In this document: piece by piece, positions 1 through 57,277 of the stretch
How positions within the stretch are numbered: position 1 is the stretch's first letter
How the letters are laid out: each line of letters opens with the position of its first letter
Made by a program: the position numbers and the translations under genes
Notes under the pieces: generated by a model
What the model saw: the letters and a program-made list of their open reading frames with translations, nothing else
What the model was told of the DNA's origin: nothing
Database searches by the model: none
Origin: an uncultured Eubacterium sp.
Lineage (GTDB): Bacteria > Bacillota > Clostridia > Lachnospirales > Lachnospiraceae
Reading direction: 5' to 3'
NCBI GenBank assembly: GCA_905236805.1
Contig: CAJOPH010000029.1
Coordinates: 1-57,277 of the forward strand
DNA: 57,277 bases

Positions 1-8
1 AATCATGT

Positions 9-275
9 TCAATCATGTTCAATCGTGATTCCGTCCAGATCCTCCATGAAAAGACTCCCTATAAGGGACAGCTCCTCTTCGTCCTCTACCATCTCATACG
101 AAGCCTCTTCGTCTTCTTCATCCCCGGGCATCTCCCTTAGTATGAAAGCTTCCCCGTCATCTTCCTCTTCCCCGGTCACCAGAAGATAGGAAATTTCATT
201 TAGCCTTAAGTCCGCCAGCACGAAGAATGTATCTTTTTCATTTGTGTCAGGATCTATGAAAAGCACTTTTTCCAT
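9..275 (-). CDS. DUF1292 family protein (small acidic protein)
   Basis: 88 aa with a very acidic C-terminal half. The N-terminus FIDPDTNEKDTFFVLADL...YLLV is typical of DUF1292. It sits downstream of ruvX, as in the conserved Firmicute ireB-ruvX-DUF1292 arrangement. Confidence 0.7.
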   Translation of the reverse strand: MEKVLFIDPDTNEKDTFFVLADLRLNEISYLLVTGEEEDDGEAFILREMPGDEEDEEASYEMVEDEEELSLIGSLFMEDLDGITIEHD

Positions 276-696
276 TGTTTATGTATCCTTCTAAAATAAG
301 GACGGCCGCCATCTGGTCGATGTACTGCTTCCTTTCGCCCAAAGGCACGCCGCTTATTTTTAAAATCCCGTCCGATTCAGAGGTGGTAAGCCTCTCGTCA
401 AAAAAATCCAAAGGGAGTCCGGTCCTTCGCCTGACATACTCCGCAAAGGTCCTGGTCTTTTCGCACCTGTCCCCTTCCGACCCGTCCATGTTCAAGGGAA
501 GCCCCACGACTATGCCTTCCGTGCGGCGCTCCAATACTATCTCGTCAATGCGTGCCAGGGTAGTACGCAGCTTCGTCTGTCTCTTGCGGAAAATGGTCTC
601 TACCGGGTGGACCATCTGCCCCAGGTCATCCGTTGCCGCTACCCCTACCGTCTTCGAGCCGTAGTCTAACCCCAAAAGCCTTAAGGGACGATCCAT
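247..696 (-). CDS. ruvX: Holliday junction resolvase-like protein RuvX (YqgF)
   Basis: 149 aa. The N-terminus LLGLDYGSKTVGVAATD matches the YqgF/RuvX RNase H-fold signature (GxDxGxxxxGxA). The 3' end overlaps the DUF1292 start. Confidence 0.85.
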   Translation of the reverse strand: MDRPLRLLGLDYGSKTVGVAATDDLGQMVHPVETIFRKRQTKLRTTLARIDEIVLERRTEGIVVGLPLNMDGSEGDRCEKTRTFAEYVRRRTGLPLDFFDERLTTSESDGILKISGVPLGERKQYIDQMAAVLILEGYINNGKSAFHRS

Positions 697-975
697 TTAC
701 GCTTCCCTTCCCTTCTCCCTTACCATGTCATCTATGTAACGGCGCAGTATCTCCTCTACTATCTCATCCCGCTCCACCTTCATGATAAGGCTCCTTGCGC
801 CATTGTGACTCGTGATATAAGTGGGATCTCCGCTCATCACGTATCCTACTATCTGGCTGACAGGATTGTATCCCTTTTCACTAAGGGCCGCATAGACCTT
901 CTCCAATACATCGGGAACCTCCATCTTGGGTTCCTTTGTGATCTTGATAAACTGGGTGTTGTTCATGTTTTCCAT
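697..975 (-). CDS. ireB: IreB family regulatory phosphoprotein (UPF0297)
   Basis: The core [43 protein letters not shown] is the UPF0297/IreB signature. The track ORF starts at a GTG at 1014 with no RBS. ATG at 975 (MENMNN) follows GGGAAGAAG and gives the usual size of about 90 aa. Confidence 0.8.
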
Positions 976-1037
976 AACGTCTTCTTCCCTAAAATCGTCT
1001 TGTCCCGTGTTCACAAAAAATCTATCATCCCATTATA

Positions 1038-2378
1038 CTACATTTTTCCGCATAATTCAAGAAATGATTTTCCGTTTAGGAAATTCCTCCCCAAAATCCC
1101 CGTAAAGGCACCGTTTTGGACGAGGCTTTTTTCGCAGTATGCCTCTATGTACTCCGGGGTATGGCCCCTTAGGTAATCCTTCCCGCCTATCCTTACCTCA
1201 TCTTCCGCCAATATCCCCAGCTCCTTTCCGATGTGCCGGTCAATATATTTTTCCCCAAGCTCTTCGGAAAGGTGCCTTAACCTCGATGCCCTTTCTGACT
1301 TTTCCTTATTTTCGATTTGATTTTTCATGAGGGCCGCCGCCGTACCATCTCTCCTGGAATAGGGGAACACGTGCACGGTAAAAAATTCCATTCGCCTTAC
1401 GAAATCTAAGGTCTGCTCTTCTTCGTTTCTTGTCTCCCCGGGGAATCCCACTATGATGTCGGTCGTTATCGCGGGATCATCAAAATATCTTCTGATATCA
1501 TCCACTATCCCCGCATAACTTTGCGTATCGTAATTTCTCCCCATCCTTTCAAGGACCGTATCCGACCCGCTCTGGAGGGATATGTGAAAATGGGGACAGA
1601 GTTTTTTTACCTTTGAGAGCCTGTCTATCACATCTTCGGTGAGGTAGGTGGGCTCTAAGGATGAAAGGCGGATCCTCTCTACCTTATCTATCCTTCCCAA
1701 TTCCTCGACAAGGTCCACCAGTCCCTTTTCCTTGCGCGTATTTCCCCCATCCATAAGGTCCTTTCCGTATGAGCAAAGATGGATCCCGTTCAGCACAATC
1801 TCCCTGTAGCCCCCATCCGCCATCCTTTTGGCCTCTTCCACGGCCTTTGTAAAATCCTTTGACCTCACAGGTCCCCTGACATAGGGTATGATGCAATAGG
1901 AGCAAAAGGCATTGCACCCATCCTCCACCTTTAGAAAAGCCCTGGTCCTTTCCATGCCCGAAGGAGGGGGAAGCTCCCCATACGGTGTATCCTTCGTTAA
2001 TTTCCCAACGACCGATAACTTTTTTCCTTCATATTCGTCAAGGACCCTTAGGAAGCTGTCCTTTTCAGAAGTCCCCAGGACGATGTCTGCTTCTTCGGGG
2101 ATCTGTTTATTTTCCATTTTGGCATTTTGCACATAGCAGCCCATGGCGACGACTATCGCGCCCGGGTTTTCCTTTTTGACCCTCCTTATGGTCTTTCTTG
2201 TCTTTTGGTCTGCAATATTGGTGACGGTGCAGGTGTTTATGACCACGACACCCGCTTCTTTGTGATCTTTTGCCAAAGTAAAACCACTGTCCATCGCCAT
2301 CTTTTTTACGCTCTCTATCTCATAATAATTGACCTTGCAGCCAAGGTTTATGAAGGAGATTTTTTTGTTTTCAATCAT
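1038..2378 (-). CDS. mtaB: tRNA (N6-threonylcarbamoyladenosine37-C2)-methylthiotransferase MtaB (radical SAM)
   Basis: 446 aa with an N-terminal MTTase domain (FINLGCKVNYYE, INTCTVT), a radical SAM cluster (CNAFCSYCIIP) and a C-terminal TRAM-like region. GAGGA lies 9 nt upstream of the ATG. Confidence 0.85.
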   Translation of the reverse strand: MIENKKISFINLGCKVNYYEIESVKKMAMDSGFTLAKDHKEAGVVVINTCTVTNIADQKTRKTIRRVKKENPGAIVVAMGCYVQNAKMENKQIPEEADIVLGTSEKDSFLRVLDEYEGKKLSVVGKLTKDTPYGELPPPSGMERTRAFLKVEDGCNAFCSYCIIPYVRGPVRSKDFTKAVEEAKRMADGGYREIVLNGIHLCSYGKDLMDGGNTRKEKGLVDLVEELGRIDKVERIRLSSLEPTYLTEDVIDRLSKVKKLCPHFHISLQSGSDTVLERMGRNYDTQSYAGIVDDIRRYFDDPAITTDIIVGFPGETRNEEEQTLDFVRRMEFFTVHVFPYSRRDGTAAALMKNQIENKEKSERASRLRHLSEELGEKYIDRHIGKELGILAEDEVRIGGKDYLRGHTPEYIEAYCEKSLVQNGAFTGILGRNFLNGKSFLELCGKM

Positions 2379-3561
2379 GGGGACTTATCCTCACCGTCTC
2401 CACCGTCCCTATGGCCTCTTCATAGAGACTTTCGATCTTGCCTTCCAAAAGCTTTTCAGACCTTTCGATATCCCTTATCCTGGGCTTTGTGACGGGATGC
2501 TTTGCTACAAATATGGTGCAGCAGTCCTCATAAGGCAGTATCGATGTCTCATAGGTTCCTATTTCCCTGGAAAGCTTCACTATCTCGTTTTTGTCAAATC
2601 CTATGAGGGGCCTGTACACGGGAAGGGAGCATACGGCATTCGTGGCGTTAAGGCTGTGCATGGTCTGGGACGCGACCTGTCCCACGGACTCTCCCGTTAC
2701 CAGCGCCAAAGACCCGTTTTCTCTTGCAAAATGCTCCGCTATCTTCATCATGTAACGCCTCATGATGATGGTAAGCTCGTCATGGGGGCACACATCATAG
2801 ATCTTCATCTGTATGTCCGTGAAATTAACGACCTTCAGCTCGATTTCGCCCGCGTATCCCGAGACTATCTTTGCCAGGTCAATGACCTTTTCCTTTGCCC
2901 TCCCCGATGTGTAGGGAGGGGCGTCAAAGTACACGGCCTGAAGGGATGCCCCCCTCTTTGCTATCATGTATCCTGCCACGGGAGAATCTATTCCACCCGA
3001 AAGAAGGAGGGTGGCCTTTCCCGCCGTCCCCACGGGCATTCCCCCGGGGCCTTTGAAGACCTTGGAGTATATGTATATGTCCTCACGTATTTCTATATTT
3101 ATTATTTCCCCGGGGTTATGTACATCCACCGCGGCTCCCGGAAACTCTTCCAATATCTTTTCCCCGATATACGCATTTATTTCCATGGAATTTAAGGGAA
3201 AATTCTTCCTGGACCTTCTGGATTCCACCTTGAAAGTCTTGTCAAATGTATCATAATTTTCCTTTATGAAGCCAATGACATCCTCGGATAAGCCTTCCTG
3301 CCCCCTGTCCTCGGAAAGCCACACGGGGCAGACCCCCACCACGCCGAAGACCTTTGTAAGGGCGCTTATTACCTCATCTTCATCATAGCCATCCGTTCCA
3401 CAGTCCACATAGATCCTTCCCGTCCTTTTCCTGACGTAAAAATCTCCCTCCACTCGGGATATGGCCTCCTTTATCCTCCTTGTGAGGGCATCCTCAAATA
3501 CCTTTCTGTTGTCACCCTTTATGGCTATCTCCCCGTATTTTATCAAAAATGAATGTCTCAT
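2371..3561 (-). CDS. thiI: tRNA 4-thiouridine(8) synthase ThiI
   Basis: [15 protein letters not shown] (THUMP N-terminus) and the PP-loop [12 protein letters not shown] are present. The track ORF extends to 3732. ATG at 3561 ([11 protein letters not shown]) is preceded by GGGGAG and matches the canonical ThiI N-terminus. Confidence 0.85.
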
Positions 3562-3733
3562 AAGTCTCCCCTGCTTTTCGTGTTGTTTTGGTTTTTTACT
3601 ATTATACCCCCTATGGGAGATTATTTCAAGAAAATATGGGAAGAGGCTTTTAACAAAAAATTTTTTACTTGATAATATTCTTTCTATATGGTATAATGAA
3701 ATGTCTTTTTTTACAAGGAGGTTTGCTGACACT

Positions 3734-4240
3734 ATGGCATTATTAGATGAATGGCAATCGGTCGCCTACGACACGAAGGCGGACAGAAACGAGCTCTCCA
3801 AATTCTGGGAGAGATATTTTGAAAAAGAAAAGGGAATATACGAAAAGCTCCTGGCAGACCCCGACAATGAAGTAAAGGGCACCGTCAGGGAGCTGGCAGA
3901 TGAATTCGGGGTCGAGCTTATGGCCTTTGTGGGATTTTTGGACGGAATAAATGAGAGCCTTAAGGTCCCAAACCCCATAGAAACAATGGACGAGGATACG
4001 GTGGTTTCGCTCCTTTTCGACAAGGAAAGCCTCTACAAGAACATGGTGGCCGCGGAAGCCGACTGGCTCTATGGGCTCCCACAGTGGAACAGCATTTTTT
4101 CACCCGAGAAGCAAAAAGAGCTCTATAAGGAACAAAAAAGATCCAAGACCGTAATAAAGCCCAAAAAGATCGGCCGGAACGATCCTTGTCCCTGCGGCAG
4201 CGGAAAGAAATATAAGTACTGCTGCGGCAAGAGCGCATAA
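3734..4240 (+). CDS. SEC-C metal-binding motif protein
   Basis: The C-terminus [20 protein letters not shown] is the SEC-C zinc motif. ATG at 3734 is preceded by AAGGAGG. The upstream part of the track ORF (3461-3733) is antisense to thiI. Confidence 0.75.
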
Positions 4241-4252
4241 GGAGAATAAACG

Positions 4253-5521
4253 ATGAAGACATTACCATTTACCGTGGATTTTCTTGAGGAGACAGCCTCC
4301 AAATACCCGACTCCTTTTTATATTTATGATGAGAAAGGCATCCGGGAAAACATGGAAAAAGTAAAAAAAGCCTTTTCCTGGAACAAGGGCTTTAGGGAAT
4401 ATTTTGCCGTAAAGGCAGAGCCCAATCCCTCCATCATTGAGATAATGAAAAAGCAGGGGTGCGGCACAGACTGCTCTTCCTACACGGAGCTTTTGCTGTC
4501 CCATGCCATGGGATTTTCGGGGGACGAGGTCATGTTTTCATCAAATGACACCCCTCCTTCAGAATTCAAATACGCGGACGATATAGGTGCCACTATTAAT
4601 TTGGATGATTTTACCCATATAAAGATCTTGGAGGATACCATAGGGCACATCCCCGAAAAGATTTCACTGCGCTTCAATCCCGGGGGCACATACTCCCTCT
4701 CTAACGGCATCATGGACAATCCCGGTGATTCAAAATACGGTCTTACCAAAGAGCAGCTCATAGAAGGCTATAAGATACTGAAGCAAAAGGGCGCAAAGAC
4801 ATTGGGGCTTCACGCCTTTTTGGTCAGCAATACCCTTACCAATGACTACTATCCTGAGCTCTCGAAGACCCTCTTTGAGCTGGTCGTGGAGCTAAAGAAG
4901 GTCCACGACATAGAGATCTCGTTCATCAATCTCTCGGGCGGGGTGGGGATAGCCTATAAAGAAGAAGATGTGCCCAATGACATCCTGGCCATAGGGGAAG
5001 GCGTGCACAGGGTCTACGATGAGATCCTCGTTCCTTCCGGTCTTGGAGATATTTCCATATACACGGAAATGGGGCGGTTTATGACAGGTCCCTACGGATA
5101 CCTTGTGACCAGAGCCATCAACGAAAAACACATCTACAAGGAATACATCGGGGTGGATGCCTGCGCTGTAAACCTCATGCGCCCGGCCATTTACGGTGCC
5201 TACCACCATATCACCGTGGCCGGCAAGGAAAAAAGCCCCCGTGACCATGTGTACGACGTGGTGGGATCTTTGTGTGAAAACAATGACAAATTCGCCATAG
5301 ACAGACCTCTCCCAAAGGTGGATAGGGGGGATCTTCTGGTGATTCACGATGCGGGCGCTCACGGATTTGCCATGGGGTATAATTACAACGGCAAGCTCAA
5401 ATCCGCAGAGCTATTGATGAAGGAGGATGGTAATGTCGAACTCATCCGCCGCGCCGAGACACCCGAAGATTATTTCGCGACTTTAGACGTATCTGATATT
5501 TACAAAAAAATGTTTCAATGA
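4253..5521 (+). CDS. lysA: PLP-dependent decarboxylase of the diaminopimelate decarboxylase family
   Basis: 422 aa. TPFYIYDE and YFAVKAEPNPSIIE (PLP lysine region), a C-terminal GSLCENND and HDAGAH are typical of group IV decarboxylases (LysA/NspC). AAGGAG RBS present. Confidence 0.7.
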   Translation: MKTLPFTVDFLEETASKYPTPFYIYDEKGIRENMEKVKKAFSWNKGFREYFAVKAEPNPSIIEIMKKQGCGTDCSSYTELLLSHAMGFSGDEVMFSSNDTPPSEFKYADDIGATINLDDFTHIKILEDTIGHIPEKISLRFNPGGTYSLSNGIMDNPGDSKYGLTKEQLIEGYKILKQKGAKTLGLHAFLVSNTLTNDYYPELSKTLFELVVELKKVHDIEISFINLSGGVGIAYKEEDVPNDILAIGEGVHRVYDEILVPSGLGDISIYTEMGRFMTGPYGYLVTRAINEKHIYKEYIGVDACAVNLMRPAIYGAYHHITVAGKEKSPRDHVYDVVGSLCENNDKFAIDRPLPKVDRGDLLVIHDAGAHGFAMGYNYNGKLKSAELLMKEDGNVELIRRAETPEDYFATLDVSDIYKKMFQ

Positions 5522-5578
5522 TACAATAAACACTAAGGAACTGTAAAGGATAAGGAAAAAAACGGAGGATCTAGTCAG

Positions 5579-6349
5579 GTGGAAAAGGGGACTGTCCTAT
5601 ACATAGGCCAAAAAAGCACTGTATCACAGAGATTTTCTGATATACTGGCAAACACACACAATGTCATAAACTGGTCAATGAACCAAAAGGGGCTATTCAG
5701 GGAAATACCCACGGATGTGGATTGCATAGTGATGTATGTGGATGGATTGAGTGATTCCGAGTACAGGCTGCTGAAGGACTTTCTGACCATCTTCCCTTCA
5801 AACTACGAGCCCGTCCTCGCCATCGGCTCCAAGGCATCGACAAAGTCTTTCAGGCGCTTCATAGGGTATCCCTTGGAATCCGAGATCGACTCCACCAAAG
5901 AAGAAGTCAATCTCCTGGGACCTGTAAATTCCGTCATCGGATCGATTCGGGCGAAGGACAGGAAGAAGGAATACGAGGCTAATTTCGTGGATGCCACACT
6001 CGGGATATACGGAAAAGACAAGGAAGTGAACCAGCATTTCGAAAATATGTTCAGGCACCTTTGCAACACCCACATCTATGACAATCCCGGCAGCCTCCTG
6101 GATCATGTCTACAACGACCCACCGAAGGTTTTGCTCCTATCATATATCGAGGCCACCCAAGATGAGAACCTGCTGATCTCCCAGATCCGCCAGGGCAATG
6201 GACAGAATGTGACGCTGATACTCTTTGGTCCTTCGATGTCCCAGGCGCAGTTCCAGGAGATCATAGAATACAAGCCCAACGGATACATCATGGAAGGCAC
6301 GAATGACGCAGACGCGGTAGACCTTATAATGAACAAGATGAAAAAATAA
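5579..6349 (+). CDS. hypothetical protein, possibly two degenerate CheY-like (pseudo-receiver) halves
   Basis: 256 aa with a GTG start after ACGGAGGA. It has two beta-alpha style halves (VLYIG...DCIVMYVDG...PVLAIG and KVLLLSY...VTLILFG...GYIMEG). No confident family match by eye. Confidence 0.45.
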   Translation: MEKGTVLYIGQKSTVSQRFSDILANTHNVINWSMNQKGLFREIPTDVDCIVMYVDGLSDSEYRLLKDFLTIFPSNYEPVLAIGSKASTKSFRRFIGYPLESEIDSTKEEVNLLGPVNSVIGSIRAKDRKKEYEANFVDATLGIYGKDKEVNQHFENMFRHLCNTHIYDNPGSLLDHVYNDPPKVLLLSYIEATQDENLLISQIRQGNGQNVTLILFGPSMSQAQFQEIIEYKPNGYIMEGTNDADAVDLIMNKMKK

Positions 6350-6455
6350 AGATCACAGAATGTGCCACGAAAATTCACATTACTCTGTTAATATTTAGTT
6401 CATCTTTACCGATATATACTAAGAATAATAGGTAACCATGAAAGGGGTGATCATT

Positions 6456-6674
6456 ATGGCAGTTACCCGTTCGAGTACGAACTACGAAGTCATAGAGATG
6501 ATGGACAAGCTGACCGATATCAGAGACACCGTGGCTCTGGAAAGGAAGAAGCGTCTCAAGGGCTCAGCTACCAAGACGATGGTGTCCACCTTCCATTCCG
6601 GTCAGGAGAACGCGAAATCCAAAAAAGCCAAAGACCCCGTATACAGTGGCGGCTTCGGCTCAAAGAAGTGGTGA
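6456..6674 (+). CDS. small basic hypothetical protein (72 aa)
   Basis: The ORF is in frame with the track ORF 6438-6674. ATG at 6456 lies 8 nt after AAAGGGG. The protein is lysine-rich with no recognisable family. Confidence 0.4.
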   Translation: MAVTRSSTNYEVIEMMDKLTDIRDTVALERKKRLKGSATKTMVSTFHSGQENAKSKKAKDPVYSGGFGSKKW

Positions 6675-6686
6675 TTTTGTGATTTT

Positions 6687-7205
6687 TTACAGCTCTCCCT
6701 TGGGAAAGCCGTTCCTTGCGAAGGAATGGTTGGTAAAGGTCTTGTCAAAGGTGAGTTCGCGATGTACCTCCAGGTAATCGGGAATGGTATATGCTTCATC
6801 TTCGGATGAGAGCTCTATCTCGAGGATGGCCTGCTTCTTCCAATACTGAAATATGTCTAATTCATATACAAATCCCTCCCCCGGGATGCGGTACCTCGCT
6901 TTGTAAAGGGTGCTGCATTCCGGGTCTTTTTCTGCATAGAGGCTTTTGTATGCGGACTTTGTTATAAAGGTCTCGCTCTCTATCCTGTCGATGTCGGAAA
7001 TCTTTTCCTTCTCCGTGTAGATGTATCTTTTCTCCGGATCAGGCCACCTTCTGTCCCATATCCTTATCCTCCTGTTTTCACCCTTTTCCCCCTTCCTGAG
7101 GTAGGTCTGGGTGATTAGTATCTTTTCGGTACCGGGGATGTTCGATATGTACTCTAAGTCCGGGTAACGGATCAAAAATTTCCGTTCAATTTCGTGATGC
7201 GGCAT
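6687..7205 (-). CDS. CYTH domain protein (triphosphate tunnel metalloenzyme family)
   Basis: The N-terminal HHEIERKFLI contains the CYTH ExExK signature. ATG at 7205 follows GAGGGAAG. The track ORF extension to 7247 overlaps the terminator of the upstream gene. Confidence 0.7.
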   Translation of the reverse strand: MPHHEIERKFLIRYPDLEYISNIPGTEKILITQTYLRKGEKGENRRIRIWDRRWPDPEKRYIYTEKEKISDIDRIESETFITKSAYKSLYAEKDPECSTLYKARYRIPGEGFVYELDIFQYWKKQAILEIELSSEDEAYTIPDYLEVHRELTFDKTFTNHSFARNGFPKGEL

Positions 7206-7231
7206 TTGTTCTTCCCTCAAAAAAATCCCAA

Positions 7232-7270
7232 AAATAAGGACACCCATAAAGGATGTCCTTAAGATTCATC
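7232..7270 (-). terminator. rho-independent terminator downstream of the SDR gene
   Basis: On the minus strand, TAAGGACA-(11 nt loop)-TGTCCTTA forms an 8-bp stem (7244-7270). It is followed by TTTTTGGGATTTTTTT. Confidence 0.6.
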
Positions 7271-7279
7271 AGATAACCA

Positions 7280-8047
7280 TCAATACATCGTGGTCCCGTG
7301 ATCTACATACAGTATCTGTCCTGTCACTGCCTTCGACTCGTCAGATGCGAAGTAAAGGCATGCAAGAGCCTGATCTTCCACGTCTGCCTCGGGAAGGGTG
7401 ATGTCTATGTGCTGGCCGCACAGTGCCGCAAACTCACCGTCAAATGTGGCAGCCGCCTCGGGAGCATTGAGCGGTGTGGGGGTGGGTCCCGGTCCTACCG
7501 CATTGCAGCGGATCTTTCCATCGTACTTGTTGGAGTAGTAGATGGCGATGTTCTTGGTCATGGCGTTTACCGCGGACTTAGCCGCAGAGTAGGAAATACC
7601 CGCAACGCCCTGGCTGCCGATGGACGAGATGTTCACGATGGAACCCTTTCCCTGCTTTTCCATGTGCACGAGCGCGTACTTGCTCATGTAGTACACGGAG
7701 TACTGGTCGATCTTTACGACCGTGTCATACCAGTCCTCATCGCAGGTGTTTATCGGGCGGTGCTTGTCAGCTATGCCGGCATTGTTCACAAGGACATCTA
7801 CCCGTCCGTACTTGTCAGCCGTGAAGTCTACTACCTTGTGGCAGTCTTCGGGCTTGGTAAGGTCTGCGTCCACCGCAGAAATCTCGCCATACTGAGAAAG
7901 CTCTGAAACAGTCTTCTCATTCTCATCATGGCGGCGGGCAGCTATGACCACCTTTCCGCCTTCCTTCAAAAATACCTCAGCAGTCTTCTTCCCGATACCG
8001 GAATTCCCACCGGTAACAATACAGATCTTGCCGTCTAATCTTCCCAT
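7280..8047 (-). CDS. SDR family oxidoreductase (classical short-chain dehydrogenase)
   Basis: 255 aa with TGGNSGIGK (TGxxxGxG), NNAG, and YSAAK (YxxxK). AGGAGG RBS present. Confidence 0.85.
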   Translation of the reverse strand: MGRLDGKICIVTGGNSGIGKKTAEVFLKEGGKVVIAARRHDENEKTVSELSQYGEISAVDADLTKPEDCHKVVDFTADKYGRVDVLVNNAGIADKHRPINTCDEDWYDTVVKIDQYSVYYMSKYALVHMEKQGKGSIVNISSIGSQGVAGISYSAAKSAVNAMTKNIAIYYSNKYDGKIRCNAVGPGPTPTPLNAPEAAATFDGEFAALCGQHIDITLPEADVEDQALACLYFASDESKAVTGQILYVDHGTTMY

Positions 8048-8123
8048 TGGATCATACCTCCTGTTTTGTATTCGCGTCCCCGGATATATAAGGGACTTTA
8101 ACCATACTCTATATTATACTCCT

Positions 8124-9788
8124 TTATCCCTTCTTTTTCAAGAGTTTATTGACGGCTATGACGAGGGCATTTATCGAAGCCTTTATGATGTCCTCATCGG
8201 TCCCTGCCCCCCACTCCATATGTCCCGTCCGGGTGAGTCCCACATAGGCCATGGCCTTGGATGAAGAGCCGCGGGTAAGAGCATGCTCACTGTAGGTAGA
8301 CAGCTCATACGTGATGGAAAAGTGTTTCTTTAGGGCATTGCTCACCGCGTCGAGCCTTCCATTTCCTAAGCCTTCCACGATGGTCACCCGGCCATTTTCG
8401 GAAACACTCACCCTGGCCTTTATGCCGTCTTTTTGCTCGAAATGGCACTCGGTGATATCGAAGAGCTTTTCGATATTTATGTAATTATCCTTGAAGATAT
8501 CATATATCTCATCAGGCAAAAGCTCCGCATGGCGCCTGTCCGAGACATCCTTCATCAGGTATCCCACCTGCTCGCTCATCTTCTTCGGAAGCTCTATCCC
8601 AAAGCTTTGCTTCAGTATGAATGACACCCCGCCCTTGCCCGACTGGCTGTTTATCCTGATGACGTCCGCGTCATAGGTACGCCCCACATCCTTTGGGTCT
8701 ATCGGGAGGTATGGCACGTTCCATTCGGAAAGTCCCTTATCCTGTCTCCATGCCATCCCCTTGGATATGGCATCCTGGTGGGAACCCGAAAAGGCCGTAA
8801 ACACCAGGTCTCCGGCATAGGGCTGCCTGGGGGGCACCTCCATCCTCGTATAGGTCTCATACCTTTCCCTGAGGGATGGGATATCCGAAAAATCAAGTCC
8901 CGGATCTACGCCGTGGGTGTACATGTTCATGGCCAGCGTGATGATGTCCACGTTTCCCGTCCTTTCGCCATTTCCAAAGAGCGTCCCTTCTATCCTGTCG
9001 GCCCCCGCCAAAATCCCCAGCTCGGCATCCGATATCCCGCACCACCTGTCATTGTGCGGATGGAGGGAGAGCACCACCGAATCCCTGTAGGCCAAGTGCT
9101 TATGGATGTATTCTATCTGGGTGGCAAAGACATGCGGCATTGCGTTTTCCACCGTGGTAGGTATGTTTATTATGGTCTTCCACGAAGGATTGGGCTTCCA
9201 TACCTCAAGAACCGCATTGCACACATCCACGGCATAGTCCACCTCTGTCCCCGGAAAACTCTCCGGGGAATATTCGAAAAGGAAATTTCCATTGGTCTGT
9301 GAGGCAAGATCCTTTAAGAGGATGGCCCCGTCCACTGCTATTTTCTTTATTTCTTCCTTTGATTTCTTAAAGACCTGCTCCCTCTGGGCCACCGATGTGG
9401 AATTGTACAGGTGTACCACGGCCCTGGGCGCGCCCTCCACGGCCTCAAAGGTCTTTTTTATGATGTGTTCCCTAGCCTGGGTGAGGACCTGTACCGTCAC
9501 GTCATCGGGAATCATGTCCTTTTCTATCAGGGTCCTCATGAACCGGTATTCTGTCTCCGAGGCCGCGGGGAAACCCACCTCTATCTCCTTGAAGCCCACC
9601 TCCACGAGCATCTCAAAAAAAAGCAGCTTTTCCTTAAGGCTCATAGGCTCTATCAGGGCCTGGTTTCCATCCCTTAAGTCCACGCTGCACCATATCGGGG
9701 GCTTTTCTATATGATCTTTCTTCACCCAGTCATATGTCGGCTCAGGCGGCATAAAATACTGAAGCTTGTATTTGTCTGATACTTTCAT
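8124..9788 (-). CDS. leuA: 2-isopropylmalate synthase, long form
   Basis: 554 aa with WCSVDLRDGNQAL and HPHNDRWCG (HxH metal site), plus a C-terminal LeuA dimerisation/regulatory region. Confidence 0.9.
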   Translation of the reverse strand: MKVSDKYKLQYFMPPEPTYDWVKKDHIEKPPIWCSVDLRDGNQALIEPMSLKEKLLFFEMLVEVGFKEIEVGFPAASETEYRFMRTLIEKDMIPDDVTVQVLTQAREHIIKKTFEAVEGAPRAVVHLYNSTSVAQREQVFKKSKEEIKKIAVDGAILLKDLASQTNGNFLFEYSPESFPGTEVDYAVDVCNAVLEVWKPNPSWKTIINIPTTVENAMPHVFATQIEYIHKHLAYRDSVVLSLHPHNDRWCGISDAELGILAGADRIEGTLFGNGERTGNVDIITLAMNMYTHGVDPGLDFSDIPSLRERYETYTRMEVPPRQPYAGDLVFTAFSGSHQDAISKGMAWRQDKGLSEWNVPYLPIDPKDVGRTYDADVIRINSQSGKGGVSFILKQSFGIELPKKMSEQVGYLMKDVSDRRHAELLPDEIYDIFKDNYINIEKLFDITECHFEQKDGIKARVSVSENGRVTIVEGLGNGRLDAVSNALKKHFSITYELSTYSEHALTRGSSSKAMAYVGLTRTGHMEWGAGTDEDIIKASINALVIAVNKLLKKKG

Positions 9789-9836
9789 TTCATATTCCTT
9801 TCTTTGGCTTTTTGAAAATCCCTTTATGTATGACTT

Positions 9837-10289
9837 TTAATCTTCCTCCCACAATGACTTCACGAAATGCATCCGCCCCTCCTCGCGGTGCGGCTCATTC
9901 GTGGGACGCTCACCGGCATCCTCATGAAAGGCCGCGGCCAGGGCTCCAACGGTCTGTTTCATGCAGTCCATGCAGTAGCTGCCATACCGGATGGAACATC
10001 CACATTTCTTACATTTAATGAAGATCCTGCTGTTGTTAGGAATCTCTAACCTGCCCTTCCTCAAAAACAGGTGTACCACCTGCTGGTCCACCCCCGTCTT
10101 TTGGGAGACCTCATACTCAGGCGTGGGACCGTTTTCGTTCAGGAATTTTCTGACTTTGCCGTAGTCATCCAGGATTTCTTTCTTGCATTCCTCACACTTG
10201 TATTTGCCGTCCTCTATCATGAGGATCTTGCCCCCGCATTCAGGACACATTATGGGGCGTCTTTCCAAAAACTTTTCATATGCGTTCAT
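9837..10289 (-). CDS. zinc-ribbon protein, YvyF-like (flagellar-region protein family)
   Basis: 150 aa with two CxxC...CxxC ribbons (CPECGG...CEECKK and CKKCGC...CMDC). They flank an HTH-like segment, SQKTGVDQQVVHLFLRKGRL, an architecture like B. subtilis YvyF. Confidence 0.5.
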   Translation of the reverse strand: MNAYEKFLERRPIMCPECGGKILMIEDGKYKCEECKKEILDDYGKVRKFLNENGPTPEYEVSQKTGVDQQVVHLFLRKGRLEIPNNSRIFIKCKKCGCSIRYGSYCMDCMKQTVGALAAAFHEDAGERPTNEPHREEGRMHFVKSLWEED

Positions 10290-10345
10290 AAACAGTCACC
10301 TTCCGCGGATATGGAAACAAATTTATTTGAAAATCCTTAATACAT

Positions 10346-10374
10346 ATGATACATCATATCGAAGTTTTTTTCAA
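10346..10374 (-). promoter_or_regulatory. sigma-A type promoter candidate upstream of the yvyF-like/leuA genes
   Basis: The minus strand reads TTGAAA (10369-10374), a 17-nt spacer, then TATCAT (10346-10351). A 7+7 inverted repeat ATATGAT-nn-ATCATAT (10344-10359) overlaps the -10. Confidence 0.4.
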
Positions 10375-12437
10375 GCATAATGATGATTCATGAGCCTTAT
10401 TTTTTCTATTATTTCATCAGCCACCCGCCTTTTGTCGTGCATGATAAGGTCTGCCATGTCAAGGTCTCCTATGTGGCGGTAATATGAATTGAGCAGATCT
10501 CCCTGCTTGTATTTCAGCTCCAACATCTCCAAAGATCCAAAAGGCTTAAGGAGCTGAGGATCGTATTCATAGTGCTTATCTTTGCTCTCCAGGATGAAGA
10601 GCTTCCTCCACAGGGCATGAACCTTCCGGCGCCTCTCATCAAAGGGGATGGTCAAAAACTTGTAGATAAGCTCCTTGTCATCGGATATTTTTTCCAGCTC
10701 CTCGCACAGGATGAGCATTTCCTTTAACCTTGACTTTTGGTAGATGGATCCGTCACGGATGACGCTCCATTTTCTTAAGGTCTCAGAGAGCTTTGCGTCC
10801 AGGGCGATGAGCCTCTCGGGGAAGATGAGGTAAGCGCTGTTTATGGGGTCGGGGGACTTTTGGAAATGTTCTTCCAGGAGCTCTTTTCCCTCCATCGCAT
10901 TCCAAAAACCCTTGTCAAAGATCCCCCGCCTTCCCGCCCTTCCCGCTATCTGGAGGAATTCATGTGCCTGCAGGGGACGTACCCTCATCCCGTCAAACTT
11001 TATGTGCTCCATGAATACCACCCTCTTTATGGGAAGGTTCAAGCCCATGCCTATGGCATCGGTGGCAACCACCACCTCATTTTCGCCGGAAATAAAGGCC
11101 TTTGTCTGCTGGCGGCGTACCTCAGGGGGAAGGGCGCCGTAGATCATGCTGCATTTGACTCCCCTCTCCCTTAGGACATCTGCCACCTCGTGTACCCTTT
11201 TTTTTGAAAATACTATCAGGGCGTCCTTTTCCTCCACGTCCTCAGGGAACAAAAAGCTCCTTTCGTCCTTCAAAAGCGGCACATGCCTCTCATGGACCAT
11301 TATCTCGTAGGTGTCGCCGCAATCGTCTATTATCGCGGTAAGTATGTCTTTGGCCTCGGGAGATGCGCAGACATGTATCTTTTTCGCCGCGACCCCCATT
11401 ATCGCCCTGGTCCACTGACCCCCGCGCCACGGGTCGCCCACCATCTGCGCCTCATCTATCACGGCCACATCGAACATACGTTCCAAGGGGAGCATCTCCA
11501 CGGTGGAGGCCTGGTGGTCTGCCCCCGGCATCCTTAAGATCTCCTCCCCCGTCACCAGCTCGCAGGGAGTACCCTCCCTGTTTGCCTCTTCATATACCTC
11601 CAGGGCAAGAAGCCTCAAAGGTCCCAGGTAAATCCCGCTTTGGGCCTTTCGAAAATCCTTCGTCGCCTCATAGGTCTTTCCGGAATTGGTAGGTCCTAAG
11701 TGCAGTATGAAATGCCTGACCATGCTCCTTGCCGTAGGATAAAAGTCCGCGGGGTTGTCAGGTATCTCCTGGAGGATCTCATTTTCCAGGCGGCCCTGCC
11801 TTTGCGTCTGCCTGACAAATTCCCTGCAGTGGGGATTTTTAAGGATGAGCATCCTGCCATAGTCATAGGTAAATGTCTCCTTCACCATATGATCCAAAGA
11901 CTCCACGAGAGCTGTCTTTACCCTGGAATGAATGATCTCTATCGCATTTGTTTGGGAGATGTTCATGGAGAAGGCTTCCCTTGCCATGGCAGATGCCTCA
12001 GAGAGCACCTTTAGCTCCGCTTCCTGGAATCCCTCACTGATAAGCCCCATCCCTATATCCGAAAACATGTACTCGCGCTGCTGGTTTCTCTCGTACTGCT
12101 CCAGCGACCTTGCGCTTAGGCTTTCCTTCCTGTAGAGCCTCTTTATCGTGGAAATCTTTTTTTCCTTGAGGTGGACTATGTAAACCTTGTTTTTGGAAAG
12201 ATGTGATATTATCCTTCTCTTCCAATACGAAGTCACAAGCTCGGTGAATTCATCCTCACCCACATCATCCAATGCGACATTCACAAGGTCCCTGTATTCC
12301 TTCTTCCTTTTTTTCTGGTTTTCCTTTTTGTTCAGCCGCTTGCGCCTTGCTTTTTCCCTTTTCTTTTTACGGCCGTTATTAACATCCGCCTCACCGGGCG
12401 CCCCGGTTTTTTCCGAAAACTTTGTTTCATCACTCAT
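10371..12437 (-). CDS. Suv3-like superfamily 2 RNA/DNA helicase with a lysine-rich N-terminal tail
   Basis: 688 aa with motif I GPTNSGKTYEA, motif II VIDEAQMVGD, ATDAIGMGLN and QIAGRAGRRG. The N-terminus has a GRKKKREKARRKRLNKKENQKKRKK tract. Confidence 0.75.
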   Translation of the reverse strand: MSDETKFSEKTGAPGEADVNNGRKKKREKARRKRLNKKENQKKRKKEYRDLVNVALDDVGEDEFTELVTSYWKRRIISHLSKNKVYIVHLKEKKISTIKRLYRKESLSARSLEQYERNQQREYMFSDIGMGLISEGFQEAELKVLSEASAMAREAFSMNISQTNAIEIIHSRVKTALVESLDHMVKETFTYDYGRMLILKNPHCREFVRQTQRQGRLENEILQEIPDNPADFYPTARSMVRHFILHLGPTNSGKTYEATKDFRKAQSGIYLGPLRLLALEVYEEANREGTPCELVTGEEILRMPGADHQASTVEMLPLERMFDVAVIDEAQMVGDPWRGGQWTRAIMGVAAKKIHVCASPEAKDILTAIIDDCGDTYEIMVHERHVPLLKDERSFLFPEDVEEKDALIVFSKKRVHEVADVLRERGVKCSMIYGALPPEVRRQQTKAFISGENEVVVATDAIGMGLNLPIKRVVFMEHIKFDGMRVRPLQAHEFLQIAGRAGRRGIFDKGFWNAMEGKELLEEHFQKSPDPINSAYLIFPERLIALDAKLSETLRKWSVIRDGSIYQKSRLKEMLILCEELEKISDDKELIYKFLTIPFDERRRKVHALWRKLFILESKDKHYEYDPQLLKPFGSLEMLELKYKQGDLLNSYYRHIGDLDMADLIMHDKRRVADEIIEKIRLMNHHYA

Positions 12438-13096
12438 GACTTTTTAACGATATTTCCTTTTTCCTTGAAAATGGAATCCCCATCCACCACTCCCCTCACC
12501 ATGGAAAGCGGGTAGATGGTGGTGTTTTTTCCTATTATGGATCCCGGATTAAGGACGCTGTTGCACCCCACTTCCACATGATCTGCCAATATGGCGCCTA
12601 TCTTCCTTAGGCCTGTACTTATTTCATCGGTGCCGTTTTTTATGACTATGTCGCTCCTGTCGGATTTTATGTTGGATGTGATGGAGCCTGCGCCCATGTG
12701 TGACTTGTATCCCAATATGGAATCCCCCACATAATTATAATGCGGAACCTCCACCCCGTCAAAGAGTATGACGTTCTTCAGCTCGGTGGAGTTTCCCACC
12801 GTCGCGCCGCATCCCACTATGGCAGAACCCCTGATAAAGGCTCCATGCCTTATACGGGCATCCTCCCCTATTATTGAGGGACCTCCTATATAGGCAGATT
12901 CCATCACCTGCGCGGACTTTGCCACCCAGATGTCTTCTCCCCTTCTTTCGTAGATTTTGGGGTCTAATCCCTCTCCTATCTCCATGATCCACCCGGAAAT
13001 ATATTTCAATGCCTCCCATGGGTAGGTTACCTTCTCAAGGTATGGCTTCGCGATGGTTTTTGAAAGGTCAAACAGACCGCATATCCTGATATCCAT
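12434..13096 (-). CDS. left-handed beta-helix (hexapeptide repeat) transferase-like protein
   Basis: Hexapeptide-like repeats are present (IGEDARIRHGAFIRGSAIVGCGATVGNSTELKNVILFDGVEV...). ATG at 13096 follows GAGGAGAA. The stop overlaps the helicase start (ATGA). Confidence 0.6.
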   Translation of the reverse strand: MDIRICGLFDLSKTIAKPYLEKVTYPWEALKYISGWIMEIGEGLDPKIYERRGEDIWVAKSAQVMESAYIGGPSIIGEDARIRHGAFIRGSAIVGCGATVGNSTELKNVILFDGVEVPHYNYVGDSILGYKSHMGAGSITSNIKSDRSDIVIKNGTDEISTGLRKIGAILADHVEVGCNSVLNPGSIIGKNTTIYPLSMVRGVVDGDSIFKEKGNIVKKS

Positions 13097-13131
13097 GCTT
13101 TTCTCCTCGTATATATGGTTTATGGTAAACG

Positions 13132-15123
13132 TCAAACATGATCATGCGCATCATTTTCCATGAGGATCCGCCGCACGTTCATGTCTGATGAATTTTTCAC
13201 AAGCTCCGTATACTTCGTGATATATGCCGAAAGCTTTTCCATGTACTCACCGGTCGTTATCTCACCGTGTTCCACATAGGACAGTCCCTTTTCCCAGGAG
13301 GCCGTAAGCTCGGGATTAAGAAGAGAGGGGATGGAGCAGGATACCGTGTCAAATATCATCTCCCCCAGGTGTGTGGGGGTAAGGGTCTGGGTCTTTTTGT
13401 TTAAGGAGAGGTACTTGTTTGATACAAGCTTTGTAAGTATCGCGGCCCTGGTGGCAGATGTCCCTATGCCTGCTCCCTTTATCTGAGAGCGCAGATCCTC
13501 ATCCTCTATCAGGTTTCCCGCGTTTTCCATGGCAAGGATCATTGACCCTGAGGTATACCTCTTCGGCGGGGATGTCTCGCCCTTTTTTATGGACATGGAC
13601 ACCACGTTTATTACGCTCCCCTTCCTTATCCCTTTAAGCGCCTCCATGAGGCCACAGACGTCCTGTTCGTCTTCATCTTTGGTCTTGTATATGCCGGTTA
13701 CTTCCATAAAGCCCTTATCCTCAAGCACCTTTGTGCTCAAAGAAAAATTTTCCCTGTATCCCGACCCTTGAGGGCGCTCTATGTCCACCGAAAGGGTGAT
13801 CTTCCTGTAAACCGCCGCCGGATAAAAAATGCTAAGGAACCGCCTTACTATCATGTCATAGACCCCCAGCGACATATCATCAAGACCCTTTAAGGCTCTG
13901 ATGTTCCCGGTCGGTATTATCGCGTAATGATCCGTGATCTTGGAGTCATTTACGTATTGGGTCTTTGCGAGGCTGCCGGTTAAATTTTCATTTAATATCC
14001 TTCCCGCAATCTCCGGGATATCAGATGCGTAATCCGCATTGCAAAGACCTTTTATGTTCTTTTTTATTTCCTTTGCAACGGCCGAAGACAGCACCCTGGC
14101 GTCTGTCCTTGGATAGGTGGTAAGCTTTTTTTCGTAAAGGGTCTGTGCTATCTGTAATGTCCGGTCGGGTGGGATCTTGTATCTTTTAGAGCATGCGTTC
14201 TGAAGCTCCGCGAGGTTGTACAGGAGGGGGGGCTTCTTTTTTTCCGTCTTTTTTGAAAATTGGGCGACCCTGCCCTTCAGGGGATATTCCCACCCAAAGC
14301 CTTCTATGAAATCTGCGGCACCCTTTTCATCCAAAAAACCTTCTTCCTTGTAGAGGTCTCCTCTTCCCATACATGAAGAGCCTTCCGTAACCTTCCACTG
14401 GGCATTTTTTTCCATGCCCTCCAGCTCTGCCATGATCTTGTAAAAGGGAGTCTTTACGAAGGCGCGTATCTGCCTTTCCCTCCTTGTCACCATCCCCAGT
14501 ACACAGGTCATGACCCTCCCCACGGATATGGTGGTATGTTTTTTCTTTAGGATGTTTGAAAGGGTGTTTCCGTACTTTAAGGTAAGTACCCTGGAAAAAT
14601 TTATCCCCATCAGGTAATCTTCCTTTGCCCTAAGGTATGCGGCATCTGACAGCCTGTCGTATTCCGACAGGGGCTTTGCCTCCTTTATTCCCCGCCTTAT
14701 CTCCTCATCGGTCTGGGAATCTATCCAGACCCTGCGCTTTTCCTTGTCGGGGCAGCCTGCCATCCGGTCAACCAGCCGGTAGATGTACTCCCCCTCCCGT
14801 CCGGAGTCCGTACAAACATAAATCGCCTCCACGTCCTTATCGTTTAGGAGCCTGGAGACGATATGGTACTGCTTTTTGGCGGAGGGGATAACCTCATAGA
14901 GGAATTCATCGGGAATAAAGGGAAGGGTATCGAAAGACCACTTCTTTAGCTTTTCATCATATGCGTCAGGATAACTCATGGTGACCAGATGTCCCACGCA
15001 CCAGGTGACATATGTATTTTCCCCTTCGTAGTAGCCGTCCTTTTTTGATGCTTTGAGCTTAAGGGCCTTCGAAAAAGCCTCCGCCACCGAAGGCTTTTCG
15101 GCTATGAATAGTGTTTTCTTCAT
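13132..15123 (-). CDS. topB: DNA topoisomerase III
   Basis: 663 aa with a TOPRIM N-terminus (LFIAEKPSVA, DSGREGE). The type IA core includes the YPRTD active-site tyrosine region. Confidence 0.85.
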   Translation of the reverse strand: MKKTLFIAEKPSVAEAFSKALKLKASKKDGYYEGENTYVTWCVGHLVTMSYPDAYDEKLKKWSFDTLPFIPDEFLYEVIPSAKKQYHIVSRLLNDKDVEAIYVCTDSGREGEYIYRLVDRMAGCPDKEKRRVWIDSQTDEEIRRGIKEAKPLSEYDRLSDAAYLRAKEDYLMGINFSRVLTLKYGNTLSNILKKKHTTISVGRVMTCVLGMVTRRERQIRAFVKTPFYKIMAELEGMEKNAQWKVTEGSSCMGRGDLYKEEGFLDEKGAADFIEGFGWEYPLKGRVAQFSKKTEKKKPPLLYNLAELQNACSKRYKIPPDRTLQIAQTLYEKKLTTYPRTDARVLSSAVAKEIKKNIKGLCNADYASDIPEIAGRILNENLTGSLAKTQYVNDSKITDHYAIIPTGNIRALKGLDDMSLGVYDMIVRRFLSIFYPAAVYRKITLSVDIERPQGSGYRENFSLSTKVLEDKGFMEVTGIYKTKDEDEQDVCGLMEALKGIRKGSVINVVSMSIKKGETSPPKRYTSGSMILAMENAGNLIEDEDLRSQIKGAGIGTSATRAAILTKLVSNKYLSLNKKTQTLTPTHLGEMIFDTVSCSIPSLLNPELTASWEKGLSYVEHGEITTGEYMEKLSAYITKYTELVKNSSDMNVRRILMENDAHDHV

Positions 15124-15127
15124 GTGA

Positions 15128-16486
15128 TCAGAGTGAATTCAGATCCACCAGCTGTATGGTCTCATCCTTTTCCGCCTCCCTGGAAAGCTCCGGTGAAAAG
15201 CTTCCCGCCGCAAAAAGATACCTGGCCTTTGCCTTTACCTTTGCCATCTCCATGGACTTGTTCAGCTGGTCGAGGTGCCTCATGTTGACCTGCATGTCGG
15301 ACCAGTGGCAGTTTGCGACGACATTGTTTCTCATATCGTCCTGCATGAGGATGTCTATCTGTCCCTGCTTCCCTATCCACGTGCCGATCTTCCCCGCCCC
15401 TATGGGGAGCTTTCCGGCCTGTGAAAGAAGCGAGAGGAATTCTTTGCAGACCTTTACGAAATGCTGCTCTATGTATTCATCCAGCCCCCTTTCTATGTAA
15501 TGCGAATAAAATTCACTGGGGGAAATGAGCCTTAGCTGCGACTGGTGGGGATAGACGAAGGTAAACCAGAAATTAAGGAAGGTATCCTTTATCGAATACA
15601 CAGCCTTTTGGGAATTCTCCCATCCGCCCGTCTCCACTGAGCCTACCTTCTCGACCACCCCAAAGGCCGAAAGATTTTTCAGGTATACCGATATCTTGGC
15701 CCTGGAAAACCCCGTATCCTGATGGATGTCGTTAAGCTTTCTGTTGCCCCTGGCCATGGTGGCCAGGATGGTCTCATATACAGATGATTCACGCAGGTGC
15801 CTCTTCAGGTACCCTTCCGCCTCGTCGTACAAAAATCCCCTGGGAGAAAGCACGTGGCGGCACACGTTCTCCGCAAGTGAGAGCTTTGAATTCCAGCAGG
15901 GAAGGTACTCCGGCACGCCTCCCGTTATGGCATACATCTGAATGCACTCCCTGGTGGACCTGGACGGGAAAAGGCGTACCAGATCCAGGAAATTGAGCTC
16001 TAATACCTCCAAAGCCCCCTCATACAAAGGTCCTTCATTCTCCATGATCTTGGGCAAAGTCTCCGAAGACCATACCACGTCCGAGGAGACGAAGATCACC
16101 TTTACGGGTACCGTGGATTTTTTCAAAAATACCTTCAGGGTATCAAAGAAATCCGAATCCTTCTTGAAGAGCCTTTGCACCTCGTCCACTACCAGAAACA
16201 GTTCATCGGTCTCTCTCATCTGTATCATCCCGAAGGCATCCTCGTAGGTGGCAGGCTCATGGAGCAAAGCGTATTTTTCCGTAACAACGTTCCCAAACAA
16301 TGCCTGCTGGGCATCATTCGATGCCTCGGCCGCATGATAATACAGCGTGTTTTTCTGCTTGCCATAGGATCTTACTATGTCCGAGGCCTCGTTTCCCATC
16401 CTTCCGTAGACGAGCGCTATGCCTGAGCCCTTTTTTTCGCACAGGCTGTCAATAAACTTTTTTTCTTTTGCGTGTGAACCTATCAC
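15128..16486 (-). CDS. ATPase_2/DUF234 family protein with an apparently degenerate P-loop
   Basis: 452 aa. Walker B is present (LFLVVDEVQ) and the C-terminal region is DUF234-like. The expected Walker A position reads VYGRMGNEAS, with no GK[ST]. Confidence 0.6.
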   Translation of the reverse strand: MIGSHAKEKKFIDSLCEKKGSGIALVYGRMGNEASDIVRSYGKQKNTLYYHAAEASNDAQQALFGNVVTEKYALLHEPATYEDAFGMIQMRETDELFLVVDEVQRLFKKDSDFFDTLKVFLKKSTVPVKVIFVSSDVVWSSETLPKIMENEGPLYEGALEVLELNFLDLVRLFPSRSTRECIQMYAITGGVPEYLPCWNSKLSLAENVCRHVLSPRGFLYDEAEGYLKRHLRESSVYETILATMARGNRKLNDIHQDTGFSRAKISVYLKNLSAFGVVEKVGSVETGGWENSQKAVYSIKDTFLNFWFTFVYPHQSQLRLISPSEFYSHYIERGLDEYIEQHFVKVCKEFLSLLSQAGKLPIGAGKIGTWIGKQGQIDILMQDDMRNNVVANCHWSDMQVNMRHLDQLNKSMEMAKVKAKARYLFAAGSFSPELSREAEKDETIQLVDLNSL

Positions 16487-16507
16487 GTTTCCATACTCCT
16501 TTACTTA

Positions 16508-17593
16508 CTATTTCTTTTCTATGTACCCCAGGGCTTTTAGCATCTCCGCGCTGAGAATGGCGCCTCCCGCCGCTCCCCTTACGGTATTGTGGGAAAGTCC
16601 CACGAATTTATAATCGAAGAGGGTATCTTCCCTGAGCCTTCCCATCGTGACTCCCATACCCCTTTCATAGTCTACGTCCAGCCTCACCTGCGGCCTGTCG
16701 TCCTCCTCCATGTAACGGATGAACTGCTTCGGCGCGCTCGGGAGGTTTTCCTCCTGCGGCTTTCCCTTGAAATTAACCCACCTGTCTATTATCTCTTCCC
16801 TGGAAGGCTTTTTGTCGAAATTCACAAACACCGCTGCCGTATGCCCGTTAAGGACGGGAACCCTTATGCACTGCGTCGTGATAAGGGGAGCCTTTGCGGG
16901 GACTATCACCTTGTTTTCGATATGGCCCCAGAGCCTTAGGGGCTCTTTTTCGCTCTTTTCCTCCTCACCGCCTATGTAGGGGATGACATTGCCCTCCATT
17001 TCAGGCCAGTCCCTGAAGGTCTTTCCCGCGCCTGATATGGCCTGATAGGTCGTGGCTACGACCTGCTTTATCCCAAAGTCCCTTACAGCGTGAAGAGCCG
17101 GGGTATAGCTTTGTATGGAACAATTTGGCTTTACCGCCACGAATCCCCTCTTCGTCCCCAGCCTTTGCCTCTGGTACTCAATGACCCCGTAATGCTCGGG
17201 GTTGATCTCAGGCACCACCATGGGCACGTCAGGTGTCCACCTGTGGGCACTGTTGTTTGAAACCACGGGCGTCTCTGTCTTTGCATATGAGTCCTCGAAG
17301 GCTTTTATCTCTTCCTTGCCCATGTCCACCGCCGAAAAACAAAAATCCACCTGGGAGGCTACGTTTTCTATGTCATGCAGGTCCTGTACCACGATGTCTT
17401 TTACCCCTTCGGGAATGTCATTGGACATCTTCCACCTTCCGCCCACGGCTTCCTCATATGTCTTTTGCGCACTGCGGCTGCTGGCTGCTATCACCTTCAC
17501 ATCAAACCAAGGATGCCCTTCCAAGAGGGAGATAAATCTCTGACCCACCATACCCGTGCCGCCAAGAATAGCTACGTTTAACTTTTCACTCAT
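16508..17593 (-). CDS. asd: aspartate-semialdehyde dehydrogenase
   Basis: VAILGGTGMVGQRF (NAD(P) binding), the active-site region KPNCSIQ, and HNTVRGAAGG near the C-terminus. The track start at 17599 is TTG. ATG at 17593 lies 8 nt after AAAGGGGA. Confidence 0.9.
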   Translation of the reverse strand: MSEKLNVAILGGTGMVGQRFISLLEGHPWFDVKVIAASSRSAQKTYEEAVGGRWKMSNDIPEGVKDIVVQDLHDIENVASQVDFCFSAVDMGKEEIKAFEDSYAKTETPVVSNNSAHRWTPDVPMVVPEINPEHYGVIEYQRQRLGTKRGFVAVKPNCSIQSYTPALHAVRDFGIKQVVATTYQAISGAGKTFRDWPEMEGNVIPYIGGEEEKSEKEPLRLWGHIENKVIVPAKAPLITTQCIRVPVLNGHTAAVFVNFDKKPSREEIIDRWVNFKGKPQEENLPSAPKQFIRYMEEDDRPQVRLDVDYERGMGVTMGRLREDTLFDYKFVGLSHNTVRGAAGGAILSAEMLKALGYIEKK

Positions 17594-17684
17594 ATACAAA
17601 ATCCCCTTTACTTTTTATTCTATTAGGAAACAAATTTATTGTTTTTTCATGTCAAATCCTCTTCGCAAAAAAGTCACGGGGAAT

Positions 17685-17713
17685 ATTATAATACAAATTA
17701 ACATATAATTCAA
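17685..17713 (-). promoter_or_regulatory. sigma-A type promoter upstream of asd
   Basis: The minus strand reads TTGAAT (17708-17713), a 17-nt spacer, then TATAAT (17685-17690), about 85 nt upstream of the asd start. Confidence 0.55.
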
Positions 17714-17750
17714 GCAAAATTTAATGAATTTTGACTTTTATGCCTGCCTT

Positions 17751-19415
17751 TCACACAATTCCTTCTTTCCAATCCCCCATAAGATACGCCCTGTATCCTT
17801 CCACCACGGGCTCCATAGCCCCTTTTCCGGGGGCACCCTGGGTAAGGCGCCTGTTCACGCAGGACTCCATGGAAATCTCATCATAGATGTCGTCTTCGAA
17901 AAGATCGGATATACCTTTCAGCTCATCCAAAGTAAGGTCGTCTATCGCGCAGCCCTTTTTCTCGCACATGAGCACTATCTCTCCTACCACACCGTGCGCA
18001 TCCCTGAAGGGCATGCCCTGCCTCACCAGGTAATCGGCCACATCGGTCGCGTTGGTAAATCCGTTCTTTGCGCTGTTTTCCATGACCTCATTATTAAAAG
18101 TGATGGTATCTATCATGCCGTTAAAAAGCTTAAGGGAATCCTTCACCGTGTCTATCGCGTCAAAGGACCCTTCCTTGTCCTCCTGCATGTCCTTGTTGTA
18201 TGCCAAAGGAAGACCCTTCATGGCCGTAATAAGCCCGATGTAGGCCCCATAGACGCGTCCCGTCTTTCCCCTTATGAGCTCTGCTATGTCGGGATTTTTC
18301 TTCTGCGGCATGATAGATGACCCCGTGCTATAGGCATCGTCTATGGTAACAAAGCGGTATTCATTTGAATTCCAGATGATGATCTCTTCGCAAAATCTGG
18401 AAAGATGCATCATTATGGTATTAAGGGCCGAGAGAAACTCTATCAGATAATCCCTGTCCGACACCCCATCCATGGAATTTAGCGTAGGCCCGTAGAATCC
18501 CATCAGCTGTGCCGTATACTCCCTGTCTAGGGGATAGGTGGTGCCTGCGAAGGCTCCCGAACCCAGGGGCGAAAAATTCATCCTCCCGTAGATATCCTCC
18601 ATCCTGCCCCTGTCCCTCTTGAACATCTCGAAATATGCCCCCATGTGGTGCGCCAGGGTGGTAGGCTGAGCCTTCTGGAGGTGGGTAAAGCCCGGCATGA
18701 TGGTCGTTATATTCTTTTCCATGATGCCAAGAAGCGTATAAAGAAGGTCTTTCAAAAGATCGTCCACCTCTATTACCTCGGAACGGATATACAGCCTCAT
18801 GTCAAGGGCCACCTGGTCGTTCCGGGAACGACCCGTATGAACCTTCTTTCCCGTATCCCCCAGGCGTTTTATGAGGTTTTCTTCCAGGAAGCTGTGTATG
18901 TCCTCATAGGAAGAATCCACCTCCAATTTTCCTTCATCCACATCCTTTTGGATGTCTGTTAAGGCGTGTATTATGTTATCTGCCTCTCCGGGCTCTATGA
19001 CCCCTGTTTTTTTGAGCATGGCGGCATGGGCGCAGGAGCCTATGATATCCTGGGAAAGAAGCCTTTTATCAAATGTAATGGACGCGTTGAAATCAAAGAC
19101 CTCCCTGTCCACCTGTTTTTCAAACCGTCCTCCCCACAGTGAGGGGGAGTGCTCCTTATTTTCATTTGCGGATTCGTTCGCTTTTTCATCCATTTTCTTT
19201 TTGAATTCCTCTTTGCTTTTTTCCCACTTTTCGTCCTCTTTCTTCTTCCTTTCCTCAGCTTCCTTTTGGTCTTTATTTATCATAAAGGCCGCCATCTGCT
19301 CCTCGGCCGTGGTAGCCTCTATCTCCTCTCCGTTTACCTGAGCACTGATGGCAGATCCGTGCTTTTCCACGTGATCCATCAGTTCAAATATCCTGCTTCT
19401 AAAATCATCTGCCAT
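17751..19415 (-). CDS. argH: argininosuccinate lyase (start uncertain; possible in-frame N-terminal extension of about 93 aa)
   Basis: The fumarate-lyase core runs from LWGGRFE onward and includes GSSIMPQKKNPD. An open frame continues upstream to ATG 19415 (MADDFRS, after AGGAGG). The alternative start ATG 19193 (MDEKANE) gives a canonical 480-aa ArgH. Confidence 0.85.
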   Translation of the reverse strand: MADDFRSRIFELMDHVEKHGSAISAQVNGEEIEATTAEEQMAAFMINKDQKEAEERKKKEDEKWEKSKEEFKKKMDEKANESANENKEHSPSLWGGRFEKQVDREVFDFNASITFDKRLLSQDIIGSCAHAAMLKKTGVIEPGEADNIIHALTDIQKDVDEGKLEVDSSYEDIHSFLEENLIKRLGDTGKKVHTGRSRNDQVALDMRLYIRSEVIEVDDLLKDLLYTLLGIMEKNITTIMPGFTHLQKAQPTTLAHHMGAYFEMFKRDRGRMEDIYGRMNFSPLGSGAFAGTTYPLDREYTAQLMGFYGPTLNSMDGVSDRDYLIEFLSALNTIMMHLSRFCEEIIIWNSNEYRFVTIDDAYSTGSSIMPQKKNPDIAELIRGKTGRVYGAYIGLITAMKGLPLAYNKDMQEDKEGSFDAIDTVKDSLKLFNGMIDTITFNNEVMENSAKNGFTNATDVADYLVRQGMPFRDAHGVVGEIVLMCEKKGCAIDDLTLDELKGISDLFEDDIYDEISMESCVNRRLTQGAPGKGAMEPVVEGYRAYLMGDWKEGIV

Positions 19416-19416
19416 T

Positions 19417-20040
19417 TTATTTTCCCTGCCTCCTGCTGTATACGCATCCGCAATAGTTCTGCCTGTACAGGCCATATTCCTTGGATAGCTCTATGCTCCT
19501 TTTGTATCCGTCTTTTTTCTTGAAATCCGAAGGAAGAAAGCTTACGCCCCTCTCCTTCGATATCCCTTCCCCTATGTCATTTAACGCTTTTGCGTTCTTT
19601 AAGGGGCTGATGGTCAGCGTGGTGGTAAAATAATCATATCCGCCTTCCCGGGCCACCTCCCCCGCCCTGTTTAGCCTTAGGTAAAAACACTCCATGCACC
19701 TTTTCCCCCCCTCGGGCTCATCTTCAAGCCCCCGCACGGCCTTAAAAAATTCATTTGGGTCATACCTGTCTTTGATAAGTCCTATGGGATTGGGCGGATG
19801 TGTCTTTTGTGTAAACTCGTTTATGTAGCGTTCTATTTCCCCCTCCCTCTTTTTGTACTCTTCCTCCATCGAGATATTGGGATTGTAATAATCCACGGTG
19901 ATCTTAAAATACCCCGAGAGATACTCCAGGCAGTAGCTGGAACACGGAGCGCAGCAGGCATGCAGAAGGAGGGTCGGGGTGATGTCTGCTTTTTTGTTTT
20001 TTTCTATGATGAAGTCTAATTCTTTTTGATAATTTTTCAT
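19417..20040 (-). CDS. queH: epoxyqueuosine reductase QueH (DUF208)
   Basis: 207 aa with LLHACCAPCSSY and the C-terminal YRQNYCGC cysteine motifs characteristic of QueH. Confidence 0.8.
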   Translation of the reverse strand: MKNYQKELDFIIEKNKKADITPTLLLHACCAPCSSYCLEYLSGYFKITVDYYNPNISMEEEYKKREGEIERYINEFTQKTHPPNPIGLIKDRYDPNEFFKAVRGLEDEPEGGKRCMECFYLRLNRAGEVAREGGYDYFTTTLTISPLKNAKALNDIGEGISKERGVSFLPSDFKKKDGYKRSIELSKEYGLYRQNYCGCVYSRRQGK

Positions 20041-20102
20041 GGGTGTCCCCGTACAAAGCGGCTATTTTCGTTTACTATAACTCGTTCGTGATAAAACCGA
20101 GA

Positions 20103-20128
20103 AGGAGGGGGATATAAATCCCCCTCCT
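20103..20128 (-). terminator. rho-independent terminator downstream of the chemoreceptor gene
   Basis: A perfect 11-bp stem AGGAGGGGGAT/ATCCCCCTCCT with a 4-nt loop. On the minus strand it is followed by TTCTCGGTTTTAT. Confidence 0.65.
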
Positions 20129-20171
20129 GCCTGATCTTCTTTGCCCATCAGGAGCAATCAAAATTCTCTTT

Positions 20172-22295
20172 TTATTCTTCCTGCCCTTCCGCGGATGAGA
20201 CCTGATCTTCTGAAATCTTGAAGATGGACAGCTCCTTATCCATGTCGTCCGCAATCCTCGATACGTTGGTCGCAGTCTCTGAAATATCTGCCATCAGGTC
20301 ATTTACTATGGTAACGGAAGCCGATGTCTCCTCGGTACCTGCCGCATTCTCTTCGGCTATGGCAGAGAGGTTCTCCACGACATCCACCACGCTCTGGCGG
20401 GCACCGTCCATGTCATGGGTACGCCTGGATATCTCGTTTAATCCATCCAGGGCCCGGCTTATACCATCCTTCACATCCTGGAAGATCTCACCGGTATTCC
20501 TTACGAGCTCCGACTGCTCATCCATGACCTTCCTTACCCTCTCCATAGTATCCACCGACTGCTGTGAGTCCGCAATGAGGGCTGCTATGACCGCATCTAT
20601 CTGCTGCGCGGAAGATGACGACTGCTCGGCGAGCTTTTGGATCTGGGATGCAACGACCGCAAAGCCCTTGCCCTGTTCGCCTGCCCTGGCCGCCTCTATG
20701 GAAGCATTGAGCGAAAGGAGGTTCGTCTCTTCCGCTATAGATGTGATAATCTCCGTAGCGGACTTTATCTTCATGGCCGATTCATTGGTCGTGTTCGTCT
20801 GCTCATATATCTCATTCATGGCCTGGGATGTCTGTTCCCCTATTGCTACGAGCTTGTCGATGACATCCGTCACCTCCAAAGATGCCTTCTGCATGTTCTC
20901 TGACGTGACCATGATGGATGCCGTCGCGGTAGCGGCATCTTGTATCTGGTTGCCTATCTCTACCACGGCACCCGAGGCATTCTCAGTCTCATTTGCCTGG
21001 GATGTGGCACCTTCTGCTATATCGTGTACGGCTACTTCCACCTGGTTTACATTCTGAAGCGTCTGGTCTGATATTTCCGCCAGATTGTCCGAAGCAGAGG
21101 CAAGCTCATGCCCGTGCTCCTGAAGGGCACGTACGGCCGATGTCACCGCATCCGTAAGTGCCAAGGTAGCTTTGGCCATCGCACCGACCTCGTCCTTTTG
21201 GTTTGCGTATGAGCGAAGCTTTGAAGACTTCGTCATATCCATGGATTCTGCTATCTCACTTATGGTATGACCCACCGACACAAGACCCTTCACGCTGAGC
21301 CTTACCACGATGACCGTAAGGACTGCCACCACCAGAGCCACGATGATCGATATCACTACTACCATCGTGTTCAGGGTCTTCGTATCCGCAAATATTTCGC
21401 TCTTCTTGTCGGATACCACGACCACCACGCCGGTACCGGGGAGATATTCATACGTGGTGAGCACCTGTCCGCCCACCGCCCGGTCATAATATTCAGTGGA
21501 CTGGGGATGGACCGCATCAGCCGATGCGCTGCCTGATGTCTCCTCGGCCGAAGCCGCGCTTATTATGCCAAGGAGGTTTTCATCCTCTATCGCAGATCCT
21601 ATCAGGGTCTCGTCGGGAGCCCATATATAGCTGGAAGAATCAGCACTAAGGAGCATCATGTACGCATTGTCCCACCCATGAAACTCCATGCTGTTTAATA
21701 CATCTATTATGCCGGAGGCATTGATTCCCGCGCCTACATAGCCCACGCCGTTTCCCTGCGTATCATACAGGGGATAGTAATAAACTATAACGACCGCTCC
21801 CGTGGAAGGAGACGCCATGACTCCCCTCAGGTATCCTTCCCCGGAAGCCCACATATTGTCCACTATGCCCTGTACCTGCTTCAAGGCCTCGTCATCTGCG
21901 GTACCCCTGGCTCCCACGGCATCGTGTATGCTGTGCACCAGCTGCACCGACTGGTAATCGCAGGCAAACAGTCCCTCGACATTGGGAAGGAGCGTCGCGT
22001 AGCTGTCCACAAAATCCTGGGCAGCCTGATAGGCGTTGACATTGGAAGGATCTGCGACATAGTCCTGCAAGGCATTCGTCTCGGCGAGCCCCGCCAGGTA
22101 AAGGTCTACCTTTTCCAGGTAATCGATAAACAGCTGTGTCCGAGAATCCGTAGCCTCCATCATCCTCATCTCGGTAGCGTTGCTCATCGAGGAATTCGTC
22201 CTGCTGCTTACTATAAAGGCCAAACAGCTAAGTCCTATCACAATGGCCAAAACCACCACCAGGGAAATCCTGGTGGACATCTTTATATTCTTCAT
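20172..22295 (-). CDS. methyl-accepting chemotaxis protein with an extracellular Cache-type sensor
   Basis: 707 aa: N-terminal TM, an extracellular domain of about 280 aa, a second TM, a HAMP-like linker and a highly conserved MA hairpin ([35 protein letters not shown]). Confidence 0.9.
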
Positions 22296-22365
22296 TTTTA
22301 CTACCCCTCTTTCATGGAATTTTTTTGAAAATATAAAAAATATAAATAATCAAACAATTTATGGA

Positions 22366-23589
22366 TCAAAGCTTTATTCCATTTTTCTCACAAAGCTTTT
22401 GCGCACTCTCTACGGAATCCTTGCCCGTCTTGTTCTTTATGGGGGCAAACTCCCTGTCCCTGTCCACCTCATAGGGCAGACACGTAGACAGCTGGTGGAT
22501 CATGTCCAAAACCAACTGCTCGAATTTGTAGCCGTTCGGCTCTTTGGGCTTTACGTAATTTGCGTCGTCATCAATGAAGGGAATCTTCTTTTCCACCACG
22601 TGCATGGGCATGAGATCATCCGACACGGCATCCAGCGCCTTCACCTCAAAGAGGTAGTTCAGTATCACGCCGTATCCATAGGCGTAGCCTCCCTCAGCGT
22701 CTTTGGCGTCTTTCATCTCATCGGAGAGTTCATAGTATTCGACTATGGAAGGTCTCCCATCCTCCAGGCATATGACCCCGACCTTCTCATCGGGCGAAAC
22801 CTTCCTTACGACCTTGGCTCCCACCTGGCACCCCTTGAGGGATGTGGCCCCTATAAACACGGGGTCTGCCATCCTCTGAAGGACATTGTCTACGGCAAAG
22901 ACATTGATGTATTCTATGCCCTCGTCCCTGAGTATACTGTCTAAGCCCGCCCTTTTAAGGGACGAATACCACCCTGCGTTGCCGTTGGGGGAGGTGGCGA
23001 TGCGCCCTTTTTCCTCCATGTAGACCTTTCCATTGTAATCACATGCGGGTGCCATCTCCTGTGGAAAAAAATGCACAAACGACGGATCATATCCAAAGTA
23101 ATCATGCTCCTTCATAAAATCCACGGTCCGGGCATGGTTCTTTTCGCTGGTCATGATGAAAAGGTGAATCTTTACGGCCAGGGGAACTGTCACATCCATC
23201 AGGTTTTCGATGAGACGCTGGAACACATATACGGGATGGGTCTTACCTAAGTCAAATGCTCCCTTTGGACCATCCGCCCCCAGACGGGTACCCATGCCCC
23301 CCGCCAAAAGCAGGCACGCTGCCTTCCCGTCCTTTATGATGCGGGCCCCTTCCTCATAATACTCATCCCTCCGTTCATTTATCTGTGGGATGGAAAGGGC
23401 ATCAAGCGGCGAAAAGACTCCCCTTTGGACCTTGTCCTTCCCCTCTATGTAGGAAAGAATCCCGAAGTCAGTCTCTTCTATCTGCGAAAGAAGGGCTTTT
23501 TTTTCATCATCATCCAGCCCGTCATAGTACCTTAATATATGCTCCTGGCCATAGTCTCTAAGCTTCTTTTCTGCTTCACTGTAGTCCAT
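22366..23589 (-). CDS. UDP-sugar pyrophosphorylase of the eukaryotic-type UAP1/AGX (UDPGP) family
   Basis: 407 aa. LLLAGGMGTRLGADGPKG closely matches the UAP1 signature LLLAGGQGTRLG..PKG. SPNGNAG is also present. Confidence 0.75.
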   Translation of the reverse strand: MDYSEAEKKLRDYGQEHILRYYDGLDDDEKKALLSQIEETDFGILSYIEGKDKVQRGVFSPLDALSIPQINERRDEYYEEGARIIKDGKAACLLLAGGMGTRLGADGPKGAFDLGKTHPVYVFQRLIENLMDVTVPLAVKIHLFIMTSEKNHARTVDFMKEHDYFGYDPSFVHFFPQEMAPACDYNGKVYMEEKGRIATSPNGNAGWYSSLKRAGLDSILRDEGIEYINVFAVDNVLQRMADPVFIGATSLKGCQVGAKVVRKVSPDEKVGVICLEDGRPSIVEYYELSDEMKDAKDAEGGYAYGYGVILNYLFEVKALDAVSDDLMPMHVVEKKIPFIDDDANYVKPKEPNGYKFEQLVLDMIHQLSTCLPYEVDRDREFAPIKNKTGKDSVESAQKLCEKNGIKL

Positions 23590-23637
23590 GTAATAATAAG
23601 CTTCCTCCTTGTTGGTTTAATCGCTGTACCCGTATGG

Positions 23638-24678
23638 TTACTCCTCACCCAGTATGAGTTCCTTTATGCCCACGCCCTTACCCATGAACGGCATGGTAAG
23701 GTCGAATAATTTGTCCCCGTAACGCACCACGGGAAGGGAGAGGTTTGACTGGTTGATGGCGGATATCTCGGCTACCTTTCCGTTGGTCAAAACCACCTTT
23801 TTCCCGACATAATTTGAAAGGACGTTGTAAAGGAACTCACTTAGATACTTGGGATCATAGTCCGTGCCATTGTTCGAGGTCATGATGGCAGTGACCGTGA
23901 AGGGCTGCATGGCTCTTCTGTATGCGCGATTTGCGGTCATCGCCTCGAAGGTATCCACTATCGCGATTATGGATCCATAGCGCGTGATGTTCCCACCCTT
24001 AAGTCCCATCGGATAGCCCGATCCGTTAAACCTCTCATGGTGATTTAACGCAACGATACTGATGTCATCCTCGATGCCGGCTTCCTTGAGGATCTTCTGC
24101 CCGTAGATGCAGTGCTTTTTTATCATTGACATTTCCTGCTTCGTAAGCTTTCCTTCCTTGTCCAGTATGGAAAGGGGTATCCTCAGCTTCCCCACGTCAT
24201 GAACCAGTCCCGCCAGGAGTACATTTTCCTTATCACGGGGAGACATATTCAGCCAGGTAGCCAGCTCATAGCTGATGAGGGCCACGTTTATCGAATGCGC
24301 GAACACGGTACTGGAAAAGCTCATTAGCTTGTTTATGAAATGAAGGTAAATCTCGCTCTTTGGCGAATCATACACGACCTTGGCCAAAAGCTCAGCCTGC
24401 CTCTCCACATCCTCTTTGGTGGTAAAGATCACCCTGTTTACGGACTCCTCTATGGCCTCCACGAAAATCTTCTTCGTATCGGATACATCCATGGGGTCGG
24501 AATCGGGGTCATCCATGAGTACGGATACCTTCTTCACCCTCGCCCTGCGGATGACCCTGATGTCATTGTCCGTTAAGGACTTGCCACCGGGAATAAGATC
24601 GGTTCCCAGGGGAGTCTTTACCCTCTTGCCAAGAACCATACCTATTCTGATATCGCTAACAGGAATATCCACTATCAT
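23638..24678 (-). CDS. HD-GYP domain protein (predicted c-di-GMP phosphodiesterase)
   Basis: 346 aa with HDVGKLRIP and HHERFNGSGYPMG, i.e. the HD and GYP motifs. The beta-rich N-terminal domain resembles DUF3391. Confidence 0.85.
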   Translation of the reverse strand: MIVDIPVSDIRIGMVLGKRVKTPLGTDLIPGGKSLTDNDIRVIRRARVKKVSVLMDDPDSDPMDVSDTKKIFVEAIEESVNRVIFTTKEDVERQAELLAKVVYDSPKSEIYLHFINKLMSFSSTVFAHSINVALISYELATWLNMSPRDKENVLLAGLVHDVGKLRIPLSILDKEGKLTKQEMSMIKKHCIYGQKILKEAGIEDDISIVALNHHERFNGSGYPMGLKGGNITRYGSIIAIVDTFEAMTANRAYRRAMQPFTVTAIMTSNNGTDYDPKYLSEFLYNVLSNYVGKKVVLTNGKVAEISAINQSNLSLPVVRYGDKLFDLTMPFMGKGVGIKELILGEE

Positions 24679-24748
24679 CTAACATACCTCGTAAGAAACG
24701 CATTAATCCATTGCGCTTGCCGCAACAACACAGACGGTATCACGTGCT

Positions 24749-24777
24749 ATTATATCACAAATTGACAAACCATGCAA
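24749..24777 (-). promoter_or_regulatory. sigma-A promoter with extended -10, upstream of the HD-GYP gene
   Basis: The minus strand reads TTGCAT (24772-24777), a 17-nt spacer, then TGATATAAT, with the TATAAT at 24749-24754. Confidence 0.6.
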
Positions 24778-24796
24778 TAAGATTTTTTATGGAATC

Positions 24797-26506
24797 TTAC
24801 TTGACAGACAGCCTCCTGTACCTGTTCATGGTGCCCATGAACAGGGCCTTTGGAGCCATCGCAAAGCCCCCGGATACCGTGCCCCCGTCAAACAGCTTCT
24901 CCAACCCTTCCTTTTCCAGGATAGTGTAAAGCTCGTCCGCAATCTCCCTCAGGGTCTTTCTCCCGTTTACCAAATGCAGGTAGGAGTATTTTAACGCCGC
25001 GCACAAAAAAGCCGTCTGCTCCCTGTCTGTTATCTGCTCTAGTCCCCTTAGATCCACGGTTTCCTTGGATATGGAAAAAGAATCAACAGTGATGACCTTT
25101 GACTTTATCCTTTTGTCGGATAAGAGCGCCCTGTCCTGAAGAATCACCCTGTCAAAAGAAGGAAGGTCTATTTCTTCATAACTATCCCTGCTTTCTTCTT
25201 TTATTTCATTTTCGGCCACCTTCCCGGCTTCCCCGGTTACGTCTAAAGGTTCGTACTGCTCCATCTGGATCACCCGGTCAGATACATCAAAAAATGCCCC
25301 CGAGCTTCCGGCCACGAGTATCGTGGAAATACCGAATTTTTCATAGAGCATGCGTACCCTGGATATGAAGGGACGTATGGGCTCTTTCCCCTGGGAAACC
25401 ACCTTTCTCATGATGGCGTCCCTGACCATGAAATTGGTGGCGCAGGTATCTTCATCTATGAGAAGAAGCTTCGTCCCTGCCTCTATGGCCTCTATGGTGT
25501 TGGCCGCCTGGGAGGTGCTGCCCGACGCGTCCTCCGTGTCAAACAGCACCGTATCCTTTCCGTTGGGAAGATCCCTTATGAACATCGAAATATCCGTATG
25601 GCAAATGGCCCTTCCATCCTCAGCCCTCACCTTTACCGCTGTCCGGTCCGATGCCACATACTCCCTGCCATCGCCCAAAATATGGTTGTACACCCCTGAC
25701 TCCAGGGCTTTTAACAATGTGGATTTGCCGTGGTAGCCTCCCCCAATGATGAGGGTTACCCCGTTTTTTATTCCCATTCCCCGGATCTTTCCCTTCCTGG
25801 GCAATTCTATCTCCACGGCCAGCTCATCAGGGGATCTGAAAGGATATGCTTCCTTCATGGGAACGTCCACGGCCCCTGATTTCCTGGGCAATATGGAGCC
25901 ATCCGCGACAAAGGCCGCATAGTCATTTTCCTTCAGGTATTTTCTCAGATAGACCTGGTCATCGGAAAGAAGGAGCTGCGCCTTCATCCTTCTTTTGTCG
26001 TAATTTTCATGGAGGAGGGAATCATTTACTATTTCGGGAAGTATGTCAAAGAGCATCTTTATCAGCCTGTGGGATGTGATCCTCCTTCCGTTTGCGGGAA
26101 ACCCCGCCTCGAAACGGACCGTTACATCCCCCGTGGGCAAGACCCTTACGGCGCTTCTTTCAAGAATCTGCTGTGAGGGCCTTGAGACAAACATCATCCC
26201 GCTCTTCCCGGAGCCTCCCTCGGTGCGCCCTTCCTTTGAGAGCCTTGCCGAAAAATACCTTAACAGCATGTCCTCAAGCGCTATCCTCCTGTGCGCCTGG
26301 TAGTATTCCTTAGGGATCCCCGCTACCTTGGAAGGCACCCTCACGGAAAGTTTTGACGGAGACGCGAAAGGATCGCCCTGCACATGGTCTATCCCCAGCA
26401 CATAGTCACCAAAATCCCACAGCCCCCTTGCATCCTTGTATGCGGGATAGCTCTTTCCATCGATACTTAAAAGCAGTTTTTTTAAATCTTCTTTTGGTTT
26501 TTGCAT
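24797..26506 (-). CDS. ABC_ATPase family protein (predicted ATPase of the ABC class, PF09818-like)
   Basis: 569 aa. The N-terminus IDGKSYPAYKDARGLWDFGDYVLGIDHVQGDPFASPS is characteristic of the family. Walker A GGGYHGKSTLL and Walker B LLLIDEDT are present. Confidence 0.75.
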   Translation of the reverse strand: MQKPKEDLKKLLLSIDGKSYPAYKDARGLWDFGDYVLGIDHVQGDPFASPSKLSVRVPSKVAGIPKEYYQAHRRIALEDMLLRYFSARLSKEGRTEGGSGKSGMMFVSRPSQQILERSAVRVLPTGDVTVRFEAGFPANGRRITSHRLIKMLFDILPEIVNDSLLHENYDKRRMKAQLLLSDDQVYLRKYLKENDYAAFVADGSILPRKSGAVDVPMKEAYPFRSPDELAVEIELPRKGKIRGMGIKNGVTLIIGGGYHGKSTLLKALESGVYNHILGDGREYVASDRTAVKVRAEDGRAICHTDISMFIRDLPNGKDTVLFDTEDASGSTSQAANTIEAIEAGTKLLLIDEDTCATNFMVRDAIMRKVVSQGKEPIRPFISRVRMLYEKFGISTILVAGSSGAFFDVSDRVIQMEQYEPLDVTGEAGKVAENEIKEESRDSYEEIDLPSFDRVILQDRALLSDKRIKSKVITVDSFSISKETVDLRGLEQITDREQTAFLCAALKYSYLHLVNGRKTLREIADELYTILEKEGLEKLFDGGTVSGGFAMAPKALFMGTMNRYRRLSVK

Positions 26507-26523
26507 CGTTTGTATCAGCCTTT

Positions 26524-27756
26524 CTATGTTATGTTAAGTCTTCCTATCTCGTATTCACTCATTGCACCCTTGTTGGAAAATCTTACCGGCTTCCCATCCC
26601 ACCTTCTTTTCATGCTTCCCATGATGTGGTAATTTCCCTTGGGAAGATCCGATACATCAAGGTCGTAGACCTTCTCCTTTCCGGGCAGTATCTCACGTGG
26701 GGATATGATGTAATCTTCCTTCGTGCCTGCCCCCTCCTTACCCTTTGCCACTATGGAAAGCTCTATCCCCCTGGAAGCAGTCCCGAATCCGGCGTTCCTT
26801 ATCTGGATCTTTACGTGCTTTGTTTTTTTGTCAAAAAAAACCTGGCGCACCATGAGGGCATATCCCAGCACCATGGTCAGCTCATCGTAGAGTGAATCTC
26901 CTTCCCCTTCCGCCAGCTTCATGTTTGGAGGCATCATCTTCCATTCATTTAATACCTTTTCGTCATAGGTGGAATTAAGGTACGAAACGTGCATGCTTTT
27001 CATGTCCTCTATGACGGCCTTTGGGCTAATGCCTTCCGTCCCAAAGAGGGCCTCCCCGCCATTGAAGGTATCTATGACGGCCCAGGACTGATACTCCATC
27101 TCTACCTTCCTGTGTCCTTCCTCATAGGTCCCAAGGTCAGTCTTTGAGCCAAACATCGCGTCATTAAAAAGGGGGATTTTTTCATCCTCCGGGAAAAGCC
27201 TCTTGAAAGACGGCCTGCGCAGGGCTATGGGGATGTCTTTGGCCAAAATCTCCCTTAGGTAATAATAGAGCTTTTCGATGTAGAGCTCCCCCGAATACCT
27301 GGAACCATGCATCTCTCCCCAGTTTCCGGTAAATATCCCCTGAAATACGAGGATCCGGTCCGAGAATTCATTTATCACCGGAGCGCAGTAATCCATATGA
27401 AAATAAATCTTTTCTATGGTGGGGGGCTCTTTCAAAGGCGCCTTTCCTTCCAGGTCGTAACATACCCTTAAGATGAGGTCCTTTTCATTGTCCGCAAAAT
27501 ACCTAAGGATGGTCCTTATTTCATCCCTTCCCCCCTCGGGCAGATCATGCCTCGCATAGTTTTCGAGGGAGATCTCCACAAGACACAAAGACTCTTCCTT
27601 CGGCATCTGTATGCAATAGCCTTCCTGGTCCTCATTGCCCAGGATGAACCGGTATACCCTGTACCATCCCCGACCGGGATTACCGGTCTTTTGGAGCCTC
27701 TCCGAAATCCTTCCGGGCTTAAATTCGTATTTGTTTCTGTTTCTTGAAAAAAACAT
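26524..27756 (-). CDS. DUF4874/DUF4832-like glycoside-hydrolase-fold protein, no signal peptide seen
   Basis: 410 aa with the NPGRGWY motif near the N-terminus. The layout is TIM-barrel-like followed by a C-terminal beta-sandwich. There is no N-terminal hydrophobic segment. Confidence 0.5.
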   Translation of the reverse strand: MFFSRNRNKYEFKPGRISERLQKTGNPGRGWYRVYRFILGNEDQEGYCIQMPKEESLCLVEISLENYARHDLPEGGRDEIRTILRYFADNEKDLILRVCYDLEGKAPLKEPPTIEKIYFHMDYCAPVINEFSDRILVFQGIFTGNWGEMHGSRYSGELYIEKLYYYLREILAKDIPIALRRPSFKRLFPEDEKIPLFNDAMFGSKTDLGTYEEGHRKVEMEYQSWAVIDTFNGGEALFGTEGISPKAVIEDMKSMHVSYLNSTYDEKVLNEWKMMPPNMKLAEGEGDSLYDELTMVLGYALMVRQVFFDKKTKHVKIQIRNAGFGTASRGIELSIVAKGKEGAGTKEDYIISPREILPGKEKVYDLDVSDLPKGNYHIMGSMKRRWDGKPVRFSNKGAMSEYEIGRLNIT

Positions 27757-27774
27757 ATTATTTAAGTTGATCCC

Positions 27775-28527
27775 TTAACGTTTTTTTAGAATTTTGTAAT
27801 AAAACACCACCGCACAAAGGTCGTATATCAGGTATATCATATACCATACGGGCTTTAGACCGGAATGCATACTCTTTCCCGTCTCCCTTTGGTACATCAC
27901 GGCGGGTATTTCCACCACCTTGTATCCCAAAAGCAGCATCTGGAGTATCATGTTCGCGTCCGGATAGGTCTCGTCAAAGTGGTTGAACTGCGAATAGTAA
28001 TAAAAAGCATCCCCGGAGAGCCCCTGAAGACCCGTGGTGGGATCATGGAGCTTTTTTCCCGTAAGGAGCCTTATTATGCCCCTGAAGAGCTTTACCGCAA
28101 ACATCTTTACCCCAGATACCGGAAAAGGGGATGACCCCTCCATATACCTGGACCCTAAGACTATGTCGGGATATTTCCCGTCCGCATCTTTCTCCCTTAG
28201 CTTTTGGTAGATTTTTAACACATTTGACGCATCGTGCTGTCCATCCGCATCCATCTGGATTACATAGCTGTAGTTTTTCCGCACCGCGTATTTGTAGCCT
28301 ATCTGGAGGGCGGAACCATACCCCATGTTGAAAATATGGTTCACCAGGCCTTTTGAGGATTCCCTCACGATATCCCCGGTCGAATCCCCTGATGCGTCAT
28401 TTATGACCAAAACATCCGAAAATCCTGAAATATCAGGCTCTGAAAGCCTCTCCAATACCTGCCTTATCGATCCTTCTTCATTGTATGCGGGAAGTATGAT
28501 CAGCACATCCTTGTCGCTCCTTATCAT
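27775..28527 (-). CDS. family 2 glycosyltransferase (polyprenol-phosphate glycosyltransferase-like)
   Basis: 250 aa with ILPAYNEEGSI, INDASGDST and QMDADGQHD (DxD), plus a C-terminal TM. The start overlaps the upstream GT4 stop (ATGA). Confidence 0.85.
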   Translation of the reverse strand: MIRSDKDVLIILPAYNEEGSIRQVLERLSEPDISGFSDVLVINDASGDSTGDIVRESSKGLVNHIFNMGYGSALQIGYKYAVRKNYSYVIQMDADGQHDASNVLKIYQKLREKDADGKYPDIVLGSRYMEGSSPFPVSGVKMFAVKLFRGIIRLLTGKKLHDPTTGLQGLSGDAFYYYSQFNHFDETYPDANMILQMLLLGYKVVEIPAVMYQRETGKSMHSGLKPVWYMIYLIYDLCAVVFYYKILKKR

Positions 28528-29765
28528 GCCATCAGTTCCCCAAGGTCATCTAACATTTCATCATCGTCATATACTATTTTTCCGGCATTTTCCGAAAGAA
28601 GGCTCCTTAATACCTCATCCTTTAGGAGCATCGCCACCTTATCAGCTATGTCCTTTGAATTTACCTTTGCGTAAAGGCCGCTCTTACCATCCTGAAGCTG
28701 CTCTTTGTTGCCGGGCGCAAGCGTAAGCACGATGGGAAGAGCAAGGGTTGCCGCTTCCTGGATGGCTATGCTCTTTCCCTCATAGCGCGAGGGCTGGACG
28801 TAGATATCTGCCTCCTTCATGTAAGGGTAGGGATTGTCCTTTCGTCCCATCAGGATGAAATCATCCTCCAGATTTCTTTCGGATATGAGGCGCTTTGTCC
28901 TTTCTTTCTCTTCACCGTCTCCTATCAGGTACCACCTTACGTTTGTGATGCCTGACTTCTTTAGGTTCCACATGGCGTCCACGGCAAGGTCTGCCCCTTT
29001 TTGGAAATGAAGCCTTGCCACGGTGACTATCCTCTTTCCCCCAAATCCGTCCCCAAACCCCGATCCCTCATCTGCCCTCTTCCTTATGAGATCTTGGTTT
29101 ATGAGGTTTGGAAAAATAAAAGTCTTCCCCATGCAGGATGGGTAAAACATGCAAAATGACGCCCTTACCTCATCGGATACGCAGTATATCCTGTCAAAGG
29201 CATCATAACACTCCCCGTCCATATCCTTCGTATATCCCGACCGGGCGTAATCTATGTGGACAAAGGCGGCCTTTTTTTCCGCATCCACATGATCTGCCAC
29301 ATAATAGCTCGACGCGCCTTCCACAAAGGCAATGGCCAGATCGTAATGTTTTTTCGGTCTCGGAAGCGAATCAGATATCGCCCTCCACAAAAGCTTGTCG
29401 GGCATGATATTTTTTTCACGAAGCATCTTTGAGCCGATCTTTGCCAGGTATAGACCATCCTTAAATATGGTCCCGTTCCTAAAGAGCAGGTGGGATACAT
29501 GCCGGGAAAGCTCTCTTCTCCCCCCTTCTTCAAGGACGGATTCGCTGCTGTAAAAAGGGGAAGGACCCATCTTGTTAAGAAGCCTTACCCCTTTTGGAAC
29601 TTCACCTAACATTTCACCCATGCCGGTCATAATGAGAAGGTCTATATCGTACCTTCGGATGAGCCTTTTTGTCAGCTCCAATGCGGCCATCTCCGCCCCC
29701 GCCTTTGAGAGCGTGTTCACCGCAAAAAAAATCTTCTTCCTGGTCATGTCTTCATCCCCTTTCAT
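28524..29765 (-). CDS. family 4 glycosyltransferase (GT-B, GT1 superfamily)
   Basis: 413 aa. The C-terminal half carries the EGKSIAIQEAATLALPIV (E-x7-E like) motif. Confidence 0.8.
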   Translation of the reverse strand: MKGDEDMTRKKIFFAVNTLSKAGAEMAALELTKRLIRRYDIDLLIMTGMGEMLGEVPKGVRLLNKMGPSPFYSSESVLEEGGRRELSRHVSHLLFRNGTIFKDGLYLAKIGSKMLREKNIMPDKLLWRAISDSLPRPKKHYDLAIAFVEGASSYYVADHVDAEKKAAFVHIDYARSGYTKDMDGECYDAFDRIYCVSDEVRASFCMFYPSCMGKTFIFPNLINQDLIRKRADEGSGFGDGFGGKRIVTVARLHFQKGADLAVDAMWNLKKSGITNVRWYLIGDGEEKERTKRLISERNLEDDFILMGRKDNPYPYMKEADIYVQPSRYEGKSIAIQEAATLALPIVLTLAPGNKEQLQDGKSGLYAKVNSKDIADKVAMLLKDEVLRSLLSENAGKIVYDDDEMLDDLGELMA

Positions 29766-30166
29766 GACCTTTCTACGTCGAGGACTATTCTTAGTTTAGC
29801 TTCCTCTTCTCCCACAAGGTATTCCAATATCTCTTCGTTTTCCTGATTGAGCAACGCTATGTGCATGGCCATCTCCCGGGTCTGGATGATGTTCCGGGAA
29901 ATCCTGGAACTAAGGTAAAAAAGTCCCAGTATCATCAGGTACCCTATAAAGACAAACACGGCATAGCTGGATAATGGTATGGCGCTCATCCAGTCCTTCC
30001 AGATGGGAAGAAGACCCAATACGATGAGCACCACCCCGAACAGGTTCCAGTACATGGCAATCTTTAGGATCAGCCTGTGCAGGGTATAGATCAAAAAAGC
30101 CGACACAATAATGAAAAGCCCCGTTAATACAAATACCGTCCTTATGCCTATGGCCAATGTAAACAT
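29762..30166 (-). CDS. DUF2304-like small membrane protein
   Basis: 134 aa with four hydrophobic helices and a C-terminal amphipathic tail. It lies next to GT genes, which is the usual DUF2304 context. Confidence 0.5.
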   Translation of the reverse strand: MFTLAIGIRTVFVLTGLFIIVSAFLIYTLHRLILKIAMYWNLFGVVLIVLGLLPIWKDWMSAIPLSSYAVFVFIGYLMILGLFYLSSRISRNIIQTREMAMHIALLNQENEEILEYLVGEEEAKLRIVLDVERS

Positions 30167-30201
30167 ATCTGTCCACCCCTAAACGGCTGCCCCACTTTCT
30201 T

Positions 30202-31692
30202 TTATCCGTAGGCTGCCTCTCCTTCCACGTCATCTTTTTCTTCTTTTTTCTTTTTGTCCCTGTTGTATACCTCATCGGGAGGCCTTTGCCCCTTTCCTTT
30301 ATGGAGCAAAAGCCCCCTGCAGAAGATATGTGTCTCCATGTGTCTCTCGGCCCACCTCAGCCTGAAGTAGGCGATAAACCATCCCGCCAAAGACCCTGCG
30401 AAGACCCCCGCGCCATACCAGATATAGTCATACCGTATGGCCACCAGCGTGCCTATGATGGTAATACCCATGAACGTGCCCGATGTCAGTATCGCCCCAA
30501 ACGTATCGTTGAAATAATACAGGAATATTATTGCGGAATACATGATGAACAATATGAAATACGCGGACGCAAGAAGCGGGTATATCTGCATCACCAGACC
30601 CGATATCCCCAACAGCGGCAAGGTCACCATGAAGATAAGGAAGGATACGACGGACACTATGAACTGTATCCTGGCCAAAGACAAAAGCTCCGACGCCAAA
30701 GACAAAAACATATGGTCCTGCGCGGTCTTTACATCCAGATACCTTCCCCCTATAACGGCCTCGGAATATCCCTTGTAGCGGGAATGAAAATTCATCTCCA
30801 CCCTGGAGATAAAGATCACGGTGGCCGAGATGTTGGTGATAAGCGCTATAAATGAAGCCATGTCATATGGTTCGGCCGATACGAACACACCTGCCGTCAC
30901 CACCCTGAGGTCCGTGGTCCATACGATCATGTTGTGTATGTAAAGTCCCACGATATAGCATGTGTTTGACACTATGAGTCCCGCATAGGACTTGAAATAA
31001 GGAAGCACCCGGCGGTAATTGTGGCTGCTTTCCGTGAAATACTTCGTAAGCTGGGCATACATCAGCGACCCTATGAACAAAAGACCTATGTCCAGCCCCA
31101 TGAGCATGCCATATGTGATCTCCATGTCGAAGATCTTTACAAACAGCCAGGCCGCACCAAAGGCAAGACCCATTCCCAAGAGGTAGAACAAAGCCACCTT
31201 CCCGTAATCCTTTACGATGGAAAGGTATATCATGGTATAAAGCATCCATACGAGCGCGAAATATCCGACATATCCCATCAGCGAAAAGAAAGGATCCACC
31301 CCTCCCTTTACCACCTCCATAATACAGAAAGGTATGGCGGGGATGGCGCTTACTATGACATTTATGGATAAACCCGTATAATAAGCAGGCATGACATCCT
31401 GGTAGAGCTCATCATAGAGGAGGTCTGACATGTATCTGGAAAGTACCGCATTTAAGGGAGACGTGGTACAAAGCGCAAAAATAAACATGTACAGCACCGT
31501 CCCCGAAAACAGTTCCCTGACACTGTATGAGACGGTATCAAATCCCAAAAAATATTCCATGAGCACTATGTCCAGCATGATGATCACCATGGGTGCTATG
31601 GAAACCACCGAAGAGTATGCCACTCCCCCTACGTGGAAAAGAAGTGAGCGCTTTTCGTATATCCGGTTTAACCGTACTCCTATACCTGCCAT
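30202..31692 (-). CDS. pelG: exopolysaccharide Pel transporter PelG
   Basis: 496 aa, polytopic with about 12 TM. The N-terminus MAGIGVRLNRI is characteristic of PelG. It lies immediately downstream of pelF. Confidence 0.8.
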   Translation of the reverse strand: MAGIGVRLNRIYEKRSLLFHVGGVAYSSVVSIAPMVIIMLDIVLMEYFLGFDTVSYSVRELFSGTVLYMFIFALCTTSPLNAVLSRYMSDLLYDELYQDVMPAYYTGLSINVIVSAIPAIPFCIMEVVKGGVDPFFSLMGYVGYFALVWMLYTMIYLSIVKDYGKVALFYLLGMGLAFGAAWLFVKIFDMEITYGMLMGLDIGLLFIGSLMYAQLTKYFTESSHNYRRVLPYFKSYAGLIVSNTCYIVGLYIHNMIVWTTDLRVVTAGVFVSAEPYDMASFIALITNISATVIFISRVEMNFHSRYKGYSEAVIGGRYLDVKTAQDHMFLSLASELLSLARIQFIVSVVSFLIFMVTLPLLGISGLVMQIYPLLASAYFILFIMYSAIIFLYYFNDTFGAILTSGTFMGITIIGTLVAIRYDYIWYGAGVFAGSLAGWFIAYFRLRWAERHMETHIFCRGLLLHKGKGQRPPDEVYNRDKKKKEEKDDVEGEAAYG

Positions 31693-31700
31693 AACCTATC

Positions 31701-33137
31701 CTACCTAAACCCCTCGTAAATATTCCTGTAAGTATCTATCATATGCTCTATGGTATACTTTGACATGACCCGGCTGTATCCGGCTTCGCCCATCCTCTCC
31801 CTGGCCACCTCGTTCTGGGCAAAGAGGATCATCGCCTCGGATATCTCCTCGATGTTCATGATGTGGCAAAGAACCCCGGCGTCCCCGTATTCATCACCCT
31901 CCTCGCCATAGATAAGGCCCTTGCAGTTGCCCACATCCGTGGCTATGCAGGGCTTGTGGGCGGCGTACCCCTCCAGGATGGTAAGGGGCTGTCCCTCCGA
32001 GATGGATGTAAGTATCGTGCAGTCCATCCGGCCTAGGTACTCCTTTACGTCAATCCTTCCGGTAAACACCACATCCTCTACCTCAAGGGCATCGACCATG
32101 TCAAAGCATTCCTTTGCGTATTCCTCGTCCTCATCATACGATCCCATGATCCAAAGCTTCAGGGAGGGCTCCCTTTTTTTCGCGTAGTAAAAGGCCCTTA
32201 TCATGGTCTTTACGTCCTTGATGGGAGCTACCCTTAGGACCGCCCCTATATTGCAAAATCCCTCATCCTCGGGAAGCTTTCCCGGTATGTTTGAAAAATT
32301 CCGGGTGCGGATCCCGTTGGGCGTAACCTGTATCTTTGATACGGGAGCCCCCAGCTCTATCTGAAGCTCCTTTGCGTAGCCATACAGGCAGGTGATAAGG
32401 TCTGCCCGTTCATAGGCAAGGACCGACATTTTCTTGAACTGCTCTATCCATATGCTCTTGTAGATGCCCTGCACCCATTTGGCGGAGACCAGCTCTTCCT
32501 CCCTCTCCCTGGTGTAGATTCCGTGTTCCGACACCAAAAGCCCCGCATTGTGGCGGTACTTTCCCATGGCACCTATGACCCCGGCGTATCCCGTGGCCAC
32601 GCAGTGGTAGATGTCAGCCTTTGGCACATCAAACTTCATGATCAAAAAGAGCGGCAGGTAGATGGATCTCATGGTCCACAGGTAATCGGAAAAAACCGCC
32701 TCCGAATGAAACCTCCTGTAGCTCTCCTTTACTGCATTCATAAAATCCACGCCCATGAGGAGGCCGTTCACCGAAACCCATGGCTTCTTGATGAAATCAA
32801 ACAGTGTATCCCAGTCAGGGTTCTCATTTACTATGAGGGATACCAGGGCCTTATATTCGTCTTTCTTCATGCGCTTTTTGTGCCAGGAATTGGAACGTTT
32901 TATTCCCCACTTGGAGTCTTCCTGTGACCAGTCAAAGTCGGAAAGGTACAGCTCGTATACCGAACTTACGTTTTCAGGCAGTTCGTAGACAAACTTCCCC
33001 CGCATCTTCCTGTCTGCCGCTATGGCGCAGATGATGAACTCATGCTCCGGGAAGGAATTTATCATATTGTGAATCCAGCTGGAGACGCCGCCTACCACAT
33101 ACGGATAGCACCCCTCCGCAATCATGCAGATCTTCAT
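31701..33137 (-). CDS. pelF: Pel glycosyltransferase PelF (DUF3492 N-terminal region plus GT4)
   Basis: MKICMIAEGCYPYVVGGVSSWIHNMI is the typical PelF N-terminus, with a GT4 C-terminal half (EGQPLTILEGYAAHKPCIATDVG). The track start at 33167 is a GTG that overlaps the upstream gene. ATG at 33137 is preferred. Confidence 0.85.
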   Translation of the reverse strand: MKICMIAEGCYPYVVGGVSSWIHNMINSFPEHEFIICAIAADRKMRGKFVYELPENVSSVYELYLSDFDWSQEDSKWGIKRSNSWHKKRMKKDEYKALVSLIVNENPDWDTLFDFIKKPWVSVNGLLMGVDFMNAVKESYRRFHSEAVFSDYLWTMRSIYLPLFLIMKFDVPKADIYHCVATGYAGVIGAMGKYRHNAGLLVSEHGIYTREREEELVSAKWVQGIYKSIWIEQFKKMSVLAYERADLITCLYGYAKELQIELGAPVSKIQVTPNGIRTRNFSNIPGKLPEDEGFCNIGAVLRVAPIKDVKTMIRAFYYAKKREPSLKLWIMGSYDEDEEYAKECFDMVDALEVEDVVFTGRIDVKEYLGRMDCTILTSISEGQPLTILEGYAAHKPCIATDVGNCKGLIYGEEGDEYGDAGVLCHIMNIEEISEAMILFAQNEVARERMGEAGYSRVMSKYTIEHMIDTYRNIYEGFR

Positions 33138-33138
33138 A

Positions 33139-35007
33139 TCATTTAAAGAGGAACGTATTTTCCTCACCCTTCATGGAAATCGTAAGTTTACTGCCATCTG
33201 TTTTTATCAGGTACGCCCCTTCGTCTATCTTGCGGAAGGTCGCGCCCTTTACTTTTTCTATCTCTCCTTCATGGGTTCTGAAGATGAAATAATTGTGGTC
33301 GGCAACGGTATCAAGCTTTACGACTATCGTGCCATCATCCTTGACCTTTTCGGTATAGGACATCGTGAGGAAGGCCCTTGCCCTGTATCCCAGCTCGGAA
33401 AGGGACACTTCCGTAAAGCATTCATAGGGTTTCCAGTAATCCACCGTGTAACCGGAAAATTTCTTGAAATAATTCTGCCACTCATCCTCATCGGAATTGG
33501 GGTCGGGATAGATTATCGAAGAAAGATCACCCTCTATGCACGAATACCCCAAGGCGCTCTCCAATGACCTTTCCAGAAGGTCATCTTTGTATGTGTGTCT
33601 TCTCGCGTCAGCCGTGGCCGAAATATCTATCACATCGTCATCGGCATAGAAGAGATATCCGTTTTCCTCATCATATTCGGAAAGAAGGGTGCAAACATCC
33701 TTGAAACCTGCCTCCTTAAGGAGCTCTATAGCCTCCTCCTTGTCCTTCTTTCCCACGTAGGCGGTATTTATCACATAGTCGGGAAAATACTCATTGAAAA
33801 AATCGCAATCTTCCTCAAGGGCAGATCCTATGTCAGATACATCATCCCTTTCAAGGCATACGCCGGCCTCCCCGTCAACCTCCCTTATCAGCCTTAAAAA
33901 ATAGTCCAGGTATTCTTCGTTTAAGGGATTGTTTGACGATGACCTTATCCTCCCCGAAAACATGCACGCCACCCTGGCGTCCGTGGTGGTGGCAACAGAC
34001 GCTATCCCCGGCCACACGAGGTCTCTTTGTACCACGTGGGAATTCCTGGAGTATATGCCCTTTAGCACATCGTCATTTTCCAGGGAAAGGGTGGGATAGT
34101 TCGTCATGACCAGTCCCTGGGCGTTTACTATGGGGTAGATCACATAGTCATCGCTTTCGTATTCAAATCCATAAAGCAGGCCCAATCCTATCCTGCTCTC
34201 CAGAAAATCTGCGTAAACCACATAGACAAAGGCGTCATTGTAGGTATTTCTCCATATCATGGGAGGAGGGACCTCACCGTCATCCACCTTGTAGGAGGAT
34301 TCATCCACATGGGCGCACATGAACGTCTTAGTACCTGATGTCAAGGTGTACCAGTTCATGTAACTAAGGTCAAGGTCATCCCTTTTCTCCTCCTCCTCAT
34401 TATAAGGATCGTAGATGACCCCTCCTCCCAGAAGCAGTCCCTCGTAGACTTCGGCTCCTTTCATCTTGATGCTTGCGGACCTTTTGGCATATATACCCAG
34501 TATCTCCGTCAGGTCTTTTGAAGAATCCAGTATGGATTCATCGGGCAGCCCCGAAAAAATAAGATTCACCTTCCTCTTGGTTATGTGCTTCAGCGAAGCT
34601 ATGTCGGAATCGGATGTAACTGTCGATGAATCCACCAGACAAAATTCCGGGATATTTTTCTTTCCTATGCCCTTGATGTAGGAGTCGGCAGCAGACAGCG
34701 ACGTGAACGAACGTATGTTCTTTCTTTGGTACCTGCACCATTCATTAAGCAGGGAAGCCGTGTCAGTATTTTTTCCCACGTAGATGCAGTACTCTGTACC
34801 GCCTGCCGCATCCCCCGATTCGGAAAGGTCTGTCACCTCAAACACCCTGTCTTTGGTCATCCCCACTCCCGCGCCGTCGTACCCATCGAACTCATTTTCG
34901 TAGTAATCCGAAAGCACGGCCTTTGCGGTGGATGAAAACATCATCAGGAAAAAGACCACCATCATGACTATGGTAATAGTAAAAAAATTCCTTCTGGATA
35001 TCTGCAT
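33139..35007 (-). CDS. DUF2194-like extracytoplasmic protein in the PelA(deacetylase) position
   Basis: 622 aa with an N-terminal signal anchor (FFTITIVMMVVFFLMMFSS). It sits between the pelE-like gene and pelF, as pelA_DA does in Gram-positive pel operons. Confidence 0.55.
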   Translation of the reverse strand: MQISRRNFFTITIVMMVVFFLMMFSSTAKAVLSDYYENEFDGYDGAGVGMTKDRVFEVTDLSESGDAAGGTEYCIYVGKNTDTASLLNEWCRYQRKNIRSFTSLSAADSYIKGIGKKNIPEFCLVDSSTVTSDSDIASLKHITKRKVNLIFSGLPDESILDSSKDLTEILGIYAKRSASIKMKGAEVYEGLLLGGGVIYDPYNEEEEKRDDLDLSYMNWYTLTSGTKTFMCAHVDESSYKVDDGEVPPPMIWRNTYNDAFVYVVYADFLESRIGLGLLYGFEYESDDYVIYPIVNAQGLVMTNYPTLSLENDDVLKGIYSRNSHVVQRDLVWPGIASVATTTDARVACMFSGRIRSSSNNPLNEEYLDYFLRLIREVDGEAGVCLERDDVSDIGSALEEDCDFFNEYFPDYVINTAYVGKKDKEEAIELLKEAGFKDVCTLLSEYDEENGYLFYADDDVIDISATADARRHTYKDDLLERSLESALGYSCIEGDLSSIIYPDPNSDEDEWQNYFKKFSGYTVDYWKPYECFTEVSLSELGYRARAFLTMSYTEKVKDDGTIVVKLDTVADHNYFIFRTHEGEIEKVKGATFRKIDEGAYLIKTDGSKLTISMKGEENTFLFK

Positions 35008-35022
35008 ATCTTAAACCCTTTT

Positions 35023-36150
35023 TTAGGCAAACGCCCTTATTATCTCCAAGGTAGCCTTGTCTATGACGATGTTCGTCTGCCTTAGATCGCTCATGACTTC
35101 CATGAACCTTTCCTTGTCGCTCTTTTTGAAGTAAAATTTCAGCCTGCAGGTGTAAGAGATAAGGTCATCAGGATGCGTAACGGCGCATCTCATGCACCAC
35201 TTTTCGCAAAGATCCATTTCCCCGCAGTTCATAAGGTGGTTCGTGATCCACTCATAATGCCTTGCAAAAAGGATCTCGGGGGAGACGTTAAACAAAAGCT
35301 CCGCTACCTCCGAGAGCATGACGGAATAAGAAGCCTGCTCCATCGGGGTGAAAACCCCCTGTCGGAGAAACGCGTCCATGTACTTGATAAGGGCCGAGCC
35401 ATACTGCATCCAGTCCTCCCTGGGTCTTTCCTCATCCGCTATCGCCTCTCCGTTCACCTCCTTCTCCGCGACTATCTCCATGAGTGCCCTTTGCTCCTTA
35501 AGGAAGCTGTATACCTCTTCCACATTGGCCCTAAAGACATTCAGCTCTGCTGAAAGCACGGAGGCAGCGTAGTGGGCGGTCTCGGTGTCCTTGGAATTAA
35601 GGGCTTCCATGATGACCCTTAGGGACTTGTCCACATCGTCCCCCCTCAGGATGTTTAGCATCAGGGCACGCAGGTTACTCGAGTCAGTGACAGCCAGAGC
35701 CTCCTCCAGAGGTACCAGGTTTCTCTCCCTCTCATCATCTCCACGCTGCTTTACCGTCTCTTTCTCCTTTTCGAACAGCACATCGTAAAGGTCTACCTCT
35801 TTCCTGAAGAATATCTTTCTCAGGATGGTGCCAAAACCCACGACCACCACGACCACCACGGGAACGACCAGCATCATCACACAGGTCATAATGCAGCGTT
35901 TCCTGTCGAATACTTTATCTATCCTTTCTTCCTTGATATCGGAAGGGAGCATGAGGTCGGGAATCTCGTCCCTTTCATCCGGCATCCTAAAGTCAATCTT
36001 TTCTTCATTGGATCCTGCAACGGTGGCTTTTTCGGCCTCCTTTGCCCTTACCTTGAACCTGGGGCGGATAGCCACACCGTAGATGAGATATGCCAGGGCA
36101 CAAAGATCATTTACGACTAAAACAATGATGCAGATAACGGTCCCGCTCAT
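35023..36150 (-). CDS. pelE: PelE-like membrane protein (two TM plus helical repeat region)
   Basis: 375 aa with TM1 at about aa 5-27 and TM2 at about aa 86-110 (VMMLVVPVVVVVVVGFG), followed by an all-helical C-terminal half. The call rests on position after pelD and on architecture, not on a motif. Confidence 0.5.
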   Translation of the reverse strand: MSGTVICIIVLVVNDLCALAYLIYGVAIRPRFKVRAKEAEKATVAGSNEEKIDFRMPDERDEIPDLMLPSDIKEERIDKVFDRKRCIMTCVMMLVVPVVVVVVVGFGTILRKIFFRKEVDLYDVLFEKEKETVKQRGDDERERNLVPLEEALAVTDSSNLRALMLNILRGDDVDKSLRVIMEALNSKDTETAHYAASVLSAELNVFRANVEEVYSFLKEQRALMEIVAEKEVNGEAIADEERPREDWMQYGSALIKYMDAFLRQGVFTPMEQASYSVMLSEVAELLFNVSPEILFARHYEWITNHLMNCGEMDLCEKWCMRCAVTHPDDLISYTCRLKFYFKKSDKERFMEVMSDLRQTNIVIDKATLEIIRAFA

Positions 36151-39100
36151 GCCGATACCCCCCGGTTCATGGAGATGATCGCTATCTCCGAAACCTTGTC
36201 ATCACGGACGGACCTTATGGCATACCGACCCCGGGTCCTGCCCTTTTTCCTGGCGTCCGAATCCGTCCATTTGTTGACGCCTGCCGGAAGCTCCGCGGTC
36301 CTTTTCCACTTGCCGGAGTGTGGATTGTACCTGAATATCTGATAGCCATCGCATCCCGGTGTCTCCTCCCAGGCTATCGTGGGTGCGCCTAATGACCTGC
36401 TGATCACGGCCTTTGGCGGAAGCAGGCCTATCTTGAATGGCAGGGATTTTTTACCGGTATATTTTCCCTGACCATGGATGACGACTATCCCGGTACCTAT
36501 CGAACGATTGTTCTCGTATGAAAGGACATAATCCTCCCCATGCTCCAAAATCCGAAGTCCGTAGCGGACCGTGATCTTCGGAGCCACGGGATCTCCCGTG
36601 AAAGGATAGATATCGTCCAAGTCAAATACCACAACATCCTCCACCGAATAGCAGATCTTAAAGTCTTTTTTGATCTCCCCGACAAACCTCCCCATACCTT
36701 CTATGGTGAGTGTACCGGTGCCCGGCCTGGTATTGTTTACGTAGGCGATCTCGTAATCATGCCCCCTGCGGAGCAGGTAATCGCCTATAGCCATGGTAGG
36801 CTTGGGCTGTATGGGACGCCCCGTAAATCCATAAACATCCTGAAAATCCAGCACCCTGACCATGGAGAGGTCTATGGGATCATCCCCCTCGGGGATATCC
36901 CCACCGTGAAGGGCCGCAAGGGACATCTTTGACAGATCTCCCGCCAAAGCCTGCGCAATGTTGCTCTCCTCCACTATCTCATCCACGGAAGCCTCCCCCC
37001 TCATGCCAAGGATCTTGGTCCTGTCTTCCTTGGGGATTTCCATGGCACCCCATGTACCCGCTTCCTGAGAGGAATCTGCCTCCCCGCCATCCGGGACGAT
37101 CTGCGGCTCTATCTGTTCTATCTCCTGCTCCAGGAGATAGAACACATCCTGTGTCTCCATGACCGTCGTGCCTATTCCCTTTTTGTCAAACCTGTCTATT
37201 ACGAACTTGGCGGCCTCCCTGTCGGTATTCGAAAGGAGAAGGTAATAATTTTTGTCTGACAAAGATCCCATGTAATCGGATGACCTTATCATATGGGATG
37301 CCGTCTCCAGCTCCCGTGTGTCCCCGACATTTTTGAAATTCAAACGCAGTACAGTGGCTATGGTCAGCTCCCTTCGCTGGGCATTCAAAAACGCCCGCAC
37401 CAGGGAGGTGAAAGCCCCGGTCTCCAGGATCCTTGTTCCCTCCAGATACCTTTGCTGCTCCAATGCGTCCATGAAATTGTTCGCGCGAACCACCGCGTTT
37501 TGGATCAAAAGACCTATGACCTTCAGCATGTTCGCCTGCCCCAGGTTCATATGATCCCAAGGAATCCCCCAGACCATGACTATCATACGCATCTTTTCCT
37601 CGGAGAAAATGGCATTTGCCATGAGGGGATAACGCTCGTCCATGGTCTTGTTCACATAGACCCTGTCATTGATAAAGTCCTCATAAAGATCTGTGTATTC
37701 AGGATATTTTATTGAATTTCCCAAAGACCTTGCTATGGGACTGGTCGCGGCAAAGAGCCTTGCGTAATCCGAATTTTCCACGGTATATATGGCAACGTCC
37801 TGGGTTCCCACCAGCATCTCCACTATCTCGGCCGCAAAAAACAAAACGTCCTCAGGCTCGTAATGATCCAGTGAAGATGTGATCGAATATACCTTTCCGA
37901 AAGAATCTTCCTGATTTACTATCTGATTCTCCAAGACATTCTTTATCTGGACATTGGTCGTATTTATCTCCGATATATCCTCCCTCTGCCTGGTCAGGTA
38001 GTCTATCTCCACCTCGTCCTCATCACGGATGACCTTCAGGCGGTCTTTGATATATCCCACTACCAGTCCCACTATGAACAGCTGCGCTATCCACACGTAG
38101 GTATTGTAATCCAGGACCACATCGAACTGTGACCTGTCATACTGCTGCCTGTACAGGTAGCCCGCGGTAGCCAAAACGCCCGAAAACGCTGCCTGCTGCT
38201 GCCCGAATACCACGGCGAACAAAAGCACATACAAAAGCAAAAAGTCCAGATTAGCGAAATACTGCGAATCCGTCGCCCTGTTATTGAGCATGAAAAACGG
38301 GATGAACATGACCGCGTTTTCTATGAACGGGATGAGCTTGAAGATGATGTCTGCCACCTGGGCCTTTATCCCCTGCGCCCTGTCTTCTTTATTTTTCTTT
38401 TTTGTACCGAAATATTTCGTGTAATGGTGCTTCACGGCAGACGCTAACTGCGGCAGAGTCTTTTGGGGATCGTCGAACACCCTGGTACCAAACTCCGTAT
38501 GGAAACAACTCCCATCCAAAACCAGGCGGAAGGGTGCGCCGACATTGCGCTCTTCCACCTTTACCTCCCTGCCAAGGCCTTCCGCCAGAAGGTTTGCCAC
38601 GGCCGTCTCGTTTACCACCTTCCCTGAGGAAAGGTGGTAGAGATCCTTTTCGAAGCTCTCGGCCGTCATCACCCTGTATATGTAATCCACCGCATCAGAT
38701 GAGTGAAGCATGGAAAATTCGTGCCGGGAATTCGAATGGATCATCCCGTCGTCCAAGGCCTCCTTTAACATCTCCCTGAACATGGGGGGCATGTCGTAGG
38801 ATGATGCGGGGGTGCCGTAAAGGTGGTCAAGGCGGAGCGATATGGTCTCCATATTCCCGAAGGACCCAAAGTTCTTTACGGTCATCTCCCCCTGGCGGAT
38901 CAGGTTGTTCTTGGGGTTGGAGATGGTGGGTACCTCCGATTCTTCGGTATAGTTCTCTGTTGAGGGATTTTCGAACACCTGTTCGGATGAGAGGTACAAG
39001 AACCTCACCTTTTTGTTCATGGAGCTTAACGAAGTCAGTATGTTTACGAGTCCCGTAGAGTACTCCAATATATGCCTTTGCTCTACCTGATCCGGGAAAT

Positions 39101-39329
39101 TTGAATCATACGCGCCCATGAAAATGACGGCATCCGGACGGATGCTCTCAAATATCTGAGGTATCGATTCATTTACGTATGAGAAATTGTATTGCTCGAA
39201 AACCTTCGGTATACGCTTTTTTACATGATCCGTACCCGTAAGGACATAGATTCTGTCGCCTTCCTTGGAAAGCTTGTCTATCAGGGCATCACTCAGATAG
39301 CTCCTTGCTCCTACTAAAGCTACATCCAT
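36147..39329 (-). CDS. pelD: PelD-like c-di-GMP receptor fused to an N-terminal SDR/epimerase-like domain and C-terminal Ig-like repeats
   Basis: 1060 aa. Aa 1-310 have an extended-SDR fold (DAVIFMGAY, LYLSSEQV, RLDHLYG) with no YxxxK anywhere, and VGARSYLS replaces GxxGxxG. Four TM follow at about aa 325-440, then a GAF-like region and a degenerate GGDEF-like region with RSSD (37275-37286). Two 71-aa Ig-like repeats lie at 36648-36860 and 36423-36635, followed by a beta-rich tail. Confidence 0.75.
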   Translation of the reverse strand: MDVALVGARSYLSDALIDKLSKEGDRIYVLTGTDHVKKRIPKVFEQYNFSYVNESIPQIFESIRPDAVIFMGAYDSNFPDQVEQRHILEYSTGLVNILTSLSSMNKKVRFLYLSSEQVFENPSTENYTEESEVPTISNPKNNLIRQGEMTVKNFGSFGNMETISLRLDHLYGTPASSYDMPPMFREMLKEALDDGMIHSNSRHEFSMLHSSDAVDYIYRVMTAESFEKDLYHLSSGKVVNETAVANLLAEGLGREVKVEERNVGAPFRLVLDGSCFHTEFGTRVFDDPQKTLPQLASAVKHHYTKYFGTKKKNKEDRAQGIKAQVADIIFKLIPFIENAVMFIPFFMLNNRATDSQYFANLDFLLLYVLLFAVVFGQQQAAFSGVLATAGYLYRQQYDRSQFDVVLDYNTYVWIAQLFIVGLVVGYIKDRLKVIRDEDEVEIDYLTRQREDISEINTTNVQIKNVLENQIVNQEDSFGKVYSITSSLDHYEPEDVLFFAAEIVEMLVGTQDVAIYTVENSDYARLFAATSPIARSLGNSIKYPEYTDLYEDFINDRVYVNKTMDERYPLMANAIFSEEKMRMIVMVWGIPWDHMNLGQANMLKVIGLLIQNAVVRANNFMDALEQQRYLEGTRILETGAFTSLVRAFLNAQRRELTIATVLRLNFKNVGDTRELETASHMIRSSDYMGSLSDKNYYLLLSNTDREAAKFVIDRFDKKGIGTTVMETQDVFYLLEQEIEQIEPQIVPDGGEADSSQEAGTWGAMEIPKEDRTKILGMRGEASVDEIVEESNIAQALAGDLSKMSLAALHGGDIPEGDDPIDLSMVRVLDFQDVYGFTGRPIQPKPTMAIGDYLLRRGHDYEIAYVNNTRPGTGTLTIEGMGRFVGEIKKDFKICYSVEDVVVFDLDDIYPFTGDPVAPKITVRYGLRILEHGEDYVLSYENNRSIGTGIVVIHGQGKYTGKKSLPFKIGLLPPKAVISRSLGAPTIAWEETPGCDGYQIFRYNPHSGKWKRTAELPAGVNKWTDSDARKKGRTRGRYAIRSVRDDKVSEIAIISMNRGVSA

Positions 39330-39342
39330 AGTATTTTACCTG

Positions 39343-40437
39343 CTATATTACTTTTAAAAGATTCTCCCACTCGGAGACGATCTTTTCAATGCCAAAATCT
39401 TCGACCCTTACCAGCGCATTCCCGGCGAGATGATCCCTCACATCAGCATGATCCATAAGATATCTCATCTTCTCAGGAAACTCCTCATCACCACGCACGA
39501 GGTATCCGTTTTTCGCATCATCTACTATCTCACGCGGACCCGTACGCACATCCCTTGCTATCACGGGCACCCCGTGGGAAAAAGCTTCCAAAATCACCAT
39601 TGGAAAACCCTCTGTCCTGGAAGGAAGGACAAAGCAGTAAGCATCCCGGTAGAGCCTGTCCATGTCAGCTACACGTCCAATGAGAAATGCGTTCTTTAGG
39701 CCATTGTTCTTTATGTATTTGGACAACCTCCCGTATTCAGGACCATCGCCCGCGATAATGAGCCTAAAGCCCCTGCTTTTTGCCTCATCCTGAATCCGAT
39801 CCCAGGCCCAAAGCAATGCGTCAAAGCCCTTTCTCTTTATGAGGTGACCTGCCGAGAGGAAATAGGGATGAGGGTTTTGGGAAAAGGAGGCTTTGGAGAC
39901 GCCCTTACCCTCTTTGGAAGGAGGAAGGGATGGATTATATATCTGAGCCAGCCTTCCATCCTTAAATCCCATCCTGCTGATATGAGCCCTTCTGTCTTCC
40001 TCCGTGAGGACTATAGTCCTTACCGCATGCTTTTTTGCAAAAGCCTTCGCCAGAATCCTGTGCGGATAGTCCCTGAGGAAGTAATAATTAAAATGCTCCC
40101 ATGAGAGTATCTTCACGGGGAGGTCTCCCGCCGCTAGGGAGCTGTATATCGTAAGCACGCTGTCAATATCCACTATCACGTCCACACAGCTGCCTTTAAG
40201 GTATTTGCGAAGGCGGGCTACGACCACAGGTCCGTCCATGACGAAAGAACCCCTGCCCCTCCGGATAACGTGGGATAATGTTATATTTTTATTTAACACA
40301 AAGCGGGGACGGGCTTTGTAGACGCTCAATGCACATACCTCATACCCCTTTTCCGACAGGGCGTTGGCTATAAGCGTCCCTACCCTCTCCGTACCTCCGC
40401 CATTTCCAATGTTCCCGAAAAAAAAGCATATTTTCAT
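39343..40437 (-). CDS. family 4 glycosyltransferase, first gene of the pel-type locus
   Basis: 364 aa with MKICFFFGNIGNGGGTERV and EGFPMVILEAFSHGVPVIA (E-x7-E). There is no Shine-Dalgarno sequence in the 15 nt before the ATG. Confidence 0.8.
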   Translation of the reverse strand: MKICFFFGNIGNGGGTERVGTLIANALSEKGYEVCALSVYKARPRFVLNKNITLSHVIRRGRGSFVMDGPVVVARLRKYLKGSCVDVIVDIDSVLTIYSSLAAGDLPVKILSWEHFNYYFLRDYPHRILAKAFAKKHAVRTIVLTEEDRRAHISRMGFKDGRLAQIYNPSLPPSKEGKGVSKASFSQNPHPYFLSAGHLIKRKGFDALLWAWDRIQDEAKSRGFRLIIAGDGPEYGRLSKYIKNNGLKNAFLIGRVADMDRLYRDAYCFVLPSRTEGFPMVILEAFSHGVPVIARDVRTGPREIVDDAKNGYLVRGDEEFPEKMRYLMDHADVRDHLAGNALVRVEDFGIEKIVSEWENLLKVI

Positions 40438-40443
40438 AGCTAT

Positions 40444-40472
40444 ATTTTATACCATACATGAAAATAAGTCAA
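40444..40472 (-). promoter_or_regulatory. promoter candidate placing the transcription start at or next to the GT4 ATG (possible leaderless mRNA)
   Basis: The minus strand reads TTGACT (40467-40472), a 17-nt spacer, TAAAAT (40444-40449), then 6 nt and the ATG at 40437. Confidence 0.4.
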
Positions 40473-40473
40473 C

Positions 40474-40512
40474 AATAAAAATGGGACAGACCCTTGTAAC
40501 GGTGTCTGACCC
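40474..40512 (-). terminator. terminator-like hairpin with a U-tract in the pel upstream region
   Basis: The minus strand reads GGGTCAGAC-A-CC (GTTACAA) GG-GTCTGTCCC, with one T.T mismatch and one bulge, followed by ATTTTTATT. No annotated minus-strand gene ends upstream of it. Confidence 0.4.
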
Positions 40513-40677
40513 CAATGAAATTTATCACGAACGGAGATAGACATACCATGTCCCTCCGGACATGTCCCCGTAACTTCTGATGATATTCTTTCTCAAATAC
40601 ACCACTGTACTTTATGTTTATTATGTGTTATCATTATATAGGTTAGGGGTTTCTAATCCCGGAATTGTGGCTTTTAT

Positions 40678-40706
40678 TTGAATATGTGTTCATGTGATAA
40701 TATATA
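40678..40706 (+). promoter_or_regulatory. promoter candidate for the ABC transporter operon
   Basis: TTGAAT (40678-40683), a 17-nt spacer, then TATATA (40701-40706), about 35 nt before the ATG at 40740. Confidence 0.3.
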
Positions 40707-40739
40707 GGATTGGATGGAAAGTATAGGATCGAGGTGCTT

Positions 40740-41438
40740 ATGTTTTTAGAATTATCCGGTATCCGGAAGAGCTACGGCTCCGCGGACAATGTAGTAGAGG
40801 TATTGAAGGGAATAGACGCTACGGTGGAAAAGGGGGAGATCTGTGTGCTTTTGGGACCTTCAGGCTCAGGAAAATCCACCCTTTTGAACATCATAGGTGG
40901 GATAGATTCGGCGGATTCGGGATATGTCTCCATAAATGGAGAAAAGACCGGGGAAATGAACGAAAAGAGTCTGACCCGCTACAGGCGAAGCCATCTGGGG
41001 TACGTTTTCCAGATGTATAACCTGATCCCGAATCTTACCGTGAAAGAAAATGTGGAGGTGGGAGCCTACCTTTCGGATGATCCTTTGGACATAGATGACC
41101 TTATTTTGACACTGGGTCTAAAGGATCATATACACAAGCTCCCGAACCAGCTTTCGGGGGGGCAGCAGCAAAGAACATCCATAGGAAGAGCAATAGTCAA
41201 AAATCCCGACATACTTCTTTGTGATGAGCCCACGGGGGCGTTGGATTACAATACGTCAAAGGAGATATTAAAGCTCATAGAGGATGTTAACGGGAAATAC
41301 AAAAACACCGTCATTATGGTCACCCACAACGAGGCCATAAAGGAGATGGCAGATCACGTGATCACCCTAAAGGACGGGATGATCAGGAAGGATTACAAAA
41401 ACGAGAGCAAGATTCCGGCTATGGATCTGGATTGGTAA
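40740..41438 (+). CDS. ABC transporter ATP-binding protein (MacB/LolD/FtsE-like)
   Basis: Walker A GPSGSGKST, signature LSGGQQQR and Walker B LLCDEPTGALD are present. ATG at 40740 (MFLELSGIRKSYG) follows GAGGTG. The track ORF extends 30 nt further upstream. Confidence 0.9.
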   Translation: MFLELSGIRKSYGSADNVVEVLKGIDATVEKGEICVLLGPSGSGKSTLLNIIGGIDSADSGYVSINGEKTGEMNEKSLTRYRRSHLGYVFQMYNLIPNLTVKENVEVGAYLSDDPLDIDDLILTLGLKDHIHKLPNQLSGGQQQRTSIGRAIVKNPDILLCDEPTGALDYNTSKEILKLIEDVNGKYKNTVIMVTHNEAIKEMADHVITLKDGMIRKDYKNESKIPAMDLDW

Positions 41439-41450
41439 CGGAGGCGTTTT

Positions 41451-43796
41451 ATGAGAAGTCCACTTTGGAAAAGGATCCCCAGGGATCTTTTTCGTGAATT
41501 TATTAAATATCTGGCTATCTTTCTTTTCATGACCCTGACCATAGGATTTGTTTCAGGATTCCTTGTCGCGTCACGCGGAATGCAGATAGAGTATGATGCT
41601 TCTTTCGAAAAATACAACGTGGAAGACGGGCATTTTACCCTGGATGAGGAATGCACCGCGGAACTTAAAGAAAGAATAGAAGAGCACGGAGTAAGAATCT
41701 ATGAAAATTTCTACTCGGATCTTTCCGTTGAAGGAAAAAACGAAACAGTTTTAAGGATTTTCAAACCAAGGCAGGAAGTAAATAATGTGGATATCCTGGA
41801 TGGCAGGCTCCCCAAGAGCGATGATGAGATTTCGCTGGATCGCCTTTTCATGAGGAACAATGATTTCAAGATGGGAGATGATATCACTTTATCGGGAAAG
41901 ACCTATCGCATCTGTGGGATGGTGGCCCTTTCTGACTACAGCACCCTTCATAAAAATTATAATGATTTCATGTTTGACTCAACGAATTTCGGGGTGGGAA
42001 TAATCTCCAACGAGGCCTTCGGGCAGATAGATGAGGACTCCTATGTTTTTGAATATGCCTGGAAGTATGATGAGTTTCCGGAAAGCGAAACCAAAGAAAA
42101 AGAAGTATCTGATGATCTGATGATAGATGTGGCCAAGGATGTTCTGAAGGAGGGGAACCGGCTCAAAGCCTTTGCTCCCAGGTATGCAAACCAGGCTATA
42201 ATGTTCTCGGGAGATGACCTGGGGAGCGACAGACCCATGACAGAGGCGCTTTTATATGTCCTTATATTCATTATGGCCTTTGTCTACAGGGTGACCATTT
42301 CTCACACCGTGATGAGAGAGTCCTTTGTAATAGGAACTTTAAGGTCCCTGGGCTATACGAAGGGGGAGATATTCCGTCACTACCTGTCGCTCCCTCTTTT
42401 GGTCACATTAATGGCCGCGATACTGGGAAATGTGGCGGGATATACGGTATTTGAAGACGTGGCGGCCTGGCTGTATATGAACAGCTACAGCCTGACGCAT
42501 TATGTTTCGTATTTTTCACCGGAGGCCTTCATAAAAACCACCGTCATACCGATGGCGATAATGACCTTTGTCCTGAGCATTTCGCTTTGGAAAAAGCTTT
42601 CTGTTTCACCGCTTGATTTTATCCGCGGAGATATAACGAAGTATAAAGGGCAGCGGGCCGTTTCTCTGCCTCCCTTTAAGTTTTTTATGAGATTCAGGAT
42701 ACGCGTGCTTTTGCAGAACATGGGCAGCTATACGACGCTCTTTTTCGGTATAATTTTCTCGGGGCTTTTATTGATGTTCTGCATGGTGATGACTCCTTTG
42801 CTTCATGGGTATTCGGAAAATGCCTTAAAATACAAGCCTGCCGATTACCAGTATATCTTGAAGGAGCAGCAAGACCTTGATTCTTCCATAGCCGAAAAAT
42901 ATTGTGTGACCTCCCTGAAAATGATAGATGATTTTTATGACCCTGAGGAGATCTCCGTGTACGGGATAGTGGAGGATACCAAGTATTTTAAGGATTGGGA
43001 TTTTCCGACGGACGGTGTTATCATTTCGTTTGATATAGCGGAAAAATACCGGCTGAAGGAAGGAGATGTTTTTGTGCTGAAGGAGGAATTTGGAACGGAC
43101 CTTTACGCATTCAGGGTGGCACAGGTAGCCGATATAAAATCCTCCATGAATATCTATATGAGCCAGGAAAAATGGTGTGAGACATTTGAGGACGTGATCA
43201 GGGAATCTTCTGATATGGAAGGGCAGCTGGGGCTTATCATAGGGGATATCACGGGCAACAATGACACATCTTTCTACAACGGATATTTTTCCGATGTGGA
43301 ACTGGACGGAACATATCTTCGTGATGATGTGGTGGCAACCAAGATTACGGATGCGGATCTTACCGCACTCTCGAGGCAGATGGACATATCCATGGGAGAG
43401 ATGTTTCAGATGGTCTCGGTGTTTGCGCTGGTACTTTTTGCGCTCCTTATATTCCTTCTTACGAAGCTGGTATTGGAAAAAAACGCCTCCTCCATTTCCA
43501 TGACAAAGATATTAGGGTATTCGGATGTGGAGATAGCCAGGCTCTATCTGATGCCCTCCGTATGGGTGGTGATCTTTTCGTCGATAATGGCCCTTGTCTT
43601 AAACACCTTGTTCTTTAAGGTGATCCTAAGGATTTTTCTGAAAGGGTATGGCGGATGGTTCGACCTTGTCATTTCACCGGGGCTTTATTTGGAAATGTTT
43701 TTGATGATGTTTTTAACATATTTGGTAGTGGCAGTATTCCAGTTTTTTAAGATCAAAAAAATACCGCTGGATGAAGCCTTGAAGAATGCGGAATAG
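41451..43796 (+). CDS. ABC transporter permease with two FtsX-type modules
   Basis: 781 aa. Two repeats each comprise a TM, a large extracytoplasmic domain and three TM (FtsX/MacB-like), e.g. RESFVIGTLRSLGYTKGEI and SISMTKILGYSDVEI. Confidence 0.8.
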   Translation: MRSPLWKRIPRDLFREFIKYLAIFLFMTLTIGFVSGFLVASRGMQIEYDASFEKYNVEDGHFTLDEECTAELKERIEEHGVRIYENFYSDLSVEGKNETVLRIFKPRQEVNNVDILDGRLPKSDDEISLDRLFMRNNDFKMGDDITLSGKTYRICGMVALSDYSTLHKNYNDFMFDSTNFGVGIISNEAFGQIDEDSYVFEYAWKYDEFPESETKEKEVSDDLMIDVAKDVLKEGNRLKAFAPRYANQAIMFSGDDLGSDRPMTEALLYVLIFIMAFVYRVTISHTVMRESFVIGTLRSLGYTKGEIFRHYLSLPLLVTLMAAILGNVAGYTVFEDVAAWLYMNSYSLTHYVSYFSPEAFIKTTVIPMAIMTFVLSISLWKKLSVSPLDFIRGDITKYKGQRAVSLPPFKFFMRFRIRVLLQNMGSYTTLFFGIIFSGLLLMFCMVMTPLLHGYSENALKYKPADYQYILKEQQDLDSSIAEKYCVTSLKMIDDFYDPEEISVYGIVEDTKYFKDWDFPTDGVIISFDIAEKYRLKEGDVFVLKEEFGTDLYAFRVAQVADIKSSMNIYMSQEKWCETFEDVIRESSDMEGQLGLIIGDITGNNDTSFYNGYFSDVELDGTYLRDDVVATKITDADLTALSRQMDISMGEMFQMVSVFALVLFALLIFLLTKLVLEKNASSISMTKILGYSDVEIARLYLMPSVWVVIFSSIMALVLNTLFFKVILRIFLKGYGGWFDLVISPGLYLEMFLMMFLTYLVVAVFQFFKIKKIPLDEALKNAE

Positions 43797-43806
43797 GCTG
43801 GTGATC

Positions 43807-46800
43807 TCACACCAGCATCCGCTTTGCTTCCTCTATGACTTCATCATACTCCCTCATTACCGCATCATGCCCATGACGTATGTCATCTATCCTCTCCTCT
43901 TTCCCGGCCTTTTCGAGCTCATAGGCATGGTCGGCAAACTCCATGGCCCCTATGGTCTTTGAAGTGCTCTTTACGGCATGTATCTGCACGGTATAATTCC
44001 GTATGTCTCCCTCCTCCAGATATTTCTCAAGGGCTCTCATCTTCTCATCTTTTTCCTCCACATAGGTCTTTAGCATCTCCTTGTAAAAATCCGGATCTTC
44101 CATGCAATACCCAAGCCCTACTTCCATGTCAATATGCTTTTTCCCATCTTCTTTTTCTTCAGGCAGACCGTCTGAAATATCCTCCTTAGACTCAGAGGTC
44201 TTGGAAACATTTGCAGCCTCCGGGGTCTTGGGAACATCTACAGCCTCTTGGACCTCTCGGGTCTTCACATCCCCTAAAGTCTCTCGGGTCTTTGCCTCCC
44301 CTGAAGGCTCTTTAGTCTTTTCGCTTTTTGATGATTTCAAAGATACCTTTTCCACCGGCAGATATTCCTTCAGGATCTTTTCCATTGCCCTGACTTCTAT
44401 GGGTTTTGAGATATAGTCGGTAAAACCCTCCTTCAGATACTCCTCCCTGGCACCCGATATTGCGTTGGCGGTCATCATGATGACAGGCATTGAGCCATCA
44501 AGAAGACCCTTATTTTGCATCTCATGCAGTGTCTCCACACCATCCATCTGCGGCATCATATGATCGATAAAGAGAATGTCGTATTCACCTGCCGCTGTCT
44601 TTTCTATTGCCTCCCGGCCCGAGATGGCCGTCTCTACCTGCATGGCAGAACGCTTCAAAAGACCCTTTGCCACCTTGAGGTTCATATTGTTATCATCAAC
44701 GACAAGAACCTTCGCGTCGGGAGCGTAAACATATTCGACCTCAGATGTTTTCTCCCCGGATGCCGCCAGCGTCTTCTCATAATCCCCGATAGGCGTATCA
44801 TCCACTATCTGCTGCCTTATGTCAAAATAAAAGTTAGAGCCTTCTCCGTAAACGCTGTCAAGCTGAAGGGAAGAGTCCATCATAAGAAGGAGCTTTTGCA
44901 CGATGGAAATTCCAAGCCCCGTCCCTTCTATTGCCCTGTTTTTCTCCATATCCAGTCTGGCGAAGGACTCAAACAAGGTCTCCCTGTCCTCATCCCTGAT
45001 ACCCATGCCGGTATCTTCCACCTCCACATGGAGGATAATATATTCAGCCGTTCGTCCCGCGGAATTTATGCGCAAAGTCACGCTGCCTTCCTGCGTATAT
45101 TTCACGGCATTTGTAAGTATATTCGTTATGACCTGCCGTATCCTCACATCATCCCCGTAGAGCGACTTGGGCAGATTGGAATCTATTTCCAGCTTAAGCA
45201 AAAGATCCTTCTTCTCCGCGCGCTCACGCACCATGTTTACGAGGTCATTTACCATGGACGCGGTATCATACTGTACCGGGACGATCTCCATTTTTCCGTC
45301 CTCTATCTTTGAAAAGTCCAGGATACTGTTGATCAGCGTAAGAAGTGTTCTTCCCGCATTTTGGATATTGTCGGAGTATTCCAGAACGTCCTCGTTGTCC
45401 GTCTCCCTAAGGATCATCTCGTTCATTCCAAGGATGGCATTTATGGGGGTTCGGATCTCATGTGACATCTGCGCAAGGAACTTTGATTTTGCCTCCCCCG
45501 CATATCTTGCGTCATCAGCGGACTTTTGAAGGACACTTACAGCCCTCTTCTGCCGTCTGTCGATCATGCGAAGCAGCATGACGGTAACCGTGATCCCCAC
45601 GCCAAATATGATCAAAAAGACGATATCGTATCCGACGAGACTCCCATAGATCACTTTCCAGTTCTTTATACAGAAAATGGAAAATCCGGTTGTTTCATCC
45701 GTGACTGCATATACGGCCTTGTAATTTCCGTCATAATCCTTCAGCAAAACCGTCTCATCGGCATAAGCCGCATCAAGGTAGCCCGCCTCCTCCAAAGAAA
45801 CAGCCCTTTCCTCGGTCATCTGATATTCGCCGTCGGGATGGTTTATGATATTTCCATCAGAATCCGCAATGAAGGCATACCCCTCGTCAGTGTAGCTTGA
45901 CGCAAGGATCTCCGTTAGCTTGTCCAGGAAAAAGTCGATTCCGAAGATTCCAAGATAGTTGCCGTTCTTGTCATAAACCCTCTTTGATATCGTGACGCAG
46001 TACGCCCCCACCTGGGAATCAAAATATGGCGTGGTGATGTAGAAGCCATCCTCCTTTTCCGACTCCATGCTTCCTATATACCACTGCCTCTCCTCCATGT
46101 TCCATCCCTCTTCCGGCTCCCATCCGTTGTTCATGATAACGATATGCTCCGCCTTAGGGTTGGTCATGTATGACACGGAAATATCCTCATACTGTACGGT
46201 GATATCGTTAAGCCACTCCACGCAGGCCTCATAGTCATCAAGGATCGTGGGGTTCGTGGAAATGTAGCTTACGAACATATCAAGCACGCTCTTTTGCTCT
46301 ACGACCCACGAATCGAGTTCTGAGACATATCCTTCCGCCTCCCTCTCCATCCGGGTATTTCCCCAGTTTTTCATGATAGTGGTAGATATGCTGATGCAAA
46401 GGATCATGGTGAAGGCAAGCAATGTAACGATTCCCGCCGCGGCTTTCATCTTGGATTTATCCGAAAGCTGTATATCCTCTGCTTTGGAAGAACCGTATCT
46501 TTTTTTTCGTGTGGTTTTTTTCCCTTTGTCTTTTTCGCTCTCTTTCAGAAAGGACAGTCTTCCAAATGAATCACGCAGGCTTACGGAAGACTTCTTTAGT
46601 TCTCCCATATATTCGTCGGGATCGTCGCTGGATAAAAACATCCGGTAATCACTCTTTTTTACCACCTCGTCCATCGGAGCCTTCATCTCATCTACGATAT
46701 CCGAGATGGCCTGTTCCGTCCTAAACAGGCGCCTTTCGGCTCTTTTTCTGTATTTTTGCCCGATAATATACAAAAGGATGATCCCTGCCATAAGGCATAT

Positions 46801-48543
46801 ATCCAAAAAAGTGTATAATATGAGGCTTAAAAGATTGGTTCTGTAGAGTCTTGCGTCACTGACTACAGACAAAAGATACCACTCGTTCTGCGTACAGCTG
46901 TAAAATACGGTACTCTCGCTCCCTGATATCTGTGTTTTGAAAAACATGGAGTCCTGTCCGGACGAAAGTATCTTACGAAAGGCAGAAGTATATTGCGGAA
47001 GAGCCTGCGCAAGGGTCTGTCCAAGGAGCGACTCATCCGGGTACCCCACGATCTGCCCCGCGCTGTTTACAATCAGGGCGTCTCCGCCCTCAATGGTAAT
47101 ATCAGAAACATTTTCCTGAAGGGAGACCAAAGAAAAATCCAGTCCGACAACGGTATCTTCATCCTCAAGTAGCTCTGATACCGTAAAACACATATCTCCC
47201 GTCCTGGCATCCTGATAGGGAGCCGTGATATACACATTGCCCCGGCCCTTTTTCTTCGCGCCTTTATACCAGTCCCTTTCAGTTGCGACAAACCCCTCAG
47301 TCTCAGTAAAATCCGGTATTATATACCAGCCCTCACCCGCTGTGTATATATTCATGCAGTCTTCATTTCCATATTTTTCTTTCAGCCCGTTCAGGTATTT
47401 TTCAAGCTTTTCATTACCCGTGTTGTCTGAATTTTCTTCGATCAGGCTGCTTACGCCTTCAGCCACCTTGTGCGTCAGTATCTCCGATTCGTAAAGGGTA
47501 CTTTCGAGTTTCCCTGAAACCTCAGTAAGCTGCTGCCTTCCGAGCGCCTGTGACTGATTTCCTATCATGTCATAAAACTGCTTTACATTTAGTCCCAGTA
47601 TCAGCGCCATGGCTACGGCAAATACCGCAAGTATCACATAATTAAATCTGTTCTTTAAGAAATTGCCTTTTCCCTTTGTCTTAGGCTTTTTTTCTTTTGC
47701 AAAAAGCAGACCAAAGGTTCCCCTCCCGCAATTCGATGAAATGGCGGGGGAAGCCTCCACGCATCTTATGTCCTTAAAATCCGCATATCTTTTGGTCTCC
47801 TCCTTTATCTCATCAAGCTCCCGATCCGAAAGACCCGCATGTGAGATAAAAAGGATGGAGTTATCTATCCTTTCAAAATCCTTAAGCTCATGACGGATGT
47901 ACGCCTTCTTTACCTGATCCCACTTTCCAAACCTGACTCCTCCCACAGAGATCTTACCACGTTTCATCATAAGAAGCGGATGAAGAAGCAGCTTCTCACA
48001 GATACGGAAAACCCCGTCAGAAAGTCGTCCGCTTCTGTTTAGAAATTCCAGATTCTTTACGATAAAGCCGGAGGATATCCCTTCAGCGTATTTTTTTACT
48101 TCTTCCCTCAGCTCATCGGCACTTTCAAAATCCTTTGCGATCCTTGCGGCATAAAGTACCACAAGTCCCAGACCGCTGGATATCTGGCCCGAATCAAGTA
48201 CACTTACGCCTGATATTTTCCCTGTGGCTTCCACCGCGTTATCGTAACCCCGGGAGGAATTTCTTCCCATGGAAATATGCAGGATCTCCCTGCAGTTTTT
48301 TTTCTGCCGCACAAAAAAATTCCGGTAGTCTTCAGGCGAAGGTGCCTCTGACTGCGCAAATTTTTCCGGATCTTCCATGTACTCCAAGACCTCATCAGCC
48401 GATATTTCAAGGTCATCCAGAAACTTTCCGCCGGAGGTCTTTACATAGTATGGACATATCGCGATTGGAAGAGACAAAATCATTTTGTCAGGCAGATCGC
48501 ATACACTGTCTGTGGTTATTAAAATACCGCCACTGTCACTCAT
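43807..48543 (-). CDS. hybrid sensor histidine kinase: DegV domain, two extracytoplasmic Cache-like domains, HisKA-HATPase, receiver, Hpt
   Basis: 1578 aa. Aa 6-282 are DegV-like (ILITTDSVCDLP...APSPEDY...VLDSGQISSGLG...FLNRSGRLS...ISSNCGRGTFGL). There are four TM and two Cache-like blocks of about 240 aa. The H-box FLAQMSHEIRTPINAILGM places the His codon at 45460-45462. GMGI and GTGLGISIV are present, along with a REC (VLVVDDNNMN...LFIDHMMPQMDG) and an Hpt (QIHAVKSTSKTIGA). Confidence 0.85.
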   Translation of the reverse strand: MSDSGGILITTDSVCDLPDKMILSLPIAICPYYVKTSGGKFLDDLEISADEVLEYMEDPEKFAQSEAPSPEDYRNFFVRQKKNCREILHISMGRNSSRGYDNAVEATGKISGVSVLDSGQISSGLGLVVLYAARIAKDFESADELREEVKKYAEGISSGFIVKNLEFLNRSGRLSDGVFRICEKLLLHPLLMMKRGKISVGGVRFGKWDQVKKAYIRHELKDFERIDNSILFISHAGLSDRELDEIKEETKRYADFKDIRCVEASPAISSNCGRGTFGLLFAKEKKPKTKGKGNFLKNRFNYVILAVFAVAMALILGLNVKQFYDMIGNQSQALGRQQLTEVSGKLESTLYESEILTHKVAEGVSSLIEENSDNTGNEKLEKYLNGLKEKYGNEDCMNIYTAGEGWYIIPDFTETEGFVATERDWYKGAKKKGRGNVYITAPYQDARTGDMCFTVSELLEDEDTVVGLDFSLVSLQENVSDITIEGGDALIVNSAGQIVGYPDESLLGQTLAQALPQYTSAFRKILSSGQDSMFFKTQISGSESTVFYSCTQNEWYLLSVVSDARLYRTNLLSLILYTFLDICLMAGIILLYIIGQKYRKRAERRLFRTEQAISDIVDEMKAPMDEVVKKSDYRMFLSSDDPDEYMGELKKSSVSLRDSFGRLSFLKESEKDKGKKTTRKKRYGSSKAEDIQLSDKSKMKAAAGIVTLLAFTMILCISISTTIMKNWGNTRMEREAEGYVSELDSWVVEQKSVLDMFVSYISTNPTILDDYEACVEWLNDITVQYEDISVSYMTNPKAEHIVIMNNGWEPEEGWNMEERQWYIGSMESEKEDGFYITTPYFDSQVGAYCVTISKRVYDKNGNYLGIFGIDFFLDKLTEILASSYTDEGYAFIADSDGNIINHPDGEYQMTEERAVSLEEAGYLDAAYADETVLLKDYDGNYKAVYAVTDETTGFSIFCIKNWKVIYGSLVGYDIVFLIIFGVGITVTVMLLRMIDRRQKRAVSVLQKSADDARYAGEAKSKFLAQMSHEIRTPINAILGMNEMILRETDNEDVLEYSDNIQNAGRTLLTLINSILDFSKIEDGKMEIVPVQYDTASMVNDLVNMVRERAEKKDLLLKLEIDSNLPKSLYGDDVRIRQVITNILTNAVKYTQEGSVTLRINSAGRTAEYIILHVEVEDTGMGIRDEDRETLFESFARLDMEKNRAIEGTGLGISIVQKLLLMMDSSLQLDSVYGEGSNFYFDIRQQIVDDTPIGDYEKTLAASGEKTSEVEYVYAPDAKVLVVDDNNMNLKVAKGLLKRSAMQVETAISGREAIEKTAAGEYDILFIDHMMPQMDGVETLHEMQNKGLLDGSMPVIMMTANAISGAREEYLKEGFTDYISKPIEVRAMEKILKEYLPVEKVSLKSSKSEKTKEPSGEAKTRETLGDVKTREVQEAVDVPKTPEAANVSKTSESKEDISDGLPEEKEDGKKHIDMEVGLGYCMEDPDFYKEMLKTYVEEKDEKMRALEKYLEEGDIRNYTVQIHAVKSTSKTIGAMEFADHAYELEKAGKEERIDDIRHGHDAVMREYDEVIEEAKRMLV

Positions 48544-50593
48544 AAGATCCTCCCGTTAGTTTTTTTATGCACCTTGCCATTTCCTTTATACCGACAGGCT
48601 TAGGCAAAAATTCATCAAACCCCTCAGCCAGAAATCCCTCTCTCGCGCCGCTTACGGCGTTAGCTGTAAGTACCACGATCGGACGTTTGCTGTAAAATCC
48701 GTTTCTGATCCGCCTTATTTCCTTCATGGCATCCGTCCCGTTTTGGAGCGGCATCATGTGATCCATAAATATTATATCAAAATCATTGACGGCGCAGAGG
48801 TCTTTGGCTTCCCGGCCGCTATTTGCTTCCGAAACCATAACCCCCATTTTTCCCAGTATGCCCCTTGCTACCATGATATTCATTTTCTCATCATCCACCA
48901 CAAGGGCATGTACTTTCCCACTTACGGTAAATTCCTGATCATCGGAAGTTTCGGAAAGCGACATCGTTTTGCTCCCGGGCGATGTTTTTTTAAGGAAATC
49001 AACGACCGAAAGCAAAAAAACGGGCTTGGGAATGACAGTGATGTGACTTCCTTCTTTCAGGGAAAAATCAGGTCCCGCAAAGATACATACCCATATCTGT
49101 TTTGCTTTTTTTTCAAAGAAATCAGGATCTGTTTCATATTCCCTCTGCGCGATAAAGATATGGGTGATTTTTCCATGGGATACAAGTTCTTTTAGATTGT
49201 CAATAGACGAAGCGATCTCAACGTTTACGCCGATATCCTTTACCACATGATCTACGACCCGGTAGTAGTATTCACCGACCTCATACCTTACATATTTCTT
49301 CCTGTCAAACCAGCACAGCGCACGATATCCGCCCACGTTTTCAATGGCTATGGAAGGAGTCTTGTCTATTACTTTCTGCGGCAGCGTTAAATGAACATTG
49401 GTACCTTCCTCGCTGCTTTTCATGGACATAAAGCCCTGCATGGAGGTCACTATCCCATGCGCGATATATAGTCCCAGGCCAAGTCCTCCCTTTTTTCTGT
49501 CCGTGTTGGTATCTCCGGCATAGACCCCTTCCCTGTATTTTGACAGCTCTTTAGGATTCATGCCCTTACCGGTATCACGGATATCGATATTCAGGTTTAT
49601 CCCATAGTCAGTATCCCGTTTGCTCACATAAATATAACCGCCGCCTACTTCCGTGAATTTCACGGCATTGTCAAGCAAAATGACGATGAGCTTTCTGATG
49701 CGTTTCGCATCACCCAAAAGGACTCTTGGAATATCAGGGTCAATATCTATGGCAAAGTCAAGATCCATCTGTTTGCTCCCGAACACCATTCCCACGGAAT
49801 CATTGACCACTGACAAGATTTCGTACTCTTCTTCGGAAAGCTTAAAATACCCTGACTGAAGCTCAGAGTAGTTTAAGATATCGCTTACCTCCCTGCGCAT
49901 ACGCCTGCCGGCGCGGAATATCGCATTCAGGTTTTTCCTGTCTTCATCGCTTCGTTTTTCGGAAAGCATCAGCTCGGAAATCCCGCTCACCACATTTATC
50001 GGTGTGCGAAGCTCATGGGACATATTGGAAAGAAAACGCTTTGTTTCTTCATGCGCTTCATCTACCTCCTTGCGGAGGGCTTCCTTTTCCCCGGAATCCT
50101 TCTGGTAAATACTCATAAAATAAAGGGATATGACGGTCGCGAAAAACAAACAGAATATTCCCAGCGCTATCCTGGAATAAACGATCTGTTCGGTTCCCGG
50201 CTCCAGGAAATGAACAAAGAAAATACTTTCAAAAATATATGCAAGATAGGATACCGCCACGAGGATCACGAGTTTCTTGTCATTTTGCCTGGAAAGAAGT
50301 ATGATCAAAAGACACAAGAGGATCGGCACATCCGTTATGCTCTGTCCCTTCCCCCCGTAATAGCCAAGGACACAGAGCATAACGATCACGTAAAAGTATA
50401 GCCTAAGGCCTGCTTTTCCTATATCGAGGAAATGGATACACCAGCACAGAAGCACTGATAACGTAACGGGAAGCAGTGCCCACGCTCCCCAGTCAGAGAT
50501 GACTATGATCACATCCAGAAGGGCGCACATCACCGTAAATGAGACCAAAACCACCACATGAAAGCCTGTTTCCATTTCTTTATCCTGTGCCAT
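48536..50593 (-). CDS. hybrid sensor histidine kinase (polytopic N-terminus, HisKA-HATPase, pseudo-receiver-like insert, receiver)
   Basis: 685 aa with about six N-terminal TM, the H-box FLSNMSHELRTPINVVSG, DTGKGM, GGLGLGLYIA and a C-terminal REC (ALVVDDEKMN...IFMDHMMP). Its stop overlaps the next kinase start within ATGAGTGA. Confidence 0.85.
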   Translation of the reverse strand: MAQDKEMETGFHVVVLVSFTVMCALLDVIIVISDWGAWALLPVTLSVLLCWCIHFLDIGKAGLRLYFYVIVMLCVLGYYGGKGQSITDVPILLCLLIILLSRQNDKKLVILVAVSYLAYIFESIFFVHFLEPGTEQIVYSRIALGIFCLFFATVISLYFMSIYQKDSGEKEALRKEVDEAHEETKRFLSNMSHELRTPINVVSGISELMLSEKRSDEDRKNLNAIFRAGRRMRREVSDILNYSELQSGYFKLSEEEYEILSVVNDSVGMVFGSKQMDLDFAIDIDPDIPRVLLGDAKRIRKLIVILLDNAVKFTEVGGGYIYVSKRDTDYGINLNIDIRDTGKGMNPKELSKYREGVYAGDTNTDRKKGGLGLGLYIAHGIVTSMQGFMSMKSSEEGTNVHLTLPQKVIDKTPSIAIENVGGYRALCWFDRKKYVRYEVGEYYYRVVDHVVKDIGVNVEIASSIDNLKELVSHGKITHIFIAQREYETDPDFFEKKAKQIWVCIFAGPDFSLKEGSHITVIPKPVFLLSVVDFLKKTSPGSKTMSLSETSDDQEFTVSGKVHALVVDDEKMNIMVARGILGKMGVMVSEANSGREAKDLCAVNDFDIIFMDHMMPLQNGTDAMKEIRRIRNGFYSKRPIVVLTANAVSGAREGFLAEGFDEFLPKPVGIKEMARCIKKLTGGSYE

Positions 50594-50607
50594 CTTTCCA
50601 CTCCTCC

Positions 50608-50652
50608 TATATGTGAAACACCTATATGCGAAACACCTTCATGCGAAACACC
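50608..50652. repeat. three tandem 15-nt direct repeats in the intergenic spacer upstream of the kinase gene
   Basis: The plus strand reads TATATGTGAAACACC / TATATGCGAAACACC / TTCATGCGAAACACC, contiguous, ending about 15 nt before the AGGAGG RBS of the 48536-50593 gene (minus strand). Confidence 0.85.
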
Positions 50653-50671
50653 TTCCGGTTCCTTTGGAAAC

Positions 50672-52060
50672 TTATTTTTCCCTCATGTCGTAATCCTTAT
50701 CCTCATCTATCATCTCCAGCATGATGTCCGCAATCTGCCCGTCAAACTGCGTGCCCTTCCCCTTCTCTATCTCGGAGCGCACCACCTCCTGCGGAAGCGC
50801 TTTACGGTAGCTTCTGTTTGAAGTCATGGCGTCATAACAGTCTGCCACGCAGATGATCCGTGCCACCTCCGGTATATCATCTCCGCAAAGTCCGTCAGGG
50901 TAGCCTTTGCCGTCTATACGCTCGTGATGCCAGTGGGCTCCCACCGAAAGCCCCGGCATCTCTGATATGGTTTCAAGGATCAAAGCCCCCTTTACCGTAT
51001 GGCTCTTTATCACCTCAAACTCTTCATCCGTAAGCTTTGCCGGCTTGTTTATGATCTCATTCGGGATGCCAATCTTTCCGACGTCATGAAGCATCGCCGC
51101 ATAATAAATATCGTTTACCTCATCATCCTTTTTACCCATACGCCTGGCCAGCTCCCTGGAGTATGCAGCGACCCGGTTCGAATGTCCGTTCGTGTATGTA
51201 TCCTTTGCGTCAATAGCACCGGAAAGGGCAAAAATGATCTGCTCCGAGAGCTTTTGGATCTTGCCAATGCTCGCGATAAGATCCTTGGTCTTTCTGTCCA
51301 CCTCGGCCTGAAGGAAATTTTGGAGCCTGTGAAGCTCCGTGATGCGGTGCACCCTCTCCCTTACGATCTCTGCATCGAAAGGCTTTCGGATAAAGTCCAT
51401 GACCCCCATCCGAAAGAGCCTTTTTTCCACTTCCCTGTCATCGTCCGCCGTAAGAACGACGACCGGAACCCCCCTTACCCTATCCATCTGTTTCATTCCG
51501 GCGAAGGTCTCCTCCCCGTCAATCCCCGGCATTTTGTAATCCAGCAGGATGATATCAGGCTCGTTTTCCTGAAGGAAATCCAAGCCTTCCTCTCCGGAAG
51601 AGACGGATGATACCTGATATATCCCGTCAAAGATCTTTTTCATCATCATATGGTTCATCGGTTCATCGTCAATGACCAGCATGAGAAGGTTGTCCTTTTC
51701 GGCCAAGGCATCCTCTACGGCGGCAATCATTTCCTTAGGCCTCAGGGGCTTTTTTATAAAGCCTTTTGCCCCAAGGCGAATCGCCTCTGACATATCATCC
51801 TGTGATCCTGACGCGGTAAGAAAAGCTACCCGAAGCTCCGATAAGGAAGGATTCTTCCTTATCTCTTCAAGCGTCTGTATTCCGTCCATTTCAGGCATTT
51901 CGACATCCAGAAGCAAAAGGTCTACCGGAACTTCCCCAAGAACCCCAAGGCACTCCTTTCCGGAATTGGCCGTAATGACCTCGTAGCCTGCTTTTTCCAG
52001 GACGAATTTTGTGTTCATACGGTTCATCTTCTCATCATCTGTGACAAGTATTTTTTTCAT
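50672..52060 (-). CDS. response regulator with two receiver domains and an HD-GYP output domain
   Basis: 462 aa. REC1 is ILVTDDEKMN...LLLLDVEMPEMDG and REC2 is LVIDDEPMN...IILLDYKMPGIDG, followed by HDVGKIGIP and HHERIDGKGYPDG. Confidence 0.9.
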   Translation of the reverse strand: MKKILVTDDEKMNRMNTKFVLEKAGYEVITANSGKECLGVLGEVPVDLLLLDVEMPEMDGIQTLEEIRKNPSLSELRVAFLTASGSQDDMSEAIRLGAKGFIKKPLRPKEMIAAVEDALAEKDNLLMLVIDDEPMNHMMMKKIFDGIYQVSSVSSGEEGLDFLQENEPDIILLDYKMPGIDGEETFAGMKQMDRVRGVPVVVLTADDDREVEKRLFRMGVMDFIRKPFDAEIVRERVHRITELHRLQNFLQAEVDRKTKDLIASIGKIQKLSEQIIFALSGAIDAKDTYTNGHSNRVAAYSRELARRMGKKDDEVNDIYYAAMLHDVGKIGIPNEIINKPAKLTDEEFEVIKSHTVKGALILETISEMPGLSVGAHWHHERIDGKGYPDGLCGDDIPEVARIICVADCYDAMTSNRSYRKALPQEVVRSEIEKGKGTQFDGQIADIMLEMIDEDKDYDMREK

Positions 52061-52121
52061 GGTTATTTCCGCCTATGATCGAAAAAATTGCGTAGTCATT
52101 TTTTTGCAGTTCCTTACTATA

Positions 52122-55100
52122 CTACAAAAGATTTTCCAGGGTCTCGAAGAGAACATCCGGTTCTATCGGTTTTGAAAGGTGTGCGTTAAGTCCGGCCTGC
52201 AGGCTATGCTGCACGTCCTCATCAAAAGCATTGGCTGTAAGCGCAATGATAGGTATTGTTTTTGCATCCGGCCTGTCCTTTTGCCTGATAAGCTCCGTCG
52301 CCTGAAGTCCATCCAGCTCCGGCATGCGCATATCCATAAGGATCGCGTCATAATATCCTTCAGGATTATCCATAAACATATCTACCGCTATTTGTCCATT
52401 GGCGGCATGCTCCGACTTGATGTCCCTCATCTCCAATATGTTCATGAGGATCTCGGCATTGATATCCACATCCTCTGCCACCAGTATTCTTTGCCCGCCA
52501 AGCTCTGCTTTCTTCTCCCCCGGTCCCGCACTCTTTTTCTTCATGGAATTCTTGAATTCCTCAAAGAGATTGCCTATGAACAATGGCTTTGATATGAAGC
52601 TGTCCACTCCGGAAGAAACTGCCTCATCTAATATGTCGTCCCAATTATAGGCCGTAAGTATGATGATCGCTGATTCATCACCTACTTCCGACCTTATCTG
52701 CCTCGTGGTCTCGACCCCGTCCATCCCGGGCATCTGCCAATCCACCACGATCAGATTGTAAGGCTCCATCCTTCCATGGCGAAGCTTTACCATCTCTAAT
52801 GCTTCTTCACCTGAATGGGCAATATCTGCTGACACTCCCGCCTTGCCAAGAACCAGCTTCGCATGGTCACATGCAACGGAATCATCATCCACGATAAGAA
52901 CCGTCATCTCCTCGGGATTGATCTCTATATCCCCATCGTCCGCCGAAAAATCCCTTGACGAATCCAAAAGGGTGACAGTCACGGTGAAGGTGGTTCCCTT
53001 TCCCTTTTCGCTTTCCACCTCTATGTCACCATTCATCATCTCCACGATACTTTTGGTGATCGCCATACCCAGCCCTGAGCTTCCGTACTTGTTGGCGGCC
53101 ATCTCGTCTTCCTGGCTGAAGGTTTCGAATATCTTCGGGATATACTCCTTGCTCATTCCGATACCGGTATCGGCCATGACAAACCTTAATGTCGACCTGT
53201 TGTCAAATCCTCCGGTCTTTTCCACCCGGAAATCAACTCTTCCGCCTTCCGGGGTGAACTTCACCGCGTTGCCCAGGATATTGATAAGGATCTGCCTTAG
53301 CTTGGTACTGTCACCTACGTAATAATCTTCTACGTTTCCCTTGATATTGCAATTGTATTCAAGACCCTTTTCCCTGCACTGTCCGCTTATTATGGTATTG
53401 ACCTGCTCCAACAGCTTGGAAAATGAAAACTCCCCGTTTCTCAAAGTCATCCTTCCCGACTCGATACGGGACATGTCCAGAATATCATTGATAAGGGAAA
53501 GAAGATGCTGCGCGGAGCCCCCTATCTTTTCGAGATAATCTCTCGTGGTATCAGAGATATCCTCATCATTTAGAGCAAGGCTGTCAAGACCGATTATCGC
53601 ATTCATCGGTGTCCTTATCTCATGGCTCATGTTGGAAAGAAATACGGTCTTTGCCCTGCTTGCCTCCTCGGCCGTCTTTAAGGCATCGCTTAGGGCCTGT
53701 CTCTTTTCAAGGGAATCCCTCATGTCCTTGTCAATATCGGTAAAGCCCACGCCCACGGCATGGACCCTGTGGTCGTCCCTGTCCTCGGCATGGCGCACAC
53801 CCGCCATCCTCAGCATTTCATAGCTTTCCACACCATCCCTTATGACGAGGTACCTGTAGCTTATTATCACTTCATTGGCAAGCCTTCCCCTGATATGGTC
53901 AGGCTTTATGAATTCAAAAAAGCCGTCCCTGTAATCCTCCGCAACGTATTTTTGCGCATATTCACCAAATGTGCTCGCAAAGTGGAAATGCCCTACCTGG
54001 CTGATGCCGTCATCAAAATTTCTGTCGTTTTGGTAGCATATTCCATCATCATTGTCAAGGTCTACATAATATACGCTCCTGTAATCCGAAGCCAGGGCCG
54101 TGATCATCTTGTCCTGCCTGGTTCTTTGCTTTTCCTTTTCCAAAAGCTCCTCCTGCAGGGCAAGCTGCTCCTCGAGCTCCTCCTGGCGGACGCGGTTTTC
54201 GGTCTCCGAAATCTCCTTGTCCAGGGTCAGCTGAGCCGCCTTTTTTGACTGCAGAATGACAAACAAAAATATGCCCACGATCATTACCGCCGCGACCACG
54301 GACAGCACCAGGCTTCTCGTGATTATCTTGTCTGATATGGTGTTCATCTGCTCACTTATGACACTCTCCCTGACAAGGTATGTAAGCATCCAGTCAGTGC
54401 CGGAAACAGGAACATAATATAAGGTTTCCTTGATATCATTATAAGTAAATGATGCCACTCCCTTAATCGATTCATTAAAGTCCTTACTCACCTCTTCTAT
54501 GGAATACTCATCTTCAAAATCCGCATGCTCCAATGCCAAAAGAAGATTGTCCTCGCTCGCAAGGCCTCCCAACACCATGTTGGCCAGGGATATCCCGTCT
54601 TTGGTATAGATGTTGCAAAATGTCGTGTTGTTACCGGACTGAAGAGATATCCCGGAAAGCATGTTGTCCATGTCTATTTCAACAAAGCATGCGACAAGTG
54701 TATCTCCCTGAAAGGAAAGCCTGTCCACCGGAACGGCTATGATCACCTTTTTATTATCGCCCTTGACATCCTTGACCGAAATCTGTGGCTCGGAGATTTC
54801 ATTATAATCAAAGCCATATTCTTCAATATCGGTCCTTGTTCCCCTGGACGTATATATCATCCCATCCGTACCGACAAAGGCAAACTTTTCAAAACCGTAC
54901 ATCTGCTTCATTTTTGCCTGGTATGCCTGGAAGTTATCGACACTTTTGAGGTCTTGTTTATCCATCAGCCACAGGGCGATATCAATATCCGAGATATAAT
55001 CATCCAGAACAGACTCGACTACCTGCTCCCTTCTTCCTGCCAATTCCTCCAGATACAAAAGGCTTACGTTTCTAACAGCCGTACCGGTATCATTGCTCGC

Positions 55101-55208
55101 GCTTCTTCCCGTCATCAGGGTTCCCACCACGAGAACGCCCGCCACTATCACACTGCCGATTATAAGGATCGGCATAATGCTTTTCCTTTCTTTGTTTTTA
55201 GATGCCAT
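52122..55208 (-). CDS. hybrid sensor histidine kinase (Cache-like sensor, coiled coil, PAS-like domain, HisKA-HATPase, two receivers)
   Basis: 1028 aa with two TM flanking an extracytoplasmic domain of about 270 aa. The H-box FLSNMSHEIRTPMNAIIGL, DTGIGM and GLGMAITKSIV are present. REC1 is VLIVDDDSVA...LIVVDWQMPGMDG and REC2 is ILVAEDVDIN...AILMDMRMPELDG. Confidence 0.9.
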   Translation of the reverse strand: MASKNKERKSIMPILIIGSVIVAGVLVVGTLMTGRSASNDTGTAVRNVSLLYLEELAGRREQVVESVLDDYISDIDIALWLMDKQDLKSVDNFQAYQAKMKQMYGFEKFAFVGTDGMIYTSRGTRTDIEEYGFDYNEISEPQISVKDVKGDNKKVIIAVPVDRLSFQGDTLVACFVEIDMDNMLSGISLQSGNNTTFCNIYTKDGISLANMVLGGLASEDNLLLALEHADFEDEYSIEEVSKDFNESIKGVASFTYNDIKETLYYVPVSGTDWMLTYLVRESVISEQMNTISDKIITRSLVLSVVAAVMIVGIFLFVILQSKKAAQLTLDKEISETENRVRQEELEEQLALQEELLEKEKQRTRQDKMITALASDYRSVYYVDLDNDDGICYQNDRNFDDGISQVGHFHFASTFGEYAQKYVAEDYRDGFFEFIKPDHIRGRLANEVIISYRYLVIRDGVESYEMLRMAGVRHAEDRDDHRVHAVGVGFTDIDKDMRDSLEKRQALSDALKTAEEASRAKTVFLSNMSHEIRTPMNAIIGLDSLALNDEDISDTTRDYLEKIGGSAQHLLSLINDILDMSRIESGRMTLRNGEFSFSKLLEQVNTIISGQCREKGLEYNCNIKGNVEDYYVGDSTKLRQILINILGNAVKFTPEGGRVDFRVEKTGGFDNRSTLRFVMADTGIGMSKEYIPKIFETFSQEDEMAANKYGSSGLGMAITKSIVEMMNGDIEVESEKGKGTTFTVTVTLLDSSRDFSADDGDIEINPEEMTVLIVDDDSVACDHAKLVLGKAGVSADIAHSGEEALEMVKLRHGRMEPYNLIVVDWQMPGMDGVETTRQIRSEVGDESAIIILTAYNWDDILDEAVSSGVDSFISKPLFIGNLFEEFKNSMKKKSAGPGEKKAELGGQRILVAEDVDINAEILMNILEMRDIKSEHAANGQIAVDMFMDNPEGYYDAILMDMRMPELDGLQATELIRQKDRPDAKTIPIIALTANAFDEDVQHSLQAGLNAHLSKPIEPDVLFETLENLL

Positions 55209-55300
55209 ATGGCCTTACCCCTCACTTTTAATAGGTCACTGCAAATAAGCTGCCCTACAATGATACCATGGAAATCGTGGAATTTCAAGAGTTTGCGGCA

Positions 55301-55333
55301 CAAAAATAAAGGAAACGGCTTTATCCGTTTCCT
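55301..55333 (-). terminator. rho-independent terminator downstream of the yfbR-like gene
   Basis: A 9-bp stem AGGAAACGG/CCGTTTCCT (55310-55333) with a 6-nt loop, followed on the minus strand by TTATTTTTG. Confidence 0.7.
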
Positions 55334-55344
55334 ATTTCCACTAT

Positions 55345-55929
55345 TTACAGCTCATCCAAGGTCTTGCCATATGATGGCAAAAACTCCGATACGAATATCC
55401 CGGCCTCCGGGTATTCTTCACACAGCTTTTCGACTGACTTCCCTATCGTGTCTTTTGCCACGGAAAATTCCCCGTTGCCCGCCTTTTCCTCTTCCAGGCA
55501 TTTGATGTACGCGGAAAGCTTGTCGGCCACCTTCACCAGCCCCCTTATGTATTCTTCACCATCCCTTCCCTTGAATATCTCCCCGTACTCACCCCTCAGG
55601 CTGTCGGGAAGCTTCTCCAGCAGCCTGTACTGTGCAATCTTTTCGATATTCCTGTAGGTTTCCCTCATTTCCCTGCTGTAGTACTTTACGGGTGTGGGAA
55701 GATCCCCCGTTATGATCTCGGTCGCATCATGATAGAGCCCTATCACCGCGGCTCTGTCAGCATCCAGGTCTTTTCCGAGCCTCTTGTTTCCTATCAGGCA
55801 CAGCGCATGGGCTATCATCGCCACTTCCATCGAATGCTCCGAGAGATTTTCCACCCTGGAGCTTCGCATCAGCCCCCATCTTTCTATGTATTTCATCCTC
55901 GCTACGGCAGCAAAAAAATCTCCTTCCAT
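55345..55929 (-). CDS. HD-domain 5'-deoxynucleotidase, YfbR-like
   Basis: 194 aa with MKYIERWGLMRSSRVENLSEHSMEVAMIAHAL and YHDATEIITGDLPTPVKY, the YfbR-type HD motifs. Confidence 0.8.
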   Translation of the reverse strand: MEGDFFAAVARMKYIERWGLMRSSRVENLSEHSMEVAMIAHALCLIGNKRLGKDLDADRAAVIGLYHDATEIITGDLPTPVKYYSREMRETYRNIEKIAQYRLLEKLPDSLRGEYGEIFKGRDGEEYIRGLVKVADKLSAYIKCLEEEKAGNGEFSVAKDTIGKSVEKLCEEYPEAGIFVSEFLPSYGKTLDEL

Positions 55930-55951
55930 ATCTTCCCTCTCTTCTTATTTT

Positions 55952-55991
55952 TATTGTTACGGTTTATATTGTTACGGTTTTTATTGTAACG
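55952..55991. repeat. about 2.7 tandem copies of a 15-nt unit upstream of the yfbR-like gene
   Basis: TATTGTTACGGTTT occurs at 55952-55965 and again at 55967-55980. A degenerate third copy, TATTGTAACG, lies at 55982-55991. Confidence 0.8.
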
Positions 55992-56027
55992 AAGGAATAA
56001 TTCGTTCGTGCCGCATTGAACGATGCT

Positions 56028-56795
56028 TTACTCTGTCGGAACAAATACCTCCAAGACCGTGCCGTTTGTGCTTACCTCAAGCCCTTCATCGGTCTTCTTC
56101 CATTCATATGTTCCTGCGCTTTCATCTCCTAATATAAGCTTTTTCTTTTTGACTTCAAGATTGTCCGTAATGACTGTTTCCATAGTACCGTCCTTGTGGA
56201 AGATGTAACCCGTACTCTCACCCATGGAATAAACGCCATCGAAATTCTCTGTTCCCACAAGTCCGTCTGTCCCCTCCATGTATACAAGAGGAAGTAAAGT
56301 ACCATCTTCCGTAGAAAGATTAAATCCTGTCGTCGTCTCCGTAATGTCATATGCAGCATTATTAAGACCGGGAATATCAATCGTAATCTTTCCGTCATCA
56401 TCAAAGCTATATGTTCCCTCGGTCACTATCGAATACTTATCTCCCAAAAAAGCGTAGAAATTATCCTCAACGACAGTACCATCGGTTAGCTTAATATGGT
56501 ATTTTCCGTCAAACGTATCTCCTGAGCCCTCAGACGCATTCTGCGCCGCCTCCAGATCGGCTGCAAAAGTGTTTTCTTTCTCCGATGCATCATGGTCACC
56601 GGCCTGCAGTTCATTGATCTTTGCCACGCCCTCAGCCGGAGTAAGTTCTTCGCCTTCCGGGTTTTCATCTCCTGATGCCTCTTCCTTTATTGCCCCGGCA
56701 TCGGAAGAAATGCCGGTCGCTGCGTCCCCGCATCCAATGAGAGAAGCTGAAGCCAGTGCAGCGCAAAGCAACGTCGCTATGAATTTACTTTTCAT
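56028..56795 (-). CDS. lipoprotein, function unknown
   Basis: 255 aa with a signal peptide and lipobox (LLCAALASASLIGCG), an acidic low-complexity linker, then a beta-rich domain. Confidence 0.75.
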   Translation of the reverse strand: MKSKFIATLLCAALASASLIGCGDAATGISSDAGAIKEEASGDENPEGEELTPAEGVAKINELQAGDHDASEKENTFAADLEAAQNASEGSGDTFDGKYHIKLTDGTVVEDNFYAFLGDKYSIVTEGTYSFDDDGKITIDIPGLNNAAYDITETTTGFNLSTEDGTLLPLVYMEGTDGLVGTENFDGVYSMGESTGYIFHKDGTMETVITDNLEVKKKKLILGDESAGTYEWKKTDEGLEVSTNGTVLEVFVPTE

Positions 56796-56821
56796 TATTG
56801 CTATACCTCCTCTGAAGCTAC

Positions 56822-56850
56822 ATTATAGCACATATAAAAAACGAATGCAA
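56822..56850 (-). promoter_or_regulatory. sigma-A promoter with extended -10, upstream of the lipoprotein gene
   Basis: The minus strand reads TTGCAT (56845-56850), a 17-nt spacer, TGCTATAAT (TATAAT at 56822-56827), then GGAGG and the ATG. Confidence 0.6.
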
Positions 56851-56853
56851 GAA

Positions 56854-57277
56854 CTATAGCTCTTCCTCCCACTTTGTGATGTTCCTCTCGCCTTCCGCGT
56901 AACCAAAGTTTATCCCCAGCTTATGTACCGTAATGCCCTTCTTCTTGGCCGGAAGGATATACTTTTGCGCGTATTTTTTATCATCTATCTGGGACAGGGC
57001 CTCGCCCGGGCTTTTGTTCAGCTTGAACTCTATTATGTAGAGGTGGTCTCCTGCGTCAAGGACTGCGTCTATCCGGCCCTTGTTAGTCTTTTCCTCTGTA
57101 AGAAACTCCATACCGCACATCTCGAATATGACCCTTACCATGGACTGGTAGTACTTTTCCGCCTTTATCTGGATGTCGTACGGGAAGCCCGCGAAATACG
57201 ATGTGAGAAGCTCTATCATCTCACCGGTGTCGCCTTCCCTTGCGCTCTTTCTTAGTTTCCGTCCGAAGGTTATGGGG
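56854..57277 (-). CDS. PD-(D/E)XK nuclease-fold protein (PDDEXK_9 / AAA-ATPase_like C-terminal region), 5' end outside the window
   Basis: GRIDAVLDAGDHLYIIEFKLNKS is the PDDEXK_9 signature. The reading frame stays open from 57219 to the window edge, so the gene is truncated by the window. Confidence 0.65.
   Translation of the reverse strand, partial: PITFGRKLRKSAREGDTGEMIELLTSYFAGFPYDIQIKAEKYYQSMVRVIFEMCGMEFLTEEKTNKGRIDAVLDAGDHLYIIEFKLNKSPGEALSQIDDKKYAQKYILPAKKKGITVHKLGINFGYAEGERNITKWEEEL

Follow-up and report, generated by a model that had tools for sequence, protein, structure and literature searches.

[quoted passage not shown] Likewise, its homolog Rv3632 stimulates PpgS, and the products of both GacI/GacJ and PpgS/Rv3632 are donors for GT-C enzymes (bioRxiv 10.1101/180810). 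Among pel clusters, those of Roseburia were drawn with extra GT1/GT2 genes (Whitfield et al. 2020, S7 Fig, PMC7112168). The DUF4874/DUF4832 family includes SIR_1591, an experimentally active Pel glycoside hydrolase (PMC12345266).

The window analyzed here is the whole stretch of 57,277 nucleotides from an uncultured Eubacterium sp. Its minus-strand run at 26524-40437 contains ten co-directional genes, and an ABC_ATPase gene then adjoins it. The features, in gene order, are the following.

40444-40472, minus strand: promoter-like site, TTGACT-17-TAAAAT with an upstream TG; a consensus match only, at 10/12 positions
39343-40437, minus strand: GT4a; Pfam Glycos_transf_1 113.5 bits (cut-off 26.4) and Glyco_transf_4 34.8 bits
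36147-39329, minus strand: SDR-fused PelD, 1060 aa; Epimerase 44.5 bits at the N-terminus (cut-off 20.9)
36150-37139, minus strand: C-terminal extension of PelD, residues 731-1060; acidic linker, two Ig-like repeats and an FN3-like tail
35023-36150, minus strand: PelE-like; assigned by synteny, by a pair of transmembrane helices at the N-terminus and by a helical domain resembling TPR
33139-35007, minus strand: PelA_DA-like (DUF2194); DUF2194 47.1 bits (cut-off 30.4)
31701-33167, minus strand: PelF, GT4 polymerase; NF038011 373.8 bits (cut-off 100) and DUF3492 269.5 bits (cut-off 23.3)
30202-31692, minus strand: PelG, polytopic membrane export component; PF16933 421.8 bits (cut-off 29)
29762-30166, minus strand: DUF2304-like; DUF2304 21.5 bits, under the cut-off of 25.5
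28524-29765, minus strand: GT4b; Glycos_transf_1 104.6 bits (cut-off 26.4)
27775-28527, minus strand: GT2, polyprenyl-phosphate glycosyltransferase type; Glycos_transf_2 57.9 bits (cut-off 23.3)
26524-27756, minus strand: DUF4874+DUF4832 protein; DUF4874 133.2 bits (cut-off 30.1) and DUF4832 111.0 bits (cut-off 29.2)
24797-26506, minus strand: ABC_ATPase, outside the run at 26524-40437
23638-24678, minus strand: HD_5 (HD-GYP-like) protein; HD_5 108.3 bits

The preliminary description of a tight co-directional run was confirmed, with ten minus-strand genes, then ABC_ATPase, and gaps of 35 nt at most. From GT4a onwards, the first five junctions are a 13-nt gap, a 4-nt overlap, a 15-nt gap, a 29-nt overlap, and an 8-nt gap. 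The last five are a 35-nt gap, two 4-nt overlaps, an 18-nt gap, and a 17-nt gap. PelF matches to the HMM and to orthologs start at residues 11-13. Translation of PelF probably begins at the ATG at 33137, which turns the 29-nt overlap with the PelA_DA-like gene into a 1-nt gap. All ten ORFs are intact, and between them the window sequence contains neither a strong terminator-like site nor a gap. The promoter-like site ends 6 nt ahead of the GT4a ATG; the sequence read before this ATG contains no Shine-Dalgarno motif.

The searches support a Pel-type locus of the Gram-positive kind, ordered pelD-E-A_DA-F-G; its PelD is fused to an SDR domain, and additional glycosyltransferase genes lie within the locus. 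PelF, PelG, and DUF2194 score above their profile cut-offs, and the PF16933 match covers positions 1-452 of 452 in PelG, which has about 11 hydrophobic segments. For PelD, the SDR part was found by its profile, but the GAF and GGDEF parts have no Pfam match. For the PelE-like protein, profile searches gave no HMM match. Its syntenic orthologs in relatives share 30-45% identity. Its single-sequence AF2 model is all-alpha (pLDDT 62.6 overall, 70-90 for residues 170-375), and TPR/PPR repeats are its best Foldseek matches, from E 1e-2.

PelD consists of a degenerate SDR domain (no YxxxK motif, degenerate GxxGxxG), a transmembrane region with three transmembrane-like segments at residues 325-427, a GAF-like region, a degenerate GGDEF domain with an RxxD I-site, and the C-terminal extension. 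Against the PDB, the ortholog profile matched GGDEF domains only, and the alignment spans the RxxD and the GGDEF position. The extension has no counterpart in the loci of 80 relatives and no Pfam match. With it, a full HMMER search at E<=0.001 retrieved 19890 representative proteins; the best matches are proteins of 1300-7600 aa with up to 44 repeat copies, and they bear choline-binding, ChW or CBM_X2 signatures.

PelD, PelE, PelF, and PelG would constitute a synthase-dependent membrane machine for the polymerization and export of a Pel-like polymer, whose GalNAc content is probably high. Binding of c-di-GMP at the RxxD of PelD would probably gate this machine, since R682 and D685 are invariant (71/71 orthologs) and align to the I-site in genuine GGDEF domains, and HD_5 genes recur beside pelD. 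More precisely, two genome loci (L019 and L029) and about ten metagenome loci carry an HD_5 homolog, at about 31% identity, as the gene directly upstream of pelD. The HD_5 protein is a possible c-di-GMP phosphodiesterase, loosely tied to the pel locus.

The PelA_DA-like protein presents one N-terminal membrane anchor, with a transmembrane segment at residues 8-26. Its ortholog profile has a weak collinear match to 9zau_A (E 0.0028) that leaves the esterase core uncovered; we take this entry to be the PelA_DA structure from B. cereus. Residues 250-470 contain no histidine that is conserved across the 58 orthologs compared. The protein is probably not a metal-dependent deacetylase of the CE4/CE26 type. 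Since the family has no conserved histidine there, deacetylation cannot be assumed, and the product may differ from canonical Pel. In a stronger version, the polysaccharide that the PelF/PelG-type machine makes in this clade is not deacetylated, differs chemically from Pel and is unrelated to it, a possibility raised by Whitfield et al. for Roseburia (PMC7112168). The esterase region without a conserved histidine and the degenerate SDR domain are consistent with it, as is the complete absence of the PelA_DA-like gene in L008, L010, L014, L018, L021, and L064. However, PelF clears its equivalog model by a wide margin, and the locus keeps a Pel-hydrolase-family gene. Moreover, the residues of the PelA_DA-like protein were mapped onto the solved enzyme by offset only, without alignment. 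We regard an unrelated polymer as somewhat unlikely.

We compared 68 informative genome loci, each extending 5 kb or more past the downstream end of pelG. The expanded layout is not peculiar to the window but is the Lachnospiraceae norm. DUF2304, GT4b, GT2, and DUF4874/4832 follow pelG in this order in 60/68 loci from species-level genomes. GT4b is present in 65 of them, GT2 in 62, the order GT4b-GT2-DUF4874 in 60, and a DUF2304-like ORF between pelG and GT4b in about 58. The metagenome loci show the same block order. Stealth phosphotransferase, GT2+NTP_transf_5, and Wzx-like genes also occur in the loci of relatives.

Three extra glycosyltransferases had been proposed. GT4b and GT2 belong to the conserved block, but the upstream GT4a does not: it was found upstream of pelD in 0/80 relatives, and its nearest homologs (identity of 40% or less) lie within Wzx/Wzy capsule loci. 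In the PDB, GT4a matches PglH/WlaC (6eji) over its full length (E 5.6e-20) and SdgB C-terminally. Judged by these matches, it is a capsule/PglH-like GT-B glycosyltransferase of the retaining kind, and it is specific to the window. In the PDB, GT4b is matched best by Cps3D (8qoy, GT4 domain, E 2.9e-20) and TarM. GT4b has no predicted membrane-spanning or export segment; it would act in the cytoplasm, adding another sugar without involvement of the GT2 pair. Both GT4 proteins carry the EX7E motif.

The preliminary description also paired a polyprenol-phosphate-type GT2 with a DUF2304 membrane partner, and the searches agree. GT2 matches only DPMS (5mlz), ArnC, and GtrB in the PDB. In NCBIfam, PpgS is the best match, with 75.9 bits, far under the cut-off of 370; AglJ, dolichyl-phosphate hexose transferase, and ArnC are also matched. 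GT2 contains DAD and PAYNE motifs and shares 53-61% identity with the copies of relatives. The DUF2304 profile is missed by the window copy but passed by positional orthologs (36.4 and 28.5 bits), and jackhmmer ties the window protein to about 58/60 small ORFs between pelG and GT4b in relatives. By sequence and analogy, the pair looks like a donor synthase that would make a polyprenyl-phosphate-linked sugar at the cytoplasmic face.

Two readings of this pair had been offered, side-chain decoration and a lipid-linked primer. As a primer, the polyprenyl-phosphate sugar would be extended by GT4b and/or GT4a and elongated by PelF. GT4a resembles PglH and capsule GT4s acting on undecaprenyl-linked acceptors, and AglJ is the starter of dolichyl-monophosphate-linked glycans. 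In informative genome loci, GT2/DUF2304 never occurs without GT4b (two metagenome loci, L100 and L101, may be exceptions), and a donor-consuming GT-C enzyme was not found in the window. All this would suit a primer. However, L015, L041, L070, and L075 keep pelDEFG and have GT4b directly after pelG, with both GT2 and DUF2304 missing; L034 and L064 are also without GT4b. The pair is thus not an obligatory initiator, and its co-loss argues for a decoration donor. Furthermore, the characterized GT2/DUF2304 pairs produce donors, not primers (bioRxiv 10.1101/180810), GT4a is not conserved, and canonical Pel systems do not need a lipid primer (PMC7112168). The primer is quite improbable, and side-chain decoration is favored by the co-loss and by a GT-C-like protein in relatives.

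The gene of this protein (U), an unannotated membrane protein of about 800 aa, is present in 73/80 genome loci, with only two absences among those that are untruncated, and in 20/20 metagenome loci long enough to judge. Its AF2 model (pLDDT 81, pTM 0.82) retrieved GT-C enzymes (STT3, DPY19, AglB, AftA) as all the top seven Foldseek PDB matches, with E 1.6e-4 to 4.9e-3, and the next match has E >1. The fold match is modest (TM-scores 0.33-0.45), and no sequence-level link to a Pfam or PDB family was found. Two residues that closely follow a transmembrane helix, D174 and H178, are invariant. On the basis of the model, U is likely a transferase. In related genomes, the sugar of GT2/DUF2304 would feed this locus-encoded protein, and the polymer would be decorated outside the cell. 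Co-occurrence of U and the GT2 pair is not strict: U is kept in loci without the pair, and L008 has the pair without U.

Known systems of GT2/DUF2304 and GT-C modify wall polysaccharides (bioRxiv 10.1101/180810). It is conceivable that the extra genes decorate wall polysaccharide, teichoic acid or capsule, with an incidental location beside pel. The Stealth, GT2+NTP_transf_5, and Wzx-like genes mentioned above would fit such a separate pathway. Nevertheless, the block lies between pelG and a Pel-hydrolase-family gene, with 4-nt overlaps, in 60/68 species-level genomes, and in the window the run is not broken by a strong terminator-like site or a gap. In addition, U is fused with DUF4874 in two loci (DUF4874-U in L016, U-DUF4874 in L065), which ties it to the pel locus. 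We find a separate pathway rather unlikely.

The DUF4874/DUF4832 protein should not be regarded as an extra of unknown kind; its family is that of SIR_1591 (PMC12345266). The window protein has no N-terminal hydrophobic segment, like the copy directly after GT2 in relatives. It conserves all invariant polar residues common to the membrane-anchored paralog, including D101, E148, D199, and E235. It is a glycoside-hydrolase-like paralog without an export signal, an enzyme that would complete the conserved block. The membrane-anchored paralog is absent from the window. ABC_ATPase, described before as a locus member, is not part of the conserved locus; it directly follows DUF4874 in the window, where relatives have U and then the second paralog. 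The window contains no GT-C-like gene, flippase or remnant of either. Without U, the proposed decoration pathway is incomplete here, and no gene identified in the window would consume the lipid-linked sugar.

The decoration branch could be vestigial after the loss of U and the secreted hydrolase, with extra genes that are dispensable or disappearing. The absence of both genes, the near-universal presence of U elsewhere, and ABC_ATPase in their place point in this direction. Conversely, the ten ORFs are intact, translational coupling is retained, and the catalytic motifs are kept (DAD in GT2, EX7E in both GT4s, the invariant acidic residues in DUF4874). The absent genes could also sit elsewhere in the genome, beyond the window. 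Decay is improbable in our view.

The earlier interpretation of the expanded locus is partly supported. We give about even chances to a Lachnospiraceae-type Pel locus that combines the Pel machine, a GT2/DUF2304 donor module, and GT4b, reduced in the window. The analysis shows the gene identities, synteny, conservation, patterns of co-loss, and fold matches of this scheme; the sugar identity, the acceptor, the decoration itself, and the control by c-di-GMP are what we infer within it. The GT2/DUF2304 pair resembles GacI/GacJ and PpgS/Rv3632, which are polyprenyl-phosphate-HexNAc synthases. Compared with related loci, the window is without U, the GT-C-like protein, and without the hydrolase paralog that is membrane-anchored; its gains are a GT4 of the capsule type where the operon starts and Ig-like repeats on the PelD C-terminus. 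It is a reduced, trimmed variant of an already known pel architecture.

The Pel-type locus comprises ten minus-strand ORFs at 26524-40437, and an eleventh ORF follows at 24797-26506. Neighbouring genes in the run overlap by 4 nt or lie 8-35 nt apart, with one exception, a 29-nt overlap between the genes for the PelA_DA-like protein and PelF. The mechanical PelF ORF starts with GTG at 33167 (minus strand), whereas the alignment to orthologs and to the PelF model starts at the ATG at 33137 (homology from residue 11). Judging from these alignments, the ATG is the likelier start. With the start moved there, the 29-nt overlap disappears.

The profile searches gave these scores for the parts of the locus:

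PelF, a GT4: NF038011, 373.8 bits (cut-off 100); N-terminal DUF3492 domain, 269.5 bits (cut-off 23.3)
PelG, a polytopic membrane protein: PF16933, 421.8 bits over the full-length model (cut-off 29)
PelA_DA-like protein: DUF2194, 47.1 bits (cut-off 30.4)
26524-27756, minus strand, product: DUF4874, 133.2 bits (cut-off 30.1); DUF4832, 111.0 bits (cut-off 29.2)
PelD N-terminus: Epimerase (SDR), 44.5 bits (cut-off 20.9)

The two GT4 genes and the GT2 gene also passed their models:

39343-40437, minus strand: GT4a, the upstream GT4
28524-29765, minus strand: GT4b, the GT4 after the DUF2304-like gene
27775-28527, minus strand: GT2

The genes pelD, pelE, pelA_DA, pelF and pelG follow in this order and in a single transcription direction, as in a Gram-positive Pel locus. 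The preliminary description claimed such a co-directional locus with these named parts, and the gene layout and profile scores bear it out. PelF and PelG both pass clearly. DUF2194 is recognized. The DUF2304-like protein of the window (21.5 bits) stays under its cut-off of 25.5, while two tested positional orthologs pass (36.4 and 28.5 bits). The PelE-like protein, with two transmembrane helices and encoded between pelD and pelA_DA, matches no profile. Its single-sequence model, of low confidence (pLDDT 62.6), is all-helical with weak TPR matches (E of 1e-2 or weaker).

An ABC transporter, divergently transcribed, flanks the locus upstream. The downstream flank contains the ABC_ATPase, an HD_5 protein, a UDPGP-family enzyme and a chemoreceptor. 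The remainder of the window holds housekeeping and signalling genes. Two of the downstream genes are co-directional with the locus:

22366-23589, minus strand: UDPGP-family nucleotide-sugar pyrophosphorylase
24797-26506, minus strand: ABC_ATPase/MRB1590-type P-loop protein

Neither is found in any relative's locus, and we ruled out both as locus members.

We compared the window with 80 genome loci obtained by a PelG search, nearly all labelled Lachnospiraceae or related Clostridia. PelG of the window is 46-60% identical to these, and its best relatives reach 60% in genomes and 53% in metagenomes; a look-up of the identical PelG protein found no record. The window's proteins were mapped onto the relatives' loci, and counts were taken over the 68 loci in which pelG is followed by 5 kb or more. 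The pelD-E-A_DA-F-G order is general. GT4b is present in 65/68, GT2 in 62/68, and the order GT4b-GT2-DUF4874 in 60/68. Between pelG and GT4b, 60 loci carry a small ORF (121-175 aa), and about 58 of these 60 are linked by jackhmmer to the DUF2304-like protein of the window. The same order appears in 27 metagenome loci. Since 60/68 genome loci and 27 metagenome loci share this layout, the supposed expansion is the normal architecture of the clade. The claim that the window is specially expanded by three extra glycosyltransferases does not survive: the layout is standard in Lachnospiraceae loci, as Whitfield et al. 2020 noted earlier.

Indeed, the expanded architecture is already known from Roseburia, where the pel loci lie within larger clusters that also contain genes for GT1, GT2, a phosphotransferase and a nucleotidyltransferase (PMC7112168, S7 Fig). 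The same work described fusion of PelD to an SDR in clostridia, counted DUF4832 among the pel accessory genes, and left open whether the Roseburia clusters make Pel at all (PMC7112168). In the literature searched, we found no later paper characterizing a Lachnospiraceae pel locus. For the window by itself, the practical outcome is a corrected annotation.

In relatives, further genes extend the cluster. They encode a phosphotransferase of the Stealth family, a protein that joins a GT2 to an NTP_transf_5 nucleotidyltransferase, and a Wzx-like membrane protein. The window has none of them, and their types agree with those named in the legend of the Roseburia figure (Whitfield et al. 2020, S7). 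Examples of such extension genes, by locus handle, are:

L003:19145-20191
L028:17813-20134
L011:18569-20977
L028:16258-17778

GT4a is upstream of pelD in no relative, and it is therefore a lineage-specific addition. It aligns over its full length with PglH. Its nearest homologs, with 40% identity or less, come from diverse Firmicutes, where they belong to Wzx/Wzy capsule loci. Within 40437-40472 on the minus strand, a good promoter-like site of the extended -10 type stops 6 nt short of the GT4a ATG, and no Shine-Dalgarno or ribosome-binding motif is present. This arrangement suggests that GT4a could be a leaderless first gene. In the promoter and terminator scan, the counts did not exceed the shuffled expectation, and only the site next to GT4a is noteworthy. 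No Rfam match to a riboswitch or other RNA was found in the window or the 5' intergenic region.

The GT2 protein has 250 aa and presents the DAD and PAYNE motifs. Its PDB matches are polyprenyl-phosphate glycosyltransferases only (DPMS, ArnC, GtrB). In NCBIfam it scores best against PpgS, with 75.9 bits, far under the cut-off of 370, and GT2 is under every equivalog cut-off. PpgS, a polyprenyl-phospho-GalNAc synthase, is reported to be stimulated by Rv3632, a homolog of GacJ; GacJ is assigned to DUF2304, and it binds and stimulates GacI (bioRxiv 10.1101/180810). The lipid-linked HexNAc products are donors for outer-face GT-C transferases (bioRxiv 10.1101/180810). The window has a DUF2304 partner of the GacJ/Rv3632 type, with GT4b lying between it and GT2.

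In four relatives (loci L015, L041, L070 and L075), GT2 and DUF2304 are both missing and GT4b comes directly after pelG. This co-loss supports a functional pair of GT2 and DUF2304, and it shows that GT4b works independently of them. It also argues against the pair as an obligatory primer-maker for PelF. The preliminary description had proposed a lipid-linked primer or side-chain pathway. The four relatives speak against the obligatory primer, and a lipid-donor branch is best supported for the clade. GT4b presumably acts in the cytoplasm, because its sequence has no membrane-spanning or export segment. No flippase of GtrA or Wzx type was found in the 57-kb window, and Wzx-like genes are present in some relatives.

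Three-component polyprenyl-phosphate glycosylation systems include GacI/J/K/L, GtrB/A/V and CsbB/GtcA/YfhO. The relatives supply a candidate for the transferase of such a system. A polytopic membrane protein of 780-980 aa, here called GT-C-like, is encoded in 73/80 genome loci and in each of the 20 metagenome loci of sufficient length. Its gene lies between pelE and pelA_DA, or after DUF4874. Examples, by locus, are:

L011:4039-6423
L001:3677-6622
L003:15213-17657
L028:4295-6625
L034:2685-5114

The Pfam scan of each member and the ortholog profile against PDB sequences gave no match. More than 2000 sequence clusters make up the family, and current annotation calls its members hypothetical or, wrongly, 'amino acid ABC transporter permease'. 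For one member, the AlphaFold model (pLDDT 81, pTM 0.82) has seven PDB matches at probability 1.00 (STT3, DPY19, AglB, AftA), after which E rises above 1. All of these are GT-C glycosyltransferases with polyprenyl-linked donors. With modest TM-scores (0.33-0.45), the GT-C assignment is a fold-level lead, not proof. The family also has an invariant Asp-x3-His after a transmembrane helix, as would be expected in the first outer loop of a GT-C enzyme.

The window itself has no GT-C transferase of a three-component system. No GT-C-like homolog or remnant was found within it, while the nearest relative (locus L001) has the gene. Hidden pseudogenes were also searched for in the window, and neither the ~800-aa membrane protein nor a second copy of DUF4874 left a trace at E<=1. 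Separately, a 970-aa membrane protein in locus L008 was considered as a divergent GT-C-like homolog and ruled out, being kin of the Wzx-like gene.

The relatives have two DUF4874/DUF4832 copies. The first immediately follows GT2 and lacks a hydrophobic segment at its N-terminus; the second is membrane-anchored. One locus with both is:

L003:13894-15210 and L003:17670-19175

The invariant polar residues, among them D101, E148, D199 and E235, are identical in the two paralog groups. DUF4874/DUF4832 is also fused to the GT-C-like protein in single ORFs, at the N-terminus in L016:13837-17538 and at the C-terminus in L065:11977-15492. In Streptococcus intermedius, the anchored SIR_1591 is an experimentally active Pel hydrolase (PMC12345266). 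The window has only the signal-less type (26524-27756). It contains both domains and retains the invariant acidic residues, but presents no N-terminal hydrophobic segment, and the anchor or export signal of the SIR_1591 type is absent.

PelD of the window presents an SDR domain, transmembrane segments and an RxxD motif; GAF is a putative region only. The SDR has no YxxxK and a degenerate glycine motif, and its sequence fits the degenerate class described for clostridia. R682-x-x-D685 is invariant in 71/71 PelD orthologs and, in the ortholog profile, is aligned to the I-site of true GGDEF domains. The RxxD is a predicted c-di-GMP site, and gating of the PelDEFG synthase by c-di-GMP would be the best-supported reading. 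As a single sequence against the PDB, the GAF-GGDEF part gave nothing useful; the ortholog profile gave weak matches.

Most PelD proteins of the relatives have 717-757 aa. The window PelD has 330 extra residues (36150-37139, minus strand), found in none of them. This extension has an FN3-like tail after two Ig-like repeats. Homologs of these repeats occur in tandem in giant proteins with cell-wall-binding modules, presumably surface proteins, which is odd for a domain joined to a cytoplasmic GGDEF. The word-indexed protein search of the extension returned no matches. However, the repeat turned up in about 20000 proteins with full HMMER, so the earlier null is a limit of the prefilter.

HD_5 (HD-GYP-like) proteins are encoded twice in the window, one of them with two receiver domains:

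23638-24678, minus strand: HD_5 protein
50672-52060, minus strand: HD_5 protein

Homologs lie directly upstream of pelD in loci L019 and L029 and in about ten metagenome loci. This recurrence next to pelD in one sublineage, together with the two window copies, is compatible with c-di-GMP control. The window encodes further signalling proteins, the first of them with an unusual combination of domains:

43807-48543, minus strand: 1578-aa protein with N-terminal DegV (fatty-acid-binding family), dCache, and hybrid histidine kinase with receiver and Hpt
48536-50593: hybrid kinase
52122-55208: hybrid kinase

Pel is a partially de-N-acetylated alpha-1,4-GalNAc polymer. The PelA_DA-like protein diverges far more than the neighbouring proteins: its identity among relatives is 25-37%, compared with about 60% for PelF, and the gene is absent in six loci (L008, L010, L014, L018, L021 and L064). 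Among 58 orthologs, no conserved histidine was found in residues 250-470 (window numbering), the presumed esterase region. As a single sequence against the PDB, the window protein gave nothing useful. The ortholog profile matches 9zau_A, which we take to be the structure of B. cereus PelA_DA, weakly and outside the catalytic core.

The B. cereus PelA_DA is an active CE26 deacetylase that needs an Asp pair, HxxxH and a catalytic His (PMC13254593). In the window protein, an invariant N295/A296 and E376-x3-E380 are near the Asp-Asp and HxxxH positions by offset only. The protein belongs to the DUF2194 family, and the motifs of an active CE26/CE4 de-N-acetylase appear to be absent. It is probably not a CE26-type deacetylase, and the product may differ from canonical Pel. 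The apparent loss of deacetylase motifs calls for caution against assuming that every surveyed pelF/pelG locus makes cationic Pel.

The best-supported mechanism for the clade begins with a PelDEFG synthase that c-di-GMP would gate. The second element would be GT4b, a presumably cytoplasmic GT4. The third is a GacI/GacJ-like lipid-donor branch, which the GT-C-like transferase would serve. The window is a reduced variant, with the outer-face components absent.

A broader reading is possible, although we consider it rather unlikely. It says that Lachnospiraceae fuse the synthase-dependent Pel machine with lipid-donor decoration of the GacI/GacJ/GT-C type, resulting in a branched, non-deacetylated Pel-like polymer. 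Here the PelA_DA homolog would be a non-catalytic scaffold, and the GT-C-like family the decorating transferase. The signal-less glycoside-hydrolase-like enzyme would work on the cytoplasmic side, and in the window the outer-face steps would be knocked out naturally. Should the conserved block indeed decorate the polymer, modification through a polyprenyl-phosphate donor and a GT-C enzyme would be shown for a synthase-dependent exopolysaccharide for the first time, and a large orphan family of membrane proteins would gain a function. In biofilm matrices Pel is a major polymer, and to our knowledge its Gram-positive form has been studied in Bacillus and Streptococcus only. Among the commensals of gut and rumen, Lachnospiraceae are abundant, and their aggregation and their interactions with host and phage are shaped by their surface glycans.

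The Roseburia loci (S7 Fig) belong to the same family and have in common with the window pelDEA_DAFG, the SDR-fused PelD, and a larger cluster with GT1/GT4, GT2 and DUF genes. In contrast, the phosphotransferase and nucleotidyltransferase genes of that legend are missing from the window, as are the GT-C-like protein and the anchored DUF4874 paralog. Its additions are the upstream GT4 and the PelD extension.

Bacillus cereus ATCC 10987 shares the D-E-A_DA-F-G order, a PelD with degenerate GGDEF and RxxD, and a membrane-anchored PelA_DA beside PelG. However, its PelD has no SDR domain, and the Asp/His motifs of its PelA_DA are not conserved in the window's family (PMC13254593). Its accessory genes are the divergently transcribed pelA_H and galE, instead of GT2/DUF2304/GT4.

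Streptococcus intermedius has a degenerate SDR on PelD and a DUF4832 glycoside hydrolase contiguous with the pel genes. The streptococcal PelD has no GGDEF, whereas that of the window has a degenerate one, and SIR_1591 has an N-terminal membrane helix that the window DUF4874+DUF4832 protein lacks. The accessory genes of S. intermedius encode a CotH-like protein, the four-TM/ACT-domain SIR_1592, and SIR_1593, which its authors link to phosphate metabolism (PMC12345266).

Finally, GacI/GacJ/GacK/GacL of S. pyogenes and PpgS/Rv3632 of M. tuberculosis share with the window a short soluble-type GT2 and a nearby small DUF2304 membrane protein. The window differs from them in having no flippase or GT-C gene, while the relatives additionally share with these systems a GT-C-like protein in the same locus. 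The acceptor is a wall rhamnan or arabinogalactan in the Gac and PpgS systems, and presumably a synthase-dependent exopolysaccharide here.

Follow-up and report, generated by a model that had tools for sequence, protein, structure and literature searches.

We identify in the window (the whole 57,277-nucleotide stretch analysed) a gene whose product is probably the PelD subunit of the Pel polysaccharide synthase in a member of the Lachnospiraceae, belonging to the published degenerate-SDR class and carrying an Ig-Ig-Fn3 add-on that is predicted to be cytoplasmic. PelD is the c-di-GMP sensor that turns on production of the Pel biofilm polysaccharide. Judged by architecture, I-site, and synteny, residues 1-745 are the already-described extended-length Gram-positive PelD. 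Such PelD proteins of streptococci, clostridia, and actinobacteria have an N-terminal epimerase-like domain with altered cofactor-binding and catalytic residues, which is probably inactive (Whitfield et al. 2020, PMC7112168), and four PelD classes, distinguished by these domains, are mentioned in a 2025 paper (PMC12345266). The original prediction had taken a PelD with a dead catalytic SDR site, combined with a C-terminal Ig array, to be unreported; the dead-SDR PelD was already in Whitfield et al., and what is new is just the Ig-Ig-Fn3 array at the C-terminus, which one lineage alone was seen to carry.

The 1060-aa ORF is real and lies in a Lachnospiraceae-type pel operon with the gene order GT4, pelD, pelE-like, DUF2194, pelF, pelG:

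39343-40437, minus strand: GT4 glycosyltransferase gene, directly upstream of the pelD-like ORF on the same strand
36147-39329, minus strand: pelD-like ORF, 1060 aa, stop codon included
35023-36150, minus strand: gene at the pelE position, 375 aa, its own ATG overlapping the pelD stop codon (ATGA)
33139-35007, minus strand: gene at the pelA(DA) position, DUF2194
31701-33167, minus strand: pelF, DUF3492 plus GT1
30202-31692, minus strand: pelG, PF16933 (E 4.6e-126)
26524-29765, minus strand: accessory genes GT1, GT2, and DUF4874/DUF4832, same strand

The pelE-position gene, whose product has no match in Pfam, shares 44% identity with its positional counterpart in the relative L003. DUF4832 has been named as a pel accessory gene of clostridia and streptococci (PMC7112168), and no c-di-GMP cyclase gene occurs within the window. 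This operon supports the original identification of a PelD-type protein. Pfam gave no PelD-type, GAF, or GGDEF match to the protein at E ≤ 1, and PDB sequence and fold searches recognised no characterised PelD, so it is the architecture, the I-site, and the synteny that carry the assignment. The core (aa 1-745) is common to 1867 cluster representatives (about 725 aa), the best 119 of which range from 621 to 759 aa, nearly all falling within 714-759. Its features are as follows:

38430-39329, minus strand: degenerate extended-SDR (epimerase-like) domain, aa 1-300 (Pfam PF01370; profile match to 3M2P)
39291-39314, minus strand: degenerate Gly-rich dinucleotide motif VGARSYLS, aa 6-13, aligned to GGTGFLG of 3M2P
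38886-38918, minus strand: YxxxK catalytic-site remnant NPKNNLIRQGE, aa 138-148 (HMM alignment; 152 homologues)
38046-38363, minus strand: membrane region, aa 323-428 (hydropathy of the protein itself and homologue average)
37452-37913, minus strand: GAF-like domain, ~aa 473-626 (AF2 model; Foldseek to 3OOV and 3CI6)
37110-37421, minus strand: degenerate GGDEF-like domain, ~aa 637-740 (Foldseek; profile to 3IGN; weak PF00990)
37275-37286, minus strand: I-site RxxD, R682-S-S-D685, aligned to RQSD of 3IGN
37245-37259, minus strand: degenerate GG(D/E)EF-equivalent SDKNY, aa 691-695 (alignments to 3IGN and of homologues)
37191-37193, minus strand: R713, third candidate I-site arginine, 28 residues after D685

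The extended-SDR fold proposed for the N-terminal region is borne out by a Pfam match to Epimerase (PF01370, aa 5-223, E 1.6e-11), with RmlD_sub_bind as a second Pfam match, and by a family-profile match to the UDP-GlcNAc 4-epimerase 3M2P (E 2.9e-13). The second and third Gly of the 3M2P motif are lost in GARSYLS, and in the HMM alignment the catalytic Tyr and Lys columns are occupied by N141 and R145, leaving no intact pair. Across the 152 homologues, S, N, or G occupies the Gly2 column, the Gly3 column is mostly Met with no Gly among the residues listed (which account for 150 of the 152), and neither Y nor K is found at the Tyr/Lys columns; G147 and E148, in the region of the remnant, are conserved. 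The earlier statement that no YxxxK occurs in the domain holds at the fold position, but a single one (YFGTK, aa 306-310) lies outside it, in the Lys-rich linker before TM1. By these alignments, the SDR module has neither the catalytic Tyr/Lys nor the Gly-rich motif.

A GAF-like region followed by a GGDEF-like one, as originally described, is recovered in the AF2 model (pLDDT 74 for the two together) and by Foldseek, in which the GAF domains 3OOV and 3CI6 match with TM 0.62-0.65 on target and the GGDEF-like domain matches GAF-GGDEF and PHY-GGDEF cyclases; 9 of 16 orthologues also give a weak PF00990 match. The profile of the GGDEF-like region aligns to the diguanylate cyclase 3IGN, whose RQSD, five residues before GGEEF, falls on RSSD, confirming the latter as a kept RxxD I-site. 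The GGDEF site is degenerate, as had been noted, but its equivalent residues are SDKNY and not SLSDK. The I-site R is present in 152/152 homologues, the D in 151/152, and R713 in 150/152, the spacing from D685 to R713 equalling that from D362 to R390 in PleD. Taken together, R682, D685, and R713 most likely bind c-di-GMP.

Hydropathy resolves four hydrophobic segments (~329-347, 362-373, 383-391, and 414-424), the middle two of which (TM2 and TM3) are short, so that a count of four helices is not proven; an invariant GQQQ turn separates the second and third, and both flanks of the region are K/R-rich. Beyond it there is no further hydrophobic segment by hydropathy (the highest KD value, 1.42, falls within the GAF domain) and no signal-like sequence after aa 430. 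An even crossing count without a later hydrophobic segment, together with an SDR domain that has no signal peptide, thus places the C-terminal module in the cytoplasm as a prediction, in agreement with the original one.

Residues 746-1060 comprise an acidic linker, two Ig-like repeats, and an Fn3-like domain:

36885-37097, minus strand: acidic linker, probably disordered, aa 745-815 (charge count; tails of relatives)
36651-36860, minus strand: Ig-like repeat 1, aa 824-893 (sequence relatives, model, and Foldseek)
36426-36635, minus strand: Ig-like repeat 2, aa 899-968 (sequence relatives, model, and Foldseek)
36150-36425, minus strand: Fn3-like domain, aa 969-1060 (alignment to the Fn3 that ends giant secreted proteins and P0288)

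Residues 745-820 (76 in all) contain 18 D+E vs 5 K+R, and close relatives have shorter acidic tails at the linker position. The tandem repeats reported earlier are identical at 30 of 70 positions, with a score reached by 0 of 2000 shuffles, and what had been called a beta-rich tail is, by alignment and model, the Fn3-like domain. Three beta-sandwich domains appear in the AF2 model of the cassette (pLDDT 94.3), which Foldseek matches to titin Ig-Ig-Fn3, NCAM2, and fibronectin triplets.

The cassette has 21,006 representatives as relatives, mostly giant proteins with whose extreme C-termini it is colinear and with which choline-binding, ChW, and T9SS sorting domains co-occur. A signal-like N-terminus was found, by a crude test, in 127 of the best 150, supporting the view that these repeats otherwise belong to secreted proteins. 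Alignment to the secreted P0288 is colinear at 35% identity over 222 aa, and the P0288 Fn3 aligned to aa 969-1060 carries PF00041. The cassette is absent from the 119 closest PelD clusters (0/119) and from 77 species-representative genomes (0/77), and was found only in the present strain, in two assemblies. Its T+S+N content is 12.4%, the lowest value when set against 999 segments of secreted relatives (29.2 ± 5.8%), and its Arg content 6.2% vs 1.5%, both near the values of the PelD core.

A metagenome origin, and two carrying assemblies that may come from related samples, leave some room for a chimeric contig, missed stop codon, or frameshift joining pelD to unrelated DNA, but such an artefact is hardly credible: the second assembly (L001) encodes an identical protein with 1 mismatch in 7481 bp, the frame is open over 990 bp, GC3 is homogeneous along the gene, no misjoin-prone DNA repeat or paralogue lies within the window, and synteny runs on unbroken into GT4 upstream and pelE downstream, where the ATGA overlap, also seen in L003, is intact. 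Compared with L002, the window has ~950 additional bp. Equally improbable is an extracellular cassette, reached by an odd number of crossings or by cleavage and export of the C-terminus, that would have Pel or the cell wall as its ligand. The overwhelming majority of repeat-family occurrences are in secreted proteins, which presumably bind likewise, and the short TM2 and TM3 can be read as a single element; an odd topology, however, would put the GAF-GGDEF and its invariant I-site outside, where there is no c-di-GMP, and the basic flanks at both ends of the membrane region, the lack of any hydrophobic or signal-like segment past aa 430, and a composition unlike that of secreted relatives all argue against it.

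The extension may be a functionless passenger, left when pelD was accidentally fused in frame with the 3' part of a gene for a surface protein, and tolerated on a disordered tail, with PelD working as in its relatives. Its occurrence in one strain only, the variable and apparently unconstrained C-terminal tails of close relatives, and the lack of a nameable partner or function speak for this reading, which we nonetheless consider rather doubtful: no close donor was found (best relatives 33-39% identical), every position that determines the repeat fold is kept, the model is very confident, 330 codons are still without a stop, and the composition has shifted toward that of the cytoplasmic core, which argues for long residence, or selection, in that context. 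In the reading we prefer, a PelD subunit with a cytoplasmic add-on, the dead epimerase-like domain, four-segment membrane anchor, GAF, and degenerate GGDEF would form the receptor, and c-di-GMP at the I-site would license PelF polymerisation and PelG export, on the model of the P. aeruginosa and B. cereus proteins. The disordered acidic tail would have been extended in frame, in one lineage, by a cassette whose ancestor was the C-terminus of a secreted multi-repeat protein. Tethered by ~70 flexible residues, the cassette would most plausibly serve the synthase complex as an arm that binds proteins or acts as a spacer, or it may so far be without a role.

Extended-length PelD of clostridia and actinobacteria (Whitfield et al. 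2020, PLoS Pathog 16:e1008281) matches aa 1-745 in domain order, in the loss of SDR cofactor-binding and catalytic residues, in its RxxD I-site, and in a pelDEA(DA)FG operon with a DUF4832 accessory gene; no described member has folded domains after the GGDEF, where the window protein adds ~315 residues. PelD of Pseudomonas aeruginosa and Bacillus cereus ATCC 10987, for which c-di-GMP binding is demonstrated, likewise has a membrane anchor (4 TM), GAF, and degenerate GGDEF with RxxD plus a further Arg, and adjoins pelE, pelF, and pelG, but lacks the SDR domain and C-terminal extension and has no detectable sequence-level similarity to the window protein. Streptococcus intermedius PelD (class IV, PMC12345266) shares the degenerate N-terminal SDR, membrane region, and GAF; it has no GGDEF and cannot sense c-di-GMP, whereas the window protein keeps GGDEF and I-site.

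The best structural match of the cassette, titin A168-A170, is a cytoplasmic protein-binding scaffold of tandem Ig-Ig-Fn3 beta-sandwiches; being eukaryotic and without sequence relationship (9% identity), it offers an analogy only. Secreted Firmicutes multi-repeat proteins, such as P0288 (signal peptide, LRR, Big_2, Ig-Ig-Fn3-Fn3) and the giants P0190 and P0145, end in [Ig-like repeat]n-Fn3 and share with the cassette a colinear Ig-Ig-Fn3 module at 30-39% identity, including the conserved positions YTG, P, DY, Y, NN, G, G, and F-I. These proteins start with a signal peptide and also carry domains for cell-wall binding or sorting, whereas the module in the window is Thr/Ser/Asn-depleted and Arg-enriched and instead follows a predicted cytoplasmic receptor.

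One uninterrupted open reading frame of 1060 aa with an ATG start occupies 36147-39329 on the minus strand and adjoins genes in the pelE, pelF and pelG positions, the setting expected of a PelD in a pel operon:

39343-40437, co-directional with pelD, GT4 glycosyltransferase gene
36147-39329, minus strand, PelD
35023-36150, same strand as pelD, pelE-position gene encoding 375 aa with no Pfam match
33139-35007, same strand as pelD, DUF2194 protein
31701-33167, same strand as pelD, PelF with DUF3492 and GT1 domains
30202-31692, same strand as pelD, PelG (PF16933, E 4.6e-126)

The ATG of the pelE-position gene overlaps the pelD stop codon as ATGA, and the gene order, pelD-E-A(DA)-F-G, is the one reported from Gram-positive bacteria (PMC7112168). 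The co-directional row continues beyond pelG with two extra glycosyltransferases (GT1 and GT2) and, at 26524-27756 on the minus strand, a protein with DUF4874 and DUF4832 domains. DUF4832 has been named as a pel accessory gene in clostridia and streptococci, and none of its usual companions, namely CotH, polyphosphate polymerase and DUF4956 genes, was seen by the DUF4874/DUF4832 gene in the window (PMC7112168). Further away, an adh_short gene (7280-8047, minus strand) is 76% identical at the DNA level to a gene at positions 1-683 of the Eubacterium sp. RUI539 contig L002, which carries one of the closest PelD orthologues; the two genes lie 31 kb and 2 kb from pelD, respectively, so that the intervening region has been rearranged or expanded. 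The same strand of the window also bears a 1578-aa reading frame (43807-48543) in which an N-terminal fatty-acid-binding DegV domain is joined to dCache sensor domains and to the HisKA, HATPase_c, REC and Hpt domains of a hybrid histidine kinase, an unusual fusion, along with a second hybrid kinase (48536-50593), a REC-REC-HD_5 protein of HD-GYP type (50672-52060) and a third hybrid kinase (52122-55208).

The N-terminal domain of the window PelD has a Rossmann-type SDR fold. Pfam Epimerase (PF01370) matches aa 5-223 at E 1.6e-11 (44.5 bits, the cutoff being 20.9), RmlD_sub_bind also matches, and a profile of 20 homologues retrieves the UDP-GlcNAc 4-epimerase 3M2P (E 2.9e-13), with dozens of further extended SDRs ranking below it. 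The original prediction described this domain as degenerate, and the description extends to the whole family of 152 homologues, in which the glycine motif is altered and the catalytic Tyr/Lys pair is missing. GARSYLS of the window PelD pairs with GGTGFLG of 3M2P in the profile alignment; the first glycine is kept in 148 of 152 homologues, the second column is S, N or G, and the third is mostly Met, with no Gly among the listed residues covering 150 of the 152, so GxxGxxG is not preserved. The Ser/Thr-Tyr-Lys triad is likewise broken at its YxxxK part: the YGVSK stretch of 3M2P pairs with N141...R145, and the Tyr and Lys columns are never Y or K across the family. The catalytic Ser is retained (YLSS), with S114 invariant and S115 present in 134 of 152. 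The accompanying claim that YxxxK occurs nowhere in the domain is correct for the catalytic position but needs a small correction, a YFGTK being present at aa 306-310 in the Lys-rich linker before the membrane. Nor is a dead SDR domain new to PelD, as had been supposed: extended-length PelD proteins of streptococci, clostridia and actinobacteria have been described with an N-terminal epimerase-like domain whose cofactor-binding and catalytic residues are altered and which is probably inactive (Whitfield et al. 2020, PMC7112168). In the window PelD the domain may act as a scaffold or as a nucleotide-sugar binder.

Hydropathy in 19-residue windows gave peaks at 325-348, 355-387 (of double width) and 404-429, and nothing above 1.42 in the rest of the window PelD after the third peak. 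A 9-residue window averaged over the 152 homologues separated four hydrophobic segments at approximately 329-347, 362-373, 383-391 and 414-424, with an invariant GQQQ turn between the second and third. The two middle segments are short (9-12 residues above threshold), and the outer flanks of the region are rich in K and R.

Table. Mean number of K+R residues around the hydrophobic segments.
Before the first hydrophobic segment: 4.2
First outer loop: 1.5
Second outer loop: 2.0
After the last hydrophobic segment: 3.8

The middle pair may form two helices or a re-entrant hairpin, and the number of crossings would be even in both cases. The window PelD has no signal peptide, its N-terminus being the 310-aa SDR domain, and no hydrophobic segment after aa 430. 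From the predicted even number of crossings and an SDR domain lacking a signal peptide, we infer that the C-terminal part of the protein is cytoplasmic.

PelD-type, GAF and GGDEF Pfam models gave no match to the window PelD at E ≤ 1. An AlphaFold2 model of aa 432-745 built from 16 sequences (mean pLDDT 73.9) consists of a long helix followed by two alpha/beta domains, for which Foldseek against the PDB returned PHY/GAF-GGDEF diguanylate cyclases (6ET7, 5LLW and 4ZMU), isolated GAF domains (3OOV and 3CI6, target TM 0.62-0.65) and the GGDEF proteins 3EZU and 6ZXB. Of 16 orthologues, 9 show weak similarity to PF00990 (best E 0.0015). These matches and the model give the order expected of PelD, a GAF domain and then a degenerate GGDEF domain. 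The family profile aligns with the cyclase 3IGN at E 0.14, pairing RQSD with RQSD and GGEEF with S-D-G-x-L. The alignment places the I-site of the window PelD at R682-S-S-D685, in agreement with the RSSD originally predicted; the GGDEF site is degenerate as predicted, but its motif is SDKNY (aa 691-695), two residues past the SLSDK first proposed. Among the 152 homologues R682 is found in all, D685 in 151 and a further arginine, R713, in 150, giving the RxxD plus Arg arrangement of PelD. R713 lies 28 residues after D685, the same distance as separates R390 from D362 in the I-site of PleD.

Given the I-site alignment and its conservation, the predicted binding of c-di-GMP by the window PelD is well motivated. 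The HD-GYP-type HD_5 proteins at 23638-24678 and 50672-52060 are consistent with c-di-GMP signalling in the organism, and a search for a GGDEF cyclase gene found none anywhere in the window. The first of the two, encoded on the minus strand and separated from the downstream end of the pel cluster by a few genes, is a candidate phosphodiesterase for c-di-GMP. A PelD predicted to sense c-di-GMP would in turn activate the PelD-E-F-G complex.

The PelD assignment rests on architecture, I-site and synteny, since no characterised PelD was recovered by search. The whole protein retrieved nothing relevant among PDB sequences, the family profiles matched only SDR enzymes or one cyclase at E 0.14, and none of the PDB sequence matches or of the top 50 fold matches was recognised as a PelD. 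The core, aa 1-745, is widespread. A full-length search gave 1867 cluster representatives, the best 119 of which (query excluded) are 621-759 aa long, nearly all 714-759 aa. These 119 originate from MAGs of Lachnospiraceae and Eubacterium and align with only 59-69% of the query, in most cases 68-69%. Species-representative genomes, when scanned, gave 77 complete orthologues, most of 720-742 aa, with two of 780 aa and one of 823 aa. An SDR fold with altered residues fused to TM-GAF-GGDEF is the architecture of the class described by Whitfield et al. (PMC7112168), and four PelD classes distinguished by GGDEF, SDR and degenerate SDR domains are referred to in a 2025 paper on S. intermedius (PMC12345266). 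With this spread and the published description, the stretch up to residue 745 is an unremarkable representative of a known class; Lachnospiraceae have thousands of PelDs of this kind, described in 2020, and the stretch contains nothing new. The only new element is a single-lineage extension by an Ig-Ig-Fn3 cassette. The original description stands with small corrections, and its interpretation is borne out in part.

The extension begins after the GGDEF domain with an acidic stretch (aa 745-820, 18 D+E vs 5 K+R). Next come the two repeats (aa 824-893 and aa 899-968), identical at 30 of 70 positions (a score reached by none of 2000 shuffles), and a 92-aa tail ends the protein. The AlphaFold2 model of aa 816-1060 (pLDDT 94.3) comprises three beta-sandwich domains, and Foldseek matched it to titin Ig-Ig-Fn3, NCAM2 Ig-Fn3 and fibronectin Fn3 triplets, as well as to the grappling-hook protein GhpA and Big_2 domains. 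The Ig-like repeat is recognised by no Pfam or NCBIfam model, and multi-copy relatives gave only sub-threshold CBM_X2 matches. When 1.84 billion representatives were searched exhaustively with HMMER, 21,006 relatives emerged at E ≤ 1e-3, the top ones mostly with a signal-like N-terminus, which bears out the prediction of C-terminal Ig-like repeats of a secreted-protein type; homology and fold together place the cassette among Firmicute Ig-like/Fn3 modules.

Several observations support the fusion as real, among them its presence in two assemblies: an identical protein is encoded on ENA contig ERZ28573572, whose sequence shows a single base difference from the window over 7481 bases. Compared with L002, which carries the closest orthologue (61% identity), the window is longer by approximately 950 bp in the interval from the pelD core to pelE, and it keeps the ATGA overlap with pelE, as does L003, another contig with a closest orthologue. 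No other PelD with the cassette occurs among the top 120 of the 1867 clusters (query included) or in the 77 genomes scanned, a JGI metagenome scan with aa 701-1060 gave no relative, and a literature search for PelD with Ig-like domains returned nothing relevant. A word-indexed protein search with the cassette alone gave no matches, and one with aa 580-1060, which spans the junction, gave ordinary PelDs and one secreted relative but no second PelD with the cassette; both are weak negatives, as the protein itself was missed each time. The library of 50%-identity representatives also listed no 1060-aa self match, so that rare PelD-Ig fusions could be hidden from these searches.

Longer PelDs were considered as intermediates. 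P0277 (805 aa), P0284 (794 aa) and P0281 (766 aa) were rejected because they carry internal insertions and no C-terminal domains; their 40-80 extra residues lie in or after the SDR domain, before TM-GAF-GGDEF. The L003 PelD (823 aa) has only a low-complexity tail. This protein (6001-8472, uncultured rumen Lachnospiraceae MAG 962) is a joint-closest orthologue at 61% identity, and its tail is first acidic and then Lys-rich. The two closest relatives have only disordered tails, of 15 aa in P0002 and approximately 90 aa in the L003 protein, the latter indicating that the PelD C-terminus is variable and extendable in this clade.

A foreign composition was rejected, GC3 being even along the whole gene, and searching the window with the cassette by tblastn revealed no paralogue that could be a donor; both results also speak for a real fusion. 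Both repeats retain every position conserved in their family, and their amino acid composition is atypical of it.

Table. Composition of the window repeats, of 999 two-repeat segments from the top secreted relatives (a set biased toward giants from other taxa) and of the PelD core.
T+S+N: window repeats 12.4% (lowest of all); 999 segments 29.2 ± 5.8%; PelD core 17.7%
Arg: window repeats 6.2% (99th percentile); 999 segments 1.5%; PelD core 5.2%

The atypical composition, together with the lack of any donor above approximately 40% identity, argues against a very recent accident. It fits evolution of the cassette inside a cytoplasmic protein, but is suggestive only, given that the comparison set is biased to giants from other taxa. 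The Ig-Ig-Fn3 arm would hang on an acidic linker of approximately 70 residues at the cytoplasmic face, where it would serve as a spacer or bind proteins, or else be a passenger that the protein tolerates. We regard a real function of the arm as somewhat doubtful, and only tentatively suggest that an Ig-Ig-Fn3 unit of a surface protein was captured and adapted to a cytoplasmic role, providing a c-di-GMP receptor with a tethered arm for output or as an adaptor. Were such an adaptor arm confirmed, PelD would have an extra effector module, for instance one recruiting another enzyme or a cytoskeletal partner to the Pel synthase, and this would be the first case of the clostridial repeat type at work inside the cell; a functional module could also point to a new partner of the Gram-positive Pel synthase. 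A neutral passenger would instead mark the PelD C-terminus as tolerant, which would be useful in tagging experiments.

The add-on is a small but clear-cut case of a domain captured across the membrane boundary: repeats of an otherwise secreted type now stand at the predicted cytoplasmic end of a second-messenger receptor, their composition shifted toward that of cytoplasmic proteins. The best relatives of the cassette are giants, 1,000-7,600 aa in length, which are 28-39% identical to it and have as many as 47 copies; among smaller ones, choline-binding or ChW repeats or a T9SS sorting domain also occur. Two repeats plus tail match the extreme C-termini of several giants (P0190, P0145, P0171 and P0177), all ending in a GYEIYR...YKVRAY Fn3 domain. 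The secreted protein P0288, in which a signal peptide and LRR and Big_2 domains precede an Ig-Ig-Fn3-Fn3 array, is colinear with the cassette at 35% identity over 222 aa. Among the top 150 relatives, 127 have a signal-like N-terminus by a crude test, the rest being mostly fragments or bearing weaker signal peptides, whereas the cassette of the window PelD, unlike these Firmicute secreted proteins, is carried by a host without a signal peptide.

Follow-up and report, generated by a model that had tools for sequence, protein, structure and literature searches.

FakB/DegV proteins are standalone proteins of around 285 aa, whereas the gene at 43807..48543 on the minus strand of our window (the whole stretch of 57,277 nt analysed) carries DegV as one domain of a kinase of 1578 aa. 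An earlier note on this DNA had proposed this fusion from the sequence and regarded it as an unusual input module for a kinase. The locus thus raises the question of whether the fusion is real, and what a DegV domain does in a phosphorelay.

Gene model and start codon

The ORF read from the window sequence (43807..48543, 1578 aa) coincides exactly with the limits proposed before. On the basis of the ORF, Pfam and an ortholog, the whole gene consists of DegV, two dCache_1 domains, a hybrid histidine kinase, REC and Hpt. All the genes and protein features given below are on the minus strand. Direct reading of the sequence gives a Shine-Dalgarno GGAGG (48549..48553) 5 nt 5' of the ATG at 48543, and the first 8 nt of the ORF overlap the 3' end of HK1, the kinase gene before it. 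There is an in-frame TAA at 48556-48558, five codons 5' of the ATG (the stop-to-stop frame ends at 48555), and therefore any start further upstream is excluded. Judging from these signals in the sequence, we regard the start codon at ATG 48543 as secure. The fear that the true start might lie downstream of DegV, for example at TM1, could be dismissed, the frame being uninterrupted and the stretch from DegV to TM1 having no Met.

The fusion might also be an artefact, in which a separate degV gene was wrongly joined to the kinase gene by mis-assembly or by a mis-call, and in other genomes a standalone DegV gene does occupy this operon slot. However, besides the unbroken frame, the architecture is repeated in seven other independent assemblies, one of them cut by the contig end. 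The proteins with this architecture have 1554-1568 aa (L003 and the full-length loci L006-L008 and L010-L012; L009 is the one cut). Furthermore, an ortholog is 67.6% identical to our protein over aa 1-1577, and it stands inside an orthologous operon where the regulator and HK1 are 75.5% and 65% identical respectively. The artefact reading is effectively refuted and the DegV-kinase fusion is a real gene.

The DegV domain and its divergence from FakB

The N-terminal domain (aa 7-283; 47695..48525) was recognised by Pfam, TIGR00762, AF2 and Foldseek as a divergent, cytoplasmic, FakB-like DegV domain of the EDD fold. Its match to PF02645 is significant, as a true DegV domain would require, and covers nearly the full profile (E=1e-38; 133.7 bits, the cutoff being 27; aa 7-283 on positions 2-279 of the 280 in the profile), and TIGR00762 gives 151 bits where 99.7 would suffice. 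The AF2 model (pLDDT 91, pTM 0.89) has the predicted two-domain DegV fold, with an N-terminal EDD domain and a C-terminal alpha/beta domain, so the fold called for by the first reading is there. In Foldseek, the model matched fatty-acid-loaded DegV/FakB crystal structures with TM 0.80-0.85, and the best 45 PDB matches were all DegV/FakB (TM 0.73-0.85, all but one at least 0.77). The N-terminal domain carries the full two-domain DegV/FakB fold, but it belongs to a distinct clade.

Regarding the motifs, the earlier note had followed the DegV pattern block by block. Every motif that it quoted was found, namely TDSVCDLP (aa 11-18), SEAPSPEDY (aa 65-73), VLDSGQISSGLG (aa 115-126), FLNRSGR (aa 167-173) and GRGTFG (aa 273-278), but not every block fits the pattern. 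The two changes of canonical residues already pointed out, TSQPS to SEAPS and SGTY to SRGY, are both present. There are further deviations: the carboxylate-binding His of 'aHtGpG' is Asn271, 'HP' stands for 'KP', and Lys184 takes the place of the FakA-contact Leu.

With the known FakB/DegV proteins (S. aureus FakB1 and FakB2, S. suis FakB2, T. maritima TM841 and T. thermophilus 2DT8) our domain shares the Pfam/TIGRFAM family, the two-domain EDD-type fold with TM 0.80-0.85, the motifs TDS..DLP, DSxxxSxGxG and GxGxxG, a Ser at the T61 and S93 positions and the equivalent of Arg170. In contrast, it differs from FakB by His266/270>Asn, Q63>A, G94>R, T95>G, K185>H, F263>A and Leu181>Lys, and has Cys182, Cys272 and His89 as new conserved residues. 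In FakB the carboxylate is hydrogen-bonded by the triad Thr61, Ser93 and His264-270, and the residues binding FakA are Leu181 and Arg202 (PMC10848957). Our protein keeps S65 and S97 of the triad and has Asn271 instead of the His, which is kept in all five solved fatty-acid-binding DegVs displayed. Of the residues binding FakA, Leu181 corresponds to Lys184 (Ala, Arg or Lys in the clade) and Arg202 to Lys207, a clade-variable position. The Arg170/173 that is catalytically required in FakB is present as R173 in the window protein and in 9/9 window-type proteins; in the clade this position is R or K in about 85% of the members, and Y, Q or N in some. At the positions known to line the pocket the picture is mixed (A121>I, A158>S, F263>A).

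The FakB1 equivalog of NCBIfam (NF038249) gave 69.2 bits, below its cutoff of 350, and no FakA and no second DegV were found within the 57-kb window. We rejected a canonical FakB working with FakA, which fails on the equivalog score and at the His and Leu positions. Fatty-acid binding is not simply transferable from FakB because of this score, the change of His to Asn, the loss of the FakA-contact Leu and the new Cys and His residues. Thus, from the first assignment to a fatty-acid-binding family the DegV fold stands, but the clade is divergent and is not FakB. We infer from the sequence that the DegV module is probably no longer a FakA substrate carrier.

In order to describe the clade, we took the residue frequencies from 147 aligned members. 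The signature residues are S65, H89, S97, R98, G99, R173, C182, K184, H188, A264, N271 and C272, and the clade-specific residues, absent from canonical DegV, are found in about 85-98% of the 147 members, with Asn at position 271 in about 97%. The residue next to Ser97 is basic (R98, or K/R in many clade members), and H188 is replaced by Arg in 6/9 window-type proteins. The high conservation of the clade-specific residues points to selection on a changed yet functional site and therefore argues against decay.

Membrane, sensor and phosphorelay domains

After DegV we found TM, dCache_1, TM, linker, TM, dCache_1, TM, HisKA/HATPase, REC and Hpt, which is the order read before. An 18-aa basic tether (KEKKPKTKGKGNFLKNRFN) links DegV to the membrane and, as we infer, would keep it at the inner membrane face. 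The tether precedes TM1 (aa 302-320; 47584..47640; hydropathy 2.51), which has 5 K/R on its N-terminal side and 1 on its C-terminal side. The first dCache_1 module is extracytoplasmic (aa ~326-559; 46867..47568) and its PF02743 match at aa 322-572 reaches 67.8 bits against a cutoff of 45, over profile positions 2-239 of 240. TM2 follows (aa 575-593; 46765..46821; hydropathy 2.28) with 7 K/R on the cytoplasmic side, and then a cytoplasmic linker (aa 594-700; 46444..46764) that is conserved in 8 orthologs and has no Pfam match. This linker is possibly a decayed DHp/H-box remnant; hhalign aligned it with DHp in the expected register at a probability of 5.7%, and the likeness to an H-box was seen by eye. 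After TM3 (aa 701-719; 46387..46443; hydropathy 2.39) comes the second extracytoplasmic dCache_1 module (aa 759-965; 45649..46269), which is the best stretch of a PF02743 match of 124.6 bits and also matches MCP-like_PDC_1. Finally, TM4 (aa 973-991; 45571..45627; hydropathy 2.53) has 5 K/R on the cytoplasmic side. Both dCache_1 modules are therefore flanked by TM helices, as dCache_1 sensors are, and the positive-inside charges place DegV in the cytoplasm.

The HisKA/DHp domain (aa 1018-1083; 45295..45492; Pfam 4.7e-19) has the motif SHEIRTP, with His1028 as the phospho-acceptor, encoded by the very codon (45460-45462) assigned to it before. HATPase_c (aa 1130-1244; 44812..45156; Pfam 1.7e-21), REC (aa 1279-1391; 44371..44709; Pfam 1.2e-24) with Asp1327 in the motif DHMMP (codon 44563-44565), and Hpt (aa 1489-1555; 43879..44079; Pfam 25.9 bits against 24.6) with His1522 (codon 43978-43980) follow in the same polypeptide, which makes it a hybrid kinase with Hpt. 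A six-frame scan gave this Hpt as the single one in the whole 57-kb window, and it is 36% identical to the Hpt of the DegV-Hpt proteins described below. When we compared a 60-aa C-terminal fragment with the PDB, only designed repeat proteins were matched.

The probable operon in the window

The DegV-kinase is probably the last gene of a four-gene signalling operon, whose order, as far as the sequence indicates, would be HK-REC-REC, REC-REC-HD-GYP, 6TM-HK-REC and DegV-kinase. Its direct neighbour HK1 (48536..50593; 685 aa; Pfam and TM count) is the partner kinase, with 6 TM and HisKA-HATPase-REC, without extracellular domain and without Hpt. We tried MASE6 for the membrane part of this kinase and it gave no match, one relative having a weak precomputed MASE6 match. 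The response regulator REC-REC-HD-GYP (50672..52060; 462 aa; Pfam HD_5 1.2e-34) has HD325 and GYP386 intact, as well as Asp52 and Asp174 of its REC domains, so at the level of motifs it is an HD-GYP response regulator; it reached no NCBIfam equivalog. Its orthologs are 75.5% identical in L003 and 62% in L002. The first gene of the operon encodes a third hybrid kinase, HK-REC-REC (52122..55208; 1028 aa; Pfam), which is outside the conserved cassette and missing upstream of the regulator in L003. Consensus scans gave a promoter-like site at 55260-55288 and, upstream of it, a hairpin resembling a terminator at 55310-55333. The neighbourhood showed no sign of an origin from a prophage, a defence system or a mobile element, and such an origin was rejected.

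The cassette in other genomes

We looked for relatives by a genome scan with a 5-sequence DegV alignment and examined 80 loci. The DegV relatives are present in the genomes of at least 205 species. Most of these are Clostridia from gut or rumen (including Lachnospiraceae and Oscillospiraceae), joined by one Fibrobacter. The fusion is therefore not the one-off that it seemed at first, being one permutation of a widespread family. The clade members are almost always embedded in a three-gene cassette, in which a regulator is joined by a 6TM hybrid kinase and by another hybrid kinase that has the DegV. We defined the cassette as a DegV of the clade (Asn-Cys for His-Thr/Ala) whose gene directly follows that of a 6TM hybrid kinase, the whole having a single Hpt, and our window has all of these. 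Both genes are held by 72/80 loci, with the HK1 ortholog directly upstream of the DegV gene, and 8/80 show no upstream kinase; where the contig reaches far enough, the DegV of the clade sits directly behind the 6-TM hybrid kinase. In most of the loci a REC-HD-GYP or a single-REC regulator is upstream, and about 39 cassettes have the single-domain REC regulator only, with no obvious output. There is one Hpt per cassette (64/64 and 8/8). Clustering the neighbouring ORFs of the 80 loci gave no further conserved partner, the best candidate being in 8, and no lipid-metabolism gene was consistently linked to the cassette in these loci.

Four placements of DegV were found: behind REC, ahead of the membrane domain, joined only to an Hpt, and on a polypeptide of its own. 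The order HK-REC-DegV is the usual one (69/80 loci, 86%), with a constant spacer of 32-39 aa, and the DegV kinases of this type, like HK1, are polytopic, with 5-6 TM and without extracellular domains. The N-terminal DegV of our window is a minority permutation (7/80), and the window-type proteins are L003 and L006-L012. A DegV-Hpt fusion was found in L002, and a standalone DegV in the same operon slot in L005, L087 and L088; the HK-REC preceding the standalone DegV of L005 is 46% identical to the core of the window kinase. The same components being split or fused differently across loci is a Rosetta-stone pattern.

Proposed role of the DegV domain and alternatives

The reading that we prefer, to which we would give a probability of about 0.45, is that DegV is a membrane-proximal regulatory module that binds a lipid-type ligand and tunes a multi-kinase phosphorelay, whose output in this window would be c-di-GMP hydrolysis. 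DegV would be a cytoplasmic ligand-binding regulatory domain at the inner membrane face, and its most likely ligand a fatty-acid-like or other amphipathic membrane-derived molecule, held via a remodelled head-group site of Ser65, Ser97, Arg173, Asn271 and Cys272. Its ligand state would modulate the autophosphorylation of the kinase or the REC/Hpt phosphotransfer. In the window protein, this intracellular input may be combined with the two extracellular dCache_1 inputs; the phosphoryl groups of three kinases would converge on the single Hpt His1522, and from there pass to the REC-REC-HD-GYP regulator, which would set c-di-GMP hydrolysis. The HD and GYP motifs, intact at the output, and the basic tether at TM1 speak for this mechanism, as do the Rosetta-stone pattern, the one Hpt per cassette, the conserved residues specific to the clade, the lost Fak features, and the polytopic build of HK1 and of the usual DegV kinases. 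Against it speak, in the sequence, the Asn in place of the carboxylate His, A158>S and F263>A in the pocket, and the position of DegV behind REC in 86% of the family, a site typical of output or Hpt domains. Furthermore, AlphaFold folded both domains of REC-DegV with no confident interface (pTM 0.67, linker pLDDT <50), which, like the want of a consistently linked lipid-metabolism gene, would also count against it. The two-sided sensing proposed in the earlier note is right in its topology, with DegV in the cytoplasm of a kinase that has two extracellular Cache inputs; the term input module, however, is an assumption, since DegV is behind REC in 69/80 loci and standalone versions occupy the same operon slot.

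This position behind REC, with its constant spacer, is the normal place of an effector, so that DegV could instead be an output whose lipid binding, release or hand-over is controlled by REC phosphorylation, and the phosphorelay would regulate lipid trafficking or membrane composition besides acting on the HD-GYP or CheY-like regulator. The roughly 39 cassettes having only a single-domain REC would gain an output in this way, and the R/K kept at position 173 in about 85% of the members fits as well. Nevertheless, we consider this unlikely: the window-type DegV lies at the extreme N-terminal end, with over 1000 residues separating it from REC, the loss of the FakA-contact Leu makes a hand-over to the Fak pathway unlikely, lipid-metabolism genes are not linked and the REC-DegV interface was not confidently predicted. 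Slightly less probable to us is a ligand-independent docking or scaffold role, in which a degenerate fold is kept only to bring both kinases together with the Hpt and the regulator in one complex. The lost carboxylate His and FakA-contact residues would agree with it, as would a DegV fused at either end or standalone, which is expected for a protein-interaction module, and the co-occurrence with HK1 in the 72/80 loci holding both genes. However, the strongest clade-specific conservation is precisely at the head-group site (S65, S97, N271, C272 and R173), and the prediction gives the two-domain fold in full at high confidence, with the C-terminal domain that forms the pocket.

Two readings that concern chemistry are very unlikely. 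C182, C272, H89 and H188, with or without C15, might form a metal or redox site that reports thiol or metal status and not lipids. In favour of such a site are two Cys and two His that about 85-98% of the clade members have and canonical DegV lacks, with C272 adjoining the former position of the carboxylate His, but H188 is Arg in 6/9 window-type proteins and the redox potential is low in the habitat of gut anaerobes. At the very end of our ranking of these functional readings is a part for DegV in the relay chemistry itself, where it would present a fatty acyl-phosphate, or the carboxylate of a fatty acid, that gives a phosphoryl group to the REC Asp or the Hpt His or takes one from them. Phospholipid synthesis would then be coupled to the relay through its acyl-phosphate pool, in the way that acetyl-phosphate phosphorylates receiver domains. 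FakB holds its acyl-phosphate product, neutralised by a conserved Arg, and a phospho-His relay operates in the related Dha kinase system (PMC9136124). That Arg corresponds to the R173 of all nine window-type proteins, the clade adds the basic residue beside Ser97, and DegV always adjoins REC and/or Hpt. Yet some members of the clade lack the Arg, the rest of the head-group site has changed residues, the REC-DegV interface is again missing from the prediction, and such chemistry has no known experimental precedent.

Comparison with known systems

Two-component kinases are known with many kinds of sensor domain. With the kinases of the BarA, TorS, ArcB and LuxQ type, our protein has in common the HisKA-HATPase-REC-Hpt core and all the phospho-acceptor residues, and models of this type were the best NCBIfam matches to the kinase core, with no equivalog threshold reached. 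Unlike them, the window kinase has two tandem TM-dCache_1-TM modules and an N-terminal DegV. RpfC/RpfG of Xanthomonas, which responds to the fatty-acid-type molecule DSF, pairs a multi-TM hybrid kinase, which has REC and Hpt, with a c-di-GMP phosphodiesterase of the REC-HD-GYP type, and RpfC senses DSF via its membrane/juxtamembrane region, without DegV. The likeness would be at the level of architecture; the present cassette, in contrast, has two kinases and occurs in Clostridia and Fibrobacter. In DhaK/DhaL-DhaR of E. coli and DhaQ-DhaS of L. lactis, EDD-fold kinase subunits were co-opted as reporters of ligand occupancy, although these sensors act on transcription factors and not on a His-Asp phosphorelay, and their ligand is dihydroxyacetone and not a lipid. 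The DhaQ structures 2IU4 and 2IU6 were among the Foldseek matches at TM ~0.55, thus structurally distant; by analogy, DhaQ may be taken as a precedent for an EDD-fold protein serving as a sensor.

In the papers searched, we found no earlier description of a DegV-phosphorelay fusion or of the cassette, that is, of a DegV/FakB-fold domain as an integral and conserved part of a phosphorelay. PMC12688256 was considered as a prior description and rejected, since its DegV gene stands alone and lies in a deleted region. The subfamily is defined by a rewired head-group site with Asn-Cys replacing His, which indicates that the DegV family is more than a FakA substrate shuttle. In gut and rumen habitats, long-chain fatty acids from the diet are of major importance as stressors and as signals. 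Should the DegV domain sense a lipid, the cassette would be dedicated to sensing lipids or fatty acids inside the cell, with c-di-GMP turnover or a CheY-like regulator as output. If the acyl-phosphate chemistry were true, lipid-synthesis intermediates would feed or drain phosphoryl groups, giving a lipid-borne phosphodonor in His-Asp signalling. The natural series of fusions and fissions, from standalone DegV and DegV-Hpt to HK-REC-DegV and DegV-sensor-HK-REC-Hpt, offers ready-made constructs for biochemistry. Finally, the NCBI name of one member, from Fibrobacter sp. UWEL, is 'DegV family protein', a generic label that masks a signalling role.

Gene model and domains of the DegV kinase

The DegV kinase is a single uninterrupted ORF in the ORF listing (43807..48543, minus strand, 1578 aa). 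GGAGG lies 5 nt ahead of the ATG at 48543 and there is an in-frame TAA five codons upstream, therefore a longer version of the gene is impossible. DegV ends at aa 283 and TM1 begins at aa 302, with no Met in between, so that the downstream start considered in the earlier note, for example at TM1, finds no support. The ATG overlaps by 8 nt the stop of the upstream kinase gene (ATGAGTGA), which is a typical coupled arrangement. The same architecture, with 1554-1568 aa, was found in independent assemblies: P0007, the protein of the window-type locus L003, and L006-L012, among which L009 is incomplete because the contig end interrupts the gene. The L003 protein is 67.6% identical across residues 1-1577, and the genes upstream of it are orthologous too (regulator 75.5% and 6TM kinase 65% identical to those of the window). 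Therefore, the fusion is a conserved gene under selection, and the uninterrupted frame, the secure start and the recurrence in independent assemblies rule out an artefact.

The Pfam domains follow in the order that the earlier note had read by eye: DegV (aa 7-283, near-complete profile, positions 2-279 of 280, E=1.1e-38, 133.7 bits, cutoff 27), two stretches of dCache_1, HisKA (aa 1018-1083, 4.7e-19), HATPase_c (aa 1130-1244, 1.7e-21), Response_reg (aa 1279-1391, 1.2e-24) and Hpt (aa 1489-1555, 25.9 bits, cutoff 24.6). Furthermore, TIGR00762 (DegV) gave 151 bits (cutoff 99.7), and aa 322-572, scanned alone, matched dCache_1 over its full length (profile positions 2-239 of 240, 67.8 bits). The protein is thus a member of both the DegV family and the class of hybrid kinases with Hpt. 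There are four hydrophobic segments (aa 302-320, 575-593, 701-719 and 973-991). According to the positive charges that flank them, DegV, a linker of ~107 aa and the kinase core are cytoplasmic, and both Cache modules lie outside. The phospho-acceptors are the H-box His1028 (codon 45460-45462, exactly the one picked before), the receiver D1327 and the Hpt H1522.

Regarding the cytoplasmic TM2-TM3 linker (46444-46764, minus strand, aa 594-700), it is conserved in 8/8 orthologs with the pattern 'RTExAISDIxxEMKxPMExVVKRSDYRMxLSSDDPDEYM'. By eye, its 'DEMKAPMDEV' is like the H-box 'SHEIRTPINAI' with the His replaced, and hhalign places the linker in H-box register with a probability of only 5.7%. 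If this H-box remnant were real, the DegV kinase would be two fused tandem sensor kinases, the first minus its catalytic core.

A DegV fold with a divergent binding site

The confident AlphaFold model of aa 1-290 (pLDDT 91, pTM 0.89) recovered the DegV/FakB fold. The 45 best PDB matches were all DegV/FakB, their TM-scores running from 0.73 to 0.85 with a single one below 0.77, and most of them were crystallised with fatty acids; FakA_C and DhaQ/DhaK were more distant matches. The fold is thus fully retained.

In FakB the carboxylate is held by T61, S93 and H264-270, catalysis needs R170/173 and FakA binding needs L181 and R202 (PMC10848957, PMC9136124). We located these residues in the window protein by aligning it with 153 relatives and the sequences of three PDB entries; S65, S97 and R173 are conservative or retained. 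However, the carboxylate His, which is kept in 5/5 of the solved fatty-acid-binding DegVs displayed, is replaced by N271, the FakA contact L181 by K184, the invariant Lys of the 'KP' motif by H188, G94-T95 by R98-G99 and the bulky pocket residue F263/Ile by A264, and H89, C182 and C272 are new. Approximate frequencies among 147 members of the clade, that is, the divergent, signalling-associated DegV domains, were ~95% for S65, ~98% for H89, ~87% for C182, ~90% for A264, ~97% for N271 and ~92% for C272, whereas canonical DegVs lack all six. Judging from this alignment, the changes do not look like random losses, and the head-group site has probably been remodelled under selection. The FakB1 equivalog model reached 69 bits (cutoff 350). 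The domain therefore belongs to the DegV family by sequence and fold but it is not a FakB, because the FakB-defining features tested were not found in it.

The clade also specifically conserves two Cys and two His (C182, C272, H89 and H188), and often C15 too.

Operon and conserved cassette

Four minus-strand genes probably form an operon: a 1028-aa HK-REC-REC (52122-55208), a 462-aa REC-REC-HD-GYP regulator (50672-52060), the 685-aa 6TM-HK-REC, or HK1 (48536-50593), and the DegV kinase (43807-48543). On the same strand the first gene is preceded by a hairpin resembling a terminator (55333-55310) and a site resembling an extended -10 promoter (55288-55260), at consensus level only. In the regulator, HD325, GYP386 and the Asp of both receivers are intact. 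The window holds three kinases but only one Hpt and one DegV, and no partner protein of the DegV kinase reached an NCBIfam equivalog.

Among the best 80 loci of 205 genomes, 69 encode HK-REC-DegV, 6 (plus 1 partial) DegV-Cache-Cache-HK-REC-Hpt, 2 DegV-Hpt, 1 a partial DegV-HK and 1 a standalone DegV. Wherever the contig was long enough, an ortholog of the 685-aa kinase (six TM segments and HisKA-HATPase-REC, without an extracellular domain) lies directly upstream of the DegV gene, and the next gene upstream encodes a regulator, which is a REC(-REC)-HD-GYP protein or a single REC of ~120 aa. We found no further consistently linked gene among the neighbours of these 80 loci. Standalone clade DegVs occupy the same operon slot in L005, L087 and L088, and the HK-REC preceding the standalone DegV of L005 shares 46% identity with the core of the DegV kinase (aa 1017-1402). 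The two halves of the DegV-Hpt proteins align with the N- and C-termini of the DegV kinase (44% and 36%). Proteins with a C-terminal DegV have no Hpt, and the 6TM kinase upstream of them has one (64/64); those with an N-terminal DegV contain the Hpt themselves, and it is missing from the upstream kinase (8/8). There is one Hpt per two-kinase cassette, with no exception in L006-L085, L002, L003 and L005. These variants form a classic fusion/fission (Rosetta-stone) series, which shows that the Hpt and the second HK-REC function jointly with the clade DegV.

Distribution of the family

With aa 1-290 as query, an exhaustive HMMER search gave 199 cluster representatives below 1e-30. We classified the best 150 by the window's own domains (ten also by Pfam), and ~60% were multidomain signalling proteins. 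The architectures were 5-6TM-HK-REC-DegV (about 889 aa, the commonest), DegV-[membrane/sensor]-HK-REC-Hpt, HK-REC-DegV-Hpt, REC-DegV(-Hpt), DegV-Hpt and standalone (about 285 aa). A genome scan found relatives in 205 species-representative genomes, the best 80 of which are all gut/rumen Clostridia (Lachnospiraceae, Oscillospiraceae, Ruminiclostridium, Acetatifactor, Dorea, Oscillibacter and Eubacterium). The fusion noticed in the earlier note is therefore real and not a singular oddity; the finding is more general than in that note, a DegV-phosphorelay family in hundreds of species. In the full-text literature searched we found no description of a DegV that is fused to histidine kinases, receivers or Hpt or shares an operon with them, and one may exist elsewhere.

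In an NJ tree without bootstrap, the N-terminal DegV forms group together, apart from the HK-REC-DegV mass, and canonical FakBs fall outside on a long branch. Since the other N-terminal forms are DegV-5/6TM-HK-REC-Hpt, the window type looks like a lineage in which two TM-dCache_1-TM modules replaced the polytopic membrane domain.

One clade member comes from Fibrobacter sp. UWEL (L089, WP_073229881.1, named only 'DegV family protein' at NCBI). There a 680-aa HK-REC precedes a DegV-HK-REC-Hpt with a stop/start overlap, and no regulator adjoins the pair. Fibrobacterota are a different phylum but share the rumen habitat, and this copy suggests horizontal transfer.

Possible function

The whole is best explained, at a probability of about 0.45, by a ligand-regulated DegV module feeding a phosphorelay with c-di-GMP as output. 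This builds on the fold, the topology, the catalytic residues, the association with HK1, REC and a single Hpt, the intact HD-GYP motifs and the loss of FakB residues. DegV would be a cytoplasmic ligand-binding regulatory domain. A basic tether of 18 aa would keep that of the window protein against the membrane, and across the family the domain is found with polytopic kinases that presumably sense the membrane. Since canonical FakBs swap fatty acids with the membrane and leave the head group exposed (PMC9136124), the simplest guess is that the ligand is an amphiphile derived from the membrane. Depending on the state of this ligand, the activity of the kinase or the transfer between REC and Hpt would be modulated. 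The DegV signal would be joined by those of the two extracellular Cache modules and of the other two kinases, and would reach the HD-GYP regulator by way of His1522, thereby controlling c-di-GMP.

The earlier note had proposed a lipid-sensing input module, an interpretation that the analysis supports in part. Its DegV identification holds in family and fold; the input reading is less straightforward, because the domain is divergent and often sits in an output-like position. A DegV that is an output controlled by REC would fit the order REC-DegV, which is the usual one, and the spacer between the two domains, which is constant at 32-39 aa; we consider this reading unlikely, and a ligand-free docking domain seems slightly more doubtful still. 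In the AlphaFold REC-DegV model (pTM 0.67) both domains are folded, the linker is disordered and there is no confident interface between them to tell the readings apart. The clade-specific Cys and His could form a metal or redox site, and we give this little credence; direct acyl-phosphate chemistry of DegV with REC or Hpt is the least probable of all.

As for known systems, the closest functional analogy to the ligand-regulated module is DhaK/DhaL-DhaR and DhaQ-DhaS, where EDD-fold kinase subunits are reused as sensors. At the level of architecture it is RpfC/RpfG, in which a hybrid kinase with several TM segments is paired with an HD-GYP regulator and which responds to a fatty-acid signal.

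Neighbouring genes

The 1028-aa HK-REC-REC has a ~270-aa extracytoplasmic region without Pfam match between TM segments 14-32 and 300-318, and it is absent upstream of the regulator in L003. Some 20 kb from the cassette, a second HD-GYP-like protein (23638-24678, minus strand, 346 aa) matches the regulator's HD-GYP domain at 1e-31, with no REC found in that six-frame scan. In window-type relatives the gene that follows the DegV kinase also encodes a signalling protein: L006 has a 1047-aa protein with an HD-GYP match (11726-14867, plus strand), and L007, L011 and L012 a ~870-aa HK-REC-Hpt (~11657, plus strand); the window has a convergent ABC transporter at this position. Its FtsX-type permease gene (41451-43796, plus strand) ends 10 nt from the DegV-kinase stop, therefore there is no space for separate terminators. 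Finally, a 1060-aa ORF (36147-40437, minus strand) adjoining a GT4 glycosyltransferase has Pfam matches only in its N-terminal ~250 aa (NAD-dependent epimerase/RmlD-like); its large C-terminal region is uncharacterised, and the gene probably belongs to a surface-polysaccharide cluster.

Follow-up and report, generated by a model that had tools for sequence, protein, structure and literature searches.

Organization of the Four-Gene Block

The window, that is, the whole stretch of 57,277 nucleotides analyzed here, comes from a contig of an uncultured Eubacterium sp. (Lachnospiraceae). Four signaling genes were found on its minus strand, in the direction of reading K1 (52122..55208), RR (50672..52060), K2 (48536..50593), and K3 (43807..48543). 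The open reading frames lie exactly where the initial annotation had placed three co-directional hybrid kinases and a REC-REC-HD-GYP protein. K1, an accessory hybrid kinase, consists of a TM segment, an extracellular dCache-like domain, a second TM segment, a PAS-like region, HisKA, HATPase, and two REC domains. RR is a response regulator in which Pfam recognized two REC domains and HD_5/HD, and it represents the output enzyme. K2 is a polytopic hybrid kinase with a six-TM sensor followed by HisKA, HATPase, a pseudo-receiver, and REC. The domains of K3 are DegV, TM, dCache, TM, linker, TM, dCache, TM, HisKA, HATPase, REC, and Hpt, in this order.

The stop of K2 and the start of K3 overlap at 48536..48543 (minus strand), and the junction, read from the sequence as ATGAGTGA, confirmed the overlap described earlier. 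On the 5' side of K1, a consensus scan returned a terminator-like hairpin (55333-55310) with a promoter-like site (55288-55260) after it, both on the minus strand within 55260..55333 and both being pattern matches only. Between the four genes, the scan found no comparable or strong minus-strand terminator. The hairpin and the promoter-like site are likely to mark the start of the transcription unit.

Across the four proteins, Pfam returned six REC domains and one Hpt domain, as had been counted initially, and zero matches to DNA-binding, GGDEF, or EAL domains in K1, RR, K2, or K3, again as previously described. All six REC domains were complete, retaining the acidic pair, the phospho-acceptor Asp, Thr, and Lys, while the H-box SHE[IL]RTP, the N box, and the G1 box were retained in all three kinases. 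The K2 pseudo-receiver, which has no acceptor Asp, was absent from the initial count.

The single Hpt domain of the block belongs to K3 (residues 1489-1555; 43879..44079, minus strand), with the motif HAVKSTSKTIG and a Pfam score of 25.9 bits against a cut-off of 24.6. By the same Pfam analysis, K1 and K2 have no Hpt, the gene set in the window thus comprising three kinases and one Hpt, and no single-domain Hpt gene was found near K1 or K2. Both kinases would therefore require an Hpt in trans.

Sensor Regions of the Kinases

Two, about six, and four TM helices were predicted for K1, K2, and K3, respectively. The four helices of K3 imply that its DegV domain is cytoplasmic and that both of its Cache domains lie outside. 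Three Cache-type domains had been listed initially; the two dCache_1 stretches in K3 stood, and the third, the extracellular domain of K1, gave only a weak match to dCache_1 below the cut-off (E 7e-4, 19.6 bits against 45).

The N-terminal membrane sensor of K2 (residues 1-165; 50099..50593, minus strand) contains six hydrophobic segments. No Pfam match was obtained in the first 180 residues even at E = 10, and the sensor domain was assigned to no known family. This region, designated K2TM, is conserved in 58 loci, and full-length homologs of K2 were found in 58 species-level genomes. The K2 core has the same order (HisKA, HATPase, pseudo-receiver, receiver) as the c-di-GMP-activated kinase ShkA of Caulobacter (PMC6969517); the likeness concerns domain order alone, and K2 differs by its six-TM sensor.

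The HD-GYP Output Domain

The catalytic domain of RR (residues 281-443; 50732..51220, minus strand) scored 119.9 bits with HD_5, against a cut-off of 27.2. The HD-GYP signature (HDxGK ... HHExxDGxGYP) is represented by HDVGK and HHERIDGKGYP. Homologs of RR numbered at least 7,817 at E ≤ 1e-30, and among the 120 listed, all but one were full-length (454-490 aa). PDB matches included V-cGAP3 (5z7c) and PmGH (4mcw). In the alignment with PmGH, the His and Asp ligands align, but a Tyr stands where PmGH has its third-metal Glu, the identities and roles of the ligands being assigned after the PmGH structure.

The sequence does not settle which substrate is used, since the best match among solved structures (2.2e-40) was V-cGAP3, a 3'3'-cGAMP-specific HD-GYP phosphodiesterase that carries the same Tyr at the third-metal position. 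RR might degrade another cyclic dinucleotide, such as 3'3'-cGAMP, or mainly pGpG, and exert no direct control of c-di-GMP. This specificity was judged very unlikely, as in 23 related cassettes the gene immediately preceding K2 encodes a REC-GGDEF-REC-HD-GYP protein, with the GGDEF signature motif in 22 of them, and this fusion argues for c-di-GMP as the HD-GYP substrate. The gene chain at the related locus L094 also includes REC-GGDEF-EAL and GGDEF-EAL genes, and the window showed no cGAMP synthase. The initial view of HD-GYP as the sole output holds in the window, but it does not describe the commonest state, as the usual partner also has an intact GGDEF domain.

Conservation of the Cassette in Related Genomes

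One genome per GTDB species was scanned; 80 loci were kept, of which 58 contained the cassette. Judged from these sequences, RR, K2, and K3 form a conserved three-gene cassette of rumen and gut Clostridia, with hosts in Lachnospiraceae, Oscillospiraceae/Ruminococcaceae, Ruminiclostridium, Saccharofermentans, and Butyrivibrio. A K3-type architecture directly follows K2 in L001, L002, L008-L010, and L048.

A DegV-containing relay protein was encoded immediately 3' of the K2-type kinase in 54 of the 58 species-level loci, the other four being contig-edge or split cases, and this adjacency indicates more than chance. Exactly one Hpt domain was present in 56 of 57 pairs of K2 and its DegV partner, located on K2 in 37 and on the DegV partner in 19. 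The junction was overlapping or abutting in 46 of 57 related loci, 36 of these being of the 4-nt ATGA type. A receiver-linked c-di-GMP enzyme (HD-GYP and/or GGDEF) occurred within the gene chain at 37 of the 58 loci, mostly as REC-GGDEF-REC-HD-GYP. The one-Hpt pairs, the conserved junction, and these chains together support the earlier suggestion that several hybrid kinases may feed a shared Hpt whose output is a c-di-GMP enzyme. Most of the 12 cassettes with the HK-REC-DegV-Hpt layout had no adjoining HD-GYP, and several of the 12 were followed instead by a protein of about 255 aa with a pseudoREC-REC layout, so that the kinase pair is not exclusively wired to c-di-GMP enzymes.

The neighborhoods of 87 cassette or regulator loci were surveyed for K1 and for pel genes. 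No K1 ortholog adjoined any of the 87 loci. An accessory hybrid kinase was present in the gene chain at 14 of the 58 loci, two of these being contig-cut fragments of the DegV partner. The sole informative relative of K1 is found at L094, where a K1-type kinase lies 28 bp downstream of the cassette and is followed by the REC-GGDEF-EAL gene. K1 is probably a lineage-variable accessory kinase feeding the K3 Hpt, and it was included in the relay because of this one relative and its position.

The block could also be a pile-up of independent two-component genes, with K1, K2, and K3 signaling to unlinked partners and RR being served by one. Clostridial genomes contain many hybrid kinases, K1 is unconserved in the 87 loci, and relatives of the REC-REC-HD-GYP protein occur elsewhere with quite different kinases (FIST and a hybrid kinase in L005 and L007, Bmp and hybrid kinases in L006). 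Such an arrangement is nevertheless quite improbable in view of the need of K1 and K2 for an Hpt in trans, the complementary distribution of Hpt within the pairs, the adjacency of K2 and the DegV partner with overlapping junctions, and the order RR-K2-K3, which was retained in relatives with 73% and 62% RR identity.

The DegV Domain of K3

The DegV (FakB-like) domain of K3 (residues 7-283; 47695..48525, minus strand) was recognized by Pfam and TIGR00762 above the curated thresholds (PF02645, 133.7 bits against 27; TIGR00762, 151 bits against 99.7), and it gave full-length fold matches to the DegV/FakB structures 2dt8 and 4x9x. In FakB, the partner of FakA, the fatty-acid carboxylate is held by a hydrogen-bond network of Thr62, Ser95, Ser171, and His270, together with Arg173 (PMC8892158). 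The residues of K3 at the positions of Thr62, Ser95, Ser171, His270, and Arg173 are Ser, Ser, Ser, Asn, and Arg, respectively. The fold and the equivalents of Ser95, Ser171, and Arg173 are retained, whereas the complete network is not.

The same divergence characterizes the clade. Among sequences covering the motif, FakB His270 is replaced by Asn in 56 of 65 and Thr271 by Cys in 50 of 65, for which reason the domain is referred to as the divergent Asn-Cys type. The TSQP motif is gone from the relay-type DegV, and Arg173 is also missing in many members of the clade. A further difference is that FakB is free-standing, whereas the relay DegV is fused to a kinase, a receiver, or Hpt; such HK, REC, or Hpt fusions were found in 82 of the best 150 clade representatives. 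The layouts in the loci were HK-REC-DegV, HK-REC-DegV-Hpt, DegV-Cache-Cache-HK-REC-Hpt, DegV-HK-REC-Hpt, and DegV-Hpt, and the clade representatives also included REC-DegV and REC-DegV-Hpt proteins, which have no kinase core. Such varied fusions form a Rosetta-stone pattern and speak for a common function. No published description of an Asn-Cys DegV clade embedded in phosphorelays was found, and a divergent clade with Asn-Cys in place of the FakB His-Thr pair, embedded in putative phosphorelays in several fusion layouts, appears to be new.

The K3 DegV belongs to a clade without the FakB catalytic His, and it most likely binds a ligand and regulates the relay as a module of it, instead of carrying substrate for FakA. 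Without His270, and in many members without Arg173, even fatty-acid binding is uncertain. That the Asn-Cys DegV constitutes a new type of cytoplasmic sensor domain for lipid ligands in the phosphorelays of rumen Clostridia is proposed here only tentatively, as a possibility with the odds somewhat against it.

The domain may instead act as an output, receiver phosphorylation controlling a lipid-handling DegV through fatty-acid binding and release or through contact with a FakA-type kinase; fatty-acid use would be adjusted in this way, with HD-GYP as a parallel output. A position C-terminal to the receiver, the usual output site of response regulators, is found in the HK-REC-DegV layout (36 of 58 loci), the kinase-less REC-DegV and REC-DegV-Hpt proteins are in line with it, and the partner kinases have a polytopic sensor of their own, so that DegV is not needed as an input. 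This role was considered unlikely, however: in the clade of the window, DegV occupies the extreme N-terminal end and precedes the receiver by about 1,000 residues, DegV-Hpt proteins have no receiver, the Asn-Cys pair argues against service to FakA, and the window showed neither fak nor pls genes.

Receivers can be phosphorylated by small acyl phosphates, and in most fusion layouts DegV adjoins REC or Hpt. A DegV holding a fatty acid or acyl-phosphate might exchange the phosphoryl group of its carboxyl-phosphate with the Asp of a neighboring receiver or the His of Hpt, which was regarded as extremely improbable, the missing FakB His-Thr pair being counted against it. If DegV were such a chemical participant, the cellular pool of acyl-phosphate or fatty acid would feed or drain the phosphorelay that sets c-di-GMP.

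The Neighboring Pel Locus

A PelD-type receptor near the block had been reported, and a pelDEA(DA)FG locus was indeed found 4.5-13.6 kb from K3. The genes pelG, pelF, and the PelD-type gene span 30202-39329, and the order in the window is pelD, pelE, a DUF2194 deacetylase-like pelA, pelF, and pelG, with a DUF4832 accessory gene also present. The PelD-type gene (36147-39329) encodes an N-terminal epimerase-like domain, TM, GAF, and a degenerate GGDEF domain with RxxD. Three TM segments were indicated by a hydropathy scan. The structure predicted from a 34-sequence alignment (pLDDT 79.5) matched GAF-GGDEF proteins, including P. aeruginosa PelD 158-CT (4etz, 4etx) at E of about 3e-6 to 1.5e-5. 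R246, D249, and R277, forming the RxxD motif and the downstream Arg, were invariant in the 34 homologs, and c-di-GMP binding by B. cereus PelD requires the equivalent R363, D366, and R395 (PMC7112168). TM, GAF, degenerate GGDEF with the I-site RxxD and Arg, and pelDEAFG synteny correspond to the layout of the receptor. As a Gram-positive pelDEA(DA)FG locus it is unremarkable, and its PelD plausibly binds c-di-GMP; its gene order is that described for loci in which PelD is extended (Whitfield et al. 2020, PMC7112168), from which it differs by an extra C-terminal extension of about 330 aa in PelD, and it is a neighbor of the relay, lying outside it.

The initial annotation had proposed that the block lowers PelD occupancy and switches off Pel synthesis. 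According to this proposal, the four genes would be a dedicated off-switch: the relay would activate HD-GYP and deplete c-di-GMP locally, leaving PelD without ligand and halting Pel synthesis. The proximity of a complete locus, the PelD-like GAF and GGDEF fold, and the invariant RxxD and Arg favor it. Nevertheless, homologs of pelF, pelG, pelD-like, DUF2194, or GT4 genes were found within 10 kb at 0 of the 87 loci, a distance that, measured from K2 in the layout of the window, would span the GT4 gene and the tail of pelD. Co-occurrence with pelF and pelG in related genomes had been suggested as a check, with absence of linkage counting against the proposal, and absence is what was observed. 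Conversely, the cassette was found beside none of three close pelD loci, at two of which different GGDEF or GGDEF-EAL genes occur nearby instead. Within the window, the block and the Pel locus are kept apart by a convergent ABC transporter (an ABC/FtsX pair on the opposite strand), and the second HD-GYP gene (23638-24678), intact as noted before, with HDVGK and HHERFNGSGYP, lies nearer to the pel accessory genes than the relay block does. A dedicated off-switch is thus distinctly unlikely. The Pel coupling was drawn from proximity on a single contig and does not stand; the adjacency was treated as coincidental, and any effect on Pel would be exerted via the global c-di-GMP pool.

Proposed Phosphorelay and Comparison with Known Systems

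By analogy, the block can be described as an RpfC/RpfG-like relay. In Xanthomonas, RpfC, a polytopic hybrid kinase that carries an Hpt, has the fatty acid DSF as its ligand and signals to RpfG (REC-HD-GYP) (PMC5391125). K3 (HK-REC-Hpt) and RR (REC-REC-HD-GYP) are likewise combined in one co-directional block, and the fatty-acid cue of the Rpf system (PMC5391125) has a parallel in the fatty-acid-binding-type domain of the window relay. The window differs in having two or three kinases per Hpt, two complete receivers in RR, a Gram-positive anaerobic host, and a cytoplasmic DegV as the lipid-type module, whereas RpfC uses an N-terminal peptide and the TM region. No NCBIfam match at the family cut-off placed the proteins among RpfC/RpfG orthologs at the sequence level, and no rpfF-type synthase (enoyl-CoA-hydratase-type gene) was found among the window ORFs scanned.

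In Vibrio, the Hpt-less hybrid kinases LuxN, LuxQ, and CqsS converge on one Hpt, LuxU, and one response regulator, LuxO. Hpt-less hybrid kinases also converge on one Hpt, and through it on one response regulator, in the multi-kinase/HptB networks of Pseudomonas (PMC5085249, PMC4866733). The gene content of the window resembles these networks, as its kinases without Hpt would converge on a single Hpt. It differs in that this Hpt is fused to a kinase (or to DegV) and not free-standing, and in that the output is a c-di-GMP-turnover enzyme instead of a transcription factor or an anti-sigma antagonist.

The reading considered fairly probable is a branched His-Asp-His-Asp phosphorelay with RR, K2, and K3 as the core, K1 as an accessory kinase, and HD-GYP as the output. 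Each kinase would autophosphorylate at the H-box His upon its own cue, namely an intramembrane signal for K2, extracellular Cache ligands for K3 and K1, and a cytoplasmic lipid-like ligand for the DegV domain of K3. The phosphoryl group would then move from each kinase to its own receiver. The K3 Hpt would serve all of these receivers and phosphorylate one or both receivers of RR, and RR~P would turn on the HD-GYP phosphodiesterase, so that c-di-GMP falls. The phosphotransfer routes, the ligands, and the HD-GYP substrate are what we infer from gene and domain content.

Significance

To our knowledge, c-di-GMP signaling is poorly understood in the anaerobic Firmicutes that inhabit gut and rumen. 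The cassette is widespread (58 of 80 loci) and may offer a defined, testable multi-input circuit for the control of c-di-GMP. The presence of one Hpt per kinase pair provides clean natural evidence for Hpt sharing and a rule that is biochemically testable.

As far as we know, no role has been described for the DegV domain other than carrying fatty acids for fatty acid kinase. If the proposed role is correct, DegV would be a new domain type in the catalogue of two-component modules, and its regular integration in phosphorelays would tie lipid status to second-messenger signaling. Such a link between lipids and c-di-GMP would plausibly fit the rumen, in which a major stress comes from free unsaturated fatty acids.

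Organization of the Putative Relay Genes

Four co-directional open reading frames were located on the minus strand of the window, with the same coordinates as in the initial annotation. They encode the hybrid kinase K1 (52122–55208, 1028 aa; Pfam matches to HisKA, HATPase_c, and two receivers), the regulator RR (50672–52060, 462 aa; two receivers and HD_5/HD), the hybrid kinase K2 (48536–50593, 685 aa; HisKA, HATPase_c, and one receiver), and the hybrid kinase K3 (43807–48543, 1578 aa; DegV, two dCache_1 stretches, HisKA, HATPase_c, a receiver, and Hpt). The absence of DNA-binding, GGDEF, and EAL output domains, also proposed initially, held for all of them, as none of the four proteins gave such a Pfam match. 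The claimed overlap of the K2 and K3 genes was read directly in the window sequence as ATGAGTGA.

The acidic pair, the acceptor Asp, and the Thr and Lys residues were retained in all six receivers, and the H-box SHE[IL]RTP together with the N and G1 boxes was retained in all three kinases. The Hpt motif of K3 is HAVKSTSKTIG, and RR carries the signature motifs HDVGK and HHERIDGKGYP.

Hydropathy analysis indicated about six transmembrane helices with short loops in K2, two in K1, and four in K3, the last arrangement placing DegV in the cytoplasm and both Cache domains outside the cell. The Pfam search yielded no family for the K2 sensor up to E = 10, and only a weak, below-threshold dCache_1 match (E 7e-4) for the extracellular domain of K1. 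Between its ATPase and true receiver, K2 also contains a pseudo-receiver without the acceptor Asp (residues ~415–550). The same layout is found in Caulobacter ShkA, where c-di-GMP binds the pseudo-receiver (PMC6969517); by analogy, K2 could be subject to c-di-GMP feedback.

Immediately upstream of K1 are a hairpin resembling a terminator and a site resembling a promoter, both pattern matches only; the pattern scan revealed no minus-strand terminator of comparable kind between the four genes. Between the Pel locus and K3, the opposite strand carries an ABC/FtsX pair (40710–43796, plus) that is convergent with K3. Homologs of this pair (74% and 59% identical) were noted in Lachnospiraceae bacterium V9D3004 (L045:17042-20000), at a distance of ~1.5 kb on the downstream side of a K2/DegV cassette whose K2 is only 31% identical.

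Conservation of the Cassette in Related Genomes

RR belongs to a large clostridial group of REC-REC-HD-GYP proteins of about 460 aa, with at least 7,817 homologs at E ≤ 1e-30 among 8,000 candidates scored. In the closer relatives, the order RR, K2, DegV protein was retained. A relative with 73% identity is found in the order TetR, RR, K2 (685 aa), DegV-Cache-Cache-HK-REC-Hpt, and a further HK-REC-Hpt; another with 62% identity, from Lachnospiraceae bacterium NC2004, is followed by K2 (685 aa) and a 485-aa DegV-Hpt protein. More distant relatives had other kinase partners, for example those with FIST or Bmp sensors.

For the scan with K2, one genome per GTDB species was used, ORFs were called, domains were assigned with phmmer seeds, and 80 loci were kept. 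A K2-type polytopic kinase was present in 58 of them, and in 54 of these 58 a DegV-containing relay protein was encoded directly downstream; the four exceptions were all at contig edges or had split genes. The downstream protein was HK-REC-DegV in 36 loci, HK-REC-DegV-Hpt in 12, DegV-Cache-Cache-HK-REC-Hpt in 4, and DegV-HK-REC-Hpt in 2. A single Hpt per kinase pair was observed in 56 of 57 cases, located on K2 in 37 and on the DegV partner in 19. The junction between the two genes was overlapping or abutting in 46 of 57 pairs, 36 of these being ATGA.

A c-di-GMP enzyme with a receiver occurred within the same gene chain in 37 of the 58 loci. In 23 loci, the gene directly upstream of K2 encoded a REC-GGDEF-REC-HD-GYP protein, with the GGDEF signature motif present in 22 and the HD-GYP signature motifs in all 23. 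The possibility that RR arose from such a protein by deletion of GGDEF was considered and dropped, as receiver-to-receiver identities do not resolve orthology: the first receiver of RR is 38% identical to the second and 37% to the first receiver of the protein in locus L009.

In the proteins of two such loci (L009:7628-9985 and L024:7631-9964, the latter from the cultured Ruminococcaceae bacterium AB4001), the GGDEF domain and the second receiver are separated by a segment of ~160 aa (residues ~295–455) that contains RKSD...SDRYFVFL and looks like a degenerate GGDEF domain with an RxxD I-site. In seven other loci (L025, L032, L043, L049, L051, L055, and L057), HK-REC-DegV-Hpt genes are followed by genes for ~255-aa proteins in place of an HD-GYP regulator; the four that were read combine a pseudo-receiver-like N-terminal half with one receiver and have no recognisable output domain.

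K1 as a Probable Accessory Kinase

No homolog of the K1 sensor was found in the genome scan among 87 cassette or regulator loci. An extra hybrid kinase, mostly Cache-HK-REC-Hpt and non-orthologous to K1, was present in the chain in 14 of the 58 K2-type loci. In two of these, L017 and L040, it is a piece of the DegV partner truncated by the contig end. When metagenomes were scanned with K1, only two full-length relatives were returned, one of them (L093) on a contig too short to be informative. The other, L094 (contig JAEEGJ010001914.1, 1690–17462), comprises six co-directional c-di-GMP signalling genes in the order REC-GGDEF-REC-HD-GYP, K2TM-HK-REC-Hpt (with the K2-type six-helix membrane sensor), HK-REC-DegV, K1-type sensor-HK-REC-REC, REC-GGDEF-EAL, and GGDEF-PAS-EAL. 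On the strength of this one gene order and its position in the window, K1 is most readily interpreted as an accessory kinase that varies between versions of the cassette system.

The Pel Locus and Its Proposed Linkage to the Relay

A Gram-positive Pel locus is located at 30202–39329, with genes in the published order (PMC7112168): pelD with an epimerase-like N-terminus, pelE, a gene for a DUF2194 protein resembling the PelA deacetylase, pelF (DUF3492 and GT1), and pelG as the last. Glycosyltransferase genes and a DUF4874/DUF4832 gene adjoin it.

A single-sequence AlphaFold model of the cytosolic part of PelD was unusable (pLDDT 41) and was replaced by a model based on an alignment of 34 homologs (pLDDT 79.5). 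Among the GAF-GGDEF proteins matched by the latter was P. aeruginosa PelD 158-CT (4etz and 4etx), with E values of about 3e-6 to 1.5e-5. Invariant across the 34-homolog alignment were the RxxD motif (RSSD) and an Arg located 31 residues after it, and the equivalent residues are needed for c-di-GMP binding by B. cereus PelD (PMC7112168). Given these residues and the model match, the initial label of a PelD-type receptor appears reasonable.

The window PelD (36147–39329) has 1060 aa, compared to 725–732 aa in its closest full-length homologs, and its additional C-terminal ~330 aa (residues ~740–1060) comprise two ~70-aa repeats. In related pel loci, a separate 771–937-aa ORF lies between pelE and the DUF2194 gene; derivation of the extension from this ORF was considered and rejected, as the two have no similarity.

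The second HD-GYP gene, annotated at 23638–24678, was found there intact. It lacks a receiver and closes the run of pel accessory genes. Its dedication to Pel was rejected, since its homologs are not pel-linked: the two closest informative ones neighbour other polysaccharide genes or flagellin. One of them, in locus L092 (45% identical), has the gene of a K2-type polytopic kinase immediately after it. Two further ORFs are unrelated to the relay: one (15128–16486) encodes a DUF234/ATPase protein whose C-terminus resembles an Mrr nuclease, and the other, where the contig ends (56854–57219), belongs to the PD-(D/E)XK_9 nuclease family.

The relay had been proposed to lower PelD occupancy and switch off Pel synthesis, and a missing linkage to pel in related genomes had been named initially as an outcome that would refute the proposal. 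Homologs of pelF, pelG, PelD, the DUF2194 protein, and the adjacent GT4 were found within 10 kb in none of the 87 loci, a distance which, measured from K2 in the window layout, reaches GT4 and the end of pelD. Conversely, three pelD homologs (60–63% identical) on long contigs each lay in a pel operon of the same kind. The 10 kb upstream contained a kinase/HD-GYP cassette in none of them, and two of the three had genes for other GGDEF or GGDEF-EAL proteins nearby. Coupling of the relay to Pel is therefore not supported. The relay interpretation itself has partial support and can be narrowed to a three-gene core with K1 as a variable fourth member.

Proposed Phosphorelay

The whole block is somewhat more probably than otherwise a branched phosphorelay, in which we infer all transfer steps, ligands, and activities. 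K2, K3, and probably K1 would autophosphorylate and load their own receivers, and these receivers would all feed one Hpt, that of K3. This Hpt would in turn phosphorylate RR and so control its HD-GYP domain.

The likeliest substrate of RR, judged from sequence, is c-di-GMP, because the same HD-GYP is joined to an intact GGDEF in related cassettes, where EAL proteins are added as well. Sequence alone does not settle this, since the best solved-structure match is the cGAMP-specific V-cGAP3 (5z7c) and the position of the third-metal Glu of PmGH (4mcw) is occupied by Tyr.

The proposed scheme would work like RpfC/RpfG, in which a polytopic hybrid kinase that senses a fatty acid and carries an Hpt signals to a REC-HD-GYP protein (PMC5391125). 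On sequence grounds, the window relay falls outside the Rpf family, and no rpfF was seen in the window. With its shared Hpt, it would also work like the multi-kinase relays of Vibrio and Pseudomonas.

The DegV Domain of the Kinase Pair

The DegV domain of K3 was a full-length match (133.7 bits; TIGR00762, 151 bits), with PDB matches to 2dt8, 4x9x, and the FakB1–3 structures. In FakB, the fatty-acid carboxylate is bound by Thr62, Ser95, Ser171, and His270, with Arg173 (PMC8892158). An alignment of 68 sequences was examined, comprising 61 relay-fused domains, five free-standing proteins from the same loci, and the references FakB2 (4x9x) and 2dt8. Among the 65 sequences covering the motif, His270 was replaced by Asn in 56 and Thr271 by Cys in 50. 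The TSQP motif was lost, while Arg173 was retained in window-type domains and was Gln in most HK-REC-DegV proteins. As judged from this alignment, the FakB carboxylate network is not preserved in K3.

When 1.84 billion representatives were searched for relatives of the window domain, 200 matches at E ≤ 1e-30 were obtained. Among the best 150 of these, 82 were fused to a kinase, receiver, or Hpt, including REC-DegV and REC-DegV-Hpt proteins. In the common type of DegV-bearing partner kinase, the N-terminal ~195 aa form a polytopic region of the kinase's own. Most likely, the relay DegV is a ligand-binding regulatory module, acting either as input or as output.

No description of DegV fused to two-component domains was found in a full-text literature search of incomplete coverage. 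Noteworthy, and apparently undescribed, is the conserved kinase pair that contains DegV and shares one Hpt. Two versions of the cassette, one with RR, K2, and DegV-Hpt and the other with K2-Hpt and HK-REC-DegV, occur in the cultured isolate Lachnospiraceae bacterium NC2004 (L003 and L062, scaffolds JHXB01000008 and JHXB01000002), which would make it a convenient experimental organism for this system.
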